Source: an uncultured Acidobacteriota bacterium
GTDB taxonomy: Bacteria > Acidobacteriota > Thermoanaerobaculia > Gp7-AA8
DNA length: 64,000 nt
Assembly: GCA_963822445.1 (NCBI GenBank)
Contig: CAWGHO010000001.1
Location: 672,001 to 736,000 of the forward strand
Direction of reading: 5' to 3'
Each line of letters opens with the position of its first letter. Positions within the stretch are counted from its first letter, which is position 1. The position numbers were made by a program, and so were the translations under genes. This document shows positions 1 to 64,000 of the stretch, one piece after another. The notes beneath the pieces are model-generated. The model saw nothing but the letters and a program-made list of their open reading frames with translations. It searched no databases and had not been told where the DNA came from.

Positions 1-3000
1 GCCGCTGGCGTTGGTCACGGTGATGTAGTAGTTGCCGGCCTGGGTGACGTTCAGCGTCGGCCCGTTCGTGCCGTTGTTCCAGACGTACGACGCATAGCCG
101 GCCGGTGCGGTGAGAGTGATGGACGAGTTGGGGCAGATCGACGTCGGTCCGCTCACGACCGGCGCGGCGGGCAACGGGTTCACGGTGACCGTCGTGTCGG
201 CGCTCGTGGACGTGCAACCGTTCGCGTCGGTGACGGTCACGCGATACACGCCGGACGTCGTGACGACGATCGACTGATCGTCCTCGCCGTTGTTCCAGAG
301 GTACGAGTAACCGGCGGGCGCGCTCAGCGTGACCGAGCCACCCTGGCAGAACGACAGCGCGCCGCTCGCGGTCACCGTCGGCGTGGCTGGCGGCGTGTTC
401 ACGGTGACGACCGTGTCCGGGCTCGTGGCCGTGCAGCCGTTCGCGTCGGTGATGGTGACGCGATACGGGCCGGAATTCGTGACGACGATCGACTGATCGT
501 CCTCGCCGTTGTTCCAGAGATACGAGTAACCGGCGGGCGCGCTCAGCGTGACCGAGCCGCCCTGGCAGAACGAAAGCGCGCCGCTCGCGGTGACCGTCGG
601 CGTGGCCGGCGGCGTATTCACGGTGACGACCGTGTCGGCGCTCGTGGCCGTGCAGCCATTCGCGTCGGTGATGGTGACGCGATACGGACCGGAATTCGTG
701 ACGACGATCGATTGATCGTCCTCGCCGTTGTTCCAGAGGTACGAGTAACCGGCGGGCGCGGTCAGCGTGACCGAGCCGCCCTGGCAGAACGTGAGCGCGC
801 CGCTCGCGGTGACCGTCGGCGTGGCCGGCGGCGTGTTCACCGTGACGACCGTGTCGGCGCTCGTGGCCGTGCAGCCATTCGCGTCGGTGATGGTCACGCG
901 ATACGGGCCGGAATTGGTGACGACGATCGACTGATCGTCCTCGCCGTTGTTCCAGAGATACGAGTAACCGGCGGGTGCGGTCAGCGTGACCGAGCCGCCC
1001 TGACAGAAGGATAGAGCGCCGCTCGCGGTGACCGTCGGCGTGGCCGGCGGCGTGTTCACGGTGACGACCGTGTCCGCGCTGGTCCTGCTGCAGCCGTTGG
1101 CGTCCGTGACCGTGACGCGATACGTGCCGGACGTCGTCACGTTGATCGACGGACCGGTCTCGCCGTTGTTCCAGACATACGAGTAACCGGCAGGTGCGGT
1201 CAGCGTGACCGAGCCGCCCTGGCAGAAGGAGAGGTCGCCGCTCGCGGTGATCGTCGCCGGCGGCAGCGCATTCACCGTCACCGTCTTCGTGCTCGCCGCC
1301 GAGCATCCCGGATTGGTTACGGTGACGGTCAGTGTGACCGCGCCGAGGCCGGAGGGGGTGAAGAAGACTTCGCGATTGCTGGGGAAGCTGATCGTGCCGC
1401 CGGTGATCGACCAGGCATAGGTCGCGTTCGTACCGGCATCGGCAACGCTCGCCGTTCCCGATCCGCCTTCGCAGACGGCGTCAGGCGCGGTGATGCTCGC
1501 GTCGATCGCGCTCTGGACGGTGTAGCTGATGGCGTTGCTGTTGGTCTCGCAGCCGAGGGCGTCGATGACTTTGAGGTAGACGAAGCCGGAGGTCGAGGGC
1601 GTGTAGGTGAACTGCGCCGAACTCCCGCCGGCGATCGCCGTGTACGTGTTGTCGTACCACTGATAGGTGTAACCCGAGCCGCCGGTGGCGGACCCGTCGA
1701 GACTGATCGCGCCGCCCGGGCAGACCGACGTGCGATCGGCCGTGGCCGTTGCGGTGATCTGGCGAGCTTCGACGGTTACAGGGTCCGACGTGACCGTGCA
1801 CCCGTCGCTGTACGTCGCGGTGACGTAGTACGTGCCGGTCTGCCAGGCAGCGAACGATGCGCCCTGCGCGCCGTTGTTCCACTGGAACGAGGTCGCGCCG
1901 TCCGCCGAAGCGGTGAGCGTGACGCTCGATCCGTCGCAGAACGTCGTCGGACCGCTCGCGCTCACCGTGACCTCGCGCTGCGTGACGGCGACCGGATTCG
2001 ACGCCGTGTACGTGCAGCCGTTGTTGCTGGTGATGACCGAGTACGAATCGGGGGTGCTGACGGTGATCGACTGCGTGGTGGCGCCGTTCGACCACTGCCA
2101 GGCGTCGCCGCCGTTCGCGGTCAGGGTCACGCTGCCGTTCGCGCAGAGATTCGTCGAGCCGGTGACGGTGATCGTCGAGACGCCGGTGGTGACGACCACG
2201 GCATCGGACGGAACGGATTCGCAGAAGCGATTGCTGACGCGCACCGAGTACGAGCCCGGCTCGGTGACGGTGATCGACTGCGTCGTCGCGCCGTTCGACC
2301 AGGTCCACGAATCCGCCGCCGATGCGGTCAGGGTCACGCTGCCGCCCGCCGGGCAAAGCTGCGTCGACGACGCGGTGACCGTCGGCTTCGCAGGATACGC
2401 AGTGAAGATGAGCGTGACCGCGGAGGTCGTGCTGCAACCGTTCGCGTCGGTCATGGTCAGGGTGTACGTGCCCGAAGTGGTCACGTAGTTGACCGGCGTT
2501 CCGTTATTGGACCAGGAGTAGGTGTTGGCCTGATTGAGCACGGTCGGGATCAGGGCGATCGTCGGATTGCCGCAGATCTCGTAGGTGTCGCCGTTCTGCT
2601 GGACGATGCCGCCGCTGCCGGTCTCGCTGTACGACGTGCGCACTTCGATGTCGACGACGGGAGTCGGATCGACCGTGACCACGACCGGATCGCTCGTCTG
2701 CGAGCAGCCGTACTGGTCGGTGATCTGGACCGTGTACGAGCCCGACTCGCTCACGACGATCGACTGCGCCTGCGACTGGTTCGACCAGAGGTAGGTGTAG
2801 CCGGGTTGTGCGGTCAGGGTGACCGAGCCGCCCTGGCAGAAGCGCGTGGCCCCGCTGAAGGCCACATTGCGATTGAGGTTCGAGACGTCGACGCTGCCGC
2901 TGGAGCTCTTCGAGCAGCCGTTCAGCGAGACGTCGAGGGTGTAGTCGACGCGGTAGGAATCGAACTGGGTCTGGATGACGATCGTGCGCGTGCCCTGTCC

Positions 3001-6000
3001 GGAGAGAACCGGCGCACCGACGATGTTCCAGTTGTACGTCGCGCCGGCCCGATCCTCGGACGCGGTGAGAGTCAGCGTGTCGTTCTCGCAGATCCGCGAC
3101 GGATGCGGCTCGACCGCGGCGGTCGGGACCGGATTAACGGTGACGACCTTCGTCGAATTCGAGTAGCAGGAATTCGGGCGATAGACGAGCGCGGTCAGCG
3201 TGACGCTGGTCGAGCCGGCGAACGGCTCGAAGACGATCTCGCGCTCGTAGGCCGACCATCCGGCCTTGACCTGTCCGCCCTGAAGCGTCCAGACGTAGCT
3301 CGCGTCCGCGCCTCCATCCGGAACAGAGGCCATGACCGCGGTGCCCGCGCACATGGAGTCGGGCGAGGTGATGGTCGTATCGGGCGGCGCGACGAGCGGC
3401 ACGGTGACCGAGACTTCGCGCATGCAGCCTGCGGTGGTGAATGCCTGCACGGTGATGGTCACGGGACCGTTGCCGTCAGGGAGAACCTGGCCGCTGGTCG
3501 TGTTGTTGATTCCAGTCTCGCCGTTGATGACCGTCCAGTTGTAACCGGTGAAGCCGCTGCCGTTGACGGTGACCGTGAACTGCGCGTTCGTACATGCGTC
3601 CGCGGGTGCGGTCAGCGTGGGAGCGATCACGTTCTCGTACGGGATCGTGACCGACGCGGGTGCGGCGACGCAGCCGAAGCTGTCCGTGCCGCTGAAATTC
3701 AGCGTGACCGCGCCGCTGCCGTTCGCGGTGAAGGTGACGTCGGTGCCGTTGAACGAAGTCTGACCGTTGCTGAACGTGCCGTTGGTGATTGTCCACGCGG
3801 CCGTGGCCCACGATCCGCCGCCGGACGGCGGGACGGCGCTGGCCGTGGCCGGATCGGTCGCGCAGATTGCGCTCGGCGCGTTGATGGCCGCTGGCGCGAT
3901 CGTGCGGATGGCGACCGTGCGCGTGCTTTCCGCGGTCCAGCAGCCCGCGACCGTGTTGCCGGTAGCGGTGAGCGTCACCGGGCCGGTTCCGTCGGCCTGG
4001 AAGGTGATGGCCATCCCCTCCGGATCGACGTTCTGCAAGGTGCCGTTGGTGATCGACCAGGAGACATAGGTGAATGGATCGGGGGAGATCTGGGTGATCG
4101 ACGCCGATGCGTTCTGGCCGGGGCAGACATTCGACGGCGCGTTGATCGCGGGCGGATCGACGACACGCAACGCGATTTCTTTCGTTGCGACCACGCTGGT
4201 GCAACCGGTGGCATCGCTGACGGTCGCGGTGAGCGTGACCGGACCGTTGCCATTCGCGCGGAAGCCCACGGGATTGCCCATCGTGCTGTCCGTGCCGCCG
4301 CCCATCGGCGAGGCCAGCTCGCCGTTGGTGATGGTCCACCAGACGGAAACCCACTCGCCCTCAGCCGGCGGATCGACGGACGCCGTACTCGGCTCTCCGT
4401 AGCAGATGTTTGCCGGCGCGTTGATGACCGGAGCGGGAAGGTACGTGATGGGAACCGTCGCGCTGGCGACGGTGGTCGTGCACCCCGAGGCGTTCGTGGC
4501 GGAAGCCTGGAGGACTACTGGCTCACCGCCGGTGGTGATGAACTCGACAGTCTCACCGGTCGTGTTCGGGCTCGTGAAGAAGCCGTTGGTGATGGTCCAC
4601 TGAACCTGGGACCACGATCCTTCGGCCGGCGGTGCAACCGATGCGGTCGCGGGGACGTTCGGGCAGACGCCTTCCGGCGCGCTGATGACGGGCGGCTCGA
4701 CCGTGGCGATGGAGACGGTCACGGTGCCCATCGGCGAGTAGCAGCCCTGACTGTCCTGCCCGCCCGCGCTCAACACCACCGGCTCGGTACCCGTGGCAAC
4801 GAACGTCACTCCGTTCCCGCTCGCGCTGGTGGTCTGGTTCCCGAGATAGTCGGTGAAGTAACCGTTCTGGATCGACCAGTACACCATCGACCAGCTGCCT
4901 TCCGCGGGCGGCAGCACCGCCGCGTACTGCGAAGTGTTCGGGCAGACGCTCGCCGGAACGCTGAAGGAGGGGGCCGGGATCGTGCGGATGTCAACGCTGC
5001 GCGTTCCCATCGGCGAGTAGCAGCCCTGATCGTCCTGAGCTCCGACGCTCAGCATCACCGGCCCGGCGCCATTGGCAACGAACATCACTCCGTTCCCGAT
5101 GCTGCTGGTGGTCTGGTTCCCGAGGTAGTCGGTGAAGTAGCCGTTCTGGATCGACCAGTACACCATCGACCAGGTGCCTTCCGCGGGCGGCAGCACCGCC
5201 GCGTACTGCGAAGTGTGCGGGCAGACCTGGACCGGCGCTTCGATCACCGGCGCTGGAATCGTGCGGATCTCGACGCTGCGCGTTCCCATCGGCGAGTAGC
5301 AGCCCTGATCGTCCTGAGCTCCGACGCTCAGCATCACCGGCCCGGCGCCATTGGCAACGAACATCACTCCGTTCCCGATGCTGCTGGTGGTCTGGTTCCC
5401 GAGGTAGTCGGTGAAGTAACCGTTCTGGATCGACCAGTACACCATCGACCAGGTGCCTTCCGCGGGCGGCAGCACCGACGCGTACTGGCTCGTGTGCGGG
5501 CAGACCTGAACCGGCGCTTCGATCGCCGGAGCGGGAATCGTGCGGATCTCGACGGTGCGCGTTCCCATCGGCGAGTAGCAGCCCTGGTCGTCCTGCGCTC
5601 CGATGCTCAACGTCACCGGACCGCTGCCGTTGGCGACGAACATGACGCTGGTGCCGGTCGCGCTGGTGGTCTGCTGCCCCAGGTAGTCGGTGAAGTAGCC
5701 GTTCTGGATCGACCAGTACACCATCGACCAGCTGCCTTCCGCGGGCGGTTGCACCGATGCGTACTGACTTGTGTGCGGGCAGACCTGCGCGGGGGCGTCG
5801 ATGACCGGCGCGGCGATCGTGCGCATCTCGACGGTGCGCGTTCCCATCGGCGAGTAGCAGCCCTGGTCGTCCATGGCGCTCACGCTCAACGTCACCGGCC
5901 CGTAGCCGTTGGCGACGAACATGGCATTCGGGCCGGATGCGTTTGGCTGCGGCCCCCACTCAGTGACGAAGTGACCGTTCTGGATGGACCAGTACACGAG

Positions 6001-7029
6001 AGCCCACTCGCCTTCCGCGGGCGGTTGCAGCGACGCGTACTGACTGGTGTGCGGGCAAACCTCTGCTGGAGCGTCGATGACCGGCGCTGGAAGCTGGCGA
6101 AGCTCGACCTGCGCTGTCCCTGTCTGCGGATCGCAGCCCTCGGTGTCAGTTCCCTGTGCGTAGAGCGTGACCGGGCCATAGCCGTTCGCGAAGAAGGTGA
6201 CCGTCTCGCCGATCGTGGAAGACGTCGTGTAACCCCATTGGTCCCGGAACGATCCGTTGGTGATGCTCCAATAAACGGTCGACCACGATCCGACGCTCGG
6301 CGGCGCAACGCTGGCCGTGTTGTCATCATTCGGGCAGACCTGTGATGGCGCAGTGATCACCGGCGCCGTTCCCTCGCGGATCCCCACGGTCGTAAATGCC
6401 GGAGGCAGCGGACAACCGCTGCTGTGCTGCGTCGTGACCTCGAGCTCGACCGGCGCCGAGCCGGTTGCGCGGAACTCCACCGTTTCGCCGTATGCAAACA
6501 GACGCCAGGGTCCGCCCGGCTCGCGCAGTTGTCCGTGGCTTATCCTCCACTCGACTGACGTCCAGGTACCTGCCGCGGGCGGCGCGACGCTGGCCGGCGA
6601 CACGCTGTGGGCACAGACTTCCGGCGCGACCACGACCACCGGCGGACCGCTCAGCACGGGGATCTGCTCTGACGCTTGCGGCGTCAGGCATCCGAACTGG
6701 TCGGTTGCCTGAGCGGTGAGCGTCACCGGCCCGCTGCCGTCGGCATTGAAGGTGATGTATGGAGGGCCCGTCACGGTGGAAGCCGGATTGCCATTCGCAT
6801 CGAGCAGGTGACCACCCGTCATCGACCAGGTCGTGCTCATCCATTGGCCGCCGCTGGTCGGCGGCTGCAACGACGCCCCCGCGGCGTACGTGCCACAAAG
6901 CAGATCCGGCGCGTCGATGACCGCCGAACAGGTCTGCGCCTCGAGCATCGTGGGCGCTGCAACCAGAAGAAGGAGCGCGAGGAAAAGCCGCGCGAAAGTG
7001 GCTACCCGAGGCGTGCGAGGGACGGACAT
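1..7029 (-). CDS. Giant secreted Ig-like/PKD-type repeat surface protein (adhesin-like); 3' end lies beyond the window
   Basis: ATG at 7029 gives MSVPRTPRVATFARLFLALLLLVAAPTMLEAQ (signal peptide). Spot checks in the same frame at 1-60, 301-360 and 721-840 read as coding (e.g. PTLNVTQAGNYYITVTNASG). Absent from the ORF track, consistent with no stop in the window. Repeats such as SGALSFCQGGSVTLSAPAGYSYLWNNGEDDQSIVVTTSGxYRVTxTDANGC. Confidence 0.85.
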   Translation of the reverse strand, partial: MSVPRTPRVATFARLFLALLLLVAAPTMLEAQTCSAVIDAPDLLCGTYAAGASLQPPTSGGQWMSTTWSMTGGHLLDANGNPASTVTGPPYITFNADGSGPVTLTAQATDQFGCLTPQASEQIPVLSGPPVVVVAPEVCAHSVSPASVAPPAAGTWTSVEWRISHGQLREPGGPWRLFAYGETVEFRATGSAPVELEVTTQHSSGCPLPPAFTTVGIREGTAPVITAPSQVCPNDDNTASVAPPSVGSWSTVYWSITNGSFRDQWGYTTSSTIGETVTFFANGYGPVTLYAQGTDTEGCDPQTGTAQVELRQLPAPVIDAPAEVCPHTSQYASLQPPAEGEWALVYWSIQNGHFVTEWGPQPNASGPNAMFVANGYGPVTLSVSAMDDQGCYSPMGTRTVEMRTIAAPVIDAPAQVCPHTSQYASVQPPAEGSWSMVYWSIQNGYFTDYLGQQTTSATGTSVMFVANGSGPVTLSIGAQDDQGCYSPMGTRTVEIRTIPAPAIEAPVQVCPHTSQYASVLPPAEGTWSMVYWSIQNGYFTDYLGNQTTSSIGNGVMFVANGAGPVMLSVGAQDDQGCYSPMGTRSVEIRTIPAPVIEAPVQVCPHTSQYAAVLPPAEGTWSMVYWSIQNGYFTDYLGNQTTSSIGNGVMFVANGAGPVMLSVGAQDDQGCYSPMGTRSVDIRTIPAPSFSVPASVCPNTSQYAAVLPPAEGSWSMVYWSIQNGYFTDYLGNQTTSASGNGVTFVATGTEPVVLSAGGQDSQGCYSPMGTVTVSIATVEPPVISAPEGVCPNVPATASVAPPAEGSWSQVQWTITNGFFTSPNTTGETVEFITTGGEPVVLQASATNASGCTTTVASATVPITYLPAPVINAPANICYGEPSTASVDPPAEGEWVSVWWTITNGELASPMGGGTDSTMGNPVGFRANGNGPVTLTATVSDATGCTSVVATKEIALRVVDPPAINAPSNVCPGQNASASITQISPDPFTYVSWSITNGTLQNVDPEGMAITFQADGTGPVTLTATGNTVAGCWTAESTRTVAIRTIAPAAINAPSAICATDPATASAVPPSGGGSWATAAWTITNGTFSNGQTSFNGTDVTFTANGSGAVTLNFSGTDSFGCVAAPASVTIPYENVIAPTLTAPADACTNAQFTVTVNGSGFTGYNWTVINGETGINNTTSGQVLPDGNGPVTITVQAFTTAGCMREVSVTVPLVAPPDTTITSPDSMCAGTAVMASVPDGGADASYVWTLQGGQVKAGWSAYEREIVFEPFAGSTSVTLTALVYRPNSCYSNSTKVVTVNPVPTAAVEPHPSRICENDTLTLTASEDRAGATYNWNIVGAPVLSGQGTRTIVIQTQFDSYRVDYTLDVSLNGCSKSSSGSVDVSNLNRNVAFSGATRFCQGGSVTLTAQPGYTYLWSNQSQAQSIVVSESGSYTVQITDQYGCSQTSDPVVVTVDPTPVVDIEVRTSYSETGSGGIVQQNGDTYEICGNPTIALIPTVLNQANTYSWSNNGTPVNYVTTSGTYTLTMTDANGCSTTSAVTLIFTAYPAKPTVTASSTQLCPAGGSVTLTASAADSWTWSNGATTQSITVTEPGSYSVRVSNRFCESVPSDAVVVTTGVSTITVTGSTNLCANGSVTLTANGGDAWQWSNGATTQSITVSTPDSYSVITSNNGCTYTASNPVAVTQREVTVSASGPTTFCDGSSVTLTASADGATSFQWNNGAQGASFAAWQTGTYYVTATYSDGCTVTSDPVTVEARQITATATADRTSVCPGGAISLDGSATGGSGYTYQWYDNTYTAIAGGSSAQFTYTPSTSGFVYLKVIDALGCETNSNAISYTVQSAIDASITAPDAVCEGGSGTASVADAGTNATYAWSITGGTISFPSNREVFFTPSGLGAVTLTVTVTNPGCSAASTKTVTVNALPPATITASGDLSFCQGGSVTLTAPAGYSYVWNNGETGPSINVTTSGTYRVTVTDANGCSRTSADTVVTVNTPPATPTVTASGALSFCQGGSVTLTAPAGYSYLWNNGEDDQSIVVTNSGPYRVTITDANGCTATSADTVVTVNTPPATPTVTASGALTFCQGGSVTLTAPAGYSYLWNNGEDDQSIVVTNSGPYRVTITDANGCTATSADTVVTVNTPPATPTVTASGALSFCQGGSVTLSAPAGYSYLWNNGEDDQSIVVTNSGPYRVTITDANGCTATSPDTVVTVNTPPATPTVTASGALSFCQGGSVTLSAPAGYSYLWNNGEDDQSIVVTTSGVYRVTVTDANGCTSTSADTTVTVNPLPAAPVVSGPTSICPNSSITLTAPAGYASYVWNNGTNGPTLNVTQAGNYYITVTNASG
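170..1245 (-). repeat. About 5 near-identical in-frame tandem repeats of 219 bp (73 aa)
   Basis: YSY(L)W codons recur at about 301, 520, 739, 958 and 1177 (period 219). Confidence 0.9.
4690..6090 (-). repeat. About 5 in-frame tandem repeats of 279 bp (93 aa)
   Basis: cccatcggcgagtagcagccctg recurs near 4725, 5004, 5283, 5562 and 5841 (period 279). Unit VCPHTSQYASVxPPAEGxWSMVYWSIQNGYFTDYLG...DDQGCYSPMG. Confidence 0.9.
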
Positions 7030-7242
7030 GAGATCTCCGTAAAGCTTCCGCGCTCTCCGGCGCGGGAGCGGATTTGCGTGACGAATTTGCCTGCGTGTTG
7101 CGGGGTTGTTTTGGGGCTGAAGCTAACCGTTGAGGATCGGTGAACACTAGCCGAAAGCCAGCGCTACCGCAAGGATGGAATTCCGGCCGACCGGCCGGTT
7201 TAGGCCCGGAATCTTTGTCCTTTCAATTCGTTACGAAGGCCC

Positions 7243-8389
7243 GTGACGACCAGACAGTCCCGCGAGATCCGCATCGGCAATGTCCGCATCGGCGGCACGA
7301 ATCCGATCGCGGTCCAGTCCATGACCGCCACCCGCACGCAGGACATCCCGGCGACCATTCGCCAGGTGGAACTGCTCGAGGCCGCCGGCGCGGACGTGAT
7401 CCGCATCGCCGTCGACAATCCGAAGGACGTGACCGCCCTGGCCGAGATCCGCGCGGCCCGTCCGAACGCCAACCTCTCCATCGATCTTCAGGAGAACTAC
7501 CGGCTCGCCGAGAAGGTCGCGCCGTTCGTCCAGAAGCTCCGCTACAACCCCGGCCACCTCTACCACATCGAGCGCGACAAGCCGGTGCGCGACAAGGTGA
7601 AGTACCTCGTCGACGTCGCCCGCCAGCACGACTGCGCGATGCGCATCGGCGTGAATGCCGGGTCGGTCGATCCGGACAAGCTGGCGAAGTACGACAAGGC
7701 CGATTCGATCACGCCGATGCTGGAGTCCGCGCTCGAACACTGCGCGATGCTCGATGAGATCGGCTTCGATCAGTACTGCGTTTCGATCAAGGACTCCGAT
7801 CCGAACAAGGTCATCGACGCGAACATCCGCTTCGCCGGGCTCCGCCCCGACGTCCCGCTGCACCTCGGCGTGACCGAAGCAGGCATGCCGCCGGACGGGA
7901 TCATCAAGACCCGCATCGCCTTCGAACAGCTCATCACCCGCGGCATCGGCGACACCATCCGGGTCTCCCTCACCCTGCCCTTCGAAAAGAAGGGCGAGGA
8001 GGTCGACCGTCGGGCGCCAGATCCTCGACGACATCGCCGCGGGGCGCTTCCGCTCGGTCCCCCGCTTCGAGCACAAGGGCATGAACATCATCAGCTGCCC
8101 GTCCTGCTCGCGCGTGGAGAACGAGGCCTTCATCGATCTCGCCCAGAACGTGAAAGTAATGACCGAGTACGCGAAGGAGCACGACATCACCATCGCCGTG
8201 ATGGGCTGCCGCGTGAACGGCCCCGGCGAGACCGACGACGCCGACCTCGGCATGTGGTGCGCGCCGACCTACGTGAACCTGAAGAAGGGTGAGCAGTCGC
8301 TCGGCCACTACACCTACGACGAGATTCTCGGCAGGCTTCGCGCTGAGTTGGATAAGCTGATCGACGAACGGGCCCACGCAACCGCATGA
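7243..8389 (+). CDS. ispG: HMBPP synthase IspG/GcpE, split by a +1 frameshift near 8007 (probably a sequencing error)
   Basis: N-terminal part has [35 protein letters not shown]-terminal Fe-S domain ([20 protein letters not shown]) continues in another frame (8081-8389). Confidence 0.92.
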
Positions 8390-8880
8390 AACGAATCCAT
8401 TACCTGCTCATAACCGCCGCGATCATCATTCTCGACATCTGGACGAAGGCGCTGGTCCTCCGGCGCATCGACCTGCATGAAGCCATTCCGGTCATCCCGA
8501 ACTTCTTCCAGCTGGTCCACGTGCGCAATACCGGCGCGGCGTTCGGAATCGGCGCGAATGCAGCGTCGAAGATCGTGCCGCTGCTGCTCAACATCGGGGC
8601 GCTGGCGGTGTTCGGAGTGGTGGTCGTGTACGCGCTCCGCTCGTCAGTCACGGACCGCGTCCTCCAGACCGGCCTCCACCTGATCCTTGGCGGCGCGGTC
8701 GGCAACCTCCTCGATCGTTTCCGCTTCGGCTACGTCGTCGATTTCCTCGACGTGTACATCGGCCGCCATCACTGGCCGGCGTTCAACGTCGCCGATTCCG
8801 CGATCTGCATCGGCATTGCCCTGCTTTTCTTCGACATGAAGAAGAAGCCGGAGAGCGAGACGGAAACGGCAACAGCTTAG
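8386..8880 (+). CDS. lspA: Lipoprotein signal peptidase II
   Basis: [34 protein letters not shown] motifs. Confidence 0.97.
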
Positions 8881-9530
8881 ACCGCGATCTCTTTCACGTC
8901 GCCAATCTTCAGCCGCGGCCCGGTCATCTCCTGAACCTGTTCCGGCGTGACCCCCGGCGCGACTTCGATGAGCTCCAGGCCGTCGCTGGTTACGTCGATC
9001 ACCGCGTAGTCGGTGATGATGCGATTCACCACCTGCACTCCGGTGAGGGGCAGATTGCACTGCTCGAGGATCTTCTTCTCCCCCTTCTTGGTGACGTGCT
9101 CCATGGTGACGATCAACCGCCGCGCGCCGGCCACGAGGTCCATCGCCCCGCCCATGCCCTTGACCATCGCGCCCGGCACCATCCAGTTGGCGATGTCCCC
9201 CTTCGCCGAGACCTGCATCGCCCCGAGAATCGACAGATCGACTTTCCCGCCACGGATCATCCCGAAGGAATCCGCGCTCGAGAAAAACGACGCGCCGGCC
9301 AGCGTGGTCACAGTCTGCTTCCCGGCATTGATGAGATCCGGATCGACCTCTTCCTCGCGCGGAAACGGTCCGAGCCCAAGGATGCCGTTCTCGGACTGAA
9401 GGATGACTTCCATACCTTCAGGGATGTTGTTCGCCACCAGCGTCGGCATGCCGATGCCAAGGTTGACGTAGTACCCGTCGCGAAGCTCGCGTGCGGCGCG
9501 GCGGATGATTTGCTCTCTCGTTAATGGCAC
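8877..9530 (-). CDS. scoB: 3-oxoacid CoA-transferase subunit B
   Basis: [30 protein letters not shown]. Confidence 0.95.
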
Positions 9531-9550
9531 GTTCTTGCCTCTTGGCGTGA

Positions 9551-9583
9551 AGTCGTTAGTCGTTAGTGGTTAGTCGTTAGTAG
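9551..9583. repeat. Heptamer tandem repeat (AGTCGTT)n, left arm flanking the four-helix-bundle gene
   Basis: agtcgtt agtcgtt agtggtt agtcgtt agtag. Confidence 0.85.
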
Positions 9584-9950
9584 GTTTGCGCGGTGCGCGA
9601 TGTTCGGTTGATTGCATCAAACCGTTGATGATTCGGCCGACCTCGTCGGCGCGAGCGGTCGCCGCCCGTATGGCAGCCGGCTCGGCCATCTTCAGTCGCG
9701 TTGCGAGAATCAACTGTGTTTGCAACTCGTGGAGAGAGCCTCGCGCCTGCGCGAGAAAGTGCTGTGTGTCCTTGTTTGTCTGCCTTCCATAGCCTTCCGC
9801 GATGTTAGACGGTATCGACACCGCGCTACGCCGCAATTGAGCCGTCAACCCGTACCTCTCGTCGGCGGGAAAGTCGCGCGTAACCGCGTAAATCTCCTCG
9901 ACGAGATCCATCGCTTTCTGCCAGGCGATCAAATCGCGAAACGAGTCCAT
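9570..9950 (-). CDS. Four-helix-bundle protein (23S rRNA IVP / TIGR02436-like family)
   Basis: FRDLIAWQKAMDL...FPADERYGLTAQLRRSAVSIPSNIAEG...ARGSLHELQTQL. Confidence 0.93.
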   Translation of the reverse strand: MDSFRDLIAWQKAMDLVEEIYAVTRDFPADERYGLTAQLRRSAVSIPSNIAEGYGRQTNKDTQHFLAQARGSLHELQTQLILATRLKMAEPAAIRAATARADEVGRIINGLMQSTEHRAPRKPTND

Positions 9951-9954
9951 CGTC

Positions 9955-9990
9955 CTACTAACGACTAACGACTAGCCACTAACGACTAAC
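9955..9990. repeat. Heptamer tandem repeat (AACGACT)n, inverted relative to 9551-9583
   Basis: ctact aacgact aacgact agccact aacgact aac. Confidence 0.85.
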
Positions 9991-10671
9991 CGTCCTCTGC
10001 TCAATCCTCTTCACCCGCTCCGCCACAATCATCCGATGCACAAAGATCCCCGGCGTGTGGATGCAATCGGGATCGAGCGCGCCGGGCTCCACGAGCTCTT
10101 CGACTTCTGCGATGCAGACCCTTCCCGCCGTGGCGGCCATGGGATTGAAGTTGCGGGCGCTCTTGCGGTAGACGAGATTGCCGAGGCGGTCGCCGCGCCA
10201 GGCGGCGACGAGGGAGAAGTCGCCGACGATGCCGCGCTCCATCACGTACTGGCGGCCGTCGAACTCGCGGGTCTCCTTCCCTTCCGCGACCACCGTGCCG
10301 ACGCCGGCCGGTGTATAGAACGCCGGGATGCCCGCCCCGCCGGCGCGCATGCGCTCGGCCAGCGTTCCCTGCGGCGCAAACTCCACCTCCAGCTCGCCGG
10401 CGAGGAACTGCCGCTCGAACTCCGCGTTCTCGCCGACGTACGACGAGACCATCTTGCGGATCTGGCGCGTCTGCAGGAGCAGGCCCAGTCCCCAGTCATC
10501 GACGCCGGCGTTGTTGGAGACGCAGGTCAGGCCCTTCACGCCCTTCTTCACCAGCGCGTTGATCAAATTTTCGGGGATGCCGCAGAGGCCGAAACCGCCG
10601 ACGACGAGGGTGGAGTTGTCGCCGATGTCGTGAATCGCTTCATCGGCCGAGGCGATGACTTTGTTGATCAT
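9979..10671 (-). CDS. scoA: 3-oxoacid CoA-transferase subunit A
   Basis: MINKVIAS...[13 protein letters not shown]...SNNAG...SYVGEN...PQGTLAER...[11 protein letters not shown] at 10671 overlaps the upstream stop (ATGA). Confidence 0.95.
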
Positions 10672-12038
10672 TCGGCGCGAGACGATATACCAACCGTCTT
10701 CTCCAGCCACGCCACGGCCCGCTCCGGATGCGGTTTCGTGTCGTTCATCATCAGCCGTTCGCGCGTGAGGATCTGGCAGTTCTTGATCGCCCGCTGTTCC
10801 GCCGTCGAGAATCGGCCGTCCACGGCCTCGGTGCGCGGGAAGCAGGCATTGCGGCGGAGGAAGATCTCGATCGCCATGCGCTCGAGCGCGGTCGTCGATT
10901 CCGCGCCGTCGCGGCGGATCGATTCCAGTGCGGCCGGCGCGATCTGAATCCCGCGCGGCGGGCTCGCCGCGAGCGCGTCCGCGATCCGTTGCGCGCGGGT
11001 GGGCGGCGGCGGCTCCGGTTCGGGTTCGGAAGCGGCGGTCGTCGTCTCCGCCACGGCCGCCGTCTGTGTGGGTTCCGGCGCACTGAGGCCCTTGCGGATC
11101 TCGTTCACGTTGAACGCGATCCACGCCAGCAGCACGATGATCACGACGTCCCGGGCCAGGCGCCAGATCAGTTCGGGTTGCGGAAAAGGGCTTTTCGACG
11201 GGGTCGGTTGCTTTCGCATCTCACTGATCTCCGGTGACGGACGATGCCGGGCTCGGGGCGCGACCGCTCGCGGGCGCGAGCGCCTCTGGCGAAGGGCGAC
11301 GGCCATCTTCCACCCCTCGAGAACGTCGCCGGCCGAGGTGTCGACCATCGACTCGATCTCGGACGGCACGTCCTCCTCCAACTCGGGCGGCGCGGCATTG
11401 GTCAGGATGTATTGGTACCCCGCGCCATTGAACCGGTTCGGCTGCAATTGCGCGATCTCCGGGTCGACGGGACCCAGCAGGTAAAGCCATGGAAGCACGT
11501 CAAGCGTGCCGCGGCTGACCTCCAGCTCGATCGGACGGTCGCCGGGACCGGACGTGCGATAGGCGCGCGCAAGGTGCACCTTCAGGAACGTGCGAAACCG
11601 GTCGTCATGAAGACGGGTCGTCTCGAGGTCGTCGAAGACATCGCGTCCGACCAACCGGGAGGCGTTCTTGTTGGCCCGGTCGAGCAAGTCCGGCAGGCGC
11701 TTCGAATCCGGGAGCTCCGCCCACAGCAGTGGAAGCGTGAGCGGCGGGACGGGCCGATCGGTCCAGACACCCCACAGCTTCCACGCGCCGTAACGCTTCG
11801 CCGAGTCATTGACGACCCAGCCCATCGCGCCGATCACGCGGCCGCCGCCGCCGCTGAACTGATACAGAAAGGGTCCGCCCGCGCCATCGGGCAATCGGGA
11901 CAGCGCGGCGCCGAGGGGCTCGAAGAAGTCGAGGTATTCGCGCAGAGTGACGACCTGGCCGGCGTCATCGACGTAGTCGCCGCGGAGCTCGCGAAACAGC
12001 GGCGTTCCGTTCGCGCGTGCGTCGGCGTCAGGAAGCAT
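10668..12038 (-). CDS. Hypothetical single-pass membrane protein; N-terminus GTPase-associated (GAP1-N)-like, C-terminus peptidoglycan-binding-like
   Basis: 456 aa, coupled to both neighbours. One TM ([13 protein letters not shown]), Pro/Glu linker, tail [17 protein letters not shown] resembling the PG_binding_1 motif. NDSAKRYG only loosely resembles GAP1-N DxxGR. Confidence 0.6.
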
Positions 12039-13344
12039 GTCGCCTCAGGATCTCCAGCAGGAGAAGGTCGCCCCACACCGGCAATCCGTCATCGCCATCG
12101 CGGGCCGCATTCTCCTCGGCGGCGCCCGGCAGGAACTCGATCCCGCACGGAAGCACCGGGAACTGAGGCTCCGCACCGGCTCGCATGGCCTCGCGGATCA
12201 TGGCCGAAAAGTCGCCGCGTCCGGCACCGTCCCATGCCGCGAACAGCGCCGCCGCGAGCCGCATGCACTGCTTCACAAGCGTTTCTCCCACGCCTCCCTT
12301 GAAGAAATAGTAGAGCTCCACCTTGCCGGTCTTGAACCTGGCGTGAAGCGACGTGTAAGCAATCATCATCCGGTACAGCAACCAGGTGAGACTCTCCAGC
12401 AGCTCGAGACGCCCGCTCCAGTTGCGCGTGTCCTGCACCAGACGCTCGATGTCGGATGCGGCGGCGACGAAGCTGCTGTCGATCACATCATCCGCGCCCG
12501 CGACCACGCGGCGAGCCAGCGCCAGCGCGGTCTCGCTGCTTTCGAGAAATTTGAACAGCGCCTGCTCGTCCCGGAGCTGCGCGACGTCGAGGTGCGTCCA
12601 GATGACGCCCTGCCAGGTGCGGCGCGAGTCCGGCCGGTTCGTCAGGTGAGCCGTGAGCTGACCGATGTTCTGGCGCGACAGAGTCGGATCGAACGGCACC
12701 ACGAACATCACCAGGAGCTCCGCGAACGCCATCGACCGGAGGTTGTTGAGGATGTCCAGCACGCGCATGTACTTGTCGGGCGTCGTCGAGCGCTGGTGGA
12801 AGACCTCGCCCTTCACGTCGACGCCCGCGACATCGATGCGATGCCGCCCGAAGGTGAGATCCATCCCGTGCAGAAGGACGGGGACGGCGGTGCGGGGATC
12901 GGGATTGGCGATCGTGTACGGCTCGACGAAGCGGTATGGATCGCGGCTGATCAACGTCGTCGGTTCGGCGACGAGGTACTTCTTCGAGGCCGGATTGAAC
13001 AGGCACTTGAGCCAGGTCGTTTTTCCCGCGGCCGGCAGGCCCGCGGTGATGAGAAGGACCCTCGACTTGGTGTCGCTCAGGAATTGCGGCGGGATCAGAG
13101 ACGAGCACTTGCTGCAGCGGCGGTGCGGGCTCGGCACCGCCGAGCGCTCGAAGGTGGGCTGATCCCATTCCAGGCGCGGCTCGTTGAGCGCAACCGCGGC
13201 GGTGGGCGGCAGGCCGCGGTGCTGTTTCCAGTGCGGACCGACCTGCTGATTCCAGGTGTCGGCCCGTCCGACGGGGACGGGATAGAAGCCGTCCCCTCCG
13301 CAGATCGGACAGATCTGCGCCGTTTTTCTTCCGAAGAGACTCAT
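12028..13344 (-). CDS. Zn-ribbon TRAFAC-like P-loop GTPase
   Basis: CPIC and CSKC, G1 GLPAAGKT, G3 DVKGE, G4-like THLD. Confidence 0.75.
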   Translation of the reverse strand: MSLFGRKTAQICPICGGDGFYPVPVGRADTWNQQVGPHWKQHRGLPPTAAVALNEPRLEWDQPTFERSAVPSPHRRCSKCSSLIPPQFLSDTKSRVLLITAGLPAAGKTTWLKCLFNPASKKYLVAEPTTLISRDPYRFVEPYTIANPDPRTAVPVLLHGMDLTFGRHRIDVAGVDVKGEVFHQRSTTPDKYMRVLDILNNLRSMAFAELLVMFVVPFDPTLSRQNIGQLTAHLTNRPDSRRTWQGVIWTHLDVAQLRDEQALFKFLESSETALALARRVVAGADDVIDSSFVAAASDIERLVQDTRNWSGRLELLESLTWLLYRMMIAYTSLHARFKTGKVELYYFFKGGVGETLVKQCMRLAAALFAAWDGAGRGDFSAMIREAMRAGAEPQFPVLPCGIEFLPGAAEENAARDGDDGLPVWGDLLLLEILRRHAS

Positions 13345-16300
13345 GGTTCCATCAGCCGCAACAGCTCTGCCATGTGATTGTCGATGAATCGCCCGAGTTG
13401 TTCGGTCGCGAATCCTTCCGAGGACCGTTCCGCCACGAACGACAACGTGAGCGCGTTCTTTGCCCGTCCGTCGTCATCGCGGGCAATGATCACCATCAGT
13501 ATCCGCGACGTGGGCCGCTCCGGGTCGATGGTCGCGAGCGTCCCGGTCTTGGCATACACGTCATAGCGGTTTCGCAGCGGCTGCACGCGCGAGCGGATCC
13601 TGATGGCCGTCCCATCCTCGAGCACGCGCCACAGTCCGCGATCGAGTTTCGCCGCCGCCGCGGCCGCCTCTTTGTCGAACGCCGCGGTGCGCGACGCGAG
13701 CGGTTTCGCCGCAGATACCGGGACGATGTGCGCGACGACCGGCTTTCGAATCGCCCATGACGAAAACGCCGCCGCCGCACCGACGTTCGACCAGCGGCTG
13801 GACGCGCCGCCGAGGAGCACGGCGATGAGCTCGCGGGTCCGCGTAATGCGATTCAGGCTCAAATCGACAGCCTCGGGACTCACCACGGCGAGCGGCTCGA
13901 GCGCGTTGCTCGTGCCGAGGTCGTCGGATTCGTCGCCCGACCAGAAGGAAAGGTGACGGCGTCGCAGGTCGCCGTCCGCCGATGGCGCGCCTGTCCTAAC
14001 GCCGAACAGATCGCGCATCAGCGCCGCGACACGCTGTTCGTGGAGGTTCGCGACCTGCAGCGGCTTGTCGCGGGTGTGTCCCGTCGAGTCGGCGAGCGCG
14101 GGATAACGGTTCCAGGGAGTCGCGCTGGCGGTCAGCGATTCGCGATCGCTTCCCGCAGGCCCGCGGCCATCGTCGCCGATTCGATTGCCCTCGCCGCGCG
14201 CGAACCCGAGAAAGCCGAGGCGTGTGTGATAGCGGTTGTCGGAGGCGGCGAGGTACGTGCTGAAGTCGATCCAGCGAGCGCGTGGCGACACCTGCCAGCC
14301 CTTCCCGATTTCCGCGCCGAACAGCTCCTGTTCGTAACAGCGTTTCTTGACGACGCGGTCGCATGGGCCGTTCCGCGTCCACAGCAAGTCGTCGAGTCGC
14401 GGATGCACGATCAGCGCGGCCGTCGCCCAGAACGGCTTTGCGGCCGAGCCGATCTCGATCGCCGCGAGGTTATGGTCGACCGCATGCCGCGACGCGAGCG
14501 GCCGCGGCGTGGTCGCGCTGAGCCAGGAGAACGGCGGATCGCGCTCGATCCACGAGCGGCCGCCCGCGGTGACCGTGCGTGAGCTCCAGTCATCCCGGTC
14601 CGCCGCGCGCGGCCAGGAGCTCATCGCCAGCACCTCGCCCGTCGTTCCTCGAAGAATCGTCATCGCCACGCGCGGCGGCAGCGGCGCCGATGCCCCTTCC
14701 GCGATCAGTTTGCTGAAGCCTTCCCTCCCCGCCCCGTCCACAGTTGCCTGCGTGATCCGCTGCAGATCGGCATCGAGAGTGAGCTCGCTGATCCGCGGCT
14801 CGCGATGGACGCGGAGCAGCGCATCACCCGCGTGTCCCATCCATCCGAGGCCGAGGCGGCGCGCCTCACGCGTGGTCGCGTAGAACCACCGTCCCATCAC
14901 CCAGGCCCGTCCGAGGATTCGAACCGGGCCCTGGCCTCCCCGGATCGACACCGGCGGCAGTTCCTCCTCGCTACGCTCTTCGGCGAACGAGTGAACGATG
15001 TTGTAGTCGGGATTCCCCGTGACTTCGTACGCGATCTCCGCCGCGCCCTCGGCATCCTCTTCGACGCGGCGGATGGCGAAGACGCTCGGCCGCGTGCGCG
15101 CACCGCGATCGATCTCCCGCCGCCAAAGCTCGAACATCCGCGTGTAGTACTCCTCGGGATGCGTGAGGCCGTTGAAGAAGTCGGCCGGCAGCGACTCGCG
15201 GCCACCGTCCATCCGCAGCGCCACCGGAAGTGAGTTGAAGCGGAGCACTTCCGCCTCGAGCAGCGTCGCGCCGCCGGGGCGATCGGTGCAGTCTTCGCCG
15301 TTGCAGTAGCGGATCAGCTTCTTCGCCTCGTCGAAGCGAAGTGTCCCCGCGTCGCGGAGCTCGTCCACGCGGCGCAACAGGCGCGACCAGGTCAGGACGT
15401 CGAACTCGTTCGAGCGGACCGCGCGAATCGAGCCGCGCACGACGAGCACGGTCACGAGGAGAGCCGGGAGCAGCGCCAGCGCGGCATACTCGCGCTTGCC
15501 CAACCTGATCGCGAGTGGAATGGCGAGCGCGAACGCGAGCCAGGCGAAATCGTTCGTTGCCAGCGCGACGATTGCTCCGAGAAGGACGATCGCCGCGAGA
15601 ATGCCGCGCCGCATCAATCGCCGTCGCCGGTGCACGAAATCGGGATCGAAGATGGTCGTGCGCGTGACCGCGGTCTCCGGGAGCATCTCCACCGAATCGG
15701 CGCGAAGGCCGGACGACCAGAGCAGGGCCTGACACATCAGCCCGAGCAGAAGCGCCCAGCGGAGCGCGTCGGAGTTCGACGCAGTGGCCAGCAGCGGCAG
15801 ATTCCGTCCGCTGAACCACAGTTGGGAGACGTTCATCGCCGCATGCACGACTGCCTCGCCGAAAAATGCAGCGGCGATGGCGATCGCCAGGAGGTCGCCG
15901 ATTCGAAGCCGCGAGCGGCGCATCAGCAACAGAACGGCCGGCACGGCGAAGATCGCCAGGAGGAACAGCCCGCCGAAGATCCCATGCTCGGCGGAGATGA
16001 AGAAGGAGTAGACGCTGTCGTACTGGATCGTGTCCTGGCGGATGAACGATTGCGACGCGGGCGCGCGATTGAATCCAAGGCCGTCCCACCCGCCCTTCCG
16101 CACCATGGCCATGTGCTCCCACGCGTGCACGAGGGCATTGCGTACGCTGCCGGCGGTGACCGCCTTCGCGTCGCCTTGCGACGGCGCCTCGAGATCGAGC
16201 AGCCATTCCTGCGCCGCCGAGCCGTACTTCATCACCTCGACGCGGCTGAGAATGTGCTCGGTCATCCCCGGCGCGATCGCATATCCGCCGAGAAGGGCCT

Positions 16301-18620
16301 GGTAGGCGATGGCCACGCCGATCACCAGCACCGCCAGCAATGTGGCCGCGACCCGGAACGCAGGCGTGAGCAGAAGCAGCAATGCCAGCGGGAACCAGAA
16401 CGCGAGCACGGCGTAGATCGAGCCGAAGTCGCCGAGCATGCCGATCATCAGCGCGACCGGAGCAAACACCAGCGCGATGACGGCAGTGATCGAGTCGCCG
16501 TGGGTCGGCTCTGCCTGCGCGGAGCCGTCGCCGTCGAGGACCTGCAGTGCGTCCTCCGTTGCCGCGAGCGGCCGCGCCAGCAGGAGAAGTGCAGGAATCC
16601 CCACCATCCAGAACGGGGCGACGATCTGACGCACGTACTCCGGCGCGATGCGCGCGAGCACCAGCACGACCACCGTGCCGGCCAACCAGATCAGAACCAG
16701 TGGTCTTACTGCCGGCGCACGCAGCGCGGTCGTAACCCGCAGGACGGGTCGCGGCACATGACGCAGCCACTTGTGTGTGGATCGCGGCTGGGACAAGGTA
16801 TCGGCCAGCGTTCGCCAGAAGGTCCGGCCGGCTTCGAAGGTCACGCGATACGGAAGCTGCCAGATGATCGAGAGCGCGCGCAGGACCGTTCCGCCGAACG
16901 CCGCCGCGATCGCAAGCGCCGCCACGACGTAGACCACGAGCAGGAGTCGATCGAAGGGCGACGGCCGGAAAAGCTCCACCAGATTCGGCAGGACCTGCCG
17001 CGGCATGAGCACGAATTCGGCGATCGAGCCTGCCACCAACGCTACGGCGACGCCCGCGGTCACAGCCGCGCTGTGCCGTTCGAATTCGACTCCGGGCCGG
17101 TGATGCAGCCAAAGTCGGATGGCGAGGGTGATGAAGCCGGGCACGATCACCAGCGCCGCGAGCGTGCCGGCCAGCCCTTTGGCAGTCACCTCGTCGATCG
17201 CCGCCGGCGTGAGCAGATAGCGGACGGCGAGCAGCACGCGGATCAACAACACGGTCCAAACGGCGGCGATCACGCCGCCGATGCACCAGAGGTCGCGCAG
17301 CCGGAGGCGATGCATGCGGCCGAAGGCGATCGAAGCGACAAAGCCGGCGAGGATCAGCCACGCCAGTCCGAGCGCGAGCAGCAGCGCGCGCGGCGTCGGC
17401 AGGTCGCGGATGACGGTGATCGTGAGCAGCAGCCCGCGCGCGCGCGCCAGATTCGGCATGAGCAACGGCACGCGGATGCTGGAGAGAGCGCGGTTCGGCT
17501 CGAAGGCGGCGCCGAGCACCCCTTTGGTCCGGACAAAGCGCGGCGCGTCAGGGCCGGCCCGCGGCGTGAGATCGGCGCCGTCGCGAAACCGCGGCAGCCC
17601 GCCTTCAGAAAGCCGCAGCGCCGCGTCGTGCCGGAACTCCGCGGCTCCATGACCGAGCGGGAGAAGAAAGGTGTTCGCGCCGGCGGCGGGCTCGCGCCCG
17701 AACGAGAGCGTGCTCGCGTTCTCCGTGAATGGCGGGAGCGAGGTCGTGCGCGTCCACGGCGGATCGAACGAGAGACGCGGCCGGCCGCCTTCATCCCTCA
17801 GGCGCATGACCAGCCGGCGGCGCGGCCAGAGCACTTCGACGACCGCCGGCTTTCCGTCGCGCAGCGTAACCGGAAGCTCGCGCCACGATTCATCATCCGT
17901 AAGCAATCGCACTTCGTTCTTGTGAGGCCGAAGCACGCGGATCGACGCCGCCCACTCCTCGAGCGCACGCACGTTCGCGAGGTCGAGCTTTCCCTCGCGC
18001 CGCAAATCGTTCAACCGCGACTGGAGCAGCGAGTCGAGCGACCGGGCGCGCGTCGCATGCACTTCAGGCGGATTCATGATGACCATCGGCTCGGCCACCG
18101 GCGTGCGGCTGATGATCAGTTTCCGCCGCCGCAGGAATCCTTTGCGCCGCAGCTCGAGGGAGAACTTGCCGGCCTGCTTCGCGCCGCCGCCGAGGGTGAC
18201 CACGTCGCCGTTCGCGTACGCGCCGTCGACGCGTACGAGCGCCGTTCCGCCACGCGTCCGCAGCCGAAACCCACCACCGCCCGCCCGTTCCACGCGCACC
18301 TCGGGACGGAAACTGCCATTCGGCCAGCCGATGACCGCCGAGTGCTCCGCACCACCGATGGCGATGGTTCCCGACTCAGGGTCGGCGCTTTCGGCAGCGG
18401 TCCATGCGATCTGTGTCGACCGCGGCCACTCGGCCACCGACACCAGCGGCCAGAGCGTGAATGGCACCGCCGCGAGCGTCGCGACGAGAATCACGACGAA
18501 AGGCGCGATGTGACGACGGTTACCGAGCGACGGAAGGGCCTCTTCCCGATGCCGCAGTTCGAGCACCCACGCGATGCACACGTACCCCACGAGGCACAGC
18601 GCCAGCATCGGAATGGTCAT
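13341..18620 (-). CDS. 1759-aa fusion: extended N-terminus + FtsW/RodA (SEDS)-like membrane domain + penicillin-binding transpeptidase
   Basis: SEDS-like motifs GDFGS, GGWDGLG, QYDSVYSFFISAEHG, GRNLPLL. PBP motifs LTLDADLQ, TGEVLAMSSWP, SAAK (SxxK), SDN (SxN), KTGT. Confidence 0.82.
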   Translation of the reverse strand: MTIPMLALCLVGYVCIAWVLELRHREEALPSLGNRRHIAPFVVILVATLAAVPFTLWPLVSVAEWPRSTQIAWTAAESADPESGTIAIGGAEHSAVIGWPNGSFRPEVRVERAGGGGFRLRTRGGTALVRVDGAYANGDVVTLGGGAKQAGKFSLELRRKGFLRRRKLIISRTPVAEPMVIMNPPEVHATRARSLDSLLQSRLNDLRREGKLDLANVRALEEWAASIRVLRPHKNEVRLLTDDESWRELPVTLRDGKPAVVEVLWPRRRLVMRLRDEGGRPRLSFDPPWTRTTSLPPFTENASTLSFGREPAAGANTFLLPLGHGAAEFRHDAALRLSEGGLPRFRDGADLTPRAGPDAPRFVRTKGVLGAAFEPNRALSSIRVPLLMPNLARARGLLLTITVIRDLPTPRALLLALGLAWLILAGFVASIAFGRMHRLRLRDLWCIGGVIAAVWTVLLIRVLLAVRYLLTPAAIDEVTAKGLAGTLAALVIVPGFITLAIRLWLHHRPGVEFERHSAAVTAGVAVALVAGSIAEFVLMPRQVLPNLVELFRPSPFDRLLLVVYVVAALAIAAAFGGTVLRALSIIWQLPYRVTFEAGRTFWRTLADTLSQPRSTHKWLRHVPRPVLRVTTALRAPAVRPLVLIWLAGTVVVLVLARIAPEYVRQIVAPFWMVGIPALLLLARPLAATEDALQVLDGDGSAQAEPTHGDSITAVIALVFAPVALMIGMLGDFGSIYAVLAFWFPLALLLLLTPAFRVAATLLAVLVIGVAIAYQALLGGYAIAPGMTEHILSRVEVMKYGSAAQEWLLDLEAPSQGDAKAVTAGSVRNALVHAWEHMAMVRKGGWDGLGFNRAPASQSFIRQDTIQYDSVYSFFISAEHGIFGGLFLLAIFAVPAVLLLMRRSRLRIGDLLAIAIAAAFFGEAVVHAAMNVSQLWFSGRNLPLLATASNSDALRWALLLGLMCQALLWSSGLRADSVEMLPETAVTRTTIFDPDFVHRRRRLMRRGILAAIVLLGAIVALATNDFAWLAFALAIPLAIRLGKREYAALALLPALLVTVLVVRGSIRAVRSNEFDVLTWSRLLRRVDELRDAGTLRFDEAKKLIRYCNGEDCTDRPGGATLLEAEVLRFNSLPVALRMDGGRESLPADFFNGLTHPEEYYTRMFELWRREIDRGARTRPSVFAIRRVEEDAEGAAEIAYEVTGNPDYNIVHSFAEERSEEELPPVSIRGGQGPVRILGRAWVMGRWFYATTREARRLGLGWMGHAGDALLRVHREPRISELTLDADLQRITQATVDGAGREGFSKLIAEGASAPLPPRVAMTILRGTTGEVLAMSSWPRAADRDDWSSRTVTAGGRSWIERDPPFSWLSATTPRPLASRHAVDHNLAAIEIGSAAKPFWATAALIVHPRLDDLLWTRNGPCDRVVKKRCYEQELFGAEIGKGWQVSPRARWIDFSTYLAASDNRYHTRLGFLGFARGEGNRIGDDGRGPAGSDRESLTASATPWNRYPALADSTGHTRDKPLQVANLHEQRVAALMRDLFGVRTGAPSADGDLRRRHLSFWSGDESDDLGTSNALEPLAVVSPEAVDLSLNRITRTRELIAVLLGGASSRWSNVGAAAAFSSWAIRKPVVAHIVPVSAAKPLASRTAAFDKEAAAAAAKLDRGLWRVLEDGTAIRIRSRVQPLRNRYDVYAKTGTLATIDPERPTSRILMVIIARDDDGRAKNALTLSFVAERSSEGFATEQLGRFIDNHMAELLRLMEP

Positions 18621-18720
18621 GCGTACATCTGGCGCTTACACGCTCCCTGCCATCAGACGTTCTTACGGACAGCAGGTAAAACGGTTTGAGCTGAGGATCG
18701 CCGCGCTCGTCACGCGCTGG

Positions 18721-19185
18721 TCATTTGCCTTCGCGGAGCAGTACCCGCGCATCATCGAGCGTGTTGTCGATGGCTTCCTGACTGCGCACGAGGTCCGTCG
18801 ATGGAGGCGAACCATTGCGCACGGACGCGTCGAGCTCGCCGACCAGGTTGCGCAGATCGCGCATCGCTCCCTGCGTCTTCAGGCACGACTCGTTTTCACA
18901 CGTACACGCCGAATCAGCCTCGGAAATCCGCTGGTCGATGTCGGTCTTGAACCTGCTCCAGGCTTCGATGTCGTACGGCGGGTTCACGAAGCGCCCCAGA
19001 CCGTTGCCCCAGGCATTCGACGCAGCCGTTGCGCGGCCGACGCAGGAGTCGTCCGCGCGCGAATCAATGCTCGTCGCGGCGGACTTCGTGCTCAGGCGGC
19101 CCTTGATCCGCGGCGCGAGCTCCTTCCAGCCAAAGACGAGCAAGGCCAGGATGACCACCCACTTCACCAGCTTCCCAATTTCCAT
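18721..19185 (-). CDS. Hypothetical membrane-anchored helical protein with 4 Cys
   Basis: MEIGKLVKWVVILALLVFGW N-terminal TM; helical remainder. Confidence 0.65.
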   Translation of the reverse strand: MEIGKLVKWVVILALLVFGWKELAPRIKGRLSTKSAATSIDSRADDSCVGRATAASNAWGNGLGRFVNPPYDIEAWSRFKTDIDQRISEADSACTCENESCLKTQGAMRDLRNLVGELDASVRNGSPPSTDLVRSQEAIDNTLDDARVLLREGK

Positions 19186-19526
19186 GGCAATGAGTATGCG
19201 CGCGATCCTGACCGCCGGCCACTCCGCCACGGCCCGAGGACGAACGGAATCGCCTTGACGCCTTTCCAGACGGGTAGTCCGTACGCCGTCGGATCGATTG
19301 CAGAAAAGCAAGAATTTAGAAAGGAGGCAAAAACTCACCCCTTTTCCCAGTTTGTGAGGCGTGAGCTCGCATGACGAAGGCGTTGATCTGTTCTCGCGTC
19401 GCGAGTTGAAGTGAGTGTTCTTGCTCGAAGCAAGTGATGTGGCCGTAGCCTTAAAGTCAAAATCCCGGAGACGCCTTCGTGTTTGGTGTCGGGATGCCGG
19501 AAGTGTAGCTCCTCGGCGGACTTTTC

Positions 19527-19552
19527 TTGGTTTCGGCTACGCCGAGGTAGGG
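19527..19552 (+). promoter_or_regulatory. 26-bp upstream motif, copy 1 (candidate operator)
   Basis: TTGGTTTCGGCTACGCCGAGGTAGGG, identical to 22858-22883. Contains CTAC-N6-GTAG palindrome; about 55 bp before ATG 19607. Confidence 0.65.
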
Positions 19553-19606
19553 AAATTGCCCGCCGATGCACCCCTACACAGGGGGATACCTCTGCGAGAG
19601 GTACGC

Positions 19607-20452
19607 ATGACGCAGACTCACCACGTCGTTCAGGTTCTCGGTGCCGCGCACGGACGCAAGACGCTGGCACATTGGAATACGGGTTCGGCATCGCGCCTGA
19701 TTGTCTTCGTTCACGGTTTTGGCGGGAAGCCTGACACCACTTGGCCGGATTTCCCCACGCTCCTCCGGCAGAAGGCGGGCCCTCCGCCCTTCGACTACGT
19801 CTTCTTTGGCTACGATGGGTTGCGCAAGCAAGCCACGAACAGCGGGAAGCAGTTTCTTGGATTCCTGGACCACTTTCTCGGTGACCCGGCGGCACTCGTC
19901 AACGCGACGATTCCGTCCCTCGAGAAGCGTAAATCGTTCACCTACGACCGCGTCGTGATCGCCGCGCATTCGCTCGGGGCGGTGGTCACGCGACGGGCGT
20001 TGCTCGATGCGCATGCCCTGCATGCGGCGGGGAAACTCATGCCCTGGCTGCCGACTGTGCGTCTGGTCTTCTTTGCGCCGGCGCACACTGGCGCATACGC
20101 CGCGGGGCTCGTCACCGAAGCACTCACCGATCAACCGTGGTACCTCGCGAAGCTGGCTGGGTATTACGCTCGTTTCCAGAGCCCGCTCCTCGCAGACCTC
20201 AAGGAAGGCTCGCAAGTGTTGCGCGCCCTTGCCGATGACACGGCCAAGATCACCGACCACGTGATGCCCCCACCGCACTATGTGCGCGCACGTGTCCTCC
20301 TCGCGGGGGACGAGATTGTCGTGAACAACACGCGCTTCGGGGTCGACCCGGTGGTGCCGCCGCAAGACGTGCTTCCCTCCAGCCACACCGGAGTCTGCAA
20401 GCCACGACGCATCGACCACGCCGCACTACGGGCCGTCTGGAACGAGCTATGA
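19607..20452 (+). CDS. Alpha/beta-fold hydrolase (DUF676/PGAP1/SesB-like lipase)
   Basis: VFVHGFGG, AHSLG nucleophile elbow, C-terminal HTGVCKP. GAGG RBS before ATG 19607. Confidence 0.8.
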   Translation: MTQTHHVVQVLGAAHGRKTLAHWNTGSASRLIVFVHGFGGKPDTTWPDFPTLLRQKAGPPPFDYVFFGYDGLRKQATNSGKQFLGFLDHFLGDPAALVNATIPSLEKRKSFTYDRVVIAAHSLGAVVTRRALLDAHALHAAGKLMPWLPTVRLVFFAPAHTGAYAAGLVTEALTDQPWYLAKLAGYYARFQSPLLADLKEGSQVLRALADDTAKITDHVMPPPHYVRARVLLAGDEIVVNNTRFGVDPVVPPQDVLPSSHTGVCKPRRIDHAALRAVWNEL

Positions 20453-22485
20453 CGATCAAGGACGACAACCTCCGGGCGATCGATCACCACTACCTGACCG
20501 CTCGCGAACGCAGGGCTCAGCGGTTCCTAGCCACGGCCAGTCCAACGGCGCGGGCGCGAACGTTGGAGAGTCACCTCCTGCGCGAGCCGAGTCAGAGGGC
20601 GCAAGGTCTGCGAGACGATGTCGACTGCCTTCTCCGCTACTACAGCGTGCTCGAGCTGGCTTCCATCACCGGAGCGATTCCTGAGCTTCCCATTGCGACG
20701 CGCGAGATCGCACTCCGGAACCTCAACGATGAGTACCTCCGCCGGTACTATGAGCGGTATTACCCGCAACTGCTGCCCCAGCTTCTCCGTGCGCGTGTCA
20801 GTGGCGACAAGGTTCTCGGGGTTGACGAGGATTGCACAGAAGACTTTCTGCGGTTTGTGACGCTCGATGCGTCGCGCGACGACGACGACCTTGAGACGTT
20901 CCTGGGGTTTTTGGACGATTACGCGTACGTGATCGATGAGGAGACCCATGACCTGAGCAGCGTGGTGCGCACGATTGCGCACCCCAAGCGCTTCCTCGCT
21001 GCCCTGAGCGTCGACGACGAGGACCGGACGCCAACCGATGAGGGGGTGGTGGGCTTCCTCAGGTTTCTCTCGTTCTCTCGCGACCTCGAGCACCTCCTTC
21101 GCCAGGTCGACAGTCCCTTGGTTCGATCCTGCATCTGGCACTACTACGGGTACTGGTATCAGGAATTGGGCGGGCAAGTGCTTGGTGCACTGCTGACAGG
21201 CATCCACATCCTGGGCGGGTATGTTCCACGATCCGCCACAAACGCAGCGGAAGAGAGGGCGCTCGCGCGCACGCATGCAGATATGGCCGCTGCCGCAGCC
21301 TCGCTCCAGCGACTCACGTCGAGCGTGTACCGCGTGCACTTGGAAGAGGAGATCGATGGCGTTCTGTACCTCCGCATCATGGAGGACGCAGACGCAGGGT
21401 CCGCAGAGGCTCGAGCAGAGCCCGCGGAAGCGAACGAGAGAGCCCAAGCACAGAAGGTCCCCGTCGCCGAGCGGGAGAAGGTCTACAACGAGTTCAAGGA
21501 CAAGATGGGCGAGCTCGAACATGGTTACGTCAAGCGCTTGGAACGCGGCGACATGATCGTCGACCTCAACGGCAAAACCGAAGGGATCATCCCGCGGCAC
21601 CATCAGTCGCGCGCCGAGCGCTACTCGCAGGGCGACCCCATCAAGGCCGTCATCGTCGACGTGCACATGCAGGCGAAGGGACCGCAGGTCGTGCTTTCGC
21701 GCACCGATCCGCGCCTGCTCATTAAGCTGTTCGAAATGGAAGTTCCGGAGATCTACGACGGCACGGTGGTCATCAAGGGCGCGGTGCGCGAGCCGGGTGA
21801 GCGCGCGAAGATCGCGGTCATGTCCCGCGAGCGCGACATCGATCCGGTCGGCGCCTGCGTGGGCAAGAAGGGCTCGCGCGTGCAGTCCATCATCCGCGAG
21901 TTGGGCGGCGAGAAGATCGACATCATCCCCTGGCACGAAGACATCGTGAACTACGCGCAGACCGCGCTCGCTCCGGCGAAGATCAACCGCGTCTCGGTGA
22001 CCAGCGACGAGCAGGCGGACCGTCCGCACCTCGACGTCATCGTCGACAACGATCAGCTCTCGCCGGCCATCGGCAAGCGCGGCCTGAACGTGCGTCTGGC
22101 GGCGGAACTGATCGGCGCGAAGATCGCCATCAAGTCCGAGGAAGAAGTTAAGGGCGAGGTCGCCGACGCGCTCGCGGCCATGCTGCAGGAAGCTATGGCG
22201 GAGTCCCGCTCGCAGACCACCGTGGGCGAGATCGAGAACATGCCGAATGAGTGGGCGCAGCTCCTCGAGGACGCCGGCTACGACGACCTCGACTCGCTCA
22301 TCAACGCCTCCGTGGAAGATCTGATCACCATCGAAGGCGTGGACGAAGACATGGCCGTGCAGATGATCGAGCGGGCCCGCAAGCACGAGCAGGTCGAAGA
22401 GACCGGGCTCGACGAGGAGACTGAAGACACCGCCGAAGCAGCCAGCGAGCAATTCGAGGAGCAAGAAGTCGACAACGAGGCATAA
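20449..22485 (+). CDS. nusA: Fusion of an unknown ~330-aa helical domain to NusA S1-KH1-KH2-acidic tail (NusA N-terminal domain missing)
   Basis: From about 21450: AEREKVYNEFKDKMGEL, VVLSRTDP, LFEMEVPEIYDG, REPGERAKIAV, IDPVGACVG..GSRVQ, EKIDII, AIGKRGLNVRLA. No rimP or infB neighbours. Confidence 0.85.
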   Translation: MTIKDDNLRAIDHHYLTARERRAQRFLATASPTARARTLESHLLREPSQRAQGLRDDVDCLLRYYSVLELASITGAIPELPIATREIALRNLNDEYLRRYYERYYPQLLPQLLRARVSGDKVLGVDEDCTEDFLRFVTLDASRDDDDLETFLGFLDDYAYVIDEETHDLSSVVRTIAHPKRFLAALSVDDEDRTPTDEGVVGFLRFLSFSRDLEHLLRQVDSPLVRSCIWHYYGYWYQELGGQVLGALLTGIHILGGYVPRSATNAAEERALARTHADMAAAAASLQRLTSSVYRVHLEEEIDGVLYLRIMEDADAGSAEARAEPAEANERAQAQKVPVAEREKVYNEFKDKMGELEHGYVKRLERGDMIVDLNGKTEGIIPRHHQSRAERYSQGDPIKAVIVDVHMQAKGPQVVLSRTDPRLLIKLFEMEVPEIYDGTVVIKGAVREPGERAKIAVMSRERDIDPVGACVGKKGSRVQSIIRELGGEKIDIIPWHEDIVNYAQTALAPAKINRVSVTSDEQADRPHLDVIVDNDQLSPAIGKRGLNVRLAAELIGAKIAIKSEEEVKGEVADALAAMLQEAMAESRSQTTVGEIENMPNEWAQLLEDAGYDDLDSLINASVEDLITIEGVDEDMAVQMIERARKHEQVEETGLDEETEDTAEAASEQFEEQEVDNEA

Positions 22486-22857
22486 GGACGAAGGTCGCAT
22501 TCTCCGGTTGGAACGAAGTCGGTTCAACGATCCGTGCATCTCGCCTCGCACGCCTGGATCGATGCTCCTGGAAACACACGGTTGTTCACCCTCGCCTTTC
22601 AGCATCGGGAGTGCTGACGCGAGATCTACAAGAGCCTGAATCGGTGCCGGACGAACGCAGGCGTTCGAAAGGCGACAGAGTACTTTGAAGCCCTCTTCGC
22701 AAGGCGTGGCGAGACTGCTTTTCCTGAACGGATCGCGACGGTCGTCGAGGCGAGCGTCGCAGAGGTGATCGATATCCGGGCGCACGGGGCGGTGCTGCTG
22801 TCACCCAGGAGAAGTTGTTAGTCAAGGATCTCCGGTCGCGCGTTCGTTCGTATTTTG

Positions 22858-22883
22858 TTGGTTTCGGCTACGCCGAGGTAGGG
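22858..22883 (+). promoter_or_regulatory. 26-bp upstream motif, copy 2
   Basis: Identical to 19527-19552; about 54 bp before ATG 22937. Confidence 0.65.
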
Positions 22884-22936
22884 GAAAAGTGTTCGTCAGA
22901 CACTCCTAGAACGTAATCGTCCGAAAGAGGTGACCG

Positions 22937-24658
22937 ATGCAGGCCGACCGCACACGTGTGTTGACGATCGTCGCGCAGGATCCGCTGTTCACGTATCCCG
23001 AGGGTCATCCCAAGGAAGGGCGCATCGTCACGGCGCGCATTCGCGTGCCGGCGGAGACACTGGCGGCCGGTCCGCGCGGGTACCGCGTTCACTGCATCGA
23101 CTACGACGCCACGACGAACACCTACTACAACACCAATCTGCCGGACGACGACCGCTTCGACGATCCCGACGACAAGACCATCCTCGGCGATCCGAGCTTT
23201 CACTGCCAGAACGTCTACGCCCTGGTCATGCACACGCTGGCGCGCTTCGAGTTTGCCTTGGGCCGCCGCGTGAGCTGGGGCTTCTACGGCCATCAGCTCA
23301 AGGTGGCGCCGCACGCGTTCGCGGAAGCCAACGCCTTCTACTCCGAAGAAGACCACTCCCTGCTCTTCGGTTACTTCCTTCCCGAAGGGGCGAAACGCCC
23401 GATCTTCACTTCCCTGTCGCACGACGTCGTCGTTCACGAGACCACCCACGCACTGCTCGACGGCCTCCGCACGCGCTACACCGATCCGTCGTCCCCCGAT
23501 CAGGCGGCGTTCCACGAGGGGTTCTCGGACGTCATCGCCCTGCTCTCCGTCTTCTCCTTGCGCGAGGTGCCGGAACTGCTGATCTCGCGGCCGGAGCTCA
23601 AGATCAACAAGCTCAAGGGCGATCTCATCCCGACCGCGCTCCTCACACCGGAGAACCTCCGCCTCGGCATCGGCGGACTCGCGGAAGAAGTGGGCAAGGG
23701 TCTCCTCGGCGTGCGCGCGAACGCGCTTCGCGAGTCGCTTGCCCTGGATCCAGAAACGACCGACATCAACGACTCCGAATTCAATGAACCGCATCGCCGC
23801 GGAGAGGTGTTCGTCGCCGCGATCATGAACGCGTTCATCGAGCTCTGGAGCCACGAGATCGGACGGATCGGCGCGCGCTGGTCGGACAAGGTCGATCGCA
23901 GCAAGGTCGTCGAGGAAGGGGCGCGGCTCGCCGACGTGATGCTCACCTCAGCCATCCGCGCACTCGACTACACCCCGCCGGTGGACCTCGAGTTTTCCGA
24001 CTACTTGAGCGCGTTTCTCACAGCCGATTCAGAGATCCGCACGGATGACCGGATGAATCTGCGCGGAATCGTCAGGAAGAGCTTCGAAGCGTACGGAATC
24101 AAGCCAATCGCCAAAGACGGGGTCTGGGACCACGCGGACAAAGGGCCGCAGACTCTCCGCTATGACCGCACCCATTTCGAGCCGATGCAGAGCGATCCCG
24201 ACGAGGTGTTTCACTGGGTCTGGGAGAACCGCCAGCAGGACTACCTCGGTCTCCTCGACGATGGTTACACCCGTATCCTCTCGGTCAGGCCGTGCACGCG
24301 TGTCGGTCCGGACGGGTTCCTCCTCCGCGAAACGGTCTCCGAGTATCTGCAGGTCCTGAAGATCCGGGCGGGCGACCTGCCCAAGTTCGGGCTGACGAAG
24401 CCCGAGACGATGCCCGGCGAGCAGGAGATTTACCTTTACGGGGGCGGCGCGCTGATCTTCGACGAGTACGGCCGCCTCAAGTACCACGTGTACAACCCGC
24501 TGCACGGCAAGAAGCAGATCGGCCGCGTCGACTACCTGTGGAAGCACGGCTACTACCGCGCCGATCGCTCGCAGCTCGCATTCGCCGGGATGCACCGGAT
24601 GCGCGTGATCGGTGGATTGGCTTTCGGCGAAGCGTCGGACTTGCAGGAGGTGTGGTGA
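22937..24658 (+). CDS. Gluzincin (M4/M36-like) metallopeptidase, no signal peptide
   Basis: ANAFYS, HDVVVHETTHALLDG (HExxH), AFHEGFSD (third ligand), EPHRRG. Confidence 0.85.
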   Translation: MQADRTRVLTIVAQDPLFTYPEGHPKEGRIVTARIRVPAETLAAGPRGYRVHCIDYDATTNTYYNTNLPDDDRFDDPDDKTILGDPSFHCQNVYALVMHTLARFEFALGRRVSWGFYGHQLKVAPHAFAEANAFYSEEDHSLLFGYFLPEGAKRPIFTSLSHDVVVHETTHALLDGLRTRYTDPSSPDQAAFHEGFSDVIALLSVFSLREVPELLISRPELKINKLKGDLIPTALLTPENLRLGIGGLAEEVGKGLLGVRANALRESLALDPETTDINDSEFNEPHRRGEVFVAAIMNAFIELWSHEIGRIGARWSDKVDRSKVVEEGARLADVMLTSAIRALDYTPPVDLEFSDYLSAFLTADSEIRTDDRMNLRGIVRKSFEAYGIKPIAKDGVWDHADKGPQTLRYDRTHFEPMQSDPDEVFHWVWENRQQDYLGLLDDGYTRILSVRPCTRVGPDGFLLRETVSEYLQVLKIRAGDLPKFGLTKPETMPGEQEIYLYGGGALIFDEYGRLKYHVYNPLHGKKQIGRVDYLWKHGYYRADRSQLAFAGMHRMRVIGGLAFGEASDLQEVW

Positions 24659-26120
24659 TGGCGAAACCAACCGCTCTCGACATCCGCGCGTACAACATCG
24701 GCTTCGGAGACTGTTTCCTGCTCACCTTCCGGTACGGCGCGAAGGATCAGCGGCACATGCTCATCGACTTCGGGACGACCCGGAAGCCCGATGACGCCGA
24801 AAAGGATCACGAGCTGCAGATCGCGAAGGACATCGCCGGTGTCACCAGCAACAAGCTCGACGTGGTGGTGGCCACGCACCGGCACAAGGTCACATCAGCG
24901 GTTTCCGGACCCGGAAGAAGCCGGGCGACGACGAGGAGCCGGGCGACGTGATCCGCGAGTGCGCGAAAGACGCCGTGGTGATCATGCCCTGGACCGAGGA
25001 CCCCGAAGCCAAGACGGGCGCAACCGGTCCGAGGAAAAAATCGTTCGTCGACCAGCTCACATCGATGCACTCCTTCGCCGCGTCCGTGGTGCGGGAGATC
25101 GATCAGGACGTGGAAGACAAACTGCTGGCCGACGCGGACATCAACGACCCGACCGAGATCGCCGCCAGCACAGGGCCGAAGCACCGCATGCATCGCGAGG
25201 AGAGCGATGACTCCGAAGGCGGGAACTGGTTCTCGACGAAGACCCTGCGCAAACGAATCGCCTTCATCGGCGAAGACGCGATCAGCAACGTCTCGGCCGT
25301 TCGCAACCTCGTCACCATGAGCAAGAAGGAGAAGCGCCACTACGTCACCTACGACTACAAGCTCGACCTGCGCGCCGCTCTCCCGGGCGTGAAAGTGAGA
25401 GTCCTCGGTCCGCCGAGCGTCGACCAGTGGGAAAACGTGCAGAACCAGAAGGCCAGGAACAAGGATGAGTACTGGCACCTGCAGGAGGACTTCTGGCGGC
25501 GCCTCGCGCTCAGCTCGAACCTCGGCGTCAGCGACGGACGGGCCAAGCCGCTCTTCCCGCGCGCTCCCCAATGCGAGCCGGAAGAGCGCTGTTCGCACCG
25601 GAAAGCCTGCTCGCAGATCCCGCGCGCCAGCGAGTGGTTCGTGCGGCGGCTGCGCGGCGTGCGGGCCAAGCAACTCATGCAGCTCGTGCTGTCGATGGAC
25701 AGCGCCATGAACAACACCAGCGTCATCCTGCTCATCGAGGTCGGCGGCAAGAAGCTGTTGTTCCCTGGCGACGCGCAGTGGGAGAACTGGGAGTACGCGC
25801 TGGTCGGCGACGAGAAGAAAGCCGCGGCCAACCTGAAAGAGCTCGCCGACGTCGACGTCTACAAAGTCGGGCACCACGGCAGTCTCAACGCCACGCCGAA
25901 GAAGCTCTGGAACAACTTCTCCAAGCGGAGCGACAAGCCGAACGCAAAAGGCCGAATGCTCTCGATCATCTCGACGAAAAAAGGCGTGCACGCGCACTCG
26001 CCGCAGACCGCGGTTCCGCGGTCGACGCTGGTCCGCGAGCTGAAGTCGGAGACGAACTACCGCAGCACGGAGCCGGTCAAGCCGAAGGAGCTTTGCCTGG
26101 TGGAGACGATCGACTTATGA
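24658..26120 (+). CDS. MBL-fold (ComEC-like) metallo-hydrolase, split by a 1-bp deletion near 24888
   Basis: YNIGFGDCFLLTF, LIDFG, THRHK[D]HISGF (restored by one base), NNTSVILL, LLFPGDAQ, KVGHHGSLNAT. Confidence 0.82.
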
Positions 26121-26121
26121 C

Positions 26122-27247
26122 CTAGTGCGTGTGCGCATGGTCGTGGGCGTGATCGTGATGATGTTCATCCGCGCCGTGGGTGTGGCCGGCCATGCCGCTC
26201 TCCACCTGTTCGACGACCTGCCGGGCCAGCTCGCGGAACGCCTGAGCGGCCGGTGAGGCGGGATCGGCGACGACGATCGGCTCGCCGGTATCGCCACCTA
26301 CGACGACCTTCGGATCGATCGGAACCTCGCCCAGGAACGGCACGCCGAGCATCTCCGCGGTCTTGCGCCCTCCGCCGTGTCCGAAGATCTCCTCCCGCTC
26401 ACCGCAGTGGCGGCAGATGTAGTAGCTCATGTTCTCGACGATGCCGAGGATGGGCACGTTGACCTTGCGGAACATGGCCAGACCCTTCCGCGCGTCGATG
26501 AGGGCGACGTCCTGCGGCGTCGTCACGACGACCGCGCCGGTCAAGCCGGCTTTCTGCGTCAGCGTGAGCTGCGCGTCGCCGGTGCCTGGCGGCAGGTCGA
26601 TGATCATGAAGTCGAGCGTGCCCCACTTCACATCGGTCAGAAACTGGTCGATGCGCCTTCATCACCATCGGTCCACGCCAGATCACCGGCGTGTCGGGAT
26701 CGGTGATCAGTCCGAGAGACATCGTCTTGATGCCGTGGCGTTCCATCGGGACGATCTTCTCGTCGTGCTCGTCGATCTGCGGACGGCCTTCGATGCCGAG
26801 CATCATCTGCTGCGACGGTCCGTAGATGTCCGCGTCGAGCAGGCCCACGGAATGCCCGAGCGCGCGAATCGCCAGCGCGAGATTCGTCGAGACCGTCGAC
26901 TTCCCCACACCTCCTTTTCCCGAGGCAACGGCGATGCGGTATTTCACGCCACCGAGGGCTTGCGTGGGAGGAGCGGCGCCCTGCGGAAGCTGCGCGCCGC
27001 CGCGCGGACCGACCTCGAGATTCAGGCGAACGTCGCTGACGCCTTCGAGAGCGCGTACCGCTGCTTCGGTCTCGCGGGCGATCTGCTCGCCCACCGCGGG
27101 ATTCTCGGTCTGGAAGTGAACGGTGAGCGAGACCGTCGAGCCCTCGACGCGCACGTCGCGGACGAAGCCGAAGGAGACGATGTCCCGGGAGAGTCCCGGA
27201 AACTTAACTTTCTTGAGTGCTTCGAGTACCTGTTCCTGCGTCGGCAT
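26122..27247 (-). CDS. apbC: Mrp/ApbC (NBP35) Fe-S carrier ATPase with a frameshift near 26655 and a His-rich tail
   Basis: [25 protein letters not shown], then [23 protein letters not shown] in another frame. Confidence 0.92.
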
Positions 27248-27998
27248 GCGGCTTCTCCTCCTGCAACCACCGTTCGTACGAGTCGCGGATGATCGGGATG
27301 GCCTCGTCAGAGGAGCCGACAACCTTGATCACGTCAAAGTCGGGAGCGCTGACCAGACCGCGCTCGAGCATCGTGCCGTGCAGCCAGTCGATCAGACCGG
27401 GCCACATTGTACCGACCAGAATCAGAGGATGCTGCTTCATGTGCTTGACCTGCAGAAGCTGCCAGACCATGAAGAGCTCGAGGGCCGTGCCGATGCCGCC
27501 GGGCATGACGATGAAGGCCGAGGAGAGGCGGATGAAGTGATGGAGCCGGGAGAAGAAGGTGCGATGACGGAACACCTTGTCGACGAACGGGTTAGCGGTC
27601 TCCTCGGTCGGCAGATGAATGGCCAGGCCGAACGAAAACGCCTTGCCCGTCTCCCCTTTTCCTTCCATCGCTCCCTGGTTCGCCGCTTCCATGAGTCCGG
27701 GGCCGCCGCCGGTGACGATGTCGACGCCCATCTTCGCCAGGTCGTGGCTCAGCTTCTTGACCTCTTCGTAGATCGGGTCGCCGAGGCGGATGCGGGAGCT
27801 GCCGAAAATCGAGACGCGGTAATGCTCGACCCGCTCGGGCTGGATCTGGTCGAGATCGTTGATCGTCTCCCAGAGCTGGTAGATGGCCCGGTCGAGGATG
27901 TACGTCGGGTCCGCGGTCGGCCGCTTCTTCGAAGCCTGGATGTTGCGCAGTTCCTCGAGCTCGGGCGTGGTCGTCTTACGGTCGTCTGAGTCAGCCAT
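27204..27998 (-). CDS. LOG family (TIGR00730-like) protein
   Basis: [29 protein letters not shown]. Confidence 0.9.
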
Positions 27999-28011
27999 GG
28001 CGCGCCAGATA

Positions 28012-28044
28012 CTACTAACGACTAACCACTAACGACTAACGACT
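28012..28044. repeat. Solo heptamer repeat, exact 33-bp reverse complement of 9551-9583
   Basis: ctact aacgact aaccact aacgact aacgact; supplies the stop codon of the SPOR gene. Confidence 0.8.
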
Positions 28045-28665
28045 CGTGATCCAGACCTCTTTCGAAAACTCGCGCAGCTTCGGCTCGGCGGCTCGGGCTT
28101 CCTGCTCGGTCGGGAACTTGACCCGCACGCGATACACGGGACCCTTTTCCGTCGCCGCACCGCGCTCCACGTACGCCGCGCTGAATCCCCCGTCGATCAG
28201 CTTCGCCGCGAAGGTCTCCGCGGTCTTCTGATCGCTGGTCGAGAGCAACTGGGCGTAATGCGGAACGGTCGATGTCGCCGGCGCGGGCTGTTCGGCCACC
28301 GGCGCGGCCTCGATGACTGTCGTTGTCGGCGCCGGTTCTTCCGTCAGCGGCACGACCGGTGCGGTGTCGGTGGGCGGCGCGGGCTCCTCGGCCTCTTCCT
28401 TCGCGAAATCGTCGGCTTCGACGCCGAGCTCCACGATCTGCCCCTGGTTTTTCTTCGGGATCAGCGCGGCCTCGGTCACGACCGGCGTCTCCTTCTGGAC
28501 CACGAGACGCTCGTCGGTCTGCCCTTTTCCGAGCATCAGGCCGAACGCGAAGGACGCGGCGAGCGACAGGAGCAGGAGCACGAAGGCCACGAAGGCCTGC
28601 CCCGCGGTGAGTGAAATCTCGTAATGCGACTGATCGTCGTGGTGCTGTTCGTCCATCTGACCCAT
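28036..28665 (-). CDS. SPOR-domain single-pass membrane protein
   Basis: TM (AFVAFVLLLLSLAASFAFGLMLG), Pro/Thr linker, C-terminal YAQL..A..L...G...YRVRV..F..A. Confidence 0.8.
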   Translation of the reverse strand: MGQMDEQHHDDQSHYEISLTAGQAFVAFVLLLLSLAASFAFGLMLGKGQTDERLVVQKETPVVTEAALIPKKNQGQIVELGVEADDFAKEEAEEPAPPTDTAPVVPLTEEPAPTTTVIEAAPVAEQPAPATSTVPHYAQLLSTSDQKTAETFAAKLIDGGFSAAYVERGAATEKGPVYRVRVKFPTEQEARAAEPKLREFSKEVWITSR

Positions 28666-28678
28666 CCTCCCCGGAACA

Positions 28679-29344
28679 TCACCTCGCGGGCGGCGCCGCG
28701 GCGTTCCAGTTTGTGTGATAAACGACGCCGTTGTCAAAGTAGACAGCCGACGCCCCTCCGTCCGCTTTCGGGTAAATCCACACGGAATAGACCCGGTTTT
28801 TCTGCACGACCTGCTTGATCCAGTCCTCGCGCGGCGATCCGACGAGGGTCTGCACATCTCCCTCTTTCATCCCCTGCTTCACGTTGGCGAACGCGGCCAT
28901 CGACACGTACCGCCGCTGTTCGGCGTGCGTGATGCGCTGCTGGGCGTCGAGGTTCGCCGGATCGATCTCCAGGGCCACGCGATAGAGCTCGATGGCCCGG
29001 TCGTAGCGGGAGAGGACGTTCATGTACTGATCGCCGACGAGGATTTTCTCGACGGCGAGGAGCTTGGCGGCGCGCGGATCGCCCGTGCGCTGCAGATACG
29101 CGTCGGCCTTGGCGATGAACGCGTTGTAGGGGATCTCGATCTTCTTCAGGTTGTCGAGGGCCAGCTCGATCTGCTCCTTGCGCGGCATCGACGCCGCCGG
29201 CTGCCGCTGGGCGTTCCGAAGTGTCTGAATCCACTGGTAATCGGCGGTCAGAAGGACCCACTCCCGATCGTTGGGCTGCGTGGGTGGTCCCGCGGGCGCG
29301 CAGGCGATTGTGAGCAGGGTGATGGCGAGGAGGGCGTTCCGCAT
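28679..29344 (-). CDS. Lipoprotein with TPR and SmpA/BamE-like domain
   Basis: Lipobox TIAC, TPR YDRAIELYRVALEIDP, VKQGMKEGDVQTLVGSP...WIY. Confidence 0.75.
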   Translation of the reverse strand: MRNALLAITLLTIACAPAGPPTQPNDREWVLLTADYQWIQTLRNAQRQPAASMPRKEQIELALDNLKKIEIPYNAFIAKADAYLQRTGDPRAAKLLAVEKILVGDQYMNVLSRYDRAIELYRVALEIDPANLDAQQRITHAEQRRYVSMAAFANVKQGMKEGDVQTLVGSPREDWIKQVVQKNRVYSVWIYPKADGGASAVYFDNGVVYHTNWNAAAPPAR

Positions 29345-29354
29345 GCGGTGGCAG

Positions 29355-29891
29355 TTATTTTACACAACGGATCATGCGCAGACATTCCAGCCTCACGCCG
29401 TCCGGGAGCTCGATCTCGGTGCGTTCGAGCGGCTCGTAACCGCATGCGGAGTAAAGCGGAACGCCGGGAAGGGTGGCCATCAACTCGCAGGTGCGGAAGC
29501 CCGCCTGCCTCGCCTGCTCCTCGGCGCGATCGACGATCATCCGGCCAATGCCGCGGCGGGCATGGGCGGGTTCGACGAACATCGCCCGGATGCGCGCCGG
29601 CTCGGTCGCGGGATCTAGCCAGCCGTCGATGGAGGCCTGCCCCGCCGTGCCGGTGAAGAGCTTCCTCCGCTTGCTCCATCCGCCGCAGGCCACGATCTCG
29701 CCGGCTTCTTCGACCACGAAGTACGTACCGTCTTCGACGATCTCGGGATCGGCGATGGCGATGTAGCGGACCGCGCTGGCGATCTGGTTCGCGTCGTAGA
29801 ACTTCGATCCGAGGGCGGCCATGGAGGCTCGCATGACCCGCTCGATCGCTGGCAGGTCAGCCAGCGTGGCCGCGCGGATCGAAAGCGTCAC
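29355..29891 (-). CDS. GNAT acetyltransferase
   Basis: IRAATLAD, ARIRAMFVEPAHARRGIG, LYSACGY. Confidence 0.9.
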   Translation of the reverse strand: MTLSIRAATLADLPAIERVMRASMAALGSKFYDANQIASAVRYIAIADPEIVEDGTYFVVEEAGEIVACGGWSKRRKLFTGTAGQASIDGWLDPATEPARIRAMFVEPAHARRGIGRMIVDRAEEQARQAGFRTCELMATLPGVPLYSACGYEPLERTEIELPDGVRLECLRMIRCVK

Positions 29892-30997
29892 GGCTTCAGC
29901 GAATCCGCCAGCTTCGAAACCTCGGCCTCGAGCGGGCTGCCGGCGAACTCCGACCGGATCTCGTAAATCCACCCGAACAGCAGCTCGTTGAGCAGACTCT
30001 TCACGATCGCGGTGTGATCGCGCGACCCGGAGGCGTAGAGATTGTTCAGAAGCTGATCGAAGTCGAGGCGGCCTTCGTTCACGAAATTCATCCCCGACAG
30101 ATGGGGCATGAGCTGCGGCGAGAGATGCAGGATCACGCGGTCGTTGAAGTCGTAGACGTGGTCGCCGATCTTCTGGAAGACCAGCGCGAAGATCCCCTGG
30201 AAGACGCCGTTGTAGCTCTCGACCATCCCTTCCAGCTCGTACTCGCTCTCCTCCGCGGCACGCTTCTCGTCGACTTCCGCCGCCTGCGCGTCCTGGATCA
30301 GGTTCACCGCGAGCAGGCCCCAGATCGTGCGGAAGGTCTGGAAATCGGAAAGGTAGCTGCGCGAGCAGAGCTGTTCGACGGACTGCGGATCGTCGAGGAG
30401 GTTGATGACGTGCGTCTCGTCATCGGTGAGCTCGAGCTGGAACGTGCGCGTGTCGACGTTCGGAACGGTCTCGAGCATGCGGTCCGGCCGCCCGACGCCG
30501 CGGGTGATGAGCGACCAGTAATCGATGGCACGCACGCCGTCGAGAATGAGTCTCTCCGTCGGCAGCGGCAGACTGATCACATCCTCGGGAAACTCGGAGA
30601 TGAACTGGATGGTGTAGCTACCCGTGCGATAGCGCATGGCGTTGAGCACGATCGCGCTGGCCTGCCGCTCGAGTGCGCGGGTCAGGTCTTCGGGCTTGAG
30701 GTATCCCATCTCAACGAGCGTTCCGCCGATGCGGCGCGCGATGACCACGCGATCCATGGCCTGGTTGTATTGCTGGATGTTGATCTCGCCGGATCGCAGA
30801 AGCGTCTCGGCGAGGCCGACGTCGGGATCGGTGCTGGTCGCGGAGACGATGCGGCCTTCGTGAAAGTAGATGACGTCGTTGCGCCCGATGGCATCGAGCT
30901 CCACGATGGCCGTCTCGCTGCTGCGGACGATCGAGCGGAAGAGATCGGGCACCGTGGTCTCGGCGAGCGTGCCTTGTATGGAGAGGTCGTCCGACAT
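29888..30997 (-). CDS. DUF4388-domain protein
   Basis: IQGTLAETTVPDLF...IYFHEGRIVSA...LAETLLRSG...RRIGGTLVEMG. Confidence 0.8.
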   Translation of the reverse strand: MSDDLSIQGTLAETTVPDLFRSIVRSSETAIVELDAIGRNDVIYFHEGRIVSATSTDPDVGLAETLLRSGEINIQQYNQAMDRVVIARRIGGTLVEMGYLKPEDLTRALERQASAIVLNAMRYRTGSYTIQFISEFPEDVISLPLPTERLILDGVRAIDYWSLITRGVGRPDRMLETVPNVDTRTFQLELTDDETHVINLLDDPQSVEQLCSRSYLSDFQTFRTIWGLLAVNLIQDAQAAEVDEKRAAEESEYELEGMVESYNGVFQGIFALVFQKIGDHVYDFNDRVILHLSPQLMPHLSGMNFVNEGRLDFDQLLNNLYASGSRDHTAIVKSLLNELLFGWIYEIRSEFAGSPLEAEVSKLADSLKP

Positions 30998-31015
30998 GGC
31001 GCGCACATTCTAAGT

Positions 31016-31104
31016 TGGAGTGCGGCGGCTCTGCCGCCGCTTTGGCAACGCGCGGAGCGCGCCTTCGGCGCGTCGGAAAGCGGCGGCAGAGCCGCCGCAC
31101 TCCA
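31016..31104. repeat. REP-like nested palindrome
   Basis: Perfect 28-bp inverted arms tggagtgcggcggctctgccgccgcttt / aaagcggcggcagagccgccgcactcca; same family as 61658-61765. Confidence 0.85.
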
Positions 31105-31911
31105 TCACGACGCGGGGTTCGGTGGCGCAAGCTTGCCCAGCTCCGGCGCATGCAACCGCGGCCCCTCGTACCCGCGCACCGGTCCGAAGTGCTGCCCTTC
31201 CTCCCACGCCGCCCGCGCCGCGGCGATCTCCTCGGGCGTCCGCGCGACGAAGTTCCACCACATCAGAATCGGCTCCGGGAACGGCGCGCCGCCGATCAGC
31301 AGCACACGTGACGAAGGTTCGAGCTCGATCGACGTCCGCCCGGGCTCGAGGTAGTAGAGCGTGTTGTTCCCGAGATCGAAGACACCGTGCTCGAACCGCG
31401 GATCGACCGGGAGCTCCATCCGGTCGTGCCCTTCGATGTCCGCGCCGAGGATGTCCGGTCCGCCGACGAAGGTCTGCACGACGGCGCCGCGAGGCTCGTC
31501 CCGCGGCACCTCCGGCACATGCTCGAACGAAGGCGCGACATTCCGCTCGGCATCGCGAAGCGCGATCCAGAGCTGCACGCCATTCAACGTCCCGCGATTC
31601 TCACGCGGCGTCTCCTCGGCATGAGCGATCCCGCTGCCCGAGGTCATCAGGTTCACACCGCCGGGGCGGACCATGGCTTCGGATCCGAGGCTGTCGCGAT
31701 GGAGGACTTCGCCTTCGATGAGCCAGGACACGGTCTGCAATCCGATGTGCGGATGCGGCGCGACGTCCATCGGCTTCGAGTCGGTGAAGGAGATCGGACC
31801 GTAGCGATCGAGAAAACACCACGGCCCGATCATCCGCCGCGCACGCCGCGGCAACGCTCGCCAGACGGTCATCGGTCCAAGCTGCGTCTCGCGTGCGCGA
31901 TGGCTTTCCAT
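31105..31911 (-). CDS. Pirin family protein
   Basis: [41 protein letters not shown]. Confidence 0.92.
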
Positions 31912-31938
31912 GGACCGGATTGTGCTCCATTACGCCGC

Positions 31939-32565
31939 ATGATTTCTTCCGAAGCACTCGACGTCCTGTTCCGCAAAGCGCGCACGCACGGCTACTGGCT
32001 CGACAAGCCCGTCAGCGACGACACGCTGCGCGAGATTTACGAGGTCATGAAGTTCGCGCCGACGAGCGCCAACAGCAATCCCACGCGGTTCGTGTTCGTC
32101 CGGTCGCCTGAGGCGAAGGAACGGCTGAAGACCTCGCTGTCTCCTGGAAACGTGAAGAAGACGATGACCGCGCCGGTGACGGTGATCGTCGCGTACGACC
32201 TGAAGTTCTTCGAAAAGCTGCCGAAACTCTTTCCTCACTCGCCGGCGATGCGCGAGAACTTCGCGTCGAATCCGCAGCTCGTCGAGACGACGGCGCGCCG
32301 CAACTCCTCGCTGCAAGGCGCCTACTTCCTCCTCGCCGCCCGCGCGCTCGGCCTCGATTGCGGTCCGATGTCCGGTTTCGACAATGCCAAACTCGACGAG
32401 GAGTTCTTCGGCGCCGGCAAATCGTGCGAAGGCTGCGATCAGGAGTTCTTCCCCGCCGGCCACGTCCGCTCGAACTTCCTCATCAATCTCGGCTACGGCG
32501 ATCCCGCGAAACTGCACCCGCGTGAGCCGCGTCTCGATTTCGCCGAGGCTTGCTCGATCGTATGA
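31939..32565 (+). CDS. rutE: Nitroreductase family, malonic semialdehyde reductase RutE-like
   Basis: [45 protein letters not shown]. Confidence 0.85.
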
Positions 32566-33392
32566 AGCCGCGCAGCGTCAAAGCCCGGTACGGATCGATT
32601 CGAGACGACATCGACGATCTCGTCACCCGCCGCCCGCTTCCGAACGAGCATCTCGATCAGCTCGATCCCTTTCTCTTTCTCAATCACCACGGCCCGCAGG
32701 TTTATCCGCCGAACAATCGAGGCCTCCCCTTCGGACCGCATCCGCATCGCGGCTTTGAAACGGTGACGTTCATCGTCGAGGGATCCCTGCTGCATCGCGA
32801 TACCGGCGGACACGAGAGCGCGATTCACGCGGGCGGCGTGCAGTGGATGACCGCCGGCCGCGGACTCGAGCACGCCGAGCTTTCGACGAAGGAGTTCCTG
32901 CGCGACGGTGGTCCGCTGGAGATCCTCCAGCTCTGGGTGAACCTTCCGGCGCGTTTGAAATGGGTCGAGCCGCGCTACACGGGTCTGCAGAAGGCGGAGA
33001 TTCCGTCGTTCGTATCGGGCGGTGCGACGATCGATCTCATCTCCGGACAATGGGAACGGGAGATCGGTCCCATCGAATCGCTGACCGGTGTGCAGATGAT
33101 GACCGTGCGCGTCCCGGCGGGCATCTCGGTCACGCTGCCCGCGCCGCAAGGCCGCACCGTTTTCTTCTACATCGTGCGCGGCTCGCTGAACGTCGGCGAG
33201 CAATATCACCTCGTCGATTTCAACGACGACGGCGATGCGGTCGAAGTGGAAGCGCTGTCCGACGCGCTGATCCTCTTCGGGCATGGAGAGCCATACGGCG
33301 AGCCGGTCGTTGCCCACGGCCCGTTCGTGATGAACACGCGCGAGGAGATCGTCGAGGCCTTTCGCGACTATCAGATGGGGAAGTTCAGATAG
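32562..33392 (+). CDS. Pirin family protein
   Basis: [34 protein letters not shown]. Confidence 0.92.
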
Positions 33393-34634
33393 TCATCCCC
33401 GAGCGTTACGCGCGCGACTTCCAAGCCACAGGAACAGTGCGCCGAGGGCGCAGGCAATCGGACAGACCAGCAGCGAGAAACGCATCTGCTGCGGATCCGC
33501 TGCGACGCCGAGGGCATCGCTGATCCTGCCGATGAGCGGCGCGCCGAGACCGTACGCGGTGATGTTGATGATGGAGAAGAAGATCCCGATGCCGATCCCC
33601 CGAAGATGCGGTCCGGCGAGATCGTGAATGTCCGCCGTCGCCGGCCCGACCCACATCAACGCCAGGGCGTAGAGGACGACGTTCACCGCGAGCAGCAAGG
33701 GGATGTTGTTGATGAAGAGCATCGCCAGCCAGAGCGGCACGGACACCGCCGCGCCGATGGCCGTGAAGGACATCCGCGTGCGGAAGCGATCGGCGAAGAA
33801 TCCGGCCGAGGCCATGGCCGGAAATCCGACGAAGATCGCCAGCATGCCCGCCGCCGTGCCGACGACGGCGATCGACATCTCATGAACGCGGACGTAAAAG
33901 GTCGGACCCCAGATGCCGAGGTTGTTCGAGGCGATTCCTACGAAGGCGTAACCGGCGAACAGGAAGAGCAGCGGCTTGGAACGGAACAGCAGGCGCCAGT
34001 CGGTGTTGGCGCGCGTCGCCGGGGTCGATTCGGTGCGGCCGCGCGGCACTTCGCGCAGCATGAAGACGAGCACCGCCAGCAGCAGGCCGGGAAATCCGAG
34101 AAACCAGAACGCCGGCCGCCAGCCGTACGACTGGCCGATCCATCCGCCGAGGAAGTAGGCCAGGCCTCCGCCGACGGCGATGCCCGAGGAGTAGATCGAC
34201 TGCACCTTCGCGCGCATGCTCGTCGGAAAGTAATCGCTGAGCAGCGACAGCGCAGCGGGTCCGAGAGTGGCCTCGCCGACGCCCACCATCAACCGGCAGA
34301 GGAAGATCGTCCAGAAGCTATCGGCGAATCCGGTCAGGCCGGAGAAGAGACTCCAGATCGCCAGGCCGACGCCGATCATGTTTTTGCGCACCGTGCGGTC
34401 GGCCAGGCGCCCGAACGGGATCCCCAGCAGCGTGTAGAAGATGACGAACGACGTCGTTCCCAGCAGCGCGAGCTGCAGGTCCGAGAAGCCCATCTCCTTC
34501 TTCATCGGCGTGAAGAGGATGTAGATGAGCTGGCGGTCGAGGAAGTTGAGGACGTAGACCGCGGTGAGGACCGCCAGGGCGTACCAGGAGTAGCGGGGAG
34601 CGCGTTCGTCGACAGGCTCGGCGGTTACGGACAT
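33393..34634 (-). CDS. MFS transporter (Spinster-like)
   Basis: NFLDRQ, GRLADR, RLMVGVGEA, SLLSDYFP; about 12 TM. Confidence 0.92.
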   Translation of the reverse strand: MSVTAEPVDERAPRYSWYALAVLTAVYVLNFLDRQLIYILFTPMKKEMGFSDLQLALLGTTSFVIFYTLLGIPFGRLADRTVRKNMIGVGLAIWSLFSGLTGFADSFWTIFLCRLMVGVGEATLGPAALSLLSDYFPTSMRAKVQSIYSSGIAVGGGLAYFLGGWIGQSYGWRPAFWFLGFPGLLLAVLVFMLREVPRGRTESTPATRANTDWRLLFRSKPLLFLFAGYAFVGIASNNLGIWGPTFYVRVHEMSIAVVGTAAGMLAIFVGFPAMASAGFFADRFRTRMSFTAIGAAVSVPLWLAMLFINNIPLLLAVNVVLYALALMWVGPATADIHDLAGPHLRGIGIGIFFSIINITAYGLGAPLIGRISDALGVAADPQQMRFSLLVCPIACALGALFLWLGSRARNARG

Positions 34635-34808
34635 GGGCGGGAAGTGTAACCGACCGGCTGGCCGGTTTCGCGAAACAGCGGCGTTCGACAGGCAGCCGCC
34701 TTCCGAATTCGTTGCAGCGTAACGACCTGACCTCGGATGCCCAGATCCCGGTGCATGGGGCTGTGGAAAGCTGTGGAAATCAAAAGCAAACTGTAACAGC
34801 TAAATCCC

Positions 34809-34837
34809 TTGCATTACTGAACTTATGGATCTAGATT
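34809..34837 (+). promoter_or_regulatory. Candidate sigma70-type promoter upstream of the 79-bp array
   Basis: TTGCAT-N17-TAGATT in an AT-rich patch (about 34770-34840). Confidence 0.35.
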
Positions 34838-34850
34838 GACGCTCACCTCA

Positions 34851-35300
34851 GCACGGATGCGCTATCGGCGATGTCAACGTGAAGAGGTGGCCGAGAAGGA
34901 CCCGATAGGTCATCGAGGCAACGGTTTCGGCACGAACGCTCTATCGCGGATGTCAACGTGTCGAAGGCGGGTCGAAGTGGCGCGATAGGCCATCAGACAA
35001 CGGTTCCGGCACGAACGCTCTATCGCGGATGTCAACGTGCTGAAGCCGGTCGAAGTGGCGCGATAGGCCACCAGACAACGAGCTCCTGCACGAACGCTCT
35101 ATCGCGGATGTCAACGTGCTGAAGCTCGCCGAGAAGGCGCGATAGGTCTTCGAGGCACGGTTCGGTGCGAACGCGCTATCGCGGCGTAACACACGGAACC
35201 GGTTGCGATCGACGCGATGGGTCGTCGCAACAAAATTTAGCGCGAATGCCCCTTTGTGGCTGTCAACGCGCTGAGAACGGCCTCGGGAGACAAAGGGTCC
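34851..35300. repeat. Non-coding tandem array of six ~75-79-bp hairpin units (candidate structured ncRNA)
   Basis: Units start at 34851, 34930, 35009, 35088, 35165 and 35240. Core gcacgaacgct-ctatcgc-gga-tgtcaacgtg...gcgatag; stems covary between units. Confidence 0.8.
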
Positions 35301-35320
35301 CGGGGCCATCTTCTTTTTGT
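35279..35320 (+). terminator. Candidate intrinsic terminator closing the array
   Basis: ggcctcggga/tcccggggcc 10-bp stem (one G-U) followed by atcttcttttt. Confidence 0.45.
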
Positions 35321-35322
35321 GG

Positions 35323-35398
35323 CGTACGGCGGCCGTCCCGGCCGCTCATCGCCGGGCATCATGCCCGGCGAGACAGCGAGCGGGACGCTCGCCGTACG
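35323..35398. repeat. REP-like nested palindrome at the 3' end of the SGNH gene
   Basis: cgtacggcg...cgccgtacg outer stem with internal hairpins gcggccgtcccggccgc and cgccgggcatcatgcccggcg. Confidence 0.7.
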
Positions 35399-35400
35399 AA

Positions 35401-36168
35401 TCAGACCGGCGACAACTCCGGCCGCTTCGGTCCCCGCCCATCCCCCGACGACTTCCCCTGCGCGTGCCGCCAGATCCACGGCAGCAGATGGATGCGCAGC
35501 CACGCCAGCTCGGCGCGCGCGATGTCCATGACCGTCGGCGGCGCGCGATCCGGCAGCGGCGTGGCCCAGGAGTCATCAGTCCCCGGAAGACCGAGGTGGT
35601 ACGCGAGGGCGTCGGCGATGCGGGCGTGGCCGATCGAGTTCGCGTGCAGACGATCATCGGACCACAGCCGCGGATCGGAGGCGATCGGATGCGAGGCCAG
35701 ATCGACGACGATCGCGCCACTCCGCGCGCAGGCGCCGCGAATCGCTTCGTTCAACCGCAGCACGCGCTCCCCCATGATCTTCGCGATCGGCATCACGTCG
35801 CGAAGATCGGGAAGCGTGAAGATCATCACCGTCGCTCCCTGCTTCACGAGCGCGCTGAGCATCGCCTCGAGATCGGCGGCGAAAACGCTCGGATCGAATC
35901 GACGCCGCAACACATCGTTCGTTCCCGCGGAAACGGTCGCCAGATCGGGCCGCATCGCCAGCGCCGACGCGAGTTGCTCCTCGCGAATCTGGCGCGTCGT
36001 CCTTCCGCGAATGGCGAGGTTCGCGTAGAGCAACGATCCCTGCTGCGCGGCGATGCGCTCCGCGAGCCGGTTGGCCCAGCCGCGGTAGCCGCCCTGGCCA
36101 TCGGGATCGTCGAGGCCCTCGCTCGTGCTGTCGCCGATGGCGACGTATCGCTCGAACCGTTTCGTCAC
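35401..36168 (-). CDS. SGNH/GDSL hydrolase
   Basis: VAIGDS, NLAIRG, AGTND, DRLHAN. Confidence 0.9.
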
Positions 36169-37802
36169 GCCGGTCCCGCCAGCGCCGTCGTCACCAGCGC
36201 CTGCGCCTCGGTCTGAATCTGGCGCAGATGGTCCTCGCTGACGAAGCTCTCCGCGTAAATCTTGTAGATGTTCTCCGTGCCCGACGGCCTGGCGGCGAAC
36301 CAGCCGTTTCGCGTCGTGACCTTGAGGCCGCCGATCGCGTTTCCATCGCCGGGAGCATTCGTGAGAATGGCCTCGATCGCGTCGCCGGCCAGTTCCTTCG
36401 CCTTCACCTGCTCCGGCGCGAGCTTGCCGAGCAGCGCTTTCTGCTCCGGAGTGGCGGCGGCATCGGTCCGCGCGTAGAACGGCGCGCCGTGCTGCGCGGC
36501 GAGCTCGCGATACAACTCGCCCGGATCGCGGCCCGTTACCGCGGTCATCTCCGCGGCCAGCAGTCCCATGATGATTCCGTCCTTGTCGGTGGTCCACACG
36601 CTGCCATCGCGGCGCAGGAATGACGCCCCGGCGCTCTCTTCCCCACCGAATCCGAGCGTTCCGGCGAGCAAGCCGTCGACGAACCATTTGAAGCCGACCG
36701 GCACCTCGTACAGCTTCCGCCCCAGATGCGCCGCGACGCGATCGATGAGACTGCTGCTGACGACGGTCTTGCCGATCGCGGCGTCATCGCGCCAGTGCGG
36801 CCGGTGCGTGAACAGATAGGAGATCGCGACGGCGAGGTAGTGATTCGGATTGAGCAGCCCCGCGCTCGGCGTGACAATGCCGTGGCGATCGTTGTCCGTG
36901 TCGTTGCCGAAGGCTACGTCGAACTTGTCGCTGAGCGCGATCAGTCCCGCCATCGCGTGCGGCGACGAGCAATCCATCCGGATCTTCCCGTCCCAGTCGA
37001 GAGTCATGAAGCGGAACGTCGGATCGACAGACTCGTTCACGATCTCGATGTTCAGTCCGTACTTTTCGCGAATCACGCTCCAGTACGCGACACCCGCGCC
37101 GCCGAGCGGATCGACGCCGATGCGCAAGCCCGAGGCGCGAACAGCATCGAGATCGACCACCGATGACAGATCGCTGACATACGTAGCGATGTAATCGTGG
37201 CGATGGGTCGTCGATGCCGCGATCGCTTTGGCGAACGACACCCGCCGGATCGGCGACGAATCGTTCATCAGTCGATTGGCCGCTTCCTCGATCGATTTCG
37301 TGGCCGCGGTCTCGGAAGGCCCGCCATGCGGCGGGTTGTACTTGAACCCTCCATCCTCGGGCGGGTTGTGCGAAGGCGTGACCACGATGCCATCGGCGAG
37401 CGCCGATTTCCGTCCGCGGTTGTGCGTGAGGATCGCGTGCGAGACGACCGGCGTCGGCGTGTAGCCGCGGTTGCGGTCGATCATCACCTCGACTTCATTC
37501 GCCGCGAGCACCTCCATCGCCGACGCGAACGCCGGTTCGGACAAGGCATGCGTGTCGATGCCGAGGAACAGCGGGCCGTCGATGTTCTGCGCGCGGCGGT
37601 AGTCGCAGATGGCCTGCGTCGTCGCCAGGATGTGCAATTCGTTGAACGCAACCTTCAGCGACGAGCCGCGATGTCCCGACGTGCCGAACGCAACGCGCTG
37701 GTCACGTACGGAAGGATCGGGACGCTCGGTGTAGTACGTGGCGATGAGGCGCGGCACGTTCACGAGCATGTCCTCGCTCGGCCGCGATCCGGGTCTGGTC
37801 AT
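36165..37802 (-). CDS. pgm: Phosphoglucomutase (alpha-D-glucose phosphate-specific)
   Basis: [33 protein letters not shown]. Confidence 0.96.
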
Positions 37803-37836
37803 TGTTCTTGTCACGGACCGGGAGCATATCCAGTTC

Positions 37837-38079
37837 TCACACCTGACGCAGGTTCGGAATCCCCAGCAGGTACGACCGGTCGCGCGGATCGATCCGCACC
37901 TGCGCACCGCGTGCGCCGAACTGGTACCGCTGCCCCGTCGCGGGGCCGACGACGATCATCGACGTCTCGCCGGTGTACTCGAATCTCACGGTCTTGTTCA
38001 TGGTGCCGGGCACCACCGAAGGCCGGCTGACGTTCACCGGTCCGCTCGCCGCGGCGCGTGCTTTTCCGCAACAGCTCAT
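37837..38079 (-). CDS. Small hypothetical protein (80 aa, MSCCG N-terminus)
   Basis: ATGA overlap with upstream gene; MSCCGK...[22 protein letters not shown]. Confidence 0.7.
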
Positions 38080-38393
38080 GACTCGATCTCCTCTTCGTAA
38101 AAAGCTGCAGTGGTGCCGCGGGCCGTCGCGCGCTCCAGCAGGATGGCGGCGGCGGAGATGCTCAACCACAGCAGCACTCCGTCGCGCCAACCGGTCGCCA
38201 GCAGCACCGCGAACGGCACCGCGACCCACAAACTGAGACAGTAAAAACAATCGAGAAGCTGCCCGAGGAACCCGTCGCCGGCGAGCCGCCGGAAACGGGC
38301 CAGGATTTCTCCCGGCCCGTCCTCGGCATGCAGCAGGTGCGTCACCCGCCAGCAGCAGAGCGATCCAATGAGCAGCGACACGATCATCGTCAA
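38076..38393 (-). CDS. DUF1360-like small membrane protein
   Basis: WRVTHLL..EDGP....R......G.LLDCFYCLSLWV. Confidence 0.75.
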   Translation of the reverse strand: MTMIVSLLIGSLCCWRVTHLLHAEDGPGEILARFRRLAGDGFLGQLLDCFYCLSLWVAVPFAVLLATGWRDGVLLWLSISAAAILLERATARGTTAAFYEEEIES

Positions 38394-40612
38394 TCCACGC
38401 AGATCCCCAGGTCATCCTCGGCATGGAAGCTAGTGATACCGAAGTTCGGACCGCTGATGTAGCCGACCACCGTGCGATCCCACGCCTGGAACCGCAGCGC
38501 GTAACCGCACACCGTCGTCGCACGCATCGCGAAATCGCCGGTCTCGCCGCCGGTCGGCAGAACGGGATAGCCGCGGCTGACGGACGACGATCCGCTGACC
38601 GTGGTTCCGAAGCCGACCACCGCGCCGGGCAACGCCGGAATGATGCTGATGCTGACCGTCGAAAGATGCGGTGCCCCGAACGCCGTTCCCGGCGTGTCGC
38701 TGACCGTGTACGACCCGACGACTGTCGTGCCCGGCGTGGTCTTGTTGCACGTCGCCTCGACGGCGGCGCTCCACGACGCATTGATGACCGGCCCCGTGTT
38801 GTCGAGGAACACCGTGACCGCGCTGGGCGTGGTCTCGATCGCACCGTCGAGGAACGTCACCCGGATGTTCCAGAGCCCTTCATCGCCCGGTGTGGTGTGC
38901 CAGTAACCGAGGGTGTGATCTTCGATTTGGCGGCGCACGCCGCCGCTTTCGTAGTTCTGATACTTGTACCAGACCGCCCCGAGGCCGTCGCCGAGATCGA
39001 CCGGGGTCACGACCGGGAAGCACTCGACCTGGAATCCAGGACTCGGGCTGCAGTCGACGACGAACGAGCCGTTCTCTTCGAAGATGCGCAGCGTGACCGG
39101 GTTGGTCAGCGCGGTGTACGCCGAATCCGGCGCGGCCGCGCGTTTCACGTCGATGCGGTAGTAGCGGTCATACGTCTTCCAGCCGGGCAGCACGCCGCGA
39201 ATGGCGAGGATGCCGCCGAACGGCGCGTCACCTGCGCGGGTGAGACCGGTCGCGGGATCGATCTCGTTCGTGATCGGATCGGAGGAAACCGAGTAGCCGC
39301 TGATGTTCAGAAGCTGCGGGATTCCGACAGCCGTCGGATCGCCGGGGCGGAGCTGGATCAGCGTGTCGAACGCATTGCCCCAGTACGGCGTTTCGTCCGG
39401 ATCGGTCGATGACGGAGGCGTGGACCACGACAGCACCGCGCGCAGTTTCACGACCTTCGCGCCGCTCGCGCAGAGCTGCCGCCATACCGTCGTGTCGACG
39501 GGCAGATTGACGGCGTAGTGCACGCCACCAGCGGGCACGGACGGCAGGTCGTGGACCTGCACCGCGGTCATGCCCAGGAACTGCCAGCCGCCGACGTCCG
39601 CCCAGAACGCGACGTACTCCGTCGAGCCGGTCGTGCACAGCGAGCCGGAGTAGCCGTTCGACTGTTTGATGGTCACCACGGCGCCGACCGAATCTTCCTC
39701 GGGACGATAGCCGGCGCAGGTGACCTCCTCGTACTGCGTGGCGTCGTGCGTCGGGAACTGGATGATTTTGATGAGCTCATCGATCGCGCTCGGCTGCAGC
39801 TTGAGCGTGTCGAAGAGCGAGACCGACGATTGCGCCGCGAGCAGCAACGGCTTGGCCGCGGCGTTCTTCACTTCCGCGAACGCGAAGCGGTTGGGCGTCA
39901 CCTTGGTCTTGGCGTAGAGCTGGGACTTCTCGGACAGATCGAGCTTCTTCGGCGTGACTTTCAGCTCGGTGTCGAGATCGACGGACGAGAGAAACGCCTC
40001 GAGGCCGGGCTCGAGTTTTTGCAGCTTGACCAGGTCGGTGAAGTCGGCCCACAGCCGGCGATAGCGCGGCCGGAGCTGGACGTCGACGTCGAGGTTGTGA
40101 CCCCACACCGGCGGGTAGTCGGGCGTGTTGGCGGGCGGCGGCGCGCTCCAAGAGAGGATCGCCCGGATCTTCACCAGATTGCTGGCCGTGCAGTACTGCC
40201 GTGGCGGATCGAGAACCGGCACGCGCAGCGTGTAGCTGAGCGGCTTGTCGCCAGGGATGTCATGCACGCGCACGGAGGCGAGACCGAGGTCGGTCCAGTT
40301 GTTGGTGTTCGTGTAGTCGGCGTAGAAGCGGACGTACTCGTAGCTGCCGGTCGAGCAGATGCCGCCGCTGTAACCGGTGTCCTGCTTGATGTCGACCACC
40401 GCCTCGACGTAATCGAACTGCGGGTTGAGGCCGACGCAACGGAGCTGCTCGTACGTGGTCTGGTTGGCGAACGGCTTGGCAACGCCGCTCTTGAACGTGC
40501 TCTTCGGATCGTTTCCGAAGTAGTTGGGGTTCGCGAGCGTCAGCAGCGAAAAGTGCTGGCGCTCCTTCGGCAGGCGCGCAAGCGCCGCCTTGATCTTTCT
40601 GTCGGTAGCCAT
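38390..40612 (-). CDS. 740-aa hypothetical protein with an internally duplicated Cys-containing beta domain
   Basis: YE..C.G......AVV.IKQ..GYSG..C.TGS.EYV.F.AD...W..LG...V.VHD.P occurs twice; RBS upstream. Confidence 0.8.
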   Translation of the reverse strand: MATDRKIKAALARLPKERQHFSLLTLANPNYFGNDPKSTFKSGVAKPFANQTTYEQLRCVGLNPQFDYVEAVVDIKQDTGYSGGICSTGSYEYVRFYADYTNTNNWTDLGLASVRVHDIPGDKPLSYTLRVPVLDPPRQYCTASNLVKIRAILSWSAPPPANTPDYPPVWGHNLDVDVQLRPRYRRLWADFTDLVKLQKLEPGLEAFLSSVDLDTELKVTPKKLDLSEKSQLYAKTKVTPNRFAFAEVKNAAAKPLLLAAQSSVSLFDTLKLQPSAIDELIKIIQFPTHDATQYEEVTCAGYRPEEDSVGAVVTIKQSNGYSGSLCTTGSTEYVAFWADVGGWQFLGMTAVQVHDLPSVPAGGVHYAVNLPVDTTVWRQLCASGAKVVKLRAVLSWSTPPSSTDPDETPYWGNAFDTLIQLRPGDPTAVGIPQLLNISGYSVSSDPITNEIDPATGLTRAGDAPFGGILAIRGVLPGWKTYDRYYRIDVKRAAAPDSAYTALTNPVTLRIFEENGSFVVDCSPSPGFQVECFPVVTPVDLGDGLGAVWYKYQNYESGGVRRQIEDHTLGYWHTTPGDEGLWNIRVTFLDGAIETTPSAVTVFLDNTGPVINASWSAAVEATCNKTTPGTTVVGSYTVSDTPGTAFGAPHLSTVSISIIPALPGAVVGFGTTVSGSSSVSRGYPVLPTGGETGDFAMRATTVCGYALRFQAWDRTVVGYISGPNFGITSFHAEDDLGICVD

Positions 40613-40753
40613 GGAACTCCCTCCTCAGGGGGTTGTTTAGCGAATCTGATTGAGCCGGCTGAGGAGGTAGTGACGACAGACGCGGAAACGTATCACCCAC
40701 AAGAGGCCGCGAACCGTGTCTATCTCTCGAGAAAGCCTTCAGGCGATCACGCG

Positions 40754-40972
40754 ATGAAATTCGATCAACGGGAATGGGTCAACGACCTTGCCGCTAGCGC
40801 GATAGCGGGTGCGATCGGCGGCGCGGTCATGGCCATGCTCGTGCCGAATCCGCCGATTCCCGACGCCACCGTCGCGGGAGGCATCGTTGGTTTGGTCACA
40901 GGCATGCTGATCCATCCGATCAAATGGTTGCTCGATCGGCGCGCGCGCGAAGGTCCGGAGGACAAGTCATGA
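40754..40972 (+). CDS. Small two-TM hypothetical protein
   Basis: MKFDQREW...AIAGAIGGAVMAML...GGIVGLVTGML. Confidence 0.55.
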   Translation: MKFDQREWVNDLAASAIAGAIGGAVMAMLVPNPPIPDATVAGGIVGLVTGMLIHPIKWLLDRRAREGPEDKS

Positions 40973-41274
40973 CCGCACAAACGCAGCATCCACAGCCTTT
41001 TCAGTTCCTGCCGATCCTCGCCGCCGCGTTCTATGGCGTTCTCGTCGCGACCGGCGCGTTGACACTCGTCCTCGTCGCCGCAGCGGCGATGAGTGGCGGC
41101 AGCGTGACCGATCTTTTCGCCGATGTCTTCCCTCGATTCCGCGGCGGCACGAACACGACGCGCATTCCCGGCCTCGGGTACGCCATCTTCATCATCTACA
41201 CAGTCGTTGCCTCGACGATCGCCGTTGTGAGCCGCCGCCGGTTTGCGCATCGATGGTCGCGCAGAGCGAGTTAG
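40969..41274 (+). CDS. Small two-TM hypothetical protein
   Basis: ATGA overlap; two hydrophobic segments. Confidence 0.5.
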   Translation: MTAQTQHPQPFQFLPILAAAFYGVLVATGALTLVLVAAAAMSGGSVTDLFADVFPRFRGGTNTTRIPGLGYAIFIIYTVVASTIAVVSRRRFAHRWSRRAS

Positions 41275-41305
41275 CACTTCCTGACGCCGGGTGCAGAATG
41301 GCCAC

Positions 41306-41554
41306 ATGAATCCGCGGGACGAGCTCGCGAACGAACTGCGCAGCCAGGCCGTGCTCAAAGAGGAAACGGGGCAGATCACGGATGCGATCGCGCTTTGGAG
41401 CGAAGCAGGTCGGCTTTACGAGATGGTGAGTGTCGACGCCGGCGCGAAAGAGAGCGCACGCCGCGTGGCCCGGCTCAGTTCCGCGTCGTGGCGCGCGAAC
41501 CGGGCGTGCTCTCCTCGAGAACCTTGCGGAGATCCAGCTCTGTCGACTGCGTGA
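41306..41554 (+). CDS. Short TPR-like hypothetical protein
   Basis: LANELRSQAVLKEETGQITDAIALWSEAGRLYE has a TPR-like pattern; 3' end overlaps the convergent gene. Confidence 0.4.
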   Translation: MNPRDELANELRSQAVLKEETGQITDAIALWSEAGRLYEMVSVDAGAKESARRVARLSSASWRANRACSPREPCGDPALSTA

Positions 41555-42134
41555 TGTCGGCTTTCAGAACCGTCCGCATCTGCTCGAGCGCGTGCCGGTT
41601 CTCCTCGGGCGTATTCGACGCAACGCAGTCGGCGGGCACGACGACGTTGAAGTCGCGCATGTACGCATCGTTCGCGCTGAAGAGGATGCAGATGTTGCCG
41701 GCCACACCGGTCAGGATGACGGTGGAGACGCCAAGGTAGGTCAGCAGCGTGTCGAGCGTGGTCGCGTAAAAGGCGGAGTGCTTGGGCTTGAGCACGAAGT
41801 AGTCATCGTCGTCCGGTTGCAGGATGCGCGCGACCTCTTCGCCGCGAACACCGTCGTTCAAACAGTGCTCGACCACCCGCCGAAAGTCCGACTGCCACCG
41901 CCCGAAGTTGTCGTTGCAGTAGATCGCCGGGATGCCCGCCTGCTTCGCTTTCTTTTTCAGCGCGGCGATGCGGTGAGCCATCGGCACCGCCTGGTCCACC
42001 AGCGCCTCGGCCCCCTCGAACTCCATGTCGTTGATCACGTCGATGAGGAGAAGCGCGACCGCCGAGTTCTCGGGCACGCTCCCGTGCAGGTCTTCGTTGT
42101 TGGCAGGCACGAGCGTTTCCAAAGCATGGCTCAC
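41475..42134 (-). CDS. Isochorismatase-family cysteine hydrolase
   Basis: ALLLIDVIND, KPKHSAFY, LTGVAGNICILFSANDA. Confidence 0.9.
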   Translation of the reverse strand: MSHALETLVPANNEDLHGSVPENSAVALLLIDVINDMEFEGAEALVDQAVPMAHRIAALKKKAKQAGIPAIYCNDNFGRWQSDFRRVVEHCLNDGVRGEEVARILQPDDDDYFVLKPKHSAFYATTLDTLLTYLGVSTVILTGVAGNICILFSANDAYMRDFNVVVPADCVASNTPEENRHALEQMRTVLKADITQSTELDLRKVLEESTPGSRATTRN

Positions 42135-42155
42135 GCCACTCTCTACAATGCCGTC

Positions 42156-42881
42156 GTGGCTTCATCGGCGCTCCTCGAAAATGTCTCGGTAGTTGCGCCG
42201 GGCGGTGCGCCGATCATTCGCGACGTGACGCTGCGGCTCGAGCCCGGTGAAGCAGTCGCGCTGATCGGGCGGAGCGGCGCGGGCAAGACCACGATTCTGC
42301 GGCTGCTCAATGGACTGGCGGCGCCGAGCACCGGGCGGGTGGAGATCGACGGCGCGCCGTTCGCGATTGAGCGCCGCCGCGCGATCGGCACGATTCTCCA
42401 GGCGCCTGCGCTCTTTCCTCATCGCTCCGTCTTCGACAACATCGCCACGGTGCCGCGGCTCCTCGACTGGACCGAAGAACGCGTTCGGACGGCGGTGGAT
42501 GAGTTCCTCGATCGCGTCGGGCTGCCACCGTCGCGATTCGCCGATCGCTTCCCGCGATCACTCAGCGGCGGGGAACAGCAGCGCGTCGGAATCGCCCGGG
42601 CCATGGTCGCGCGGCCGCCGCTGCTGCTGTGCGACGAGCCATTCAGCGCGCTCGATCCCATCGTCCGGCGCGAGTTGCAGGAGACCTTCATCAACCTGCG
42701 AGACGGCGGCGACGTGACCATGCTCTTCGTCACGCATGACCTGGCCGAGGCGCTGCGGGTGGCGCGGCGGATCGTGCTGGTCGATGGTGGTGCGATCGTC
42801 TGCGATGAGCGGCGCGAGGCATTTCTGAAATCAGAGCATCCGCTGGTCCGCCGCTTCATCGAGGCCGTGCATGTGGACTGA
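42156..42881 (+). CDS. Osmoprotectant ABC transporter ATP-binding protein
   Basis: GRSGAGKT, LSGGEQQR, DEPFSALDP, VTHD. Confidence 0.9.
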   Translation: MASSALLENVSVVAPGGAPIIRDVTLRLEPGEAVALIGRSGAGKTTILRLLNGLAAPSTGRVEIDGAPFAIERRRAIGTILQAPALFPHRSVFDNIATVPRLLDWTEERVRTAVDEFLDRVGLPPSRFADRFPRSLSGGEQQRVGIARAMVARPPLLLCDEPFSALDPIVRRELQETFINLRDGGDVTMLFVTHDLAEALRVARRIVLVDGGAIVCDERREAFLKSEHPLVRRFIEAVHVD

Positions 42882-43485
42882 GATTGCCCGCGCCACTGGC
42901 GAGCACGTGCTGATCGTGCTCGCGGCGGTCGTCGTCGCGACCGCAGTCGGCATCCCCATCGGCATCGCGTGCGTGCGCCATCCGCGAGCTGGACGGATCA
43001 TGCTGCGCATCGTCGACATCGTGCAGACCATTCCTTCGCTGGCGCTGTTCGGGCTGCTGATCCCGCTGCCGTTCATCGGCGGCATCGGCATCCGCACGGC
43101 CATCGTCGCTCTCATCCTCTATTCACTGCTGCCGATCGTGCGCAACACCATGACCGGCATCACCGGCATCGATCCGCTCATTCGCGAGGCCGCGATGGTC
43201 CTGGGCATGACCGATCGCCAGCGCCTCGTCGGTGTGGAGTTGCCGCTCGCGCTGCCGTCGATCTTCGGCGGCCTGCGCATCGCCACTGTGCTCGCCATCG
43301 GCGTCGCGACCATCGCCGCGGCAATCGGCGGCGGTGGATTGGGAACGCTGATCTTCCGCGGAGTGGCCATGGTCGACAGCACGCGTATCCTCGCCGGCGC
43401 GTTGCCGGCCGCAGGATTGGCGCTCATCGCCGACCTGCTGTTCGGCGCGCTCGAGCGGGCCGCTGCAAGAAAGTACGGTACTTGA
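42871..43485 (+). CDS. Osmoprotectant ABC transporter permease
   Basis: QTIPSLAL, EAAMVLGM (EAA loop), IGGGGLG. Confidence 0.92.
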   Translation: MWTEIARATGEHVLIVLAAVVVATAVGIPIGIACVRHPRAGRIMLRIVDIVQTIPSLALFGLLIPLPFIGGIGIRTAIVALILYSLLPIVRNTMTGITGIDPLIREAAMVLGMTDRQRLVGVELPLALPSIFGGLRIATVLAIGVATIAAAIGGGGLGTLIFRGVAMVDSTRILAGALPAAGLALIADLLFGALERAAARKYGT

Positions 43486-43487
43486 CC

Positions 43488-44300
43488 ATGCGCCTGATCG
43501 TCGTCGTAACGCTGCTGCTCGTCGCCTGCCGTGAAAAGGAAGCGATCGTGGTCGGCTCGAAGAACTTCACCGAGTCGGTGATCCTCGGCGAACTGATCGC
43601 CCAGCGGCTCGAGAAAGCCGGCTGCAGCGTGGAGCGCAAGCTCGATCTCGGGGGCACGCTCGTCTGCGACAAGGCCATCACCGCCGGCGCTCTCGACGTC
43701 TACCCCGAATACTCCGGTACCGCGCAGGCGGCGATCCTCGGCGGGAAAGTGCCGATGCGCGACATTCCGGCCGCGTACGCGAAACGCGGCCTGCACTGGG
43801 GTCCCGCACTCGGCTTCGAGAACACCTTCGCCATGATCGTGCGCAAAGCCGACGCGGAACGGCTCGGGCTGCGACGCATCTCCGATCTCGCGAAGGTCGC
43901 GCAGACCTTCCGCGCCGGGTTCGGCTACGAATTCGTCGACCGTCCCGACGGCTGGACCGGTCTGCAACGCCACTACGGTCTCAACTTCGCCATCGCCCCT
44001 CGGACGATGGATCTCGGGTTGACCTATCGCGCGCTCGCCGCGAGTCAGGTCGACCTGATCGCCGGCAACTCCACGGACGGCCTCATCGACTCCCTCGGCC
44101 TGATCGTGCTCGAAGACGATCGCCGCTTCTTTCCGGAGTACGACGCGGCCATCGTTTCCCGCAATGACATCGCGCGGAAATGCGTCGCCGCACCGGCCGT
44201 GCTCGAGTCGTTGCGCGGAACGCTCGACGCGGCCGCGATGCGGCGGCTCAACTACGCGGTCGACGGGTTGAAGAAGTCTCCCGCCGACGTCGTCAGGTGA
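43488..44300 (+). CDS. Glycine betaine/choline ABC substrate-binding lipoprotein
   Basis: Lipobox LVAC, VGSKNFTE, YPEYSGT, LEDDRRFFP. Confidence 0.92.
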   Translation: MRLIVVVTLLLVACREKEAIVVGSKNFTESVILGELIAQRLEKAGCSVERKLDLGGTLVCDKAITAGALDVYPEYSGTAQAAILGGKVPMRDIPAAYAKRGLHWGPALGFENTFAMIVRKADAERLGLRRISDLAKVAQTFRAGFGYEFVDRPDGWTGLQRHYGLNFAIAPRTMDLGLTYRALAASQVDLIAGNSTDGLIDSLGLIVLEDDRRFFPEYDAAIVSRNDIARKCVAAPAVLESLRGTLDAAAMRRLNYAVDGLKKSPADVVR

Positions 44301-44343
44301 GAGGTGCTACCCTCTCCCTCATCCAGAGCACTACTGCCGAACC

Positions 44344-47300
44344 GTGAAACAAGGGAAACGGTTTCTCCCGTGGCTGGGCGTCTCGCTCGCACTGCTTGTG
44401 GGCATTGCCGTCTGGTTCATACAGCCGCTGCGACCATCGTCGCTGGCGCGATTGGCCGCGGCGACACCGGGCGACGCGCGCTTGATCGAGGCTCGCATCA
44501 GCGGTGGATTCCAGTGGGCACCGTTTCCGGGATCGAAACGCCGCGAAACTGGCACGCGCACACTGTCGATGCTCGCGGCCGCGCATCAGATTCTGCAGAG
44601 CACGGAAGAAAGATCGCCCCATGCTGCCGCTGTCGCGCAGCTCTTTGCGGATCACTCAGACGTCGCGATCGCGGAGCTGACCGCGATCGCTCAGGAGAGC
44701 CGCGAGGCCGCGGTGTGGAACGATCTCGGCGCGGCTCACTACGATGCGGCCGCTCGAAGCGGATCCGCCGAGCACCTGATGGATGCGCTCGCGGCCGTCG
44801 ATCAGGCGCTTCTTTTCGACCCCGGATTTTCCGAGGCCCTCTTCAATCGCGCGCTGGTTCTGGAGCGCTTTCACTTGCGCGATGCTGCAGCGAGCGCATG
44901 GCGTGACTTCCTCGCGCACGCTCCGTCCGACGGATGGCGTGATGAGGCCCAGCGGCATCTGGACGTCCTGACTGCGCCGCGGCAGACATTCGCGACCGAG
45001 ATCAAATCGCACTATCCCCGGTTGCAGGCCGGCGATCGCGCGGCCGCACGAAACCTGCTTCGTCTCGATGCGGGCGACGCACGCTATTTCGGCGAGACCG
45101 AGGGGCTGGCGCGTTGGGGCGAGGCCTGGCTGAAGCGTGACGCCGGTGCCGGGCAGCATCTCGAGGCGGTCAAGACGCTCGCGGCGGAGCTGGTCGCCTT
45201 CAACGGTGAAGCGCTTCTGCTGGACTCGGTGGCGACGATCGAGCGCGCGACCGAACGAGAGCGGCGTGCGCTCGCACGGGGACATGTCACCTACCGGGAC
45301 GGACGCCTCGCCTACGTGGAGCGGGACTTTGCCGAAGCGGAGCAACTTCTGCAGGCGGCGGTGCGCGATCTCACGCCGGGCAGCAGTCCGCTCGCGAGCA
45401 TGGCTCGTCTCGACGCGGCTGCGGCTATGTTCTGGCAGGGCCGTCACTCCGAAGCTGAATCAGAGTTTCGCGCGCTGCAACCCGCGGCGCCGGCAAAGTA
45501 CGCGGCTCTCCGCGCTACGATCGACTGGCGGTTCGCCGTGTGTTCCCTGGCTCGCGCCGACACGGGCAAATCCCTCTCTCACCTGAGCCGCGCCATCGAG
45601 GCCTTCAGCCGCCTGGGGGAGGCCAGCCACGCGGCTTACCTGCACAACATCACATCGCAGGCATACGACGGCGTCCGCGATCATCAGCGCGCCGCTCATC
45701 ATCGAGCGCTGGCGCTTCGCGTTCTGGGCCCGACGTCGAATGACCGCCTCGTCCACGCGATCAACGGAATCAGCCATGCCGCGGTGCAACTCAAGCAATG
45801 GCGTAGGGCGCGATCCTTTGTCACGGTGCAGCTCACGCTGAACGCAGCGACGGTGAACGATGCCGAGCTCCAGATCAGCGCGCTCCTGCGACGTGCGCTG
45901 CTGCACACCCACCTCGGCGACCGCGCTGCGGCCGCGTCGGACCTGCGTACCGCGCAGGCGGTCACTGCGAGCGTCTCGGATCCGGCGCATCGCACGAAGC
46001 TCCAGATCGATTGCGATACCACAACGGCGCTCATTTCGGATGATCCACGGACAGCGATCGCACTGCTCACCGCCGCCCTCGAGTTCCAGGCTGCAAAGGG
46101 ATGGCATGGACTGATGCCGCAGATGTACCTGCGGCGGGGGCGCATGTACCTGGCGCTGCACGACCGCGAACGCGCCGCATCCGACTTCGAGAGCGGGATC
46201 GCGCTGATGGAGAAGTACCGGGAGACGATCGAGCTGGGCGAGCAGCGCTGGGGGATGCTCGACGCGGCGGAAGAGCTCTTTGACGAAGCCATCCGCGAGG
46301 CGTTGCGCGGCGGCGCGGCGCCGGCGTTCGCGTATGCGGAGCGGCGGCGAGCGCGCTCGCTCTCCGACACGATAAAGAACGCACGAGTCTTCGATCACAC
46401 CCTTCTGCCTCCCGAAACGCTCGTCGTCGAATACGCAGCGTTGCCGGAGAAACTGCTCATCTTCACGGTCAGCCGGACGGGCATCGAAGTGCGTGAGACC
46501 GCCGTCTCGCAAACGCAGCTTACGGCGCTCGCGGAGCAATTCGCCGCGGCCCACGGTGAAGCCGATCCCAGGGAACGGGCAAAGCTCGCGACACGGCTGG
46601 GCGAGCGTCTCCTCGCGCCCATCCGCACGTCCATCGCCGCACACCGCGAGGTGGCGTTCGTGACGGACGCCTCCACGTCGGGAATCGCGTTCGCCGCACT
46701 TCCAGGCATCGCGCCAGAGAGGATGCTCGTCGAAGACGTCACGATTTCCGTATCGCCCAGCGCGCGCTTTTACCTCGCGGCGCGCAGGCGCGGTGCGAGG
46801 AAAGGAACGAGCGTTCTGATCGTGGACAGTCCCGAGAACGAGAGGCTGCGGCGCCTGACGAGAACGAGCCGGGAGGCGCAGGCGGTTCAAGCGGTGTATC
46901 CGTACGCACGCCGGCTCACCGGACACGATGCAACGCGAGCCGCATTCATCGAGGAGTCGCGAACCGCGACCATCATTCACTTCGCAGGACACGGAGTCAG
47001 CGGCGTCGAATCCGCGACTCTGATCCTGACCGCAACACCCGACGACTCCGGTCTTTTCGATGCACAGTCGATCTCGCGTCTCGACCTGCGGAAGACCGAG
47101 GTCGTCGTGCTCGCCGCATGCGACACGGCCCGAGGGCCCGTGCGATCGGCCGAAGGGGTGACCAGCGTGACGCATGCATTCCTGCAGGCGGGCGTGCCCG
47201 CCGTGATCGCAACGCTCCGGCCGCTCGACGATCGCGATGCCGCGGACTTTTTCCCGCGAATGCATCGTCATCTCGCGCGCGGCGTCTCCGCACCCGAAGC

Positions 47301-47388
47301 GTTACGGCTTGCCCAGCTCGAATGGATCGCGAACGCGCCCCGCGATCGCACGGCCGTGTGGGCGGCCGTACAGGCGATCGGCTACTGA
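44344..47388 (+). CDS. Membrane-anchored TPR + CHAT (caspase-like) protease
   Basis: N-terminal TM, TPR helices (EALFNRALVLER), CHAT dyad IIHFAGHG and VVLAACDT, WAA at the end. Confidence 0.88.
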   Translation: MKQGKRFLPWLGVSLALLVGIAVWFIQPLRPSSLARLAAATPGDARLIEARISGGFQWAPFPGSKRRETGTRTLSMLAAAHQILQSTEERSPHAAAVAQLFADHSDVAIAELTAIAQESREAAVWNDLGAAHYDAAARSGSAEHLMDALAAVDQALLFDPGFSEALFNRALVLERFHLRDAAASAWRDFLAHAPSDGWRDEAQRHLDVLTAPRQTFATEIKSHYPRLQAGDRAAARNLLRLDAGDARYFGETEGLARWGEAWLKRDAGAGQHLEAVKTLAAELVAFNGEALLLDSVATIERATERERRALARGHVTYRDGRLAYVERDFAEAEQLLQAAVRDLTPGSSPLASMARLDAAAAMFWQGRHSEAESEFRALQPAAPAKYAALRATIDWRFAVCSLARADTGKSLSHLSRAIEAFSRLGEASHAAYLHNITSQAYDGVRDHQRAAHHRALALRVLGPTSNDRLVHAINGISHAAVQLKQWRRARSFVTVQLTLNAATVNDAELQISALLRRALLHTHLGDRAAAASDLRTAQAVTASVSDPAHRTKLQIDCDTTTALISDDPRTAIALLTAALEFQAAKGWHGLMPQMYLRRGRMYLALHDRERAASDFESGIALMEKYRETIELGEQRWGMLDAAEELFDEAIREALRGGAAPAFAYAERRRARSLSDTIKNARVFDHTLLPPETLVVEYAALPEKLLIFTVSRTGIEVRETAVSQTQLTALAEQFAAAHGEADPRERAKLATRLGERLLAPIRTSIAAHREVAFVTDASTSGIAFAALPGIAPERMLVEDVTISVSPSARFYLAARRRGARKGTSVLIVDSPENERLRRLTRTSREAQAVQAVYPYARRLTGHDATRAAFIEESRTATIIHFAGHGVSGVESATLILTATPDDSGLFDAQSISRLDLRKTEVVVLAACDTARGPVRSAEGVTSVTHAFLQAGVPAVIATLRPLDDRDAADFFPRMHRHLARGVSAPEALRLAQLEWIANAPRDRTAVWAAVQAIGY

Positions 47389-47453
47389 GTCGCACGCGCA
47401 GCCGGGAAAAATCGTCCACGCGGCCATCTACTCCCTTGCAGGAGGAGAAAGCC

Positions 47454-48398
47454 ATGAGCAACATGAATGATTACGTCATCGACGTCTTTGCCAACGCAAT
47501 GAAGGCTGCTGTGAACCGGGACCAGTCGACCTCTACGACACCAGGAGGGCGGGAACTGGAGATCCTCTTCTACGGAATGATGTGCTTCGATCCGCAGCGC
47601 AACGGCACGTACCGGGTCCTGTTCCCGAACGGCATGGACCTCTCGGCCCTGACCGACATTCCGGTTCATGCGGCCGGTCTGTGGGTCCGCGATCGCGGCG
47701 CGAGGGCCACGGCGCGCTGGTCCGGCTTCGCGTTCCGGAACGACTACTTCGTTCAGGGGAAGAACAAGCTGACCATCACCGGCCTCGCGCACACGCCGCT
47801 CGACGCGACGCTGTTCGAGGGGCGCGTGACTAGTCTGAAGAAGTGCGATCCCGAGTTCACCATCGGCCCCGATCCGGACGCCGTGATCGAGTTATTGGTC
47901 GACCGCGGAACGCTCAGCGCTCACGTCGTCAACAGCCAGGGAATGATTGTGGTGCGCTGGGCCGTCCAGGTCTCGGCCGGCAGCACCGTCCGCTTTACGT
48001 TCGGCGACGACTTCGTGGAGATCCCTCCGACGGTGAGTCAGGTCTTTCTCGCGAACGTCAGCGCTGGGAGCGAGGACACCAAGAACGATTTCCAACTCTT
48101 CCGGAAGCTCGCGACGAAACCGGCGAAACGACTCGAGTACAAGCGGCCCGAGCTCGATCCGCGGGACACCGGCCCGCTCGTCCTGGATGAGCCAACCTTC
48201 GGATATGACTCCACGCCGAGGAGGGTCGTCCCGGCTCCCGCTCCGGGCGGCGGTCTCCCGGCGGTCGTCGGTGTCGTTCCGCAGTCCGGAATCTCGTCCA
48301 TCGCCGCGCAGTCGAAGGTCTTCACCGCCGTCGCCTTCAGCCCCAACGTGGTCTGTTCCGCCGTGGTGTCGCGGCCGATGGCAGATGTCACTGGCTGA
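47454..48398 (+). CDS. Hypothetical protein downstream of the CHAT protease
   Basis: Strong RBS aggaggag; beta-rich core, Pro-rich C-terminal region ending NVVCSAVVS. Confidence 0.75.
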   Translation: MSNMNDYVIDVFANAMKAAVNRDQSTSTTPGGRELEILFYGMMCFDPQRNGTYRVLFPNGMDLSALTDIPVHAAGLWVRDRGARATARWSGFAFRNDYFVQGKNKLTITGLAHTPLDATLFEGRVTSLKKCDPEFTIGPDPDAVIELLVDRGTLSAHVVNSQGMIVVRWAVQVSAGSTVRFTFGDDFVEIPPTVSQVFLANVSAGSEDTKNDFQLFRKLATKPAKRLEYKRPELDPRDTGPLVLDEPTFGYDSTPRRVVPAPAPGGGLPAVVGVVPQSGISSIAAQSKVFTAVAFSPNVVCSAVVSRPMADVTG

Positions 48399-48440
48399 AA
48401 CTTCCCGCGCGTCGGCATCTCGCTGAGAAAGGAATCTCCG

Positions 48441-49415
48441 ATGACCATCTACGCATCGCCCGGCTATTTCCAGGAAGCGCGCGAAGTCAAAGCCGCGCTT
48501 CTCCAAAGCATGTTCGGTGTCGCGAGCGTCAGCGCGGCAAAGAAGCCTCAGGTTGCGGCGCTCTCGACGCCCAAGCTGCCCGTTTCCAACATCCTCGGCG
48601 TCGGTTACGGCGTCAAAGTCACCTCCGGCGGAGGCATCGACGTTCTCGCGGCTCGCGTGTACGTCCGGGCCAAGCTTCCCGGTCGAGCATTGCGAGACGG
48701 AGAGCGTGTCCCGGAATACATCGACGGGATTCCGACGGACATCATCCCCGTCGGGTCGATCGCAGCGCAATTTCCGCGGCCGGTGCCTTGCGGCGTTTCG
48801 TGCGGGCACGTCGACATAACCATGGGGACGCTCGGATGCCTGGTGACCTCGAACGGATCGAACCGATTCATCCTCTCGAACAACCACGTCCTCGCCAACG
48901 TGAATCAGGCGCAGCTCGGCACGGATATCCTCGAGCCGGGCCCGGCGGACGGAGGCAGCGGCAACCCGCCCATCGCCCGGCTGACGGCCTATCAACCGAT
49001 CGCCTTCAACGGCATACCGAATCAGATCGACGCCGCCCTCGCGGAGCTGACCGACCTGGCGAACGTGATTCCCGAGATCGATACGATCGGGCTGGTCACG
49101 GCACCACCGATGAACGCTGCGCTTCTGCAGTCGGTTCGGAAACATGGCTCTGCGACGCGCCAGACGCTGGGCGTGGTGATGGACCTCGCCGCGGACGTTC
49201 TCGTCACCTACGGTTCGGATGTCGCTCAATTCGGCGATCAGATCGCGGTGGCCGGTGTGAACGGAGCGTTCAGTGCGCCCGGCGATTCGGGTTCGCTCGT
49301 CATCGACGCGACGACGACCAGCCCGGTGGGACTTCTCTTTGCCGGCGGCGAAGGACTCACATTCTGCAACCACATTCCCAACGTGCTCGACACGTTCGGC
49401 GTGAGCATCGTGTAG
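48441..49415 (+). CDS. Trypsin-like (S1, Nal1-type) serine protease
   Basis: GTLGCLV, LSNNHVLA, IDAALA, GDSGS. Confidence 0.88.
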   Translation: MTIYASPGYFQEAREVKAALLQSMFGVASVSAAKKPQVAALSTPKLPVSNILGVGYGVKVTSGGGIDVLAARVYVRAKLPGRALRDGERVPEYIDGIPTDIIPVGSIAAQFPRPVPCGVSCGHVDITMGTLGCLVTSNGSNRFILSNNHVLANVNQAQLGTDILEPGPADGGSGNPPIARLTAYQPIAFNGIPNQIDAALAELTDLANVIPEIDTIGLVTAPPMNAALLQSVRKHGSATRQTLGVVMDLAADVLVTYGSDVAQFGDQIAVAGVNGAFSAPGDSGSLVIDATTTSPVGLLFAGGEGLTFCNHIPNVLDTFGVSIV

Positions 49416-49430
49416 CGCACGAGGAGATCC

Positions 49431-49670
49431 ATGGCGACGATCGAGCAGATTCGTAACGCGAAGGCGGCGGCGAAACGCACGTTCGGCCGTACGCCGGGCG
49501 TCGCCGGGATCGGCATCGGGGATGGCGTCCTGCGCGTTTACGTGCAGGACGCCACGGTGATCGATCAGTTGCCACGGTCCTGCGAAGAGGTCGACATCGA
49601 GTTCGTAGTCACCGGCGAGATCAGGGCTTTCGATCCGCCGGCGCCGCCAACGGATGATGGTCGTAACTGA
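49431..49670 (+). CDS. Small protein resembling the N-terminal domain of the adjacent protease
   Basis: RBS gaggag; GVAGIGIG..LRVYV...LP...E.VDI..V.TG.I.A. Confidence 0.7.
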   Translation: MATIEQIRNAKAAAKRTFGRTPGVAGIGIGDGVLRVYVQDATVIDQLPRSCEEVDIEFVVTGEIRAFDPPAPPTDDGRN

Positions 49671-50100
49671 TTACCCGCGTGATCTTCCAGACGCCGTCCT
49701 TGTTCTGCCAGAGGTGCGTGAACTGCGCCTCGCCCATCGGCTGCACGTCGTCCTTCCCGGGATGGGTGAACCGATGCACGCCGGTCTGCACCGCGCCGAA
49801 ACCCTTCATCGGATAGACCTCCGTTGAAACGAGGACGCGGTTCACTTTGCCGCAGATGTTGTTCTTGACCGCCTCGGTCACGGCCTTTGCGCCGAGGGTG
49901 ATGCCGCCTTCGTCGTGGTAGAACTCGACGTCGTCGGCGAACAGGCTGGCGAACTTCTCCAGGTCGCATTGATTGAAGGCCTGGAAGAGCGCCGCATCGA
50001 GCTCCGTGATTTTCTTCGTGAGTGCGGCTTCCGGTGATGCGGCGGACGCGAGAACCGGCAACGTCATGAGAGTGAGCAGCAGGAAGGCTCGTGTCTTCAT
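49621..50100 (-). CDS. Secreted NTF2-like/DUF4440 protein
   Basis: Signal peptide; LFQAFNQCD, EFYHDEGG, WKITRVISYDH. Confidence 0.88.
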   Translation of the reverse strand: MKTRAFLLLTLMTLPVLASAASPEAALTKKITELDAALFQAFNQCDLEKFASLFADDVEFYHDEGGITLGAKAVTEAVKNNICGKVNRVLVSTEVYPMKGFGAVQTGVHRFTHPGKDDVQPMGEAQFTHLWQNKDGVWKITRVISYDHHPLAAPADRKP

Positions 50101-50141
50101 GAGCCGGGTCTACGTCAGTCGCGCGGCCGAGGTTTCAGCTC

Positions 50142-50598
50142 TCGCCCTCGCAAATGATCGGCGATCATTCATCAAATGATCTGTGCTCGCCCCGCGAGCT
50201 GACCGGCTTCGCCTCGAAAGTGAATGCCCGTCGCGTCCGAAATGATGGTCTGTCGCCCCGCAAGTGTTTGATCCTCGGCTCGCAAGTGATGCCCTCTCGC
50301 CCCTTAAATGAGCGATCCTCGCCTCGCAAATGATCGGTGCAGTATTTGATTGGAAACTCGGACGCCCCCGGAGGCGAGGACGCATCATTTGCGGTGCGAT
50401 ACCGGATCACTTTCGTACCCACGCCTCCAGCCATCTAAATGATGGCCGGTCATCGCGTTACGCCAACACCGATAACTTACGAGGCGTGCGAGGCGTCCAT
50501 TCAAGGCGACAGGTTTCGCCTCGCGAAGCGAGCAACGATCATTTGACAAAGGATCGTTGAGCATTTGAGGGGGCGACGACCCATCATTTGAAACGCGT
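50142..50598. repeat. Large imperfect inverted repeat built of 22-bp units
   Basis: Forward units (consensus TCGCCTCGCAAATGATCG) at 50142, 50165, 50187, 50209, 50231, 50253, 50275, 50297 and 50319. Reverse units end at 50377, 50399 ... 50553, 50576 and 50598. Confidence 0.75.
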
Positions 50599-50674
50599 CG
50601 CGTGCCGGTCCTTGACCCACCGTGCATCGCGATACTTGACACGTAAAACAATTCGACTTATCCTGCCTTTCGAG

Positions 50675-51160
50675 ATGACCCGCGCCATCCACGACGAGAT
50701 CAAACAGACCCGGCCGTTCCGGTCGAAGTCGCAGGAGGCCGCCATCGCCCTGATGCGGACGGCGCATCTCTTCCGGCGGCAGGCGGAAGCGGTCGTGGCC
50801 GCGGAGGACATCACCGGGCAGCAGTACAACGTCCTGCGGATTCTTCGCGGCGCGCGCGGTCCCCTTCCGACCATGGAGATCTCGGCCAGAATGGTCGAGC
50901 CTTCCTGCGGAATCACGCGCCTCATCGCCAGCCTGGAGGAACGCGAGCTGGTCAAGCGCGAGCAATGGGCCGGCGACCGCCGCCAGGTCCTCTGCCAGAT
51001 CACCCCGGCCGGTCTGCGCGTCCTGGAGCGTCTCGAAGAGCCCATGAACCGGCTCGACGATCAGGTCACCGGCACCCTTCCCCCCGAGCACATCGACGCC
51101 CTCCTCGAGGCCCTCGGCGAAATCCGCGAGAGCCTCGAGAAGCACGCGAAGCAGGAGTAA
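50675..51160 (+). CDS. MarR-family transcriptional regulator
   Basis: EIKQTRPF, QYNVLRILRG, ITRLIASLE, DRRQVLCQIT..G. Confidence 0.92.
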   Translation: MTRAIHDEIKQTRPFRSKSQEAAIALMRTAHLFRRQAEAVVAAEDITGQQYNVLRILRGARGPLPTMEISARMVEPSCGITRLIASLEERELVKREQWAGDRRQVLCQITPAGLRVLERLEEPMNRLDDQVTGTLPPEHIDALLEALGEIRESLEKHAKQE

Positions 51161-51231
51161 TCCGCCGAAAAATCGACTCTGTCTGACGTAGACCCTATAT
51201 TTAACGCGTAAACTAATGGAGAGAAACGACC

Positions 51232-51723
51232 ATGACATCCCTCGCTGCTGACCACTACGACAACCTCACCTCCGGCATCGGCTATCGCCTCACCAGGACC
51301 CTTCTGGCAACGGAGAACACCTCGCTGCTCACGATCCTGCGCGTCGCGCTCGGCGTGGTCATCCTGCCGCACGGGCTCCAGAAAACGATCGGCTGGTTCG
51401 GCGGCCATGGCTTCACCGGCACGATGAATGGCTTCACCAGCATGGGCATCCCTGCGATCCTGGCCTTCCTCGTGATTCTTGCCGAGTCGGCGGGCGCCGT
51501 TGCGCTGATCACCGGCTTCACCACGCGCATCGCCGCGTTCGGAATCGGCGCAACGATGGCCGTCGCCGCGTTCATGCACAAGGCCAACGGCTTCTTCATG
51601 AACTGGAGCGGCCAGCAGAAGGGTGAAGGCTTCGAGTTCCACATCCTGGCCGTGGCCATCGCTGTCGTGCTGATGATCGGTGGTGCAGGGCGGTTTTCGT
51701 TGGACCGCGCGATCGCCAAGTGA
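51232..51723 (+). CDS. DoxX family membrane protein
   Basis: LRVALG, HGLQK, NGFFMNW, GEGFEFH, GAGRFSLD. Confidence 0.92.
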   Translation: MTSLAADHYDNLTSGIGYRLTRTLLATENTSLLTILRVALGVVILPHGLQKTIGWFGGHGFTGTMNGFTSMGIPAILAFLVILAESAGAVALITGFTTRIAAFGIGATMAVAAFMHKANGFFMNWSGQQKGEGFEFHILAVAIAVVLMIGGAGRFSLDRAIAK

Positions 51724-51778
51724 CGATTCGGAAGTGGCGGCGACGCGCCGCCGCTTCTCTCCTCTACACTGTCCGCGA

Positions 51779-52213
51779 ATGCGGTCCTTCGCTCACATCT
51801 GCGCGATCGTGTTACTGCTACCGCAAGTGCTGTTGGCGTCGCTGCTAGCACTCGCCGGCTATGTCGCGACCGAGCGCACTGTCTGGAGCATTCTCACGAA
51901 TGCGTGGGCGGTGATGGGCTACGTCTTTGGCTGGCTTGGCCTGGCCGTCGTGATCGGCGGTCTCGGCCTGATCATCGCCGGTTTTACCCGCCGATTCCGC
52001 GTCGTGGCCTCGTGGATCGTCATCGCCATCGCGGCCTACAGCGGGGTTGCACTCTGCAGGCGTATGGGTCTTTCGCTTGCCCTCGAATCCTGGTGGTTCT
52101 TCGTACCGGCACTGGCCGCGATCGGGATTTCCGGCTGGAGTCTGTCACGCGAGAGATCAGAGGTCGATCTCAGGCAAGTGGCCACGGCAAAGCCGACGCC
52201 TTCGCACCAATAG
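51779..52213 (+). CDS. Hypothetical multi-TM protein
   Basis: About 4 hydrophobic helices. Confidence 0.6.
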   Translation: MRSFAHICAIVLLLPQVLLASLLALAGYVATERTVWSILTNAWAVMGYVFGWLGLAVVIGGLGLIIAGFTRRFRVVASWIVIAIAAYSGVALCRRMGLSLALESWWFFVPALAAIGISGWSLSRERSEVDLRQVATAKPTPSHQ

Positions 52214-52754
52214 CTTTGGCTGCCTGCTCGAGCTGTTCTCTGGCGATGGCTGCGGACCGCAACGGTTTGACGTGGGCCTGTCGTGCCCACGCCGACCACG
52301 GTTCCACCACCGTCTCGTGGCGGCCCGACGGGCTGTGAATCTCGCGCGCCCGAGCGAGAAGACGCACTTCGAGCTCTTTGACGGCCTTGCCGGTGCTCGG
52401 CACGCCCGCCTCTGAGTCTTCGATGGAAGCGAGCAGGCGGCGCGCTGCTTCGGAAAGCCCCCGTACCTGCCACGGAGCCTTCTCGGTCGCCACCGCAAGA
52501 AACGCCGGCCACAACTTGCGATGGACCAGCGTGACTTTGCCGGACAGCAGTTTCGAGAACAGCACGTCCGGGTGTTCGGAGAGGCTGGAAAGAACCGCGA
52601 AGATGAGCTGCGCCTTCGGATGGGACCACCACGAGCCTCGCAGCGACTCTCCGGTCAGCAGGCCGACGACGCTCGCGATTTCCTTGTCCTGCACGAGCAG
52701 GAGACCGGCGTCCTCGAGCGAGGCGAGGACGCGTGCCGTTTCCGTTTTACTCAT
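52170..52754 (-). CDS. Hypothetical protein (possibly AlkZ-related winged-helix family)
   Basis: GSWWSHP, KLLSGKVTLVHRKLWP, HSPSGRH. Confidence 0.65.
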   Translation of the reverse strand: MSKTETARVLASLEDAGLLLVQDKEIASVVGLLTGESLRGSWWSHPKAQLIFAVLSSLSEHPDVLFSKLLSGKVTLVHRKLWPAFLAVATEKAPWQVRGLSEAARRLLASIEDSEAGVPSTGKAVKELEVRLLARAREIHSPSGRHETVVEPWSAWARQAHVKPLRSAAIAREQLEQAAKAIGAKASALPWPLA

Positions 52755-52819
52755 GACGTTCGCTGGACTGCGCAACTCGCGTCGCCCCGGAGCGTATTCT
52801 GCTGCGAGGGACCTGGTCG

Positions 52820-53824
52820 ATGGGTTTCCAGGGTCTGTGGCGCCGGCGGGTCGCCGCACTGCTCGAACTGGTCGGCGTCTTCGTCACCGGCACGCTCGTC
52901 GCGCGGATGATCGCTCGAGCCATCGGGCTGCCGAGCGGCGGCCTGCGCGACGCGGAGCCCGGTGCTTCGATCGACTACCTCGCGCTCGCTTTCACGACCG
53001 GAGCAAACCTGCTGCTGCGCTACGGGGTCATCCTCGCGCTGGCCTTCGTCATCGGGTGGCGCTATCGCCGCCAGCGGCTGTCGAATTACGGGGTGACCAC
53101 CGCAGGTCTGCCGGCTCGCGCGCACATCGCGATCGCGGTCGTGCTCTTCGCGGTCGGCGGCTTCCTGCCGAAACTGCTCATCTACCTCAAAGATCACGTG
53201 GCTCTCGGCCAGGGCCCGCGGCACTGGGATCTGATCGGGTCCGCGAATTCGTTCGAATTCTGGGTCTACATGGCTGTGTCGAGCTTCGGACTGGTTCCGA
53301 TCGTCGAGGAGTTGTTCTTCCGCGGCTACGTGCAGACGCGGCTCACCCAGACGTTCGACGCTCCGACGGCGATCGTGATGACGGCGCTGTTGTTCACCCT
53401 CTCGCATCGGCAGTACTTCATCCCCAGTGTCCTCGGCCTGGGCATGCTCCTGGCGCTGTTCATCGCCTCGTTGCTCGCGAGCTACGTTCGCCATCGCTTC
53501 AACTCCCTACTGCCCGGCGTCCTCGCACACGCTCTGGGCAACGTACCGGTTCGAGGTGTGTGGCAGGTGGTACTCCTGGCATTGATGGCCCTGGCCATCG
53601 GCCTTGCGCGAACCGAGATCCTCGCGCACACGCGCGAGCTGGCGGCGCTGATCAGAACGCGTACCGTCGTGACGGGCTCACTCGTCACCGTCGCTGTGGT
53701 CGTCGTGGTTTTGACCATCGCCGCTTTGGGTCGAACACCGCTGCTCGTATTCGGCGCCCTGGCATTGATCGCAGCGGTCGCATTCGCCCGGAACGAGCGG
53801 CAGCACGAGACGACTGTTGGTTGA
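52820..53824 (+). CDS. CPBP (Abi/CAAX) intramembrane metalloprotease
   Basis: EELFFRG, FTLSH, AHALGN. Confidence 0.88.
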   Translation: MGFQGLWRRRVAALLELVGVFVTGTLVARMIARAIGLPSGGLRDAEPGASIDYLALAFTTGANLLLRYGVILALAFVIGWRYRRQRLSNYGVTTAGLPARAHIAIAVVLFAVGGFLPKLLIYLKDHVALGQGPRHWDLIGSANSFEFWVYMAVSSFGLVPIVEELFFRGYVQTRLTQTFDAPTAIVMTALLFTLSHRQYFIPSVLGLGMLLALFIASLLASYVRHRFNSLLPGVLAHALGNVPVRGVWQVVLLALMALAIGLARTEILAHTRELAALIRTRTVVTGSLVTVAVVVVVLTIAALGRTPLLVFGALALIAAVAFARNERQHETTVG

Positions 53825-55357
53825 TTCCACCGGCGGCGGTGGCGGCTCGACGTCCTTCACGAACGCCTTGTAATGCTCGTGCCGATCGAGAATCAGATCG
53901 ACGTAGGCCACCGGCTCGGTTCCACGCGCGAATCCGTACTTCACGACGGGATCGTTGTAGACCGCTCGCGTCGACTTGCGGATCAGCCAGTAGGCGACGT
54001 CGCTCCACTTGTCCGCGTCATCGCCGAATTTCGCCGCGAGCCGCCGCGCATCCTCGACGTGTCCGTAGCCGACGTTGTACGAGGCCAGGATGAACTTGCG
54101 GCGCTCGCTCTCCGGCTCGATCGATTCCCAGCGCTGGTCGAGCTTCCACAGATACCGGCAGGCCCCTTCGATGGCCTGTCGCGGATCGGCGGCATTCACG
54201 CGCAACTCGCGCGCCGTCGCGGGCATGATCTGCATGATGCCCACCGCGCCGGCCCACGATCGCGCCCGCGCGTTGAAGCGCGATTCCTGATACGCCTGCG
54301 ACGCGACCAGGCGCCAATCCCAGCCGGGAATGCGCGCGTATTCCTTGAAGAAATCGTCATACGGCGACAAGCGCCCCGTCTCCGCCGTCAGATACTTGCT
54401 GGCCGCGCGCTGATGAAAGCCGCGGCGGTCCTTGAAGTACTTGCGATACAGAACATTCAGCAGACCGCTCTTTCTCTTCGCCGCGATCCACGTATCGAGC
54501 TGGGCGCGCAACGCAGGCGCGTTCGTCCGGACCGCCCACACCACCTGTTGCGGCGGACCGATGGCCGGCTTCACCAGAAGGTTCGTGTACTCCCCCGCTT
54601 TCAGCGCGGCCACATTCTCCGCGGCCACGGTGTAAGCGATGTCCCCCTCGGACAACTGTTGAATCAGGCGATCGCTGGTCGCGTCGACCTCCACGACCTG
54701 GATGTCCTGCGTCAGCTCGTCGTTCAACTCCAGCAGGCGCGCGTGATACGGCGAGGTCTGCGGAACATGCACCTGCGAGCCGCCGAGCTCCGACGGCTTC
54801 GCCACGAGCTTCGCCCGCACGACCACGCCCTGCGGGTCGGACGTCTCCCGCCGCTCCCGAGCCTGGGCCTTGTTCACGTCGGCGGACGGTGTCGCGGGCG
54901 TTCCTTTCCGCTGCACGACCACCGGCGCGGTCTCGTACAAACCGCTGGTGAACGCGACGCGAGTCTCCTTCGATCCGGGCGTGATCTGCGCCGCGACGAC
55001 GTCGCCCTCACCCGCGTTCAGCTTGTCGAACAGCTCCCGGCTGTCCCGCACCACGACCGGCTTCATCTTCAGTTTGTTGTCTCTGGCGAAGGTGTTGAGG
55101 AGCTCGAACTCGTAGCCCATCGTCGCGCCGCGGTAGACGAAGTAGCCGGTGGAGTTGAAGGTGAAGAGGACCCGCAGCTCCTTCGATTCGGCGATCTGCG
55201 CGAGGTCCCGCGCGACCGGTGCAATCGGCGGGGGCGCGGGCGGCGGTGCTTCGAGGCTCTTGGTCCTGGTCTCTTCCCGCTTCGGCTCAGGGGACGGCGG
55301 TGGGGTGGTTTCGTTCCGTTGACCGCAGGCCACGACGAGCAGCGCGGCGATGACCAT
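53678..55357 (-). CDS. mltF: MltF-like lipoprotein: substrate-binding domain + SLT lytic transglycosylase
   Basis: Lipobox VVAC, GYEFEL, DWRL...YQESRF, GAVGIMQIMP, ASYNVGYGHVEDA, ARGTEPV. Confidence 0.85.
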   Translation of the reverse strand: MVIAALLVVACGQRNETTPPPSPEPKREETRTKSLEAPPPAPPPIAPVARDLAQIAESKELRVLFTFNSTGYFVYRGATMGYEFELLNTFARDNKLKMKPVVVRDSRELFDKLNAGEGDVVAAQITPGSKETRVAFTSGLYETAPVVVQRKGTPATPSADVNKAQARERRETSDPQGVVVRAKLVAKPSELGGSQVHVPQTSPYHARLLELNDELTQDIQVVEVDATSDRLIQQLSEGDIAYTVAAENVAALKAGEYTNLLVKPAIGPPQQVVWAVRTNAPALRAQLDTWIAAKRKSGLLNVLYRKYFKDRRGFHQRAASKYLTAETGRLSPYDDFFKEYARIPGWDWRLVASQAYQESRFNARARSWAGAVGIMQIMPATARELRVNAADPRQAIEGACRYLWKLDQRWESIEPESERRKFILASYNVGYGHVEDARRLAAKFGDDADKWSDVAYWLIRKSTRAVYNDPVVKYGFARGTEPVAYVDLILDRHEHYKAFVKDVEPPPPPVESTNSRLVLPLVPGECDRCDQCQGAEYEQRCSTQSGDGQNHDDHSDGDE

Positions 55358-55432
55358 CCCCCGAATCACGAGCCGGTTTCTCTGCACGACCGGCTCCAAT
55401 CGACGCGACACGTGCTGTTACGATGGCGTCCA

Positions 55433-56467
55433 GTGGCCGGCCGCGCGCGCAAACAGTTCGAGTGGGAAGACCTCCCCGACGCCCAGCTCCTCGACATCCG
55501 CCTCCGCGACCTCGGCGTCCGCATCGAAGGCACCTGGATCGAGGCCTGTCTCAGCGATCTTTACGAAGACCTGGAGCGCCGCGATCTCCCCTTCCGCCCG
55601 CACGCGTGGCTCTCCGGCGACTGGTTCGTGCCCGATCGCGTTCCAGGCATTGCCATCCCCTTCTACCTCGCTCATCCGCGGCTGATGAAGCTCGAGCGCA
55701 AGCAGATGCTGGAAGTGGAAGGGGGCACCGCCGCGGAGATGATGAAGATCCTCCGCCACGAATGCGGCCACGCGCTCGACAACGCGTACGGCACCACGCG
55801 CGATCCGCGGCGCCGCGAGCTGTTCGGCGATCCGTCGAAGCGCTATCCCGAGCACTACCGCCCCAACCCCGCCAGCCGCCGCTACGTGCAGCATCTCCGG
55901 CTTTACTACGCGCAGAGCCATCCTCTCGAGGATTTCGCGGAGACGTTCGCGGTGATCATCGCCTCACGCGGCGGAGGATGGCGCAGGCGTTACGCGGAAT
56001 GGCCGGCGCTGAAAAAACTCGAGTATGTCGACGCGCTGCTCGACGAGTTGCGCGGCCAGCCGCAGAAACATCGCAGCCGGGAGAAGCCCGATTCGCTCCC
56101 GACGCTGGGCATGACCCTGCGCGAGTACTACGCCGACAAGCGCGGCCGCTATCTGGTCAGCTATCCCGACATCTACGATCGCGATCTGCGGCGGCTCTTC
56201 TCCGACGATCCGAAACATCAGCGGCGCGAGCTGGCGTCGCGGTTCCTCCGCCGCAATCGCACCGAGATCCGCAGCCTCGTCGCGAACTGGACCGGCGAGT
56301 ACCAGTTCACATTGGAACAGGTGCTGAAGGACATGATCGGCCGCAGCCGCGAGTTGAAGTTGCGTGCGGCCGGGCCGGAGCGCCGTCTGAAGATGGAGTT
56401 CGCGGTCCTGCTCACAGTCAAGACGATGGATTTTCATTACAGTCGCCGGAACTGGTTCGCGCTCTGA
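55433..56467 (+). CDS. Putative zinc-binding metallopeptidase
   Basis: LRHECGHA, YAQSHPLEDFAETFA. Confidence 0.82.
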   Translation: MAGRARKQFEWEDLPDAQLLDIRLRDLGVRIEGTWIEACLSDLYEDLERRDLPFRPHAWLSGDWFVPDRVPGIAIPFYLAHPRLMKLERKQMLEVEGGTAAEMMKILRHECGHALDNAYGTTRDPRRRELFGDPSKRYPEHYRPNPASRRYVQHLRLYYAQSHPLEDFAETFAVIIASRGGGWRRRYAEWPALKKLEYVDALLDELRGQPQKHRSREKPDSLPTLGMTLREYYADKRGRYLVSYPDIYDRDLRRLFSDDPKHQRRELASRFLRRNRTEIRSLVANWTGEYQFTLEQVLKDMIGRSRELKLRAAGPERRLKMEFAVLLTVKTMDFHYSRRNWFAL

Positions 56468-56471
56468 AGCA

Positions 56472-57494
56472 ATGAAGCGGAAATTACGCGTCGTCGTCCT
56501 CATGCATCCGTCGATGGTCCCGCCCGACAATCCGGAGGACTACTCCGAGCAGGAGCGGTACGAGTGGAAGACGGAGTACGACGTCGTGACCACGCTCCGA
56601 GAGCTCAAACACGAAGTCCGCCCGCTGGGCGTGGCCGACGAGCTGACGCCGATCCGCAAGACGATCGAGGAGTGGAAGCCGGACATCGTCTTCAATCTGC
56701 TCGAGGAGTTTCTCGGACGGCAGGACTTCGATCATCACGTGGTCAGCTTCCTCGAGCTGATGCAGGTGGCGTACACCGGTTGCCATCCGCGCGGCCTGAT
56801 GCTCGCCCGCGACAAGGCCCTCTCCAAGAAGCTCCTCGCCTATCACCACCTGATGGTTCCCCGGTTCGCCGTCTTTCCCCGCGGCAAACGCGTGCAGCGC
56901 ACGAAGGGGCTCGAGTTTCCGCTGATCGTGAAGAGCCTCGTACACGAGGCCTCGCTGGGAATCTCGCAGGCGTCGCTCGTCGACAACGACGAGAAGCTTC
57001 GCGAGCGCGTGGCCTTCATTCATCAGCGGCATCACTCCGACGCCATCGCCGAGCAGTTCATCGACGGCCGCGAGTTCTACGTCGGCATCATCGGCAACAA
57101 CCGCCTGGAGATCCTGCCGGTCTGGGAACTGGTCTTCGAGAACATGCCCGAGGGCTCGGCGTCGATCGCGACCGCGCACGTGAAGCACAACACGGAGTAT
57201 CAGCGCCGCCGCGGGATCTACCAGCAGCACGCCGACGACCTCGCGCCCGCGCTGCGCGATCACATCATCCGCACCAGCCGCCGCATCGCGCGCATCCTCG
57301 ACCTCGACGGCTACAACCGCATCGATTACCGCCTCAGCGCCGACGGGAAGCTGTACTTCCTCGAAGCCAACCCCAATCCCGACATCGCCCGCAGCGAGGA
57401 GTACGCGTCGGCCGCCGAAGAGGCGGGGATGAGCTACCCGGCTCTGATTCAGCGGATCGTGGAGCTGGGATTGAAGCGCGCCGCGGGGCGGTGA
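56472..57494 (+). CDS. D-Ala-D-Ala ligase-like ATP-grasp enzyme
   Basis: VFNLLEE, DKALSK, EQFIDGRE, RIDYRL, LEANPNP. Confidence 0.88.
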   Translation: MKRKLRVVVLMHPSMVPPDNPEDYSEQERYEWKTEYDVVTTLRELKHEVRPLGVADELTPIRKTIEEWKPDIVFNLLEEFLGRQDFDHHVVSFLELMQVAYTGCHPRGLMLARDKALSKKLLAYHHLMVPRFAVFPRGKRVQRTKGLEFPLIVKSLVHEASLGISQASLVDNDEKLRERVAFIHQRHHSDAIAEQFIDGREFYVGIIGNNRLEILPVWELVFENMPEGSASIATAHVKHNTEYQRRRGIYQQHADDLAPALRDHIIRTSRRIARILDLDGYNRIDYRLSADGKLYFLEANPNPDIARSEEYASAAEEAGMSYPALIQRIVELGLKRAAGR

Positions 57495-57495
57495 G

Positions 57496-58551
57496 CTACT
57501 TCACGCCGTTCCGCAACTCCTCCACGTGCACGGCCTTGATCACCGTCAGCGTCGCATCGGTGAAGGTCAGCGGAGCCAGTCCCAACACCGCCCGAGCCTC
57601 GCCCAACGCAGTCCGGAGGGCGATGATGTGCTGGGCACGAACGATGGCTCCCGCGGCGATCGTGCCGTCCGCGCTCATCGAGGACATGCCTGCCGAAGCG
57701 CGCATGGCGTTGACGGCGGTTCGCAACTCCGTGATGTGAACGAGCTTCACCACGGTGCTCCCGGCGACGAGCGGATCGTCGGTGAACACCACCGTCGTGG
57801 CCGCGTCGACGTTGCTGAATCCCTCCGACGTGTTTGCTTTGACCTTGTAGAGATAGGTCGTGTTCGCCGAGACGCTGGTGTCTGAGAACGAAGTCGCCGT
57901 GGGCGTTGCGATCGATGAATACGCGCTGCCGTTGAAGCTGCGCCAGACTTCATAAGAGCTCGCGCCGGCGAGCGCGCTCCAGGTGAGATTCACCTGCGAC
58001 GTGCCGGCCGCGGTGGCGACGAGGTTCGTGGGCGCCGGACCGGTGATGGTCACACTCCCGTTCACGAGCGCGAGATTTCCCGCGGCGACCGTCTCCTGTA
58101 CGGAACCGGTTTGATTCGAAAGGACGGCGCTCGGCGGATCGAATCGCAAAGAGGTCGTGCTGGTCGCGGTGACAGTCAGCGTCCCGATCGGATTGCCGGG
58201 AGCAATGGTGTTGAGATCGAGCGTGAGCGGCTGGCTGAACGACACCACCACCGAGATCCAGCCGTCGCCCTGCAGCGTGCTTTCGAAGAACACCGGCGTC
58301 GAGGCAGCGATGCCGGCGCGCGCGAACGTCACCGACGTCACGGCGTCGTCGTCGAACATCACCTTGAAGGCGAAGCCGCGGATCGCGGTGGCGTCGTTGC
58401 CGAGGGGTGTGCCGCTGCGATCGAGGATGGAGATCGGAACCTGGGCCGAAGCGCCGGTCGCCGCGCTCCCCGTGCCGATGGTCAGGACATCCTGCGCGCT
58501 CGCCGAAAAAGCGGACAGGAGCAATGCGAGGGCAACCGGGAGCGGACGCAT
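57496..58551 (-). CDS. Secreted cohesin-like + fibronectin type III protein with a duplicated helical C-terminal motif
   Basis: Signal peptide; LTIG....G...VPI.I...GF.F...FD (cohesin-like); PAPTNLVAT...NLTW...YEVWRS...Y.YKVKA (FN3). Confidence 0.75.
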   Translation of the reverse strand: MRPLPVALALLLSAFSASAQDVLTIGTGSAATGASAQVPISILDRSGTPLGNDATAIRGFAFKVMFDDDAVTSVTFARAGIAASTPVFFESTLQGDGWISVVVSFSQPLTLDLNTIAPGNPIGTLTVTATSTTSLRFDPPSAVLSNQTGSVQETVAAGNLALVNGSVTITGPAPTNLVATAAGTSQVNLTWSALAGASSYEVWRSFNGSAYSSIATPTATSFSDTSVSANTTYLYKVKANTSEGFSNVDAATTVVFTDDPLVAGSTVVKLVHITELRTAVNAMRASAGMSSMSADGTIAAGAIVRAQHIIALRTALGEARAVLGLAPLTFTDATLTVIKAVHVEELRNGVK

Positions 58552-58616
58552 GGTCTGGCTGCAGGCGGCAGCAAGGCGTGTGCCTCGTGGCAGATCGTTT
58601 GCTGCGCTTCCGGCCC

Positions 58617-59870
58617 ATGCGCCGGACTTTTCTCACCGCCATCCTCTGCATCGCCATCCCCCTCGGAGCGGCCACCCTTCCCGCGGGATTCAGCGAGACC
58701 GTCATCTCCGGCCTGGCCAGCCCCACGGCGATGGCCATGGCCCCGGACGGGCGCATCTTCGTTTGTCAGCAGGCCGGCGCGCTGCGGGTGATCAAGAACA
58801 ACGCCCTCCTGTCCACGCCGTTCGTGACGATTACCGTCAACGCATTCGGCGAACGAGGGCTCCTCGGCATCGCCATCGATCCCGATTTCCTCACCAACAA
58901 CTTCGTTTACGTTTACTACACCGCCAACACGCCGAACGTTCACAACCGCATCAGCCGCTTCACCGCGGCGGGCGACGTCGCGGTGCCGGGCAGCGAAGTG
59001 ATCGTGCTGGAACTGGAGGATATCGACGCCAGCAATCACAACGGCGGCGGGCTTCACTTCGGCACCGACGGCAAGTTGTACGCGGCGGTCGGCGAGAACG
59101 CGGTCCCGTCGCATTCACAGACGCTGACCAACAAGCTCGGCAAAGTCCTGCGCATCAACAAGGACGGCTCGATCCCCACCGACAATCCGTTTTACGGCGC
59201 GACGACCGGAACCAATCGCTCGATATGGGCTCTCGGGCTCCGCAATCCGTTCACGTTCGGCGTCCATCCGAACAGCGGCCGCATCTTCATCAATGACGTC
59301 GGCGCGGCCACATTCGAGGAAATCAACGACGGCGCTGCCGGGGCGAACTACGGCTGGCCGGACACGGAAGGGCCGACCTCGAATCCGAGCTACGTCTCAC
59401 CGCTTCACTACTACGCGAACGATGCTTCGACTTGTGCGATCGCCGGCGGTACGTTCTACGCGCCCGAGGTGCGGCAGTTTCCTTCGACCCACGTCGAGTC
59501 GTATTTCTTCGCCGATCTCTGCGGCGGATGGATCCGCAGACTGGATGAAGCGGCGCAATCGAACGACTTCGCCACCGGCATCTCGCTTCCCGTCGATCTG
59601 CTCGCCGGACATGACGGCAGCCTTTACTACCTCGCCCGTGGTTCGGGCGCGGTGGTGCGCGTGCGCTGGGATCGCCATCTCGAAGGGGACGTGAACGGCG
59701 ACGGGTCGACCAATGCCGCGGACGTCTTCTACTTCATCAATTTCTTCCACGGCGGAGGCGCGGCGCCCGCGGCAGGAAGCGGCGACGTCGACGGAAACGG
59801 CCAGGTCAACGCGGCCGACCTCACCTACCTCGTCGCGTACGTTTACGGACGCGGGCCGACGCCGATCTGA
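58617..59870 (+). CDS. PQQ-dependent sugar dehydrogenase (GSDH beta-propeller) with C-terminal dockerin
   Basis: [23 protein letters not shown]; GDVNGDG..NAAD and GDVDGNG.VNAAD. Confidence 0.88.
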
Positions 59871-60889
59871 GTGAGCTCCGTCGCGATCCGCGCGAGCATC
59901 GCCACCCGCTCCCCCAGCGACGCGAACCGCGGATCATCGGTCTGCTTGCGCACGAACCGCGCGTAGATCTGCTGGATGACCACCGCCAGCTTGAACACCG
60001 CGAAGACCTCGTAAACCGCGATGTTGTCGAGTGACTGCCCCGAGCGCTGCGCGTAACGATCGAGGATCTCCTCGCGATCGAACCAGTCCCGCCGCTTCGT
60101 GACGCTGGGGATGGCGTCGTGGCCGACCGCGGCGTGAATCCAGTAGCAAAGCAGGATGCCGACATCGACCAGCGGATCGCCGATCGCGCTCATCTCCCAG
60201 TCGAACACTCCGACGAGGCGCGTCGGATCGCTTACATCGAGCATCACGTTGTCGAGCTTGTAGTCGCCATGCACGAGCGTCGGCCGCGCGGGATCGTCCG
60301 GAATCCGCGACTCCAGCCAGGCCGCGAGCGCCTCCATCTCCGGCACGTCGCTGGTCTTCGAGCCATGCCAGCGCTCCGTCCAGCCGCGGATCTGCCGCGC
60401 GACGAAGCCCGCTGGTTTGCCGAGGGCGTCGAGTCCGTGCGAAGAAATGTCGATGGCGTGCAGATCGGCGAGCGTGTCGATGACGCTTCCGCTGATCGCA
60501 CCGCGCAAGGGCTCGATGCCGGGCGGCTCGTCGGCGCGGATGACGATGCCGCGGCGTCGCTCCATCACGTAAAAAACGCTGCCGATGATCGACGTGTCCG
60601 CGCAAAGCAGGTACGGCTTCGGCGCGAGAGGAAAGTGCGGATGCACGGCCTGCAGCACGCGGCACTCGCGAGCCATGTCGTGCGCGCGCGGCGGAACAGG
60701 ACCGAACGGCGGCCGGCGCAGGACCATCTCCTGATCGCCGAACGCGATGTCGTAGGTGAGGTTCGAATGGCCGCCCGGGAACTGCGTGACGGTCATCTCG
60801 CCGGTGACGCCGAGCTCTTCTCGCAGATACGCGGCCAGCTTTTCCCAGTCGAGCTGCTCGCTCTCTCGGACAGGGCGGGTGTCGTTCAT
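59843..60889 (-). CDS. APH/ACAD10-type phosphotransferase family protein
   Basis: [32 protein letters not shown]. Confidence 0.92.
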
Positions 60890-61656
60890 TTCACCCTCAG
60901 CACGCGTCGCACGAGGCCCGGCAGGAATCGCCGCAGCAGCACGGCGTGGATCTCTTTCCCACCGACGCGAACCTCCGCTTTCTTCTTCGCCACCGCGTCG
61001 ATGATGCGCAGCGCAGCGTCTTCCGCTCGCATGGCTTTGGCGTGTGTCTCATCGGTCTTGCCGTAAGCGGAGCCGTCGCCGCGCAGCGCGTTCTGCGAGA
61101 CGTTCGTCCGCACGTAACCCGGCACGACCATGGTGATGACGATGCCGTCTTTCGCCGTTTCCGCGCGGAGCGTCTCGAAGAATCCGTGGAGTGCATGTTT
61201 CGACGCGGAATACGCCGACCGCATGGGGACGCCGACGTAGCCGATCACGCTGCTGATTGGCACCATGTGTCCCGATCGCCGCACGATCATCGACGGCAGC
61301 ACGGCCTTGGTCAGCGCGATCGTGCCGAAGTAGTTGAGGTCCATGATCGCGCGGTCGGTGCTGAGATCCGTTTCCACGACCGTCGATCGCTGACTCACCC
61401 CGCCACTGTGCACGAGGATGTCCACATGGCCGACGCTCGCCGCCGCGGCGTTGATGGCGATGGTGTCGCGCAGATCGAGCGACAGGACGCGATGTCGCTC
61501 CGGATTCGCGCAGAGTGCGCGGACGCGCTCGAGCTCCGTCGCGTTCCGCGCCGATAACACAAGCTGCGCGCCTTCGCGGCTCCAGGCGATGGCGAGCGCT
61601 TCGCCGATGCCCGAGGAGGCGCCGGTGATCCAGATGATCTGATCGCGAAATCTCAT
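60886..61656 (-). CDS. Short-chain dehydrogenase/reductase
   Basis: [13 protein letters not shown]. Confidence 0.93.
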
Positions 61657-61657
61657 A

Positions 61658-61765
61658 TCTGGACTGCGGCGGCAGAGCCGCCGCTCTCACTCCCGGCGGC
61701 AAAGCCGCCGGGCCGCGGCTCTGCCGCGGCAAGCCAGAGCGGTGGCTTTGCCACCGCACTCCAGA
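61658..61765. repeat. REP-like nested palindrome
   Basis: tctggactgcggcggcagagccgccgctct ... agagcggtggctttgccaccgcactccaga, with inner copies of the same hairpin. Confidence 0.8.
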
Positions 61766-61774
61766 GCTGAGCTT

Positions 61775-62926
61775 TCATTTCAAAACCTTCCTCGCTATCA
61801 CCATCCGATGCACTTCCGACGGTCCGTCGTAAATCCGGAAGGCCCTCGCCTCTCTGTAAAAATGCTCGAGCGGCAGGTAGGTCGTGTAGCCCAGCCCGCC
61901 GCAGATCTGAATCGCGCGATCGATCACCCGATTGATCGCCTCGGCCACGAACACCTTGCAGATCGACGACTCCTGGCGGATGTCGCTCCCCTGCTCGTGC
62001 TTCCAGGCGGCCTCCATCACCATCAGCCGCGAGGCGTGCAGGTCGATCTCCGAGTCGGCGATCATGTGTTGAATGGCCTCGTGCTGGGCGAGCGTTTTCC
62101 CGAACGCCTCCCGGTCCTTCGCCCGCGCGATGGCGATCTCCTGACTCCGTTGCGCGGCGCCGAGCCAGCGCATGCAGTGCGTCAGTCGCGCCGGGCCGAG
62201 ACGAACCTGCGCGAGCTTGAATCCGTCGCCGATCTCTCCGACGATCGCATCGTCGGGCACACGAACGTTCCGATACTCGACCTCGCAGTGGCCGCCGACG
62301 CCATGACCGCCCATCGTCGGCGTCATCCGTACGACGCGATAGCCGGGCGTGTCCGCCGGCACGATGAACATCGTCGTCTGCTTGTGCCGCGGCGCCTCGG
62401 GATCGGTGACGGCCATCGTTACCGCGAACGACGCACCCATCGCGCCCGTGGTGAACCATTTGTCGCCCGTGATCTCCCAACCCCCATCGACGCGCGTGGC
62501 CCGAGTGCGCATCATCGTCGGATCGGAGCCCGCGCCCGGCGCGGGCTCCGTCATCGCGAAGCAGGAGCGGATCTTCCCTTCGATCAGCGGCCGCAGCCAG
62601 CGCTCCTTCTGCTCATCGTTCGCAAAGTGCGCAAGCAGGTGCATGTTCCCCTCATCCGGCGCGGAACAATGCAGCGCGAGTGCGCCGAGGAAACTGCGGC
62701 CGGCCTGTTCGAAGAGGACGCACATCGCCACCGTGCCCAGCCCGAGACCGCCGTACTCAGGCGGCAACTGCGGTCCGTAGATGCCGAGCTGCCGCGCCTT
62801 CGCCCGCAACTGCGCGATGACATCCTCGGCGATCTCTTCCGCTTCGACAGGAATCACTTCATCGCGCACGAATGCCGCGACGCGATCGCGCAGTTCGACG
62901 AGTTGCGGGTCGAGCTCGAAGTTCAT
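61775..62926 (-). CDS. Acyl-CoA dehydrogenase
   Basis: [32 protein letters not shown]. Confidence 0.94.
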
Positions 62927-64000
62927 TGCAGGTTCTCGAAAATCGTGGCCGCGCCCTGCCCGCCGCCCACGCACATGGTGACCATGCCGTAGCGCGAGCC
63001 GCGGCGGCGCATCTCGCCGAGGAGCTGCACGGTGAGCTTCGCGCCCGATGCGCCGAGGGGGTGGCCGAGGGCGACCGCGCCGCCGTTGACGTTGACGCGC
63101 TCCTGGTCGATGCCCAGCTCGCGCATGACCGCGAGCGCCTGGCAGGCGAAGGCTTCGTTCAACTCGATGAGATCGATGTCTTCGAGTCGCAGTCCGGCGC
63201 GCTTCAACGCCTTCGGCACCGCGACCACGGGACCCATGCCCATGATCTCCGGCCCGACGCCGCCGACGGCGTACGTAACGAGTCGCGCCAGCGGCTTCAG
63301 CCCGAGCTCCTCCGCCCGTTTGCGCGACATCACGATCACCGCGGCTGCGCCGTCCGAGGTCTGGCTGGAGTTGCCCGCGGTGACGACGCCCTTTGCGTGA
63401 AATACGGGCTTCAGCTTCGCGAGCGCTTCCGTTGTCGTGTCCGCGCGCGGGCCTTCGTCCTTGTCGAAGGTGAAGCGCTGCGAGCTTTCCGCGTCGACGA
63501 TCTCGACGTCCAGCGGCACGATGCCGTCATCGGCGAACTTCCCGTCGTTCTGCGCGGCGAGCGCGCGCTGATGACTGCGGAACGCGAACGCGTCGGCGTC
63601 TTCGCGCGAGACGTTGTACTTCCGCGCGACGTTCTCCGCGGTCAGCCCCATGCTCAGATAAACCTCGGGCCGATGCTCGACGAGATGCGGATTCGGGCGG
63701 AAGCGGTTGTTGCCGCGGACCATGCTCATCGACTCCGTGCCGCCGGCGATGATCTGGTCGGCCATGCCGGCCATGATCCGTTCCGCGGCCATGGCGATGG
63801 TTTGCGATCCGGAGGAACAGAAGCGGTTCACGGTCGCGGCGGGAACGCTGTCGGGGAGTCCGGCGCGCAGCGAGGCGATCCGGGCGACGTTCATCCCCGA
63901 TTCTCCTTCGGGAGTCGCGCAGCCGATGATCACGTCGTCGATTTCTTCGGCGCTGACCTGCGGCGTCTTCGCGAGCAGTGCGCGGATGACTTCCGCGGCC
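62923..64000 (-). CDS. Acetyl-CoA C-acyltransferase (thiolase), 5' end outside the window
   Basis: [29 protein letters not shown]. Confidence 0.95.

Follow-up and report, generated by a model that had tools for sequence, protein, structure and literature searches.

Three overlapping genes in the genome of an uncultured soil acidobacterium suggest a GTPase switch controlling a dedicated wall-building enzyme. Our best reading of this cassette, which we hold tentatively and rate somewhat below an even chance, is a GTPase switch that spans the membrane and is attached to an accessory peptidoglycan synthase. The structure of the genes and the conservation of the cassette were observed directly; control of the synthase by the GTPase is what we infer. 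SEDS-bPBP synthases are central antibiotic targets, and to our knowledge the proteins known to activate them belong to the divisome or elongasome. Our literature search found no report of a Ras-like GTPase switch encoded together with a SEDS-bPBP synthase.

Structure of the cassette

The window, that is, the whole stretch of DNA analysed here, comprises 64,000 nt at forward-strand positions 672,001-736,000 of contig CAWGHO010000001.1 (GCA_963822445.1). In the ORF listing, the cassette consists of three minus-strand ORFs at 10668..18620, in the order A, B and C:

13341..18620, minus strand: gene A, 1759 aa, giant divergent SEDS-PBP-like fusion (ORF, translation, homologs)
12028..13344, minus strand: gene B, 438 aa, predicted Zn-ribbon Ras-like GTPase, distant relative of DO-GTPase2 (model, VIA, hhalign)
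10668..12038, minus strand: gene C, 456 aa, single-pass membrane partner of B (ORF, homologs, place downstream of B)

A and B overlap by 4 bp (ATGA) and B and C by 11 bp. Both overlaps were read in the DNA, as a previous reading made from the sequence alone had claimed for three coupled genes. GC at third codon positions is 0.83-0.85 in the three genes, and the housekeeping neighbours are alike. A promoter and terminator scan of the cassette found none above chance, and Pfam, NCBIfam and PADLOC scans of A, B and C gave no significant match.

Gene A, a SEDS-PBP-like fusion

The following regions and motifs were distinguished in A, for which 7999 candidates yielded 75 homologs at E<=1e-3:

18432-18620, minus strand: residues 1-63, two hydrophobic helices (hydropathy)
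17403..18431, minus strand: residues 64-406, soluble N-terminal domain without a recognised fold (hydropathy, family conservation)
15417..17402, minus strand: residues 407-1068, polytopic membrane region with the putative SEDS core (hydropathy, PF01098, conservation)
13344..15416, minus strand: residues 1069-1759, soluble C-terminal region with PBP motifs (conservation, weak profile matches)
14436-14447, minus strand: SAAK motif, S1392xxK1395 (invariant in 13 sequences)
14235-14243, minus strand: SDN motif, S1460-D1461-N1462 (invariant in 13 sequences)
13539-13550, minus strand: KTGT motif, K1691-T1694 (invariant in 13 sequences)

The N-terminal domain matched no family in Pfam, NCBIfam and PDB profile searches; its invariant residues in the family alignment include W65, P66 and G98-W99-P100. 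The membrane region has at least 14 hydrophobic segments. Invariant in 13 sequences are D868, S869, G880, G883, F936, G938, R939 and P942, which we take to be the SEDS periplasmic-loop motifs (the last four as F936-G938-R939-P942). In a six-frame search, PF01098 (FTSW_RODA_SPOVE) matched A at 15783-16022 with an E-value of 3.3e-5 and 24.6 bits, below the 26.4-bit cut-off, and hmmscan of the A protein did not find this model. PF01098 was present at E<=0.01 in 10 of the 15 scanned A homologs, five of them above the cut-off, and distant full-length homologs carrying it matched A with E-values of 1e-90 to 1e-163. Because A itself stays below the PF01098 cut-off and its full-length homologs match, SEDS membership is assigned by transitive homology. 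At this level of sequence comparison, A is akin to the SEDS family.

In the C-terminal region, SxxK, SxN and KTG occur in the order of class B PBPs. The match of TIGR03423 to A was weak (E 0.096). PF00905 did not match A in the protein scan or the genome search, and it was found in two of the 15 scanned homologs, weakly and below the cut-off. hhalign of A against the genome's own transpeptidases gave 7.3% with an E-value of 0.0048 over the KTGT block, and PDB sequence searches with A alone and as a profile gave no match. As PF00905 does not match A, it is filed as PBP-like only, and the sequence motifs suggest that it might act as a transpeptidase. The SEDS-PBP fusion proposed by the sequence-only reading is borne out to this extent, its transpeptidase fold being putative. 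The invariance of the acyl-enzyme motifs and the SEDS loop residues among homologs of 28-85% identity points to catalysis kept in both halves of A. The close clade of A has an additional hydrophobic segment at about residues 1010-1030, which leaves the placing of the PBP part relative to the membrane uncertain. Canonical FtsW/FtsI and RodA/PBP2 are encoded on contig 2 of the same genome, in agreement with the proposal that the cassette stands apart from the divisome and elongasome.

Gene B, a predicted Ras-like GTPase with a zinc ribbon

All the motifs attributed to B by the sequence-only reading (two CxxC, Walker A GKT, DxxG and THLD) are present:

13105..13311, minus strand: residues 12-80, split zinc ribbon C12xxC15 ... 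C77xxC80 (Cys conservation)
12586..13041, minus strand: all G-domain motifs (translation, alignments)
13018-13041, minus strand: Walker A, residues 102-109 (alignments)
12805-12819, minus strand: D176xxG179-E180 (alignments)
12586-12597, minus strand: THLD, T250-H-L-D253 (alignments)
12160..12570, minus strand: residues 259-395, helical insert from G4 to the last strand and helix of the G domain (model)

The four ribbon cysteines do not vary in 12 sequences and hardly vary in 27. AGLPAAGKT occupies residues 101-109, and the family-conserved DxxG is D176-V-K-G179, followed by the invariant E180. Across 27 sequences, GKT, D176xxG179E180 and T250xxD253 show little or no variation. The predicted structure (pLDDT 86.8) contains the helical insert of 137 residues. 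In a VIA search with this model, GTPases made up 50 of 50 among the matches listed, the best being Rab28 (Z 12.0, rmsd 3.6, 165 residues aligned); LokiRagO had a Z-score of 11.2. The structural matches of the G domain cover residues 91-438, and MglA was among the Foldseek matches. Judged by its predicted model, B folds as a Ras-like G domain.

hhalign of B against five Pfam-verified DO-GTPase2 proteins gave 95.1% with an E-value of 3e-8 over 177 columns that take in the second CxxC knuckle, whereas the control against Era-like G domains reached 87% over 53 columns only. The ESM Atlas clusters nearest to B are DO-GTPase2 (scores 0.94-0.96). Neither of the two Pfam DO-GTPase models, PF19993 among them, matched B; PF19993 appeared in five of 24 B-family members, sub-threshold (E 0.027-0.3). 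Since the Pfam model is missed and profile-profile similarity is present, B is a distant relative of DO-GTPase2 and not a member as defined. These comparisons, together with VIA, establish the kinship of B to DO-GTPase2 and uphold its description as a Zn-ribbon TRAFAC GTPase of the DO-GTPase kind. The GAP1 and DO-GTPase2 reference proteins were taken from another class, because GAP1-N2 was found in none of the 301 Acidobacteriota sampled. The best match in a PDB sequence search with B had an E-value of 0.54 (8yl2). The B family is rare, with 31 cluster representatives among 1.84 billion, and two of its members are Ser/Thr-kinase fusions.

Gene C, a membrane partner of B

C has 111 homologs at E<=1e-3 among 8000 candidates and is divided by its single hydrophobic helix into two parts:

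11274..11996, minus strand: residues 15-255, cytoplasmic alpha/beta domain, longin/DENN-like in the model (model, VIA, Foldseek, alignment)
11085..11174, minus strand: residues 289-318, transmembrane helix (hydropathy, model)
10689..11003, minus strand: residues 346-450, predicted periplasmic helical domain with a VDGxFS..A..R.I motif (model, family conservation)

An Arg-rich stretch precedes the helix, and these positive charges place the N-terminal domain in the cytoplasm, on the same side as B. The one transmembrane helix, the cytoplasmic N-domain and the VDGxF tail are thus as the sequence-only reading had them. R82 and R202 are the invariant residues of the cytoplasmic domain.

In VIA, residues 11-265 matched 7o2w (Z 7.2, 112 residues), DENND1A (Z 6.1, 224 residues) and TagF (Z 6.1, 211 residues). 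In a wide search, the best rows down to rank 15 (TagF) were longin/DENN or TagF except rank 14; class D beta-lactamases stood at ranks 14 and 17 (Z 4.8 and 4.7). In a second look, longin/DENN or TagF accounted for 24 of the 24 best rows. None of these Z-scores exceeds 7.2, so all stay under the caution mark of 8, at sequence identities of 7-12%. The top Foldseek matches were also longin/DENN or TagF, with a best E-value of 3.2e-3 and none reaching 1e-3. The likeness of C to GAP1-N that the sequence-only reading had suggested is not supported. The Pfam GAP1 domains (PF20012/PF20013 for N, PF20014 for M, PF20052 for C) were found in none of 17 C-family members at E<=5, hhalign against six verified GAP1 proteins gave 0.1%, indicating no similarity, and a PDB sequence search for GAP1 gave no match. 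The Atlas language-model score against GAP1 was 0.87, a lead only, being below its own threshold. The fold looks longin/DENN-like instead.

The periplasmic domain is modelled with a pLDDT of about 90 and is conserved in the C family. Its tail, of which a sequence of 17 residues was recorded, had been thought to bind peptidoglycan. A resemblance at the level of the motif survives: hhalign of the tail against PG_binding_1 is weak (11.8%, E 0.0025, 31 columns) and in register with DG...A...Q, and distant C homologs have a tail of the form LQ..F....G.....DG..G...A. Membership of PG_binding_1 (PF01471) does not, as this domain was found in none of 17 C-family members, and a genome-wide search located three PF01471 domains elsewhere and none in C. 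A complex prediction of B with C(1-262) scored 0.22 and 0.01 against a mark of 0.32; it was made without controls and counts neither way.

Distribution and neighbourhood

The order A-B-C is the same in all seven distinct other places examined (9 locus records, as L013=L035 and L014=L037). Ten neighbour proteins from the window were sought beside the other trios at E<=1e-5, and none was found. The same order among unrelated flanks in seven of seven places indicates that the trio is more than chance. The trio was found only in one Thermoanaerobaculia genus, and a locus search with A (query A1) returned close relatives only. Orthologs of A and B are both present in 8 of 24 sampled genomes of this genus, and only one of the two in 0 of 24. 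Across the phylum, B was found in one of 401 genomes, that of the window itself. A spread this patchy is as compatible with an accessory or conflict role as with a morphogenetic one.

B and C occur without A in five other loci (L011, L048, L049, L050, L052), and B is a kinase fusion in L051, where C and A were not seen. The switch can therefore do without A. In four of five distant metagenome loci and in the genome G014, C is the gene immediately downstream of B; the alignment of C homologs and the model support the claim of a membrane partner encoded there. The conserved core is B and C, to which A is joined in one genus. The earlier suggestion of a three-gene system thus stands as a co-occurring, conserved cassette in one genus and falls as a general system.

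G171 encodes A-like proteins without a recognisable GTPase, and a motif scan for a zinc ribbon, Walker A and DxxGE near other A-like matches found none. G398, from another class, has two ORFs of 468 and 931 aa ahead of a distant A homolog, in the same orientation. The 468-aa ORF has the motifs CPLC, GSKGVGKT, YDTAGE and LTQFD, a hint in sequence of an independent A-GTPase association. This GTPase-like ORF was not significant in any profile test, the two ORFs gave nothing significant in single-sequence hhalign against A3, A5, A6 and A7, and a search of 137 genomes of its class for homologs of the GTPase-like ORF came back empty.

The flanks of the trio, scanned in six loci, are ordinary metabolic genes with an IS110 transposase (L040) as the only mobile-element gene. 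Distant B+C pairs adjoin RHS-repeat genes and lie near an integrase and a Cap4-nuclease/AAA_16 protein; these neighbours leave the same ambiguity between a conflict and a morphogenetic role.

Alternative explanations

The cassette might be a conflict system of the DO-GTPase/GAP1 kind serving defence or containment, with B and C as a sensing or threshold switch and A as an effector recruited to remodel or seal the wall against phage, predator or competitor, unrelated to growth. We consider this somewhat unlikely. B is related to DO-GTPase2, the switch of GTPase-centric conflict systems in the available text of PMC7159879, and the surroundings of the distant pairs, the two kinase fusions, the patchy distribution and the variable flanks all fit. 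However, PADLOC matched none of the three proteins, C is not GAP1, the flanks showed neither a GASH nor an FNIII component, the trio sits among metabolic genes, and a peptidoglycan synthase would be an atypical effector.

It is quite improbable that A is a sensor or scaffold rather than a working synthase, its PBP-like domain binding muropeptides or beta-lactams (as in BlaR1 or PASTA sensors) and signalling through B and C. The divergence of the PBP-like part beyond PF00905 and the large additional N-domain and helices would suit a sensor, but homologs of 28-85% identity keep the three acyl-enzyme motifs and the SEDS loop residues unchanged, and C already has a periplasmic domain of its own. 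That A and B+C are mere neighbours of unrelated function, as their separate occurrence in some genomes might suggest, is highly improbable given the gene overlaps, the constant order among different flanks and the eight genus genomes with both orthologs against none with only one.

Proposed mechanism and significance

In our preferred reading of a GTPase switch on an accessory synthase, the cassette would be self-contained, with the two-protein switch of B and C as its core. B would supply the cytosolic GTPase, Ras-like, with a zinc ribbon and of DO-GTPase descent. The longin/DENN-like cytoplasmic domain of C would bind B and set its nucleotide state as a GAP or GEF, with the invariant R82 or R202 as candidate arginine fingers, and the small periplasmic helical domain of C might read a wall or periplasmic cue. 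In one Thermoanaerobaculia genus, this switch is joined to A, a putative SEDS glycan polymerase and class-B-PBP-like transpeptidase acting as an additional synthase beside FtsW/FtsI and RodA/PBP2. A periplasmic signal would act on C and thereby shift B between its GTP and GDP forms, one of which might engage the cytoplasmic face of A, so that peptidoglycan synthesis would be switched on or localised. The transpeptidase activity of A, the binding of B to C, the GAP or GEF action, the contact of B with A and the nature of the cue are what we infer within this scheme.

A bolder version is that the cytoplasmic domain of C is a true prokaryotic longin/DENN-type module, serving a DO-type Ras-like GTPase as its GAP or GEF in a Rag/FLCN- or Rab/DENN-like switch across the membrane, which gates a SEDS-PBP synthase from a periplasmic cue. 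We regard it as distinctly unlikely. If it is true, SEDS enzymes would be under a new kind of control, and eukaryotic longin/DENN-GTPase pairs would have a bacterial counterpart that may also be their forerunner. Should the longin/DENN resemblance hold, it would extend the repertoire of bacterial small-GTPase regulators beyond MglB and hint at what DO-GTPase partners do. The B and C families are both outside Pfam, NCBIfam and PADLOC.

Comparison with known systems

The DO-GTPase/GAP1 systems (Kaur, Burroughs, Iyer, Aravind 2020; Pfam PF19993, PF19975, PF20013, PF20014, PF20052) have, in the available text (PMC7159879), a Walker B glutamate, N-terminal zinc ribbons (in 60% of DO-GTPase2 members) and a downstream partner gene, with membrane-proximal versions and a kinase theme. 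The cassette is similar in that B is a predicted TRAFAC GTPase with an N-terminal zinc ribbon and a Glu after DxxG, and C directly follows B; some known partners are likewise membrane-anchored and some members kinase-associated. It differs in that B misses both Pfam models and has the helical insert, C lacks the GAP1 N-M-C architecture and profile similarity, a second GTPase, GASH or FNIII protein is absent, and the component attached here is a peptidoglycan synthase.

Chimeric SEDS-bPBP 'bifunctional class B' synthases, 117 proteins of ~900-950 aa collected via InterPro domains according to the available text (Microlife 2025, PMC12516126), also combine a SEDS glycosyltransferase and a bPBP transpeptidase in one polypeptide, as A appears to do. 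The glycosyltransferase is N-terminal in A as in the Rhodococcus jostii example, and canonical FtsW/FtsI coexist. In contrast, A has 1759 aa, is invisible to Pfam, has a 340-residue N-domain and additional helices, and belongs to a cassette with a GTPase, a word absent from the available text of PMC12516126.

The eukaryotic longin/DENN proteins (FLCN-FNIP, C9orf72-SMCR8, GATOR1, DENND1) and bacterial TagF are the best fold matches of C 11-265, and C is likewise paired with a Ras-like GTPase. C differs in its Z-scores below 8 at 7-12% identity, in an activity that is only predicted, and in its membrane anchor and periplasmic domain. DENN and d-DENN are treated as occurring only together, inside the DENN module, in the available text of Zhang et al. 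2012 (PMC3521125). MglA has neither the zinc ribbon nor the helical insert, and MglB is small and soluble in a system that controls polarity and not wall synthesis. B and C nevertheless resemble MglA/MglB as a predicted bacterial Ras-like GTPase with a putative cognate regulator of the Roadblock/longin fold class, the role that the literature gives to MglB.

Gene organization and distribution of the trio

Three genes with the following coordinates lie in the window.

13341-18620 (-): gene A, ORF of 1759 aa, SEDS-PBP-like fusion
12028-13344 (-): gene B, ORF of 438 aa, Zn-ribbon Ras-like GTPase
10668-12038 (-): gene C, ORF of 456 aa, single-pass membrane partner

The sequence-only reading had described three translationally coupled genes with overlapping ends, and the DNA bears this out: the A/B junction reads ATGA, and B and C share 11 bp. 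In the neighborhood of the trio, which it had proposed to survey, the A-B-C order is identical in all seven distinct other places examined. The trio is a real feature. Names attached to homologs indicate an uncultured bacterium of the Thermoanaerobaculia (Acidobacteriota) as its source. All three reading frames are intact, with GC3 of 0.83–0.85, the same level as in housekeeping neighbors. No significant Pfam, NCBIfam, or PADLOC match was obtained for A, B, or C. The genes flanking the trio are heterogeneous and mostly metabolic, and none of the 10 window neighbor proteins sought near the trio in the other places was found there.

B is present in nine of 24 same-genus genomes, in none of 16 genomes outside the genus, and in one of 401 genomes across the phylum, which is the window's own. 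Orthologs of A in the genus sample occur in the same eight genomes as those of B (G006, G007, G011, G012, G013, G020, G023, and G024). In genome G014, a divergent B+C pair lying downstream of genes with RHS repeats is all that is present of the trio, and G001 has just a partial A-like gene.

Other features were observed in the same part of the window.

18721-19895 (-): two small ORFs (205 and 186 aa, 4-bp overlap), upstream of A
9979-~10650 and 8877-9530: CoA-transferase subunit genes
9570-9950 (-): Avd-like/23S rRNA intervening-sequence four-helix protein, with a CoA-transferase subunit gene on either side
1-7029 (-), continuing beyond the window: giant surface protein, open-ended ORF of >2343 aa with Ig_7 (CHU_C-associated), BiPBP_C, and PKD domains

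The small ORFs belong to no family, and neither recurs next to the trio elsewhere; GC3 is coding-like in the 205-aa ORF (0.76) and not coding-like in the 186-aa ORF (0.49).

B resembles DO-GTPase2 proteins

The B family is small: a collection clustered at 90% contains 83 homologs at E<=1e-3, almost all of which exceed 59% identity, and there are 31 representatives among 1.84 billion. The AlphaFold model, built with a 27-sequence alignment, is confident (pLDDT 86.8, pTM 0.88). All 50 matches listed in the structure search (VIA) are GTPases. Rab28 ranks first (Z 12.0, rmsd 3.6, 165 aligned residues), and a Lokiarchaeal RagA-like protein (Z 11.2) is also among the leading matches; Foldseek returned FeoB and Drp1 at E<=1e-3. 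Invariant or nearly invariant in the 27-sequence alignment are the four zinc-ribbon cysteines, GKT, D176xxG179-E180, and W249-T250-x-L-D253. The model places a helical insert of ~137 residues between G4 and the last strand and helix.

The sequence-only reading had suggested a comparison with DO-GTPases. In the ESM Atlas, the neighbors of B are DO-GTPase2 clusters (scores 0.94–0.96). Five DO-GTPase2 proteins served as references; like the GAP1 references, they came from four genomes belonging to a different class and were Pfam-verified. Profile-profile comparison of the B family with them gave 95.1% probability (E 3e-8) over 177 columns, a stretch that begins at the second CxxC knuckle, takes in Walker A and DxxGE, and ends at G4. 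As controls, the Era-like G domains of this genome gave 87% over 53 columns with the B family and 36% over 21 columns with DO-GTPase2. The Pfam DO-GTPase models do not match B, and only five of 24 B-family members show even sub-threshold matches. On this evidence, B is related distantly to DO-GTPase2 and lies outside the family as defined.

C might be a longin/DENN-like partner

Homologs of C number 111 at E<=1e-3 (39–77% identity), and five further relatives with 20–22% identity were taken from loci of distant B homologs. The model (pLDDT 78) has three parts.

Residues 16-254: predicted alpha/beta domain
Residues 289-318: predicted membrane helix
Residues 348-449: helical domain, well predicted

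In a wide VIA search, the best matches down to rank 15 (TagF) were TagF and longin/DENN proteins that regulate small GTPases, except for class D beta-lactamases at rank 14 (Z 4.8) and rank 17 (Z 4.7). The leaders were C9orf72-SMCR8 (Z 7.2), a Loki Roadblock-Longin protein (6.8), GATOR1 (6.3), Lst4 (6.2), DENND1A (6.1 over 224 residues), TagF (6.1 over 211 residues), and FLCN-FNIP, all below the caution mark of Z = 8. A second VIA search agreed, and Foldseek placed the same proteins first (DENND1B, E 3.2e-3, probability 0.97). The searches agree on a longin/DENN-like fold, but the assignment is not secure.

The protein classes of the sequence-only reading were largely right, but its GAP1-N and peptidoglycan-binding assignments are unproven. 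No GAP1 domain was matched by Pfam in 17 C-family members, profile-profile comparison (hhalign) with six GAP1 proteins gave 0.1%, and the ESM Atlas score against GAP1-N2/M clusters was 0.87, under the 0.9 mark. The PG_binding_1 model does not match the tail, whose motif nevertheless aligns weakly in register by hhalign (11.8%, E 0.0025).

A carries motifs of a SEDS-PBP fusion

Of 7999 candidates, 75 proteins reached E<=1e-3 in a full-length search with A. Close orthologs (59–85% identity) account for about 60 of them; distant homologs, including those of Blastocatellia and Terracidiphilus, have 26–33% identity, lengths of 1654–1861 aa, and E-values from 1e-90 to 1e-163. Pfam FTSW_RODA_SPOVE was detected in 10 of 15 homologs scanned at E<=0.01, exceeding the cut-off in five, and weak, sub-cut-off Transpeptidase matches in two of the 15. 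In a six-frame genome search, A itself matched PF01098 at 15783-16022 with E 3.3e-5 and 24.6 bits, short of the 26.4-bit cut-off.

Across 13 aligned sequences, S1392xxK1395, S1460-D-N1462, and K1691-T-G-T1694 are invariant, and the SEDS-like loops also hold invariant residues. PF00905 did not match A, PDB sequence searches with A returned no matches, and hhalign against the transpeptidases of its own genome gave 7% (E 0.0048), confined to the KTGT block. The putative transpeptidase identity stays at the motif level. The protein has many membrane segments, and its N-terminal part comprises two helices and a conserved domain of 340 residues with no recognized fold. An extra hydrophobic segment at ~1010-1030 (window approx. 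15530-15590) is restricted to the close clade and absent from distant homologs. If it is included in a simple helix count, the PBP-like part ends up on the wrong membrane side, so any topology of A is tentative.

The canonical FtsW/FtsI and RodA/PBP2 of this genome are on contig 2. There, RodA is split into three frames and PBP2 and FtsI into two each (C2:168030-170114 and C2:190213-191137), probably through indel errors of the long-read assembly (3 contigs); real pseudogenes are the less likely explanation.

B and C occur without A

At five distant metagenome loci of B, C directly follows B in four and A is found in none. In one of these loci (L048, region 1339-7860), a phage-type integrase and a Cap4-nuclease/AAA_16 protein are encoded 1–7 kb from the B+C pair; in another, the pair follows a LytTR two-component pair. 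The fifth locus (L051:710-2950, +) and protein P0168 represent Ser/Thr-kinase-GTPase fusions, with the kinase domain at the N-terminus of the B-family GTPase; in L051, no C-like gene adjoins the fusion.

Of 401 genomes across the phylum, 12 have A-like proteins, most of which match only in part. No recognizable GTPase gene lies near the A-like gene of genome G171. In genome G398 (locus L032 on contig C110, 6927-10990, -), two same-strand ORFs of 468 and 931 aa lie upstream of a distant A homolog, the former with CPLC (zinc knuckle), GSKGVGKT (Walker A), YDTAGE, and LTQFD. This GTPase-like neighbor is suggestive. The 931-aa ORF belongs to no family, profile tests on both ORFs gave no support, and a search of 137 genomes from the class to which G398 belongs yielded no homologs.

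Possible mechanism and relation to known systems

We read B and C as an ancient two-gene switch that A joined in one genus. Most likely, a wall or periplasmic cue would be sensed by the periplasmic domain of C, the cytoplasmic longin/DENN-like domain of C would set the nucleotide state of B, and B would then act on A. A GTPase switch controlling a dedicated peptidoglycan synthase, as the sequence-only reading had pictured, is plausible. A conflict system of the kind described by Kaur et al. 2020 (PMC7159879), with A as the effector, is the main alternative. The patchy spread and some neighbors of distant B+C pairs favor such a system, but the ordinary flanks of the trio and the absence of PADLOC matches speak against it, and we prefer the cue-sensing switch acting on A.

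The trio is a novel variant uniting two recently described kinds of system. Chimeric SEDS-bPBP proteins have already been catalogued, with 117 InterPro proteins of about 900–950 aa (PMC12516126). A is much larger, at 1759 aa, and represents an undetected variant.

Follow-up and report, generated by a model that had tools for sequence, protein, structure and literature searches.

Integrated decoys are known from plant NLR receptors, such as RRS1 with its WRKY-like domain, and the Discussion of one report gives the same idea as proposed for the bacterial protein bNACHT11 (PMC11702601). In bacteria, the 'decoy immunity' of Ronin combines an HsdMS-like decoy with a small toxin, and PARIS is a complex of sensor and effector that a phage protein releases (10.1101/2023.04.06.535777; PMC12409349). 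The SesB-like effector domains of fungal NLRs are annotated through the DUF676, PGAP1, and Abhydrolase_6 profiles. In Pseudomonas and Burkholderia, operons of a lipase and its lipase-specific foldase (Lif) place an alpha/beta hydrolase gene first, followed by the gene of an all-alpha protein of ~320 aa that wraps the enzyme.

Here, we describe a two-gene module from an uncultured Acidobacteriota bacterium in which a hydrolase gene precedes one that joins a helical domain to part of NusA. The window is the whole stretch of DNA that was analysed, 64,000 nucleotides in length. The module and its flanks comprise the following features.

19522..19555, + strand: promoter-like element of 34 nt, ~50 nt before the start of the hydrolase gene
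19607..20452, + strand: alpha/beta serine hydrolase (P0002), 281 aa, with the start fixed by homologues beginning MTQTHH
20449..22485, + strand: fusion gene (P0003), 678 aa, overlapping the hydrolase stop
20449..21408, + strand: N-domain (aa 1-320), all-alpha domain of the partner protein, from an unnamed family, and predicted hydrolase binder
21409..21459, + strand: linker (aa 321-337), acidic and Ala-rich, including the junction with nusA-derived DNA, from alignments with canonical nusA and sister fusions
21460..22482, + strand: NusA-derived part (aa 338-678), from TIGR01953 and Pfam domains
21505-21687, + strand: S1 (Pfam; aa 353-413)
21793-21996, + strand: KH1, KH_5 (Pfam; aa 449-516)
22045-22143, + strand: KH2, KH_NusA_C (Pfam; aa 533-561)
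22258-22383, + strand: HhH/AR repeat, HHH_5 (Pfam; aa 604-645)
22396-22482, + strand: acidic tail of the NusA part
22853-22886: second copy of the 34-nt element, upstream of the next operon

The hydrolase and the fused NusA copy

The nucleophile elbow, the HG oxyanion motif, and the Asp and His of a catalytic triad are all present in the hydrolase, and catalysis is predicted from them; 13 hydrolase sequences all share H36-G37, S122 (in AHSLGA), D247, and H260. The AF2 model (pLDDT 84.3) and a Foldseek search with it assigned the alpha/beta hydrolase fold. At E<=0.001, the search returned 203 structures from the PDB; each is a lipase, esterase, or cutinase, with 11-20% identity and TM of 0.3-0.47, and the nearest solved folds were generic. 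The Pfam scores were 25.6 bits for Abhydrolase_6 (PF12697; cut-off 26.3) and 18.4 bits for DUF676 (PF05057; cut-off 20.3). An earlier sequence-only reading of this DNA had named the enzyme SesB/PGAP1-like; the name fits weakly, as both profiles fell below their cut-offs, whereas many relatives of the hydrolase have a precomputed PF05057 match and one has PF07819. The hydrolase is likely the effector enzyme of the pair.

The ATGA at 20449-20452 belongs both to the end of the hydrolase gene and to the beginning of the fusion gene, as had been noted from the letters. Residues 332-565 of the fusion corresponded to positions 110-339 of 340 in the TIGR01953 NusA model (E 2.6e-83), whereas residues 1-335 matched no Pfam or NCBIfam family. 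The RNAP-binding N-terminal domain (NTD; NusA_N, PF08529) had no Pfam match in the fusion, and the TIGR01953 match begins at model position 110. The ORF call, Pfam, and TIGR01953 therefore bear out an in-frame passage from a helical, unrecognised domain into the S1-KH-KH-acidic tail of NusA, with the NTD absent. The junction, previously placed at ~21450, was located by DNA alignment, in which nusA homology starts near 21456-21460. GC-ending codons are indeed more frequent in the NusA half (GC3 0.877, against 0.745 in the N-half); the hydrolase has a GC3 of 0.759 and canonical nusA 0.85-0.89.

The canonical nusA was found elsewhere, as the same reading had supposed: a 520-aa gene between rimP and infB in an intact operon on contig C3. 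The copy in the window lies outside rimP-nusA-infB, directly after the hydrolase gene. Against the resident NusA, the fused half is 87% identical in amino acids over 324 residues (BLASTP, alignment from aa 326) and 86.8% identical in nucleotides. The features of a NusA orthologue were found in part: the S1, KH1, and KH2 core is present with both KH GXXG motifs retained (GKKG and GKRG), whereas NusA_N and the single-copy position between rimP and infB are lacking. A sister relationship of the fused half to the resident nusA was rejected (AU p 0.0018). The sequence comparisons support an origin of the fused half by capture of a nusA belonging to this genus, in agreement with the capture suggested earlier. 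A second NusA match, in genome G018, was considered as a paralogue and proved to be a nusA-infB fragment at a contig end.

An assembly chimera, in which the junction near 21456 would join two unrelated pieces of DNA, is hardly credible. One DNA metagenome run (0.10 of words matched) yielded no read or contig over the junction and no contig across ~22490, but only short contigs from many organisms over the conserved NusA part (21476-22515), as a chimera would allow. Against this, the reading frame is uninterrupted over the junction and the gene lies inside a 1.58-Mb contig. Moreover, fusions of the N-domain to NusA occur in three other, independent assemblies, with N-domains 35-86% identical to that of the window. 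The NusA half is only 86.8% identical in nucleotides to the genome's own nusA, and therefore a mis-join with that locus is not the origin of the fusion.

All three parts of the module are under selection, with branch dN/dS of 0.08-0.14 for the hydrolase, 0.12-0.30 for the N-domain, and 0.18-0.20 for the NusA half of the window, the last at a dS of ~0.2. Across the fused NusA branches, dN/dS was 0.18-0.24 versus 0.07-0.09 on canonical sister branches; the fused half is under purifying selection with constraint 2-3x weaker than that of canonical nusA. Changes at the 247 sites without variation among 31 canonical NusAs number 8, 16, and 31 in the fused halves (16 in the window fusion), compared with 0-4 in any single canonical NusA. 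Six positions were hit in two fusions, against ~3.5 expected, and these common substitutions were not treated as significant.

The weaker constraint, together with decayed copies of the module (L053 and L054) and an NTD-less form seen in the source genome only, would fit a chance gene capture, that is, a functionless and tolerated fusion heading for decay. We consider this very improbable, as the frame is open across 678 aa, the branch dN/dS is ~0.2, and like fusions recur in the three other assemblies. The same dN/dS and recurrence, with the rejected sister relationship to the resident nusA, contradict the recent chance capture evolving neutrally that had been offered as an alternative. The result stands that a NusA paralogue is maintained under selection without the RNAP-binding domain, and our literature searches, in which subscription journals were thinly covered, returned no described NusA paralogue or NusA decoy.

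The helical partner family and its C-terminal slot

The N-domain belongs to a helical family of 486 representatives. Its AF2 model is all helical (pLDDT 93.6, pTM 0.88); Foldseek gave 0 PDB matches at E<=0.001 (best E 0.26, TM 0.16), and the ESM Atlas gave no usable match. In 15 of the 17 loci with an N-domain relative, the gene immediately before it, in the same orientation, is a hydrolase gene; the remaining two loci (L049 and L050) are cut at a contig end. Across loci, the hydrolase stop and the partner start adjoin or overlap. The hydrolase and the helical protein are a conserved operon, and the coupling first seen in the window holds family-wide.

The two proteins are also predicted to form a complex. 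The model of the hydrolase with the N-domain reached an ipSAE of 0.72 (runs 0.71, 0.72, and 0.79), against 0.00 for the best of three controls. The ipSAE mark was passed by 58 of 80 solved complexes and by 2 of 110 mismatched pairs, counts that apply roughly here because custom alignments were used. At least 91% of the contacts were common to the runs, with a partner pLDDT of at least 84, and the modelled contacts include hydrolase residues 169-192, 41-47, and 259. On this prediction, the partner clamps onto the hydrolase across the lid and the active-site face. A new all-alpha fold family, confidently modelled, with 486 representative clusters and paired with a hydrolase, stands even if the bait reading given below fails.

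A C-terminal tail of at least 60 aa was found in 35 of 155 family members, whereas an N-terminal extension of that size was found in none. The tails matched nothing in 18 cases and were recognised in 17. Twelve of the 17 belong to transcription or RNA machinery: NusA (two), RNAP alpha-CTD, sigma-70 region 4 (Sigma70_r4), the sigma-54 activator AAA+ domain (Sigma54_activat), a receiver (Response_reg), a receiver with GerE, PNPase-like KH+S1 (three), and S1 (two). The others are Cpn10, bactofilin, GAF, LRR, and caspase, the caspase tail being present in P0017 and L047. Core host protein domains account for 13 of the 17. One KH+S1 tail covers positions 523-688 of 689 in the PNPase model, the alpha-CTD tail aligns with a solved structure of the RNAP alpha subunit at residues 255-333 (E 3.6e-32), and the Cpn10 tail aligns with GroES residues 2-93 of 94.

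Among the NusA fusions, G061/L040 and L043/P0011 have near-full NusA tails; P0031 also has a NusA tail, and its N-domain is only 35% identical to that of the window. P0011 and P0031 retain NusA_N. The linker of ~60 aa in L040/P0011 gave no match to the DNA upstream of nusA, and DNA homology begins at about nusA codon 14-15. In G014, a sister of the same genus, the tail is unrelated to NusA, with no firm name from Pfam, NCBIfam, or the Atlas. A recent host capture was considered for this tail and rejected: members of its family are present in 18 of 35 genomes of the genus, but with an identity of <=50%, and G014 has no second copy.

The homologue search suggested with the first reading thus returned N-domains with other swapped C-termini that still adjoin the hydrolase. 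The partner C-terminus is an evolutionary slot that has repeatedly captured whole domains of core host proteins. This repeated capture at a single position is clear and stands independently of the bait reading.

Two functional alternatives bear directly on these tails. In the first, the captured domain would be an address label that directs the hydrolase and its partner to nascent RNA or to the machinery of transcription or RNA decay, where the hydrolase would have a regulatory or repair role, e.g., the removal of acyl or ester modifications. The bias of the tails towards transcription and RNA machinery would be expected if fusions point to functional partners, and the NusA half keeps S1 and both GXXG motifs under purifying selection. 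However, the GroES, bactofilin, caspase, LRR, and GAF tails fit no single address, most members have no tail, the rare and patchy distribution is unlike that of a housekeeping regulator, and the fused NusA halves gather changes at sites invariant in canonical NusA. We regard this tethering role as unlikely, though worth weighing.

In the second alternative, the tail would be an output of a modular conflict system: once activated, the NusA fragment (or the alpha-CTD, sigma region 4, and so on) would act as a dominant negative and arrest transcription alongside or instead of the hydrolase. The tails are whole, well-preserved domains of essential machines, caspase is a typical effector, and the NTD-less fragment of the window could bind RNA and partners but not join RNAP. 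The sister fusions, however, retain the NTD, and the candidate effector that stays constant is the hydrolase, whose triad is invariant. An output role for the tail is rather improbable.

Distribution and the proposed sensor-effector pair

The module was found in 3 of 61 relatives and in 3 of 401 genomes of a phylum sample that includes the source genome, G000. Its GC3 is lower than that of the neighbours in several loci. A tyrosine recombinase adjoins the module in L040, and a Lamassu LmuB (E 6.6e-119) adjoins it in L043. The module is best explained as rare, patchy, and horizontally moving. N-domain relatives were searched for in phage, plasmid, and IMG/VR collections, and none were found.

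In the window, the Rfam scan of 18600-23100 gave no match, no tRNA gene was found in 8000-32000, and a simple promoter and terminator scan gave nothing above chance. The two copies of the 34-nt element form a direct repeat, 94% alike, with a 26-nt core exact in both and 0 expected by chance. With up to 3 mismatches, the genome holds four copies, each upstream of a same-strand gene at a similar distance, and in L040, L043, and L005 the core GGTAGGGAAAT is likewise kept ahead of the hydrolase gene. Insertion scars or a target-site duplication were considered for these repeats and rejected; because of the placement upstream of genes and the conservation of the core in other genomes, the repeat is regarded as promoter-like, and we infer a promoter role for it.

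As the best explanation, we tentatively propose a conflict or defence-type sensor-effector pair with the captured host domain as bait, a reading that falls somewhat short of probable. The partner would keep the hydrolase inactive. As bait, the captured domain would attract either an invader factor whose usual binding partner or substrate is the real NusA or an invader RNA bound by NusA. Engagement of the bait would alter the partner and release or activate the hydrolase, which would then damage a lipid or ester substrate, stopping the cell or the invader. Counting in favour of this reading are the conserved operon, the invariant triad, the modelled binding, the C-terminal slot with its recurring NusA tail, the selection on the three parts, and the accessory and mobile character of the module. 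The gene pair, the fusion with its nusA origin, the selection, and the variable tails were observed in the sequences and the complex was modelled, whereas the roles of bait and trigger and the final effect are inferred. Classic targets in E. coli phage biology are NusA, the alpha-CTD, sigma region 4, GroES, and the degradosome; we know of no phage of this lineage that targets NusA.

Several observations count against the bait and defence reading. PADLOC (PADLOC-DB v2) assigned no family to the hydrolase and none to the fusion. The 45 neighbour ORFs from 12 loci are mostly housekeeping (ClpA/ClpS, CLC channel, homoserine dehydrogenase, etc.), with a clear defence gene beside only one of the 12 loci and an integrase beside one. 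Tails are absent from 120 of the 155 family members, and therefore the unit works without bait. In addition, the caspase, LRR, GAF, and receiver tails look like effectors or sensors more than baits.

A broader and slightly more doubtful claim is that the module represents a previously undescribed bacterial immune family with integrated baits. In such a family, a hydrolase effector would be held by an all-alpha sensor whose C-terminal slot collects host hubs attacked by viruses (NusA, RNAP alpha-CTD, sigma-70 region 4, PNPase KH-S1, and GroES). Our literature searches, with thin coverage of subscription journals, returned no paper on a module of a hydrolase and a helical partner. If the integrated-bait family is real, its tail catalogue would be a natural read-out of phage targets in uncultured soil bacteria and, with the bait reading, a testable list of phage-targeted host hubs in lineages without cultured phages.

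Comparison with known systems

The fused half has S1, KH1, KH2, and one HhH/AR repeat in common with canonical NusA. It differs in the missing NusA_N, in its place behind a 320-aa foreign domain and outside the operon, and in the 2-3x relaxation. Compared with the SesB-like domains, the hydrolase and its relatives match PF12697, PF05057, and, in one case, PF07819. The likeness is at the clan level only, with both scores under the curated cut-offs, and the hydrolase is a separate gene rather than the N-terminal domain of an NLR.

The gene order and the all-alpha partner of ~320 aa recall the Lif operons as generally described. However, the partner N-domain has no Pfam match, Lif included, and no PDB match at E<=0.001, and inspection of its sequence found no N-terminal hydrophobic anchor or signal peptide. 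Host-protein tails are, to our knowledge, not known in Lif.

With Ronin and PARIS, the module would share by analogy a host-machine look-alike or sensor that keeps a toxic partner in check until it is bound by a phage factor. Their mimicry is of defence machinery (restriction enzymes), not of core transcription or RNA proteins, and the module has no sequence or family relation to them and none by PADLOC.

Integrated decoys offer the likeness of a minority of a receptor-like family carrying host-copied domains at a fixed end, and the helical family likewise bears variable host-derived domains at a fixed position. Unlike those receptors, neither gene has an NLR/STAND NTPase core, Pfam and NCBIfam having given no NTPase domain in the hydrolase or the fusion; what stays constant is a new all-alpha domain with a separate hydrolase, and the immune and bait roles would hold by analogy. 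If the bait reading is true, the module would be the first bacterial counterpart of the plant integrated decoys made from core transcription, RNA-decay, and chaperone proteins.

The hydrolase gene and its NusA-fused partner

The module comprises two overlapping genes on the same strand:

19607-20452 (+): hydrolase ORF, 281 aa, start set by homologues beginning MTQTHH
20449-22485 (+): fusion ORF, 678 aa, 3' of the hydrolase ORF, with an ATGA overlap

Residues 332-565 of the fusion protein were aligned with positions 110-339 of the 340-position NusA equivalog-domain model (E 2.6e-83), and S1, KH_5, KH_NusA_C, and one helix-hairpin-helix repeat were found by Pfam in this NusA half. NusA_N was absent from the fusion protein in Pfam, and residues 1-335 (the N-domain side) matched neither Pfam nor NCBIfam. 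The sequence-only reading had described an ATGA-overlapping fusion with a nusA-like half lacking the N-terminal domain (NTD), and it is confirmed by Pfam, NCBIfam, and the alignments. When a canonical nusA was sought elsewhere in the source genome (G000), a 520-aa gene was found on a different contig, flanked by rimP and infB; the fused half, whose nusA homology begins at about 21456-21460, is 87% identical to it in protein (282/324) and 86.8% in DNA. Lacking the NTD and lying outside the rimP-nusA-infB setting, the fusion protein is not a NusA orthologue. The excess of GC-ending codons noticed earlier in the NusA half was also recovered (GC3 0.877 vs 0.745 in the N-half) and arises because the halves differ in origin; the hydrolase has 0.759 and canonical nusA 0.85-0.89. 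An assembly chimera, in which the resident nusA was mis-joined to the N-domain gene, would carry a near-identical copy, but the fused copy is 13% diverged, and we give this explanation almost no credence. In the one metagenome run examined, no junction-spanning reads were found.

The protein of the first ORF is an alpha/beta hydrolase. H36-G37, S122 in AHSLGA, D247, and H260 are invariant across 13 hydrolases, and the structural model (pLDDT 84.3) is distantly similar to lipases, esterases, and cutinases (11-20% identity). The hydrolase family comprises 512 members of similar length with generic automatic names and precomputed Pfam assignments to PF12697 and PF05057.

The N-domain family and its C-terminal slot

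The N-domain defines a separate family. Searched for exhaustively and without a profile, it gave 486 representative clusters at E<=0.001 and 362 at E<=1e-10, mostly of 300-340 aa, with conserved motifs including SHLLR, RYYExYYPLLLP, FLWFLDD, WHxHGYW, and LTSxxYR. The AlphaFold model from 46 sequences was all-helical and confident (pLDDT 93.6, pTM 0.88), and Foldseek gave no PDB match at E<=0.001.

Genomic context was read at 17 loci out of hundreds of members, namely two same-class genomes, three species genomes, and 12 metagenomes, with two near-duplicate pairs and one locus (L006) from an unpublished genome among them. A hydrolase homologue lies directly upstream on the same strand at 15 of the 17, and the contigs of the remaining two end before that position; hydrolase stop and N-domain-gene start abut or overlap across loci. 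Among the four closest modules, dN/dS was 0.08-0.14 for the hydrolase and 0.12-0.30 for the N-domain, both under purifying selection. The operon, conserved and under selection, pairs an apparently active serine hydrolase with a helical partner. Two metagenome contigs (L053, L054) carry decayed copies, in which the N-domain gene is broken into one ORF for profile positions 2-198 and another for 237-304, and the hydrolase ORF retains only the final third of the enzyme.

Complex prediction supports binding of the N-domain to the hydrolase, clamped over its lid. The score of 0.72 (runs 0.71, 0.72, 0.79; best of three controls 0.00) is read against a mark reached by 58 of 80 solved complexes and two of 110 mismatched pairs, a calibration that applies only roughly here because our own alignments were used. 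At least 91% of contacts agreed between runs, with a partner pLDDT of at least 84. The predicted interface covers hydrolase residues 169-192, which are lid-like and poorly ordered in the monomer model, residues 41-47 beside the oxyanion loop, and residue 259 beside the catalytic His.

A tail of at least 60 aa past the family profile was present in 35 of 155 family members, whereas no N-terminal extension of that length occurred (0/155). Seventeen tails were recognisable and 18 had no match.

Recognisable tails past the N-domain
NusA including NTD: P0011, P0031
RNAP alpha-CTD: P0033, aligning with residues 255-333 of a solved alpha subunit (E 3.6e-32)
Sigma-70 region 4: P0046
AAA+ domain of sigma-54 activators: P0043
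Receiver domain: P0013
Receiver plus LuxR-type HTH: P0134
KH+S1: P0039, P0063 (PNPase model, its final 166 positions, E 1e-61), P0118
S1 alone: P0015, P0029
Whole GroES: P0100
Bactofilin: P0030
GAF: P0123
LRR: P0101
Caspase: P0017 (the L047 gene)

Intact host domains were captured repeatedly at the C-terminus of the partner, which is a slot. That some homologues of the N-domain carry NusA and others different C-termini, with the hydrolase remaining adjacent, settles a question raised by the sequence-only reading. Nearly whole NusA is the tail in L040 (G061, a Thermoanaerobaculia MAG; N-domain 86% identical) and L043 (the metagenome contig encoding P0011; 82%), and both share a linker of about 60 aa ahead of NusA. 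In a genome of the same genus (G014; N-domain 80%), the 261-aa tail is an unrelated one, and its family occurs as stand-alone genes in 18 of 35 genus genomes. The N-domain of P0031 is only 35% identical to that of the window, and NusA is again the tail; its last 10 residues form a peptide that we take to be the translation of a sequencing adaptor. The deposited sequence was probably truncated by the end of its contig, and the real fusion would likely extend further.

History and surroundings of the module

Over a 311-codon core, we set three fused copies against 31 canonical nusA genes from the genus, leaving out two unpublished genomes. The fused copy of G000 was not sister to the resident nusA, and forced sisterhood was rejected (AU p 0.0018). 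By three-point estimates, its branch had dS of about 0.19-0.22 and dN/dS of 0.18-0.20, against 0.07-0.08 on canonical sister branches. At the 247 columns invariant in all 31 canonical NusAs, the fused half was changed at 16 and any single canonical NusA at 0-4. The changes include an S1 R-to-P, an M-to-K within the KH1 GXXG loop, and an L-to-P ahead of the KH2 loop; both GXXG motifs are intact. The fused half is thus maintained by selection, though its constraints differ from those on NusA itself and are looser. The same dN/dS speaks against the neutral chance capture that had been entertained earlier, and functionless capture seems to us very unlikely; nor is the fusion unique to G000, since NusA tails also occur in L040/G061, L043/P0011, and P0031.

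A single clade of the three closely related fusions was rejected (AU p 5e-64). The G061 fused copy was sister to its own nusA (support 100), and the L043 copy formed a long branch next to these two; a clade of the G061 and L043 fused copies was compatible with the data (AU p 0.198). These AU groups were chosen once the tree had been seen. Synonymous divergence between fusions was alike in the N-domain (0.51-0.71) and the NusA half (0.53-0.59). NusA may have been captured more than once, or once with later overwriting by gene conversion from resident nusA genes, and the NTD-less form in the window may have arisen either by deletion or through a capture event distinct from the others. A second nusA match in genome G018 (L037, G018:C378, 6389-7361), followed by infB, was rejected as a paralogue; it is a contig-end fragment, probably from strain mixture in the assembly (contamination 6%).

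The N-domain was found in three of 61 relatives, or two of 35 genus genomes counting G000, and in three of 401 genomes from a phylum-wide sample; the counts over the relatives and over the phylum each include one unpublished genome. Further matches came from one Chthoniobacterales MAG and one Bryobacteraceae MAG, and none from plasmid, phage, or IMG/VR collections. In the window, L040, L043, L044, and L046, GC3 is lower in the module than in the genes around it. The 45 ORFs that flank the module at 12 loci are for the most part unrelated and of housekeeping type, and they include the L040 recombinase and the L043 LmuB homologue listed below with other features:

L040 4150-4950 (+): 266-aa tyrosine recombinase (Phage_integrase-family match), directly upstream of the hydrolase
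L043 8691-10721 (-): homologue of LmuB from Lamassu (E 6.6e-119), about 1 kb downstream of the P0011 module
Window 13341-18620 (-): 1759-aa multi-pass membrane protein, just upstream of the low-GC stretch
Window ~18500-23000: low-GC stretch, GC 0.57-0.64 vs 0.66-0.72 in the upstream flank
Window 19522-19555 and 22853-22886: 34-nt element, core TTGGTTTCGGCTACGCCGAGGTAGGG
G000 C3:335334-335359 and C2:2189832-2189857 (L062, L063): further copies of the element
Window 22937-24658: 573-aa protein with HExxH motif, no Pfam match
Window ~24672-26120: MBL-fold protein, weakly like LmuA, Avs1a, and DRT-associated MBL proteins (E 3e-9 to 6e-7)

The L040 recombinase hints at module mobility. Four G000 genes have the 34-nt element roughly 40-175 nt upstream of them on their own strand; two of the four are the hydrolase operon and the one following it (from 22937), which points to a promoter or operator in common and to co-regulation. 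The HExxH and MBL genes may form a second accessory two-gene unit; the reading frame of the MBL protein changes near 24948, its N-terminal part being encoded in a different one (ORF 24292-24951), hence a frameshift or sequencing error.

Possible working and comparison with known systems

The classic targets of E. coli phages include NusA (lambda N), the alpha-CTD (ADP-ribosylation by T4), sigma region 4 (T4 AsiA), GroES (T4 gp31), and the degradosome. The overlap between these targets and the recognised tails is striking. Our leading reading, possible though far from secure, is that the partner would hold the hydrolase in check, the captured domain would be a bait reporting an invader factor directed against the genuine host protein, and firing of the bait would free the enzyme. 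The same tails might instead act as a tether between the hydrolase and the machinery of transcription or RNA, which we consider doubtful, or act as dominant-negative outputs, which is less probable still.

Literature searches, which covered main texts and few subscription journals, found no paper on the module, a NusA paralogue, or a NusA decoy. In a search run up to a set limit, as were those of Pfam and NCBIfam, no PADLOC model matched the hydrolase or the fusion gene, and the module belongs to none of the PADLOC systems. Nor is it an NLR, since it has no NTPase. In fungal NLRs, SesB-like effector domains are annotated by Pfam families that also cover the hydrolase, a clan-level likeness only (10.1101/2022.03.16.484565); the SesB/PGAP1-like label given earlier fits only weakly, with DUF676 and Abhydrolase_6 both slightly below the curated Pfam cut-offs. 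Closest in presumed working would be the integrated decoys of plant NLRs, an idea that for bacterial bNACHT11 is a proposal rather than a demonstrated mechanism (PMC11702601). The module also resembles the bacterial 'decoy immunity' of Ronin (10.1101/2023.04.06.535777) and the sensor-effector release of PARIS (PMC12409349).

Follow-up and report, generated by a model that had tools for sequence, protein, structure and literature searches.

A probable modular RNA gene of tandem kissing-loop pseudoknots in a family of uncultured Acidobacteriota

What is encoded by a row of six related units of about 79 nt standing between two protein genes of an uncultured Acidobacteriota bacterium? The Acidobacteriota are among the commonest soil bacteria, and to our knowledge their RNA biology has been little studied. 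The window analyzed here is a stretch of 64,000 nt from a genome of 6.0 Mb (64.4% GC; 94.7% complete), and the array lies in a 766-bp gap between an MFS transporter gene (33393 to 34634, - strand) and a GDSL lipase gene (35401 to 36687, - strand), both identified with Pfam. Sequence reading and a repeat search place the starts of the six tandem units at 34851, 34930, 35009, 35088, 35165, and 35240, with spacings of 79, 79, 79, 77, and 75 nt, and Tandem Repeats Finder reports a period of 79 with 3.6 copies and a score of 371. The number of units and the periods are those given in an earlier note made from the letters alone, and reading, Tandem Repeats Finder, and a separate repeat search agree on them. 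The stems that it listed are likewise all present, namely, ctatcgg/ccgatag in unit 1, ctatcgc/gcgatag in units 2 to 4, ctatcgc/gcgatgg in unit 5, and ccctttgt/acaaaggg in unit 6, as is its loop motif TGTCAACG, which occurs in five of the six units and is absent from unit 5. We consider positions 34845 to 35318 (+ strand) to be a gene for a structured modular RNA of ~470 nt, with a probability of roughly 0.9.

A coding array was rejected, since the periods of 79, 77, and 75 do not keep to multiples of 3 and the module number differs between genomes; on the same grounds, the open reading frames over the array (for example, one of 118 aa at 34953 to 35309 on the - strand) are read as chance frames of a 64% GC genome. 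A mobile element was also rejected, there being no array match in plasmid and phage sequences and one copy in the genome. BLAST finds that single copy in all 6.0 Mb; a match to a common dispersed repeat would have told against the reading offered in the earlier note. The covariance-model search proposed there recovers from this genome only the six units (E values of 1.6e-12 to 1.1e-4) and one extra weak match (E = 0.1) that lacks any module feature and resembles coding sequence, and its matches in relatives fall in two families.

Comparison of the relatives' sequences gives good support to a module that would fold as a kissing-loop pseudoknot joining two adjacent hairpins. Three helices were identified in alignment A2, which holds 109 internal modules from 28 loci aligned with MAFFT without structure input, with loci L038 and L034 left out. 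P1 (positions 1 to 5 with 28 to 32, GCACG/CGUGC) is paired in 93.7% of cells and has compensatory changes in all five pairs. P2 (positions 12 to 18 with the GCGAUAG block) is paired in 99.3% of cells, with compensatory changes in five of seven pairs and the other two invariant, which bears out the earlier observation that the stem changes while its pairing is kept. P3, whose arms lie on either side of GCGAUAG, is paired in 88.2% of cells, with compensatory changes in six of six pairs. Over all helices, 94.1% of cells are paired, compared with 83.0% in shuffles, and compensatory changes occur in 16 of 18 pairs; because the modules are paralogues as well as orthologues, such cell counts exaggerate how many events were independent, but several pairs nonetheless show three or four pair types. 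The covariation score of 0.427 (0.212 for shuffles) was reached by none of 500 shuffles, slid controls were paired at 20 to 44%, and RNAalifold alone recovers P1 and P3. A model-based alignment of 139 modules from 36 loci gives 95.5% pairing for P1 and 98.5% for P2, and it lengthens P3 to 11 pairs interrupted by an internal loop, which is often G-A, at 77.4% pairing and with compensatory changes in 11 of 11 pairs. Pairing of the module tail with the spacer that follows P1, which would make a fourth helix, was seen in 64.5% of cells with few compensatory changes and is not claimed.

Of the two P2 strands, the 5' one falls within the loop of P1, and the 3' one makes up the 7-nt apical loop of P3. 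The stem of 7 to 8 bp, which the earlier note took for a hairpin with a loop of ~33 nt, is therefore a long-range loop-loop helix between hairpins P1 and P3. Its 11-nt "leader" exists as a sequence but is not an unpaired leader, being used by P1. All seven P2 pairs can form in cis in 101 of 109 modules, and pairing with the next or the previous module is complete in 42 of 81 and 41 of 81 cases, respectively; P2 would therefore form inside one module, cis pairing being far above pairing with neighbors. We infer that P1, P2, and P3 form simultaneously. Fully paired 7-nt kissing loops are known in ColE1 RNA I/II. The G-U pairs are frequent in A2 (GU 15 times in P1, UG 27 and 14 times in P2, and GU 19 times in P3), and since they would be C-A on the other strand, they identify the + strand as the one that folds.

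All modules of the window are on the + strand. Module 1 (34851 to 34929; covariance model E = 2.3e-8) has ctatcgg/ccgatag as its P2, and its P3 region, CCGAGAAGGAC..GTCATCGAGGC, is common to the first modules of most same-genus genomes. It is followed by module 2 (34930 to 35008; E = 2.3e-11) and by module 3 (35009 to 35087; E = 1.6e-12), which serves as the reference, with P1 at 35009 to 35013 with 35036 to 35040, P2 at 35020 to 35026 with 35060 to 35066, the P3 apex at 35055 to 35059 with 35067 to 35071, and the unpaired conserved GGAUGUCAACG at 35027 to 35037. Module 4 (35088 to 35164; E = 1.1e-11) precedes the diverged module 5 (35165 to 35239; E = 3.2e-5), which has GGCGUAACAC in place of the loop motif, a G-U pair in P2, and, at its 3' end, the AU-rich linker ACAAAAUUUA, corresponding to the AACAUUG-like linkers ahead of the last module in relatives. 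The terminal module (35240 to 35318), recognized by sequence reading and from the terminal modules of relatives, has P1 at 35240 to 35244 with 35267 to 35271, P2 at 35250 to 35257 with 35290 to 35297, and, as a terminator stem, P3 at 35279 to 35288 with 35298 to 35307, with a T-run at 35308 to 35318 next.

The last module of the relatives is a distinct type as well, with a second hairpin that has a GC stem of ~10 bp and a T-run; the terminal module of locus L014 has a short T-run only. In 44 aligned terminal modules, P1, P2, and P3 are paired in 100%, 89.4%, and 96.1% of cells, respectively, with compensatory changes in 18 of 24 pairs and a score that none of 500 shuffles reaches; the extraction skipped 16 loci, mostly those in which the last profile match is not the terminal module, and also L014 and most short-form loci (see below). 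The changed stem that the earlier note saw in unit 6 is real, but the unit is not merely a diverged copy: it is a conserved terminal module whose P3 with the T-run is the predicted intrinsic terminator.

A matching promoter is predicted upstream. The -35 hexamer TTGCAT (34809 to 34814) and the -10 hexamer TAGATT (34832 to 34837), both on the + strand, occupy conserved positions in the relatives. Among 60 distinct upstream regions, counted only for loci with at least 95 nt upstream, 49 have TTGNNN, a spacer of exactly 17, and TANNNT, ending 12 to 14 nt before module 1. The -10 variants among these 49 include TACGTT (15), TAGATT (14), and TACATT (9), and TGTAAC is found in 38 of the 60 regions. 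In the window, an A-rich block at 34760 to 34805 (+ strand) contains GCTGTGGAAA twice at 34760 to 34779 and TGTAACA at 34792 to 34798, and relatives have tGGAAAAC..GAAAAATGTAACAGCGAAAA at the matching upstream position. Judged by the UP consensus, this block probably serves the RNA promoter as an UP-like element or as a site for an activator. Transcription would be expected to start at about 34843 to 34847. A strict consensus scan of 34600 to 35450 returned no promoter-like and no terminator-like site. The promoter was missed because it has too few consensus matches, and the terminator presumably because its loop is 9 nt and the scan is limited to loops of 3 to 8 nt. Since the array lies between a positionally conserved promoter (TTGCAT-17-TAGATT) and a terminator inside the last module, it is read as one + strand RNA.

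The sequence of the array is present in soil RNA libraries. Eighteen soil metatranscriptome runs, all from 2023 and possibly from one campaign, contain 0.44 to 0.54 of the sampled array words. In the four runs that were mapped, 552 to 1,511 Logan contigs per run lie on 34810 to 35319, contigs of a kind that carries no information on transcript start, end, strand, or level. Near-identical contigs extend over the strain-specific module 5, for example, one at 35163 to 35269 with one differing letter. The flanks at 34300 to 34809 and 35320 to 35800 have no contig cover in these four runs, which were picked by array words; the relatives share only the conserved modules. The earlier note had made its reading depend on transcription, and its multimeric structured RNA on the + strand is upheld by the three covarying helices, the strand-specific G-U pairs, and the promoter and terminator, together with the contigs over the array.

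The same evidence bears on action at the DNA level, in which the units would be either single-stranded DNA hairpins or repeats bound by a protein in the way of iterons. As such action might have it, the units are evenly repeated and the - strand carries TTGACA repeatedly, but the GTGCCG that lies 17 nt past TTGACA on that strand is not read as a -10 element. Moreover, the three helices, including the pseudoknot, keep their pairing through strand-specific G-U intermediates, promoter and terminator are conserved, and RNA-library contigs cover the array, which makes DNA-level action hardly credible. The single-stranded DNA hairpin array offered by the earlier note finds no support on these points, to which the G-U strand bias belongs.

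The array is a family trait. BLAST of the region against 60 relatives finds it in 28 of 34 same-genus genomes (72 to 83% identity) and in one of two other genomes of the family, with weak partial matches in two more distant genomes; this tally includes one unpublished genome (G002). A six-unit profile finds three to eight co-oriented units in 28 of the 29 relatives' loci, and L038, the most distant locus, has one clear unit followed, by eye, by a terminal module. When 151 genomes of the class were searched with the covariance model, it found matches in 28 of the 35 from the family (27 of 34 without the unpublished genome G166), in at least 14 genera, and in the one genome of a sister family of the order, but in none of the 114 genomes in 15 other families of the class. 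In a phylum-wide sample, the two array families gave three of four and one of one (four of five together), and none of the 145 genomes outside these families matched. "Orphan," the word used in the earlier note, therefore holds within its own genome (one copy) but not across the family (28 of 34 genomes of the genus and 28 of 35 of the family). Some genomes have two or three separate loci, and the module number ranges from two to eight among relatives, with a conserved module throughout. The pattern looks like vertical inheritance across the family. Two loci from unpublished genomes (L034 and L180) are left out of alignments A2, A4, and A5 and of the downstream-strand, P2 cis/trans, terminal-module, and promoter counts.

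No neighbor gene is universal to the array loci. The GDSL gene is near the array in two other loci and the MFS gene in none of the loci searched, and the largest shared flank cluster is a small lipoprotein-like open reading frame, found in seven loci and without a Pfam match. Further window neighbors are pirin and phosphoglucomutase genes. The gene downstream of the array is on either strand across loci and is, in the window, the convergent GDSL lipase gene. The lack of a universal neighbor and the variable strand of the downstream gene fit an RNA that acts in trans. The earlier note saw no adjacent effector gene, which agrees with the MFS and GDSL flanks in the window and with the lack of an adjoining toxin gene. 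In addition, there is a short sister form with two or three modules and a terminal module of the same type. One genus has this form alone, and in several others it occurs as a second locus. Upstream of the short form, a gene for an S1-domain protein lies on the opposite strand at 14 of 15 loci; none was seen within 3 kb at L187. A His_Phos_1 gene lies 20 to 30 nt past the short-form terminator on the same strand in 14 of the 15, and the contig of L196 ends before that point. In at least seven genera, the S1 gene and the short form stand back-to-back.

Several residues outside the helices are nearly invariant. R-GAUGUCAACG is unpaired and hardly changes across modules, as are A7, G9, C10, G20, and UGUCAACG. 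Position 8 (Y) covaries with position 19 (R), with CG in 43, UA in 39, and CA in 19, which suggests a tertiary pair in the predicted fold. The linkers are single-stranded and partly conserved, with CAACGGUUYC between internal modules and an AU-rich AACAUUG-like sequence before the last one. In another reading, the modules would be aptamers for a small molecule or ion and the array a riboswitch-like sensor or buffer, the short form acting in cis on the downstream histidine-phosphatase gene. The compact pseudoknot with near-invariant A7, G9, C10, G20, and UGUCAACG in its junction strands resembles many aptamers, the Y8-R19 covariation suggests a tertiary pair, and the short form lies 20 to 30 nt before a His_Phos_1 gene on the same strand. 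However, the next gene in the window is convergent and the downstream gene is on either strand across loci, the 10-bp GC terminator stem has no evident anti-terminator, no Rfam riboswitch model matches, and no free-standing RNA with five to eight aptamers in a row is known to us. Aptamers are therefore an unlikely reading of the array.

The array belongs to no RNA family cataloged in Rfam 15, as the scan suggested in the earlier note reveals. None of the 4,227 models has a gathering-score match in the whole 64-kb window, and none matches inside 34851 to 35273 at E values up to 10, barring the chance-level mir-9228 (35155 to 35239, - strand, E = 3.8); a second chance-level match, ctRNA_p42d (35274 to 35320, + strand, E = 3.5), lies at the array edge. 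The other Rfam matches (E = 0.12 to 8.5) are to a flanking palindrome or to genes, and matches to CRISPR-DR models (E = 0.45 to 3) lie outside the array. That the array is not a CRISPR locus, as the note held, is confirmed by whole 79-nt units placed head to tail, by the lack of unique spacers, and by the lack of cas genes among the neighbors; its statement that the array does not fit attC was upheld too. ARAGORN found no tRNA or tmRNA feature in the array. 6S RNA is a single long hairpin with a central bubble; it was rejected, the array architecture being different and a separate 6S gene being present at C3:1262063-1262261 (64.6 bits). A literature search, which covered article texts, turned up no account of the RNA, and the DNA 9- and 10-mers matched primers only.

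Among the nearest known systems are the CsrB/RsmX/Y/Z RNAs, which are free-standing, strongly expressed, trans-acting RNAs with an intrinsic terminator and a variable number of binding modules, the modules of the CsrB/RsmZ type being short hairpins that have GGA in the loop and bind CsrA/RsmA. Like them, the array would be a free-standing RNA with variable repeat modules, and its last module includes the terminator hairpin. In contrast, its module is a two-hairpin kissing-loop pseudoknot of ~79 nt, not a short GGA hairpin. The only recurrent GGA lies within RGAUGU (consensus CGCAGATG), in which about half of the modules have A as R, and the CsrA model (PF02599) has no match in this 94.7%-complete genome, while the controls Escherichia coli, Bacillus subtilis, and Thermotoga maritima were matched. 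A CsrA sponge was therefore rejected.

A varying number of conserved modules, a single promoter and terminator, the lack of a conserved neighbor, and an exposed invariant face together suggest a multivalent trans-acting RNA. That it serves as a decoy or scaffold for a putative partner is our tentative reading, held at somewhat less than even odds. The gene would be transcribed from its own promoter into an RNA of ~470 nt that ends at the intrinsic terminator, a chain of five internal modules and one terminal module, ~79 nt each, that fold independently. In each module, P1 (5 bp) would close a loop of ~22 nt, P3 would have up to 11 bp, an internal loop, and a 7-nt apical loop, and the P1 and P3 loops would pair via P2 (7 to 8 bp) into the kissing-loop pseudoknot. 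This fold would leave R-GAUGUCAACG and the CAACGG-like linker exposed, and many copies of one binding site would be displayed, by which a protein or another RNA could be sequestered or scaffolded. The putative partner would recognize the pseudoknot together with the GAUGUCAACG face, as in sponges of the CsrB/RsmZ type. We infer both the transcript ends and the whole sponge mechanism. A tunable number of near-identical pseudoknot modules points to regulation by sequestration. Knowing the partner would reveal a new RNA-protein regulatory pair, no CsrA gene having been found, or a new aptamer class, and a module of ~79 nt is small enough for direct structural and binding study. What is new here is the module fold of a repeated modular noncoding RNA, a large RNA that has a well-supported fold, is found in RNA libraries from soil, is kept throughout a whole family, and matches no cataloged RNA family.

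Alternatively, the transcript may be a precursor from which cuts in the linkers release small RNAs of ~79 nt, the exposed GAUGUCAACG loop being a seed for mRNAs. Single-stranded linkers with partial conservation, a conserved unpaired 10-mer that could act as a seed, and an Hfq gene in the genome speak for it. Against this, one promoter and one terminator serve the whole array, and the complement of the 10-mer is not enriched in the genome: an exact search of this genome, which is a crude test, found nine occurrences of GATGTCAACG outside the array on both strands, compared with ~7 expected. Processing into small RNAs is thus possible but doubtful; for a protein partner of the decoy, the lack of GATGTCAACG enrichment argues neither way.

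Tandem pseudoknots also occur in type III antitoxins. According to PMC3401426, these loci have a promoter, tandem pseudoknot repeats of 31 to 46 nt (some ~60 nt) that are cut by the toxin, a terminator, and a toxin gene directly after, and they are patchy and often on mobile elements. The array shares with ToxI, CptI, and TenpI, as described there, direct repeats with a pseudoknot in each, one promoter, and a terminator after. An antitoxin-like pseudoknot array against an endoribonuclease toxin encoded elsewhere would have the same layout of promoter, repeats, and terminator. However, compared with the repeats described there, the units of the array are longer, at 75 to 83 nt, the pseudoknot is of a loop-loop type rather than the compact hairpin type of ToxI, and no toxin gene follows, the next gene being the convergent GDSL lipase gene; this is also where the antitoxin-like array among the suggestions of the earlier note fails. 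Moreover, neighbors vary between genomes, inheritance is vertical within one family and family-wide, and there are no plasmid or phage copies, which makes this reading very improbable. The ToxN model PF13958 is unmatched in the 94.7%-complete genome, as it is in all 14 control genomes.

Other RNAs are built with repeated pseudoknots. tmRNA has the tandem pseudoknots PK2 to PK4 in one abundant RNA, and the array is like it in having several tandem pseudoknots in one RNA and, in the short form, an adjoining S1-domain gene; it differs in having no tRNA-like or tag-coding part (ARAGORN) and in a pseudoknot that joins the loops of two hairpins. STAXI and other repeated pseudoknot motifs of Rfam are small and can recur in a row; the array is likewise a small pseudoknot motif repeated in tandem and is set apart from STAXI only by the lack of an Rfam match, the presence of STAXI among the 4,227 models being assumed.

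In a more specific version of the decoy reading, the modules would act as pseudoknot decoys that bind an S1-domain RNA-binding protein with high affinity, the candidate being a four-domain S1 paralogue of 472 aa in the window's genome (C1:1088573-1089991). We give this version little credence; it is drawn from the gene adjacency in the short form and the published affinity of S1 for pseudoknots and from nothing else. The introduction of PMC7708055 reports a nanomolar affinity of S1 for H-type pseudoknots as well as its binding to tmRNA pseudoknots, and GGA and ACA recur in the loops of S1-selected pseudoknots according to the discussion of PMC1702504. If this version were true, the RNA would titrate S1-type proteins and hence act on translation initiation or RNA turnover, a CsrB-like sequestration that uses a new pseudoknot module and has the translation machinery as its target. 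In broader terms, uncultured soil Acidobacteriota would then possess an abundant modular RNA of a new class, together with a new partner for it. In the window's genome, no copy of the RNA lies beside the S1 paralogue, and a longer S1 protein is encoded by an open reading frame of 635 aa (C3:1636985-1638889), which is taken to be the canonical six-domain S1. Orthologues of the paralogue, at 42 to 55% identity, are present in several families without the RNA (unpublished genomes in this tally, G042, G136, and G166), and phylogenetic co-occurrence therefore lends the S1 version no support.

Public contigs were also scanned with a shortened and too loose pattern of the module. Most of the 80 loci listed are chance matches, and 13 Poribacteria loci among the matches listed were rejected as dockerin-like coding repeats (DVNGDG). 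Real modules were identified in seven of the loci listed. The lineage is Acidobacteriota, class Thermoanaerobaculia, judged by the names of the module-bearing metagenome-assembled genomes, which are "Thermoanaerobaculia bacterium," "Acidobacteriota bacterium," "Acidobacteria bacterium," and "Candidatus Gilichinskyi gelida."

Within the modules of the array RNA, positions 8 (pyrimidine) and 19 (purine) covary, and the combinations CG, UA, and CA were found 43, 39, and 19 times, respectively, among 109 modules. In the window, one such pair of positions lies at 35016 and 35027. The nucleotides that separate the two positions pair in P2, which joins the loops of the P1 and P3 hairpins. As judged from the sequences, the covarying positions may form a tertiary pair that closes the P2 strand or, alternatively, may belong to a small alternative hairpin.

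Upstream of the array RNA, about 30 nt 5′ of the −35 hexamer, the window contains two tandem copies of GCTGTGGAAA (34760-34779), whereas relatives have one tGGAAAAC box at the corresponding place, and the pair may represent a duplicated regulatory site. Downstream, an imperfect palindrome with 24-nt arms that are 83% complementary occupies positions 35323-35398, directly past the RNA terminator and before the end of the convergent GDSL lipase gene. Since BLAST revealed a minimum of 20 copies of this palindrome, some complete and some partial, spread over all three contigs of the genome, it is a dispersed REP-like element that lies outside the array RNA and is separate from it. The weak chance matches to the Rfam families MIR1151, sul1, and SorX fall on the palindrome.

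A shorter sister RNA of 2 to 3 modules, with the same terminal module as the array RNA, was observed in relatives (loci L185-L193, L195-L197, L200, L202, and L203, all outside the window). Its neighborhood is conserved, with a divergent gene for an S1-domain protein upstream and a His_Phos_1 gene starting 20 to 30 nt past the terminator. Four S1 domains lie within the 433 to 465 amino acids retrieved for this protein. The orthologue in the window's own genome, an S1 paralogue of 472 amino acids (contig C1, 1088573-1089991), has no such RNA adjoining it.

Loci from Poribacteria MAGs matched the loose search pattern, mostly spanning 94 nt (n = 13 among the matches listed; L052, L057, L064, L066, L073, L075, L081, L084, L095, L098, L105, L107, and L118). 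They were rejected as array RNAs, being coding repeats with a dockerin-like peptide motif, DVNGDGxVNIxDL, in the five loci translated, and the covariance model matched 0 of the 13.

A conserved small ORF of approximately 125 amino acids adjoins the array in seven loci, upstream in L018, L027, L028, L029, L032, and L033 and downstream in L010. Its product, which had no Pfam match, has a signal-peptide-like start and a lipobox-like motif, LLVACG.
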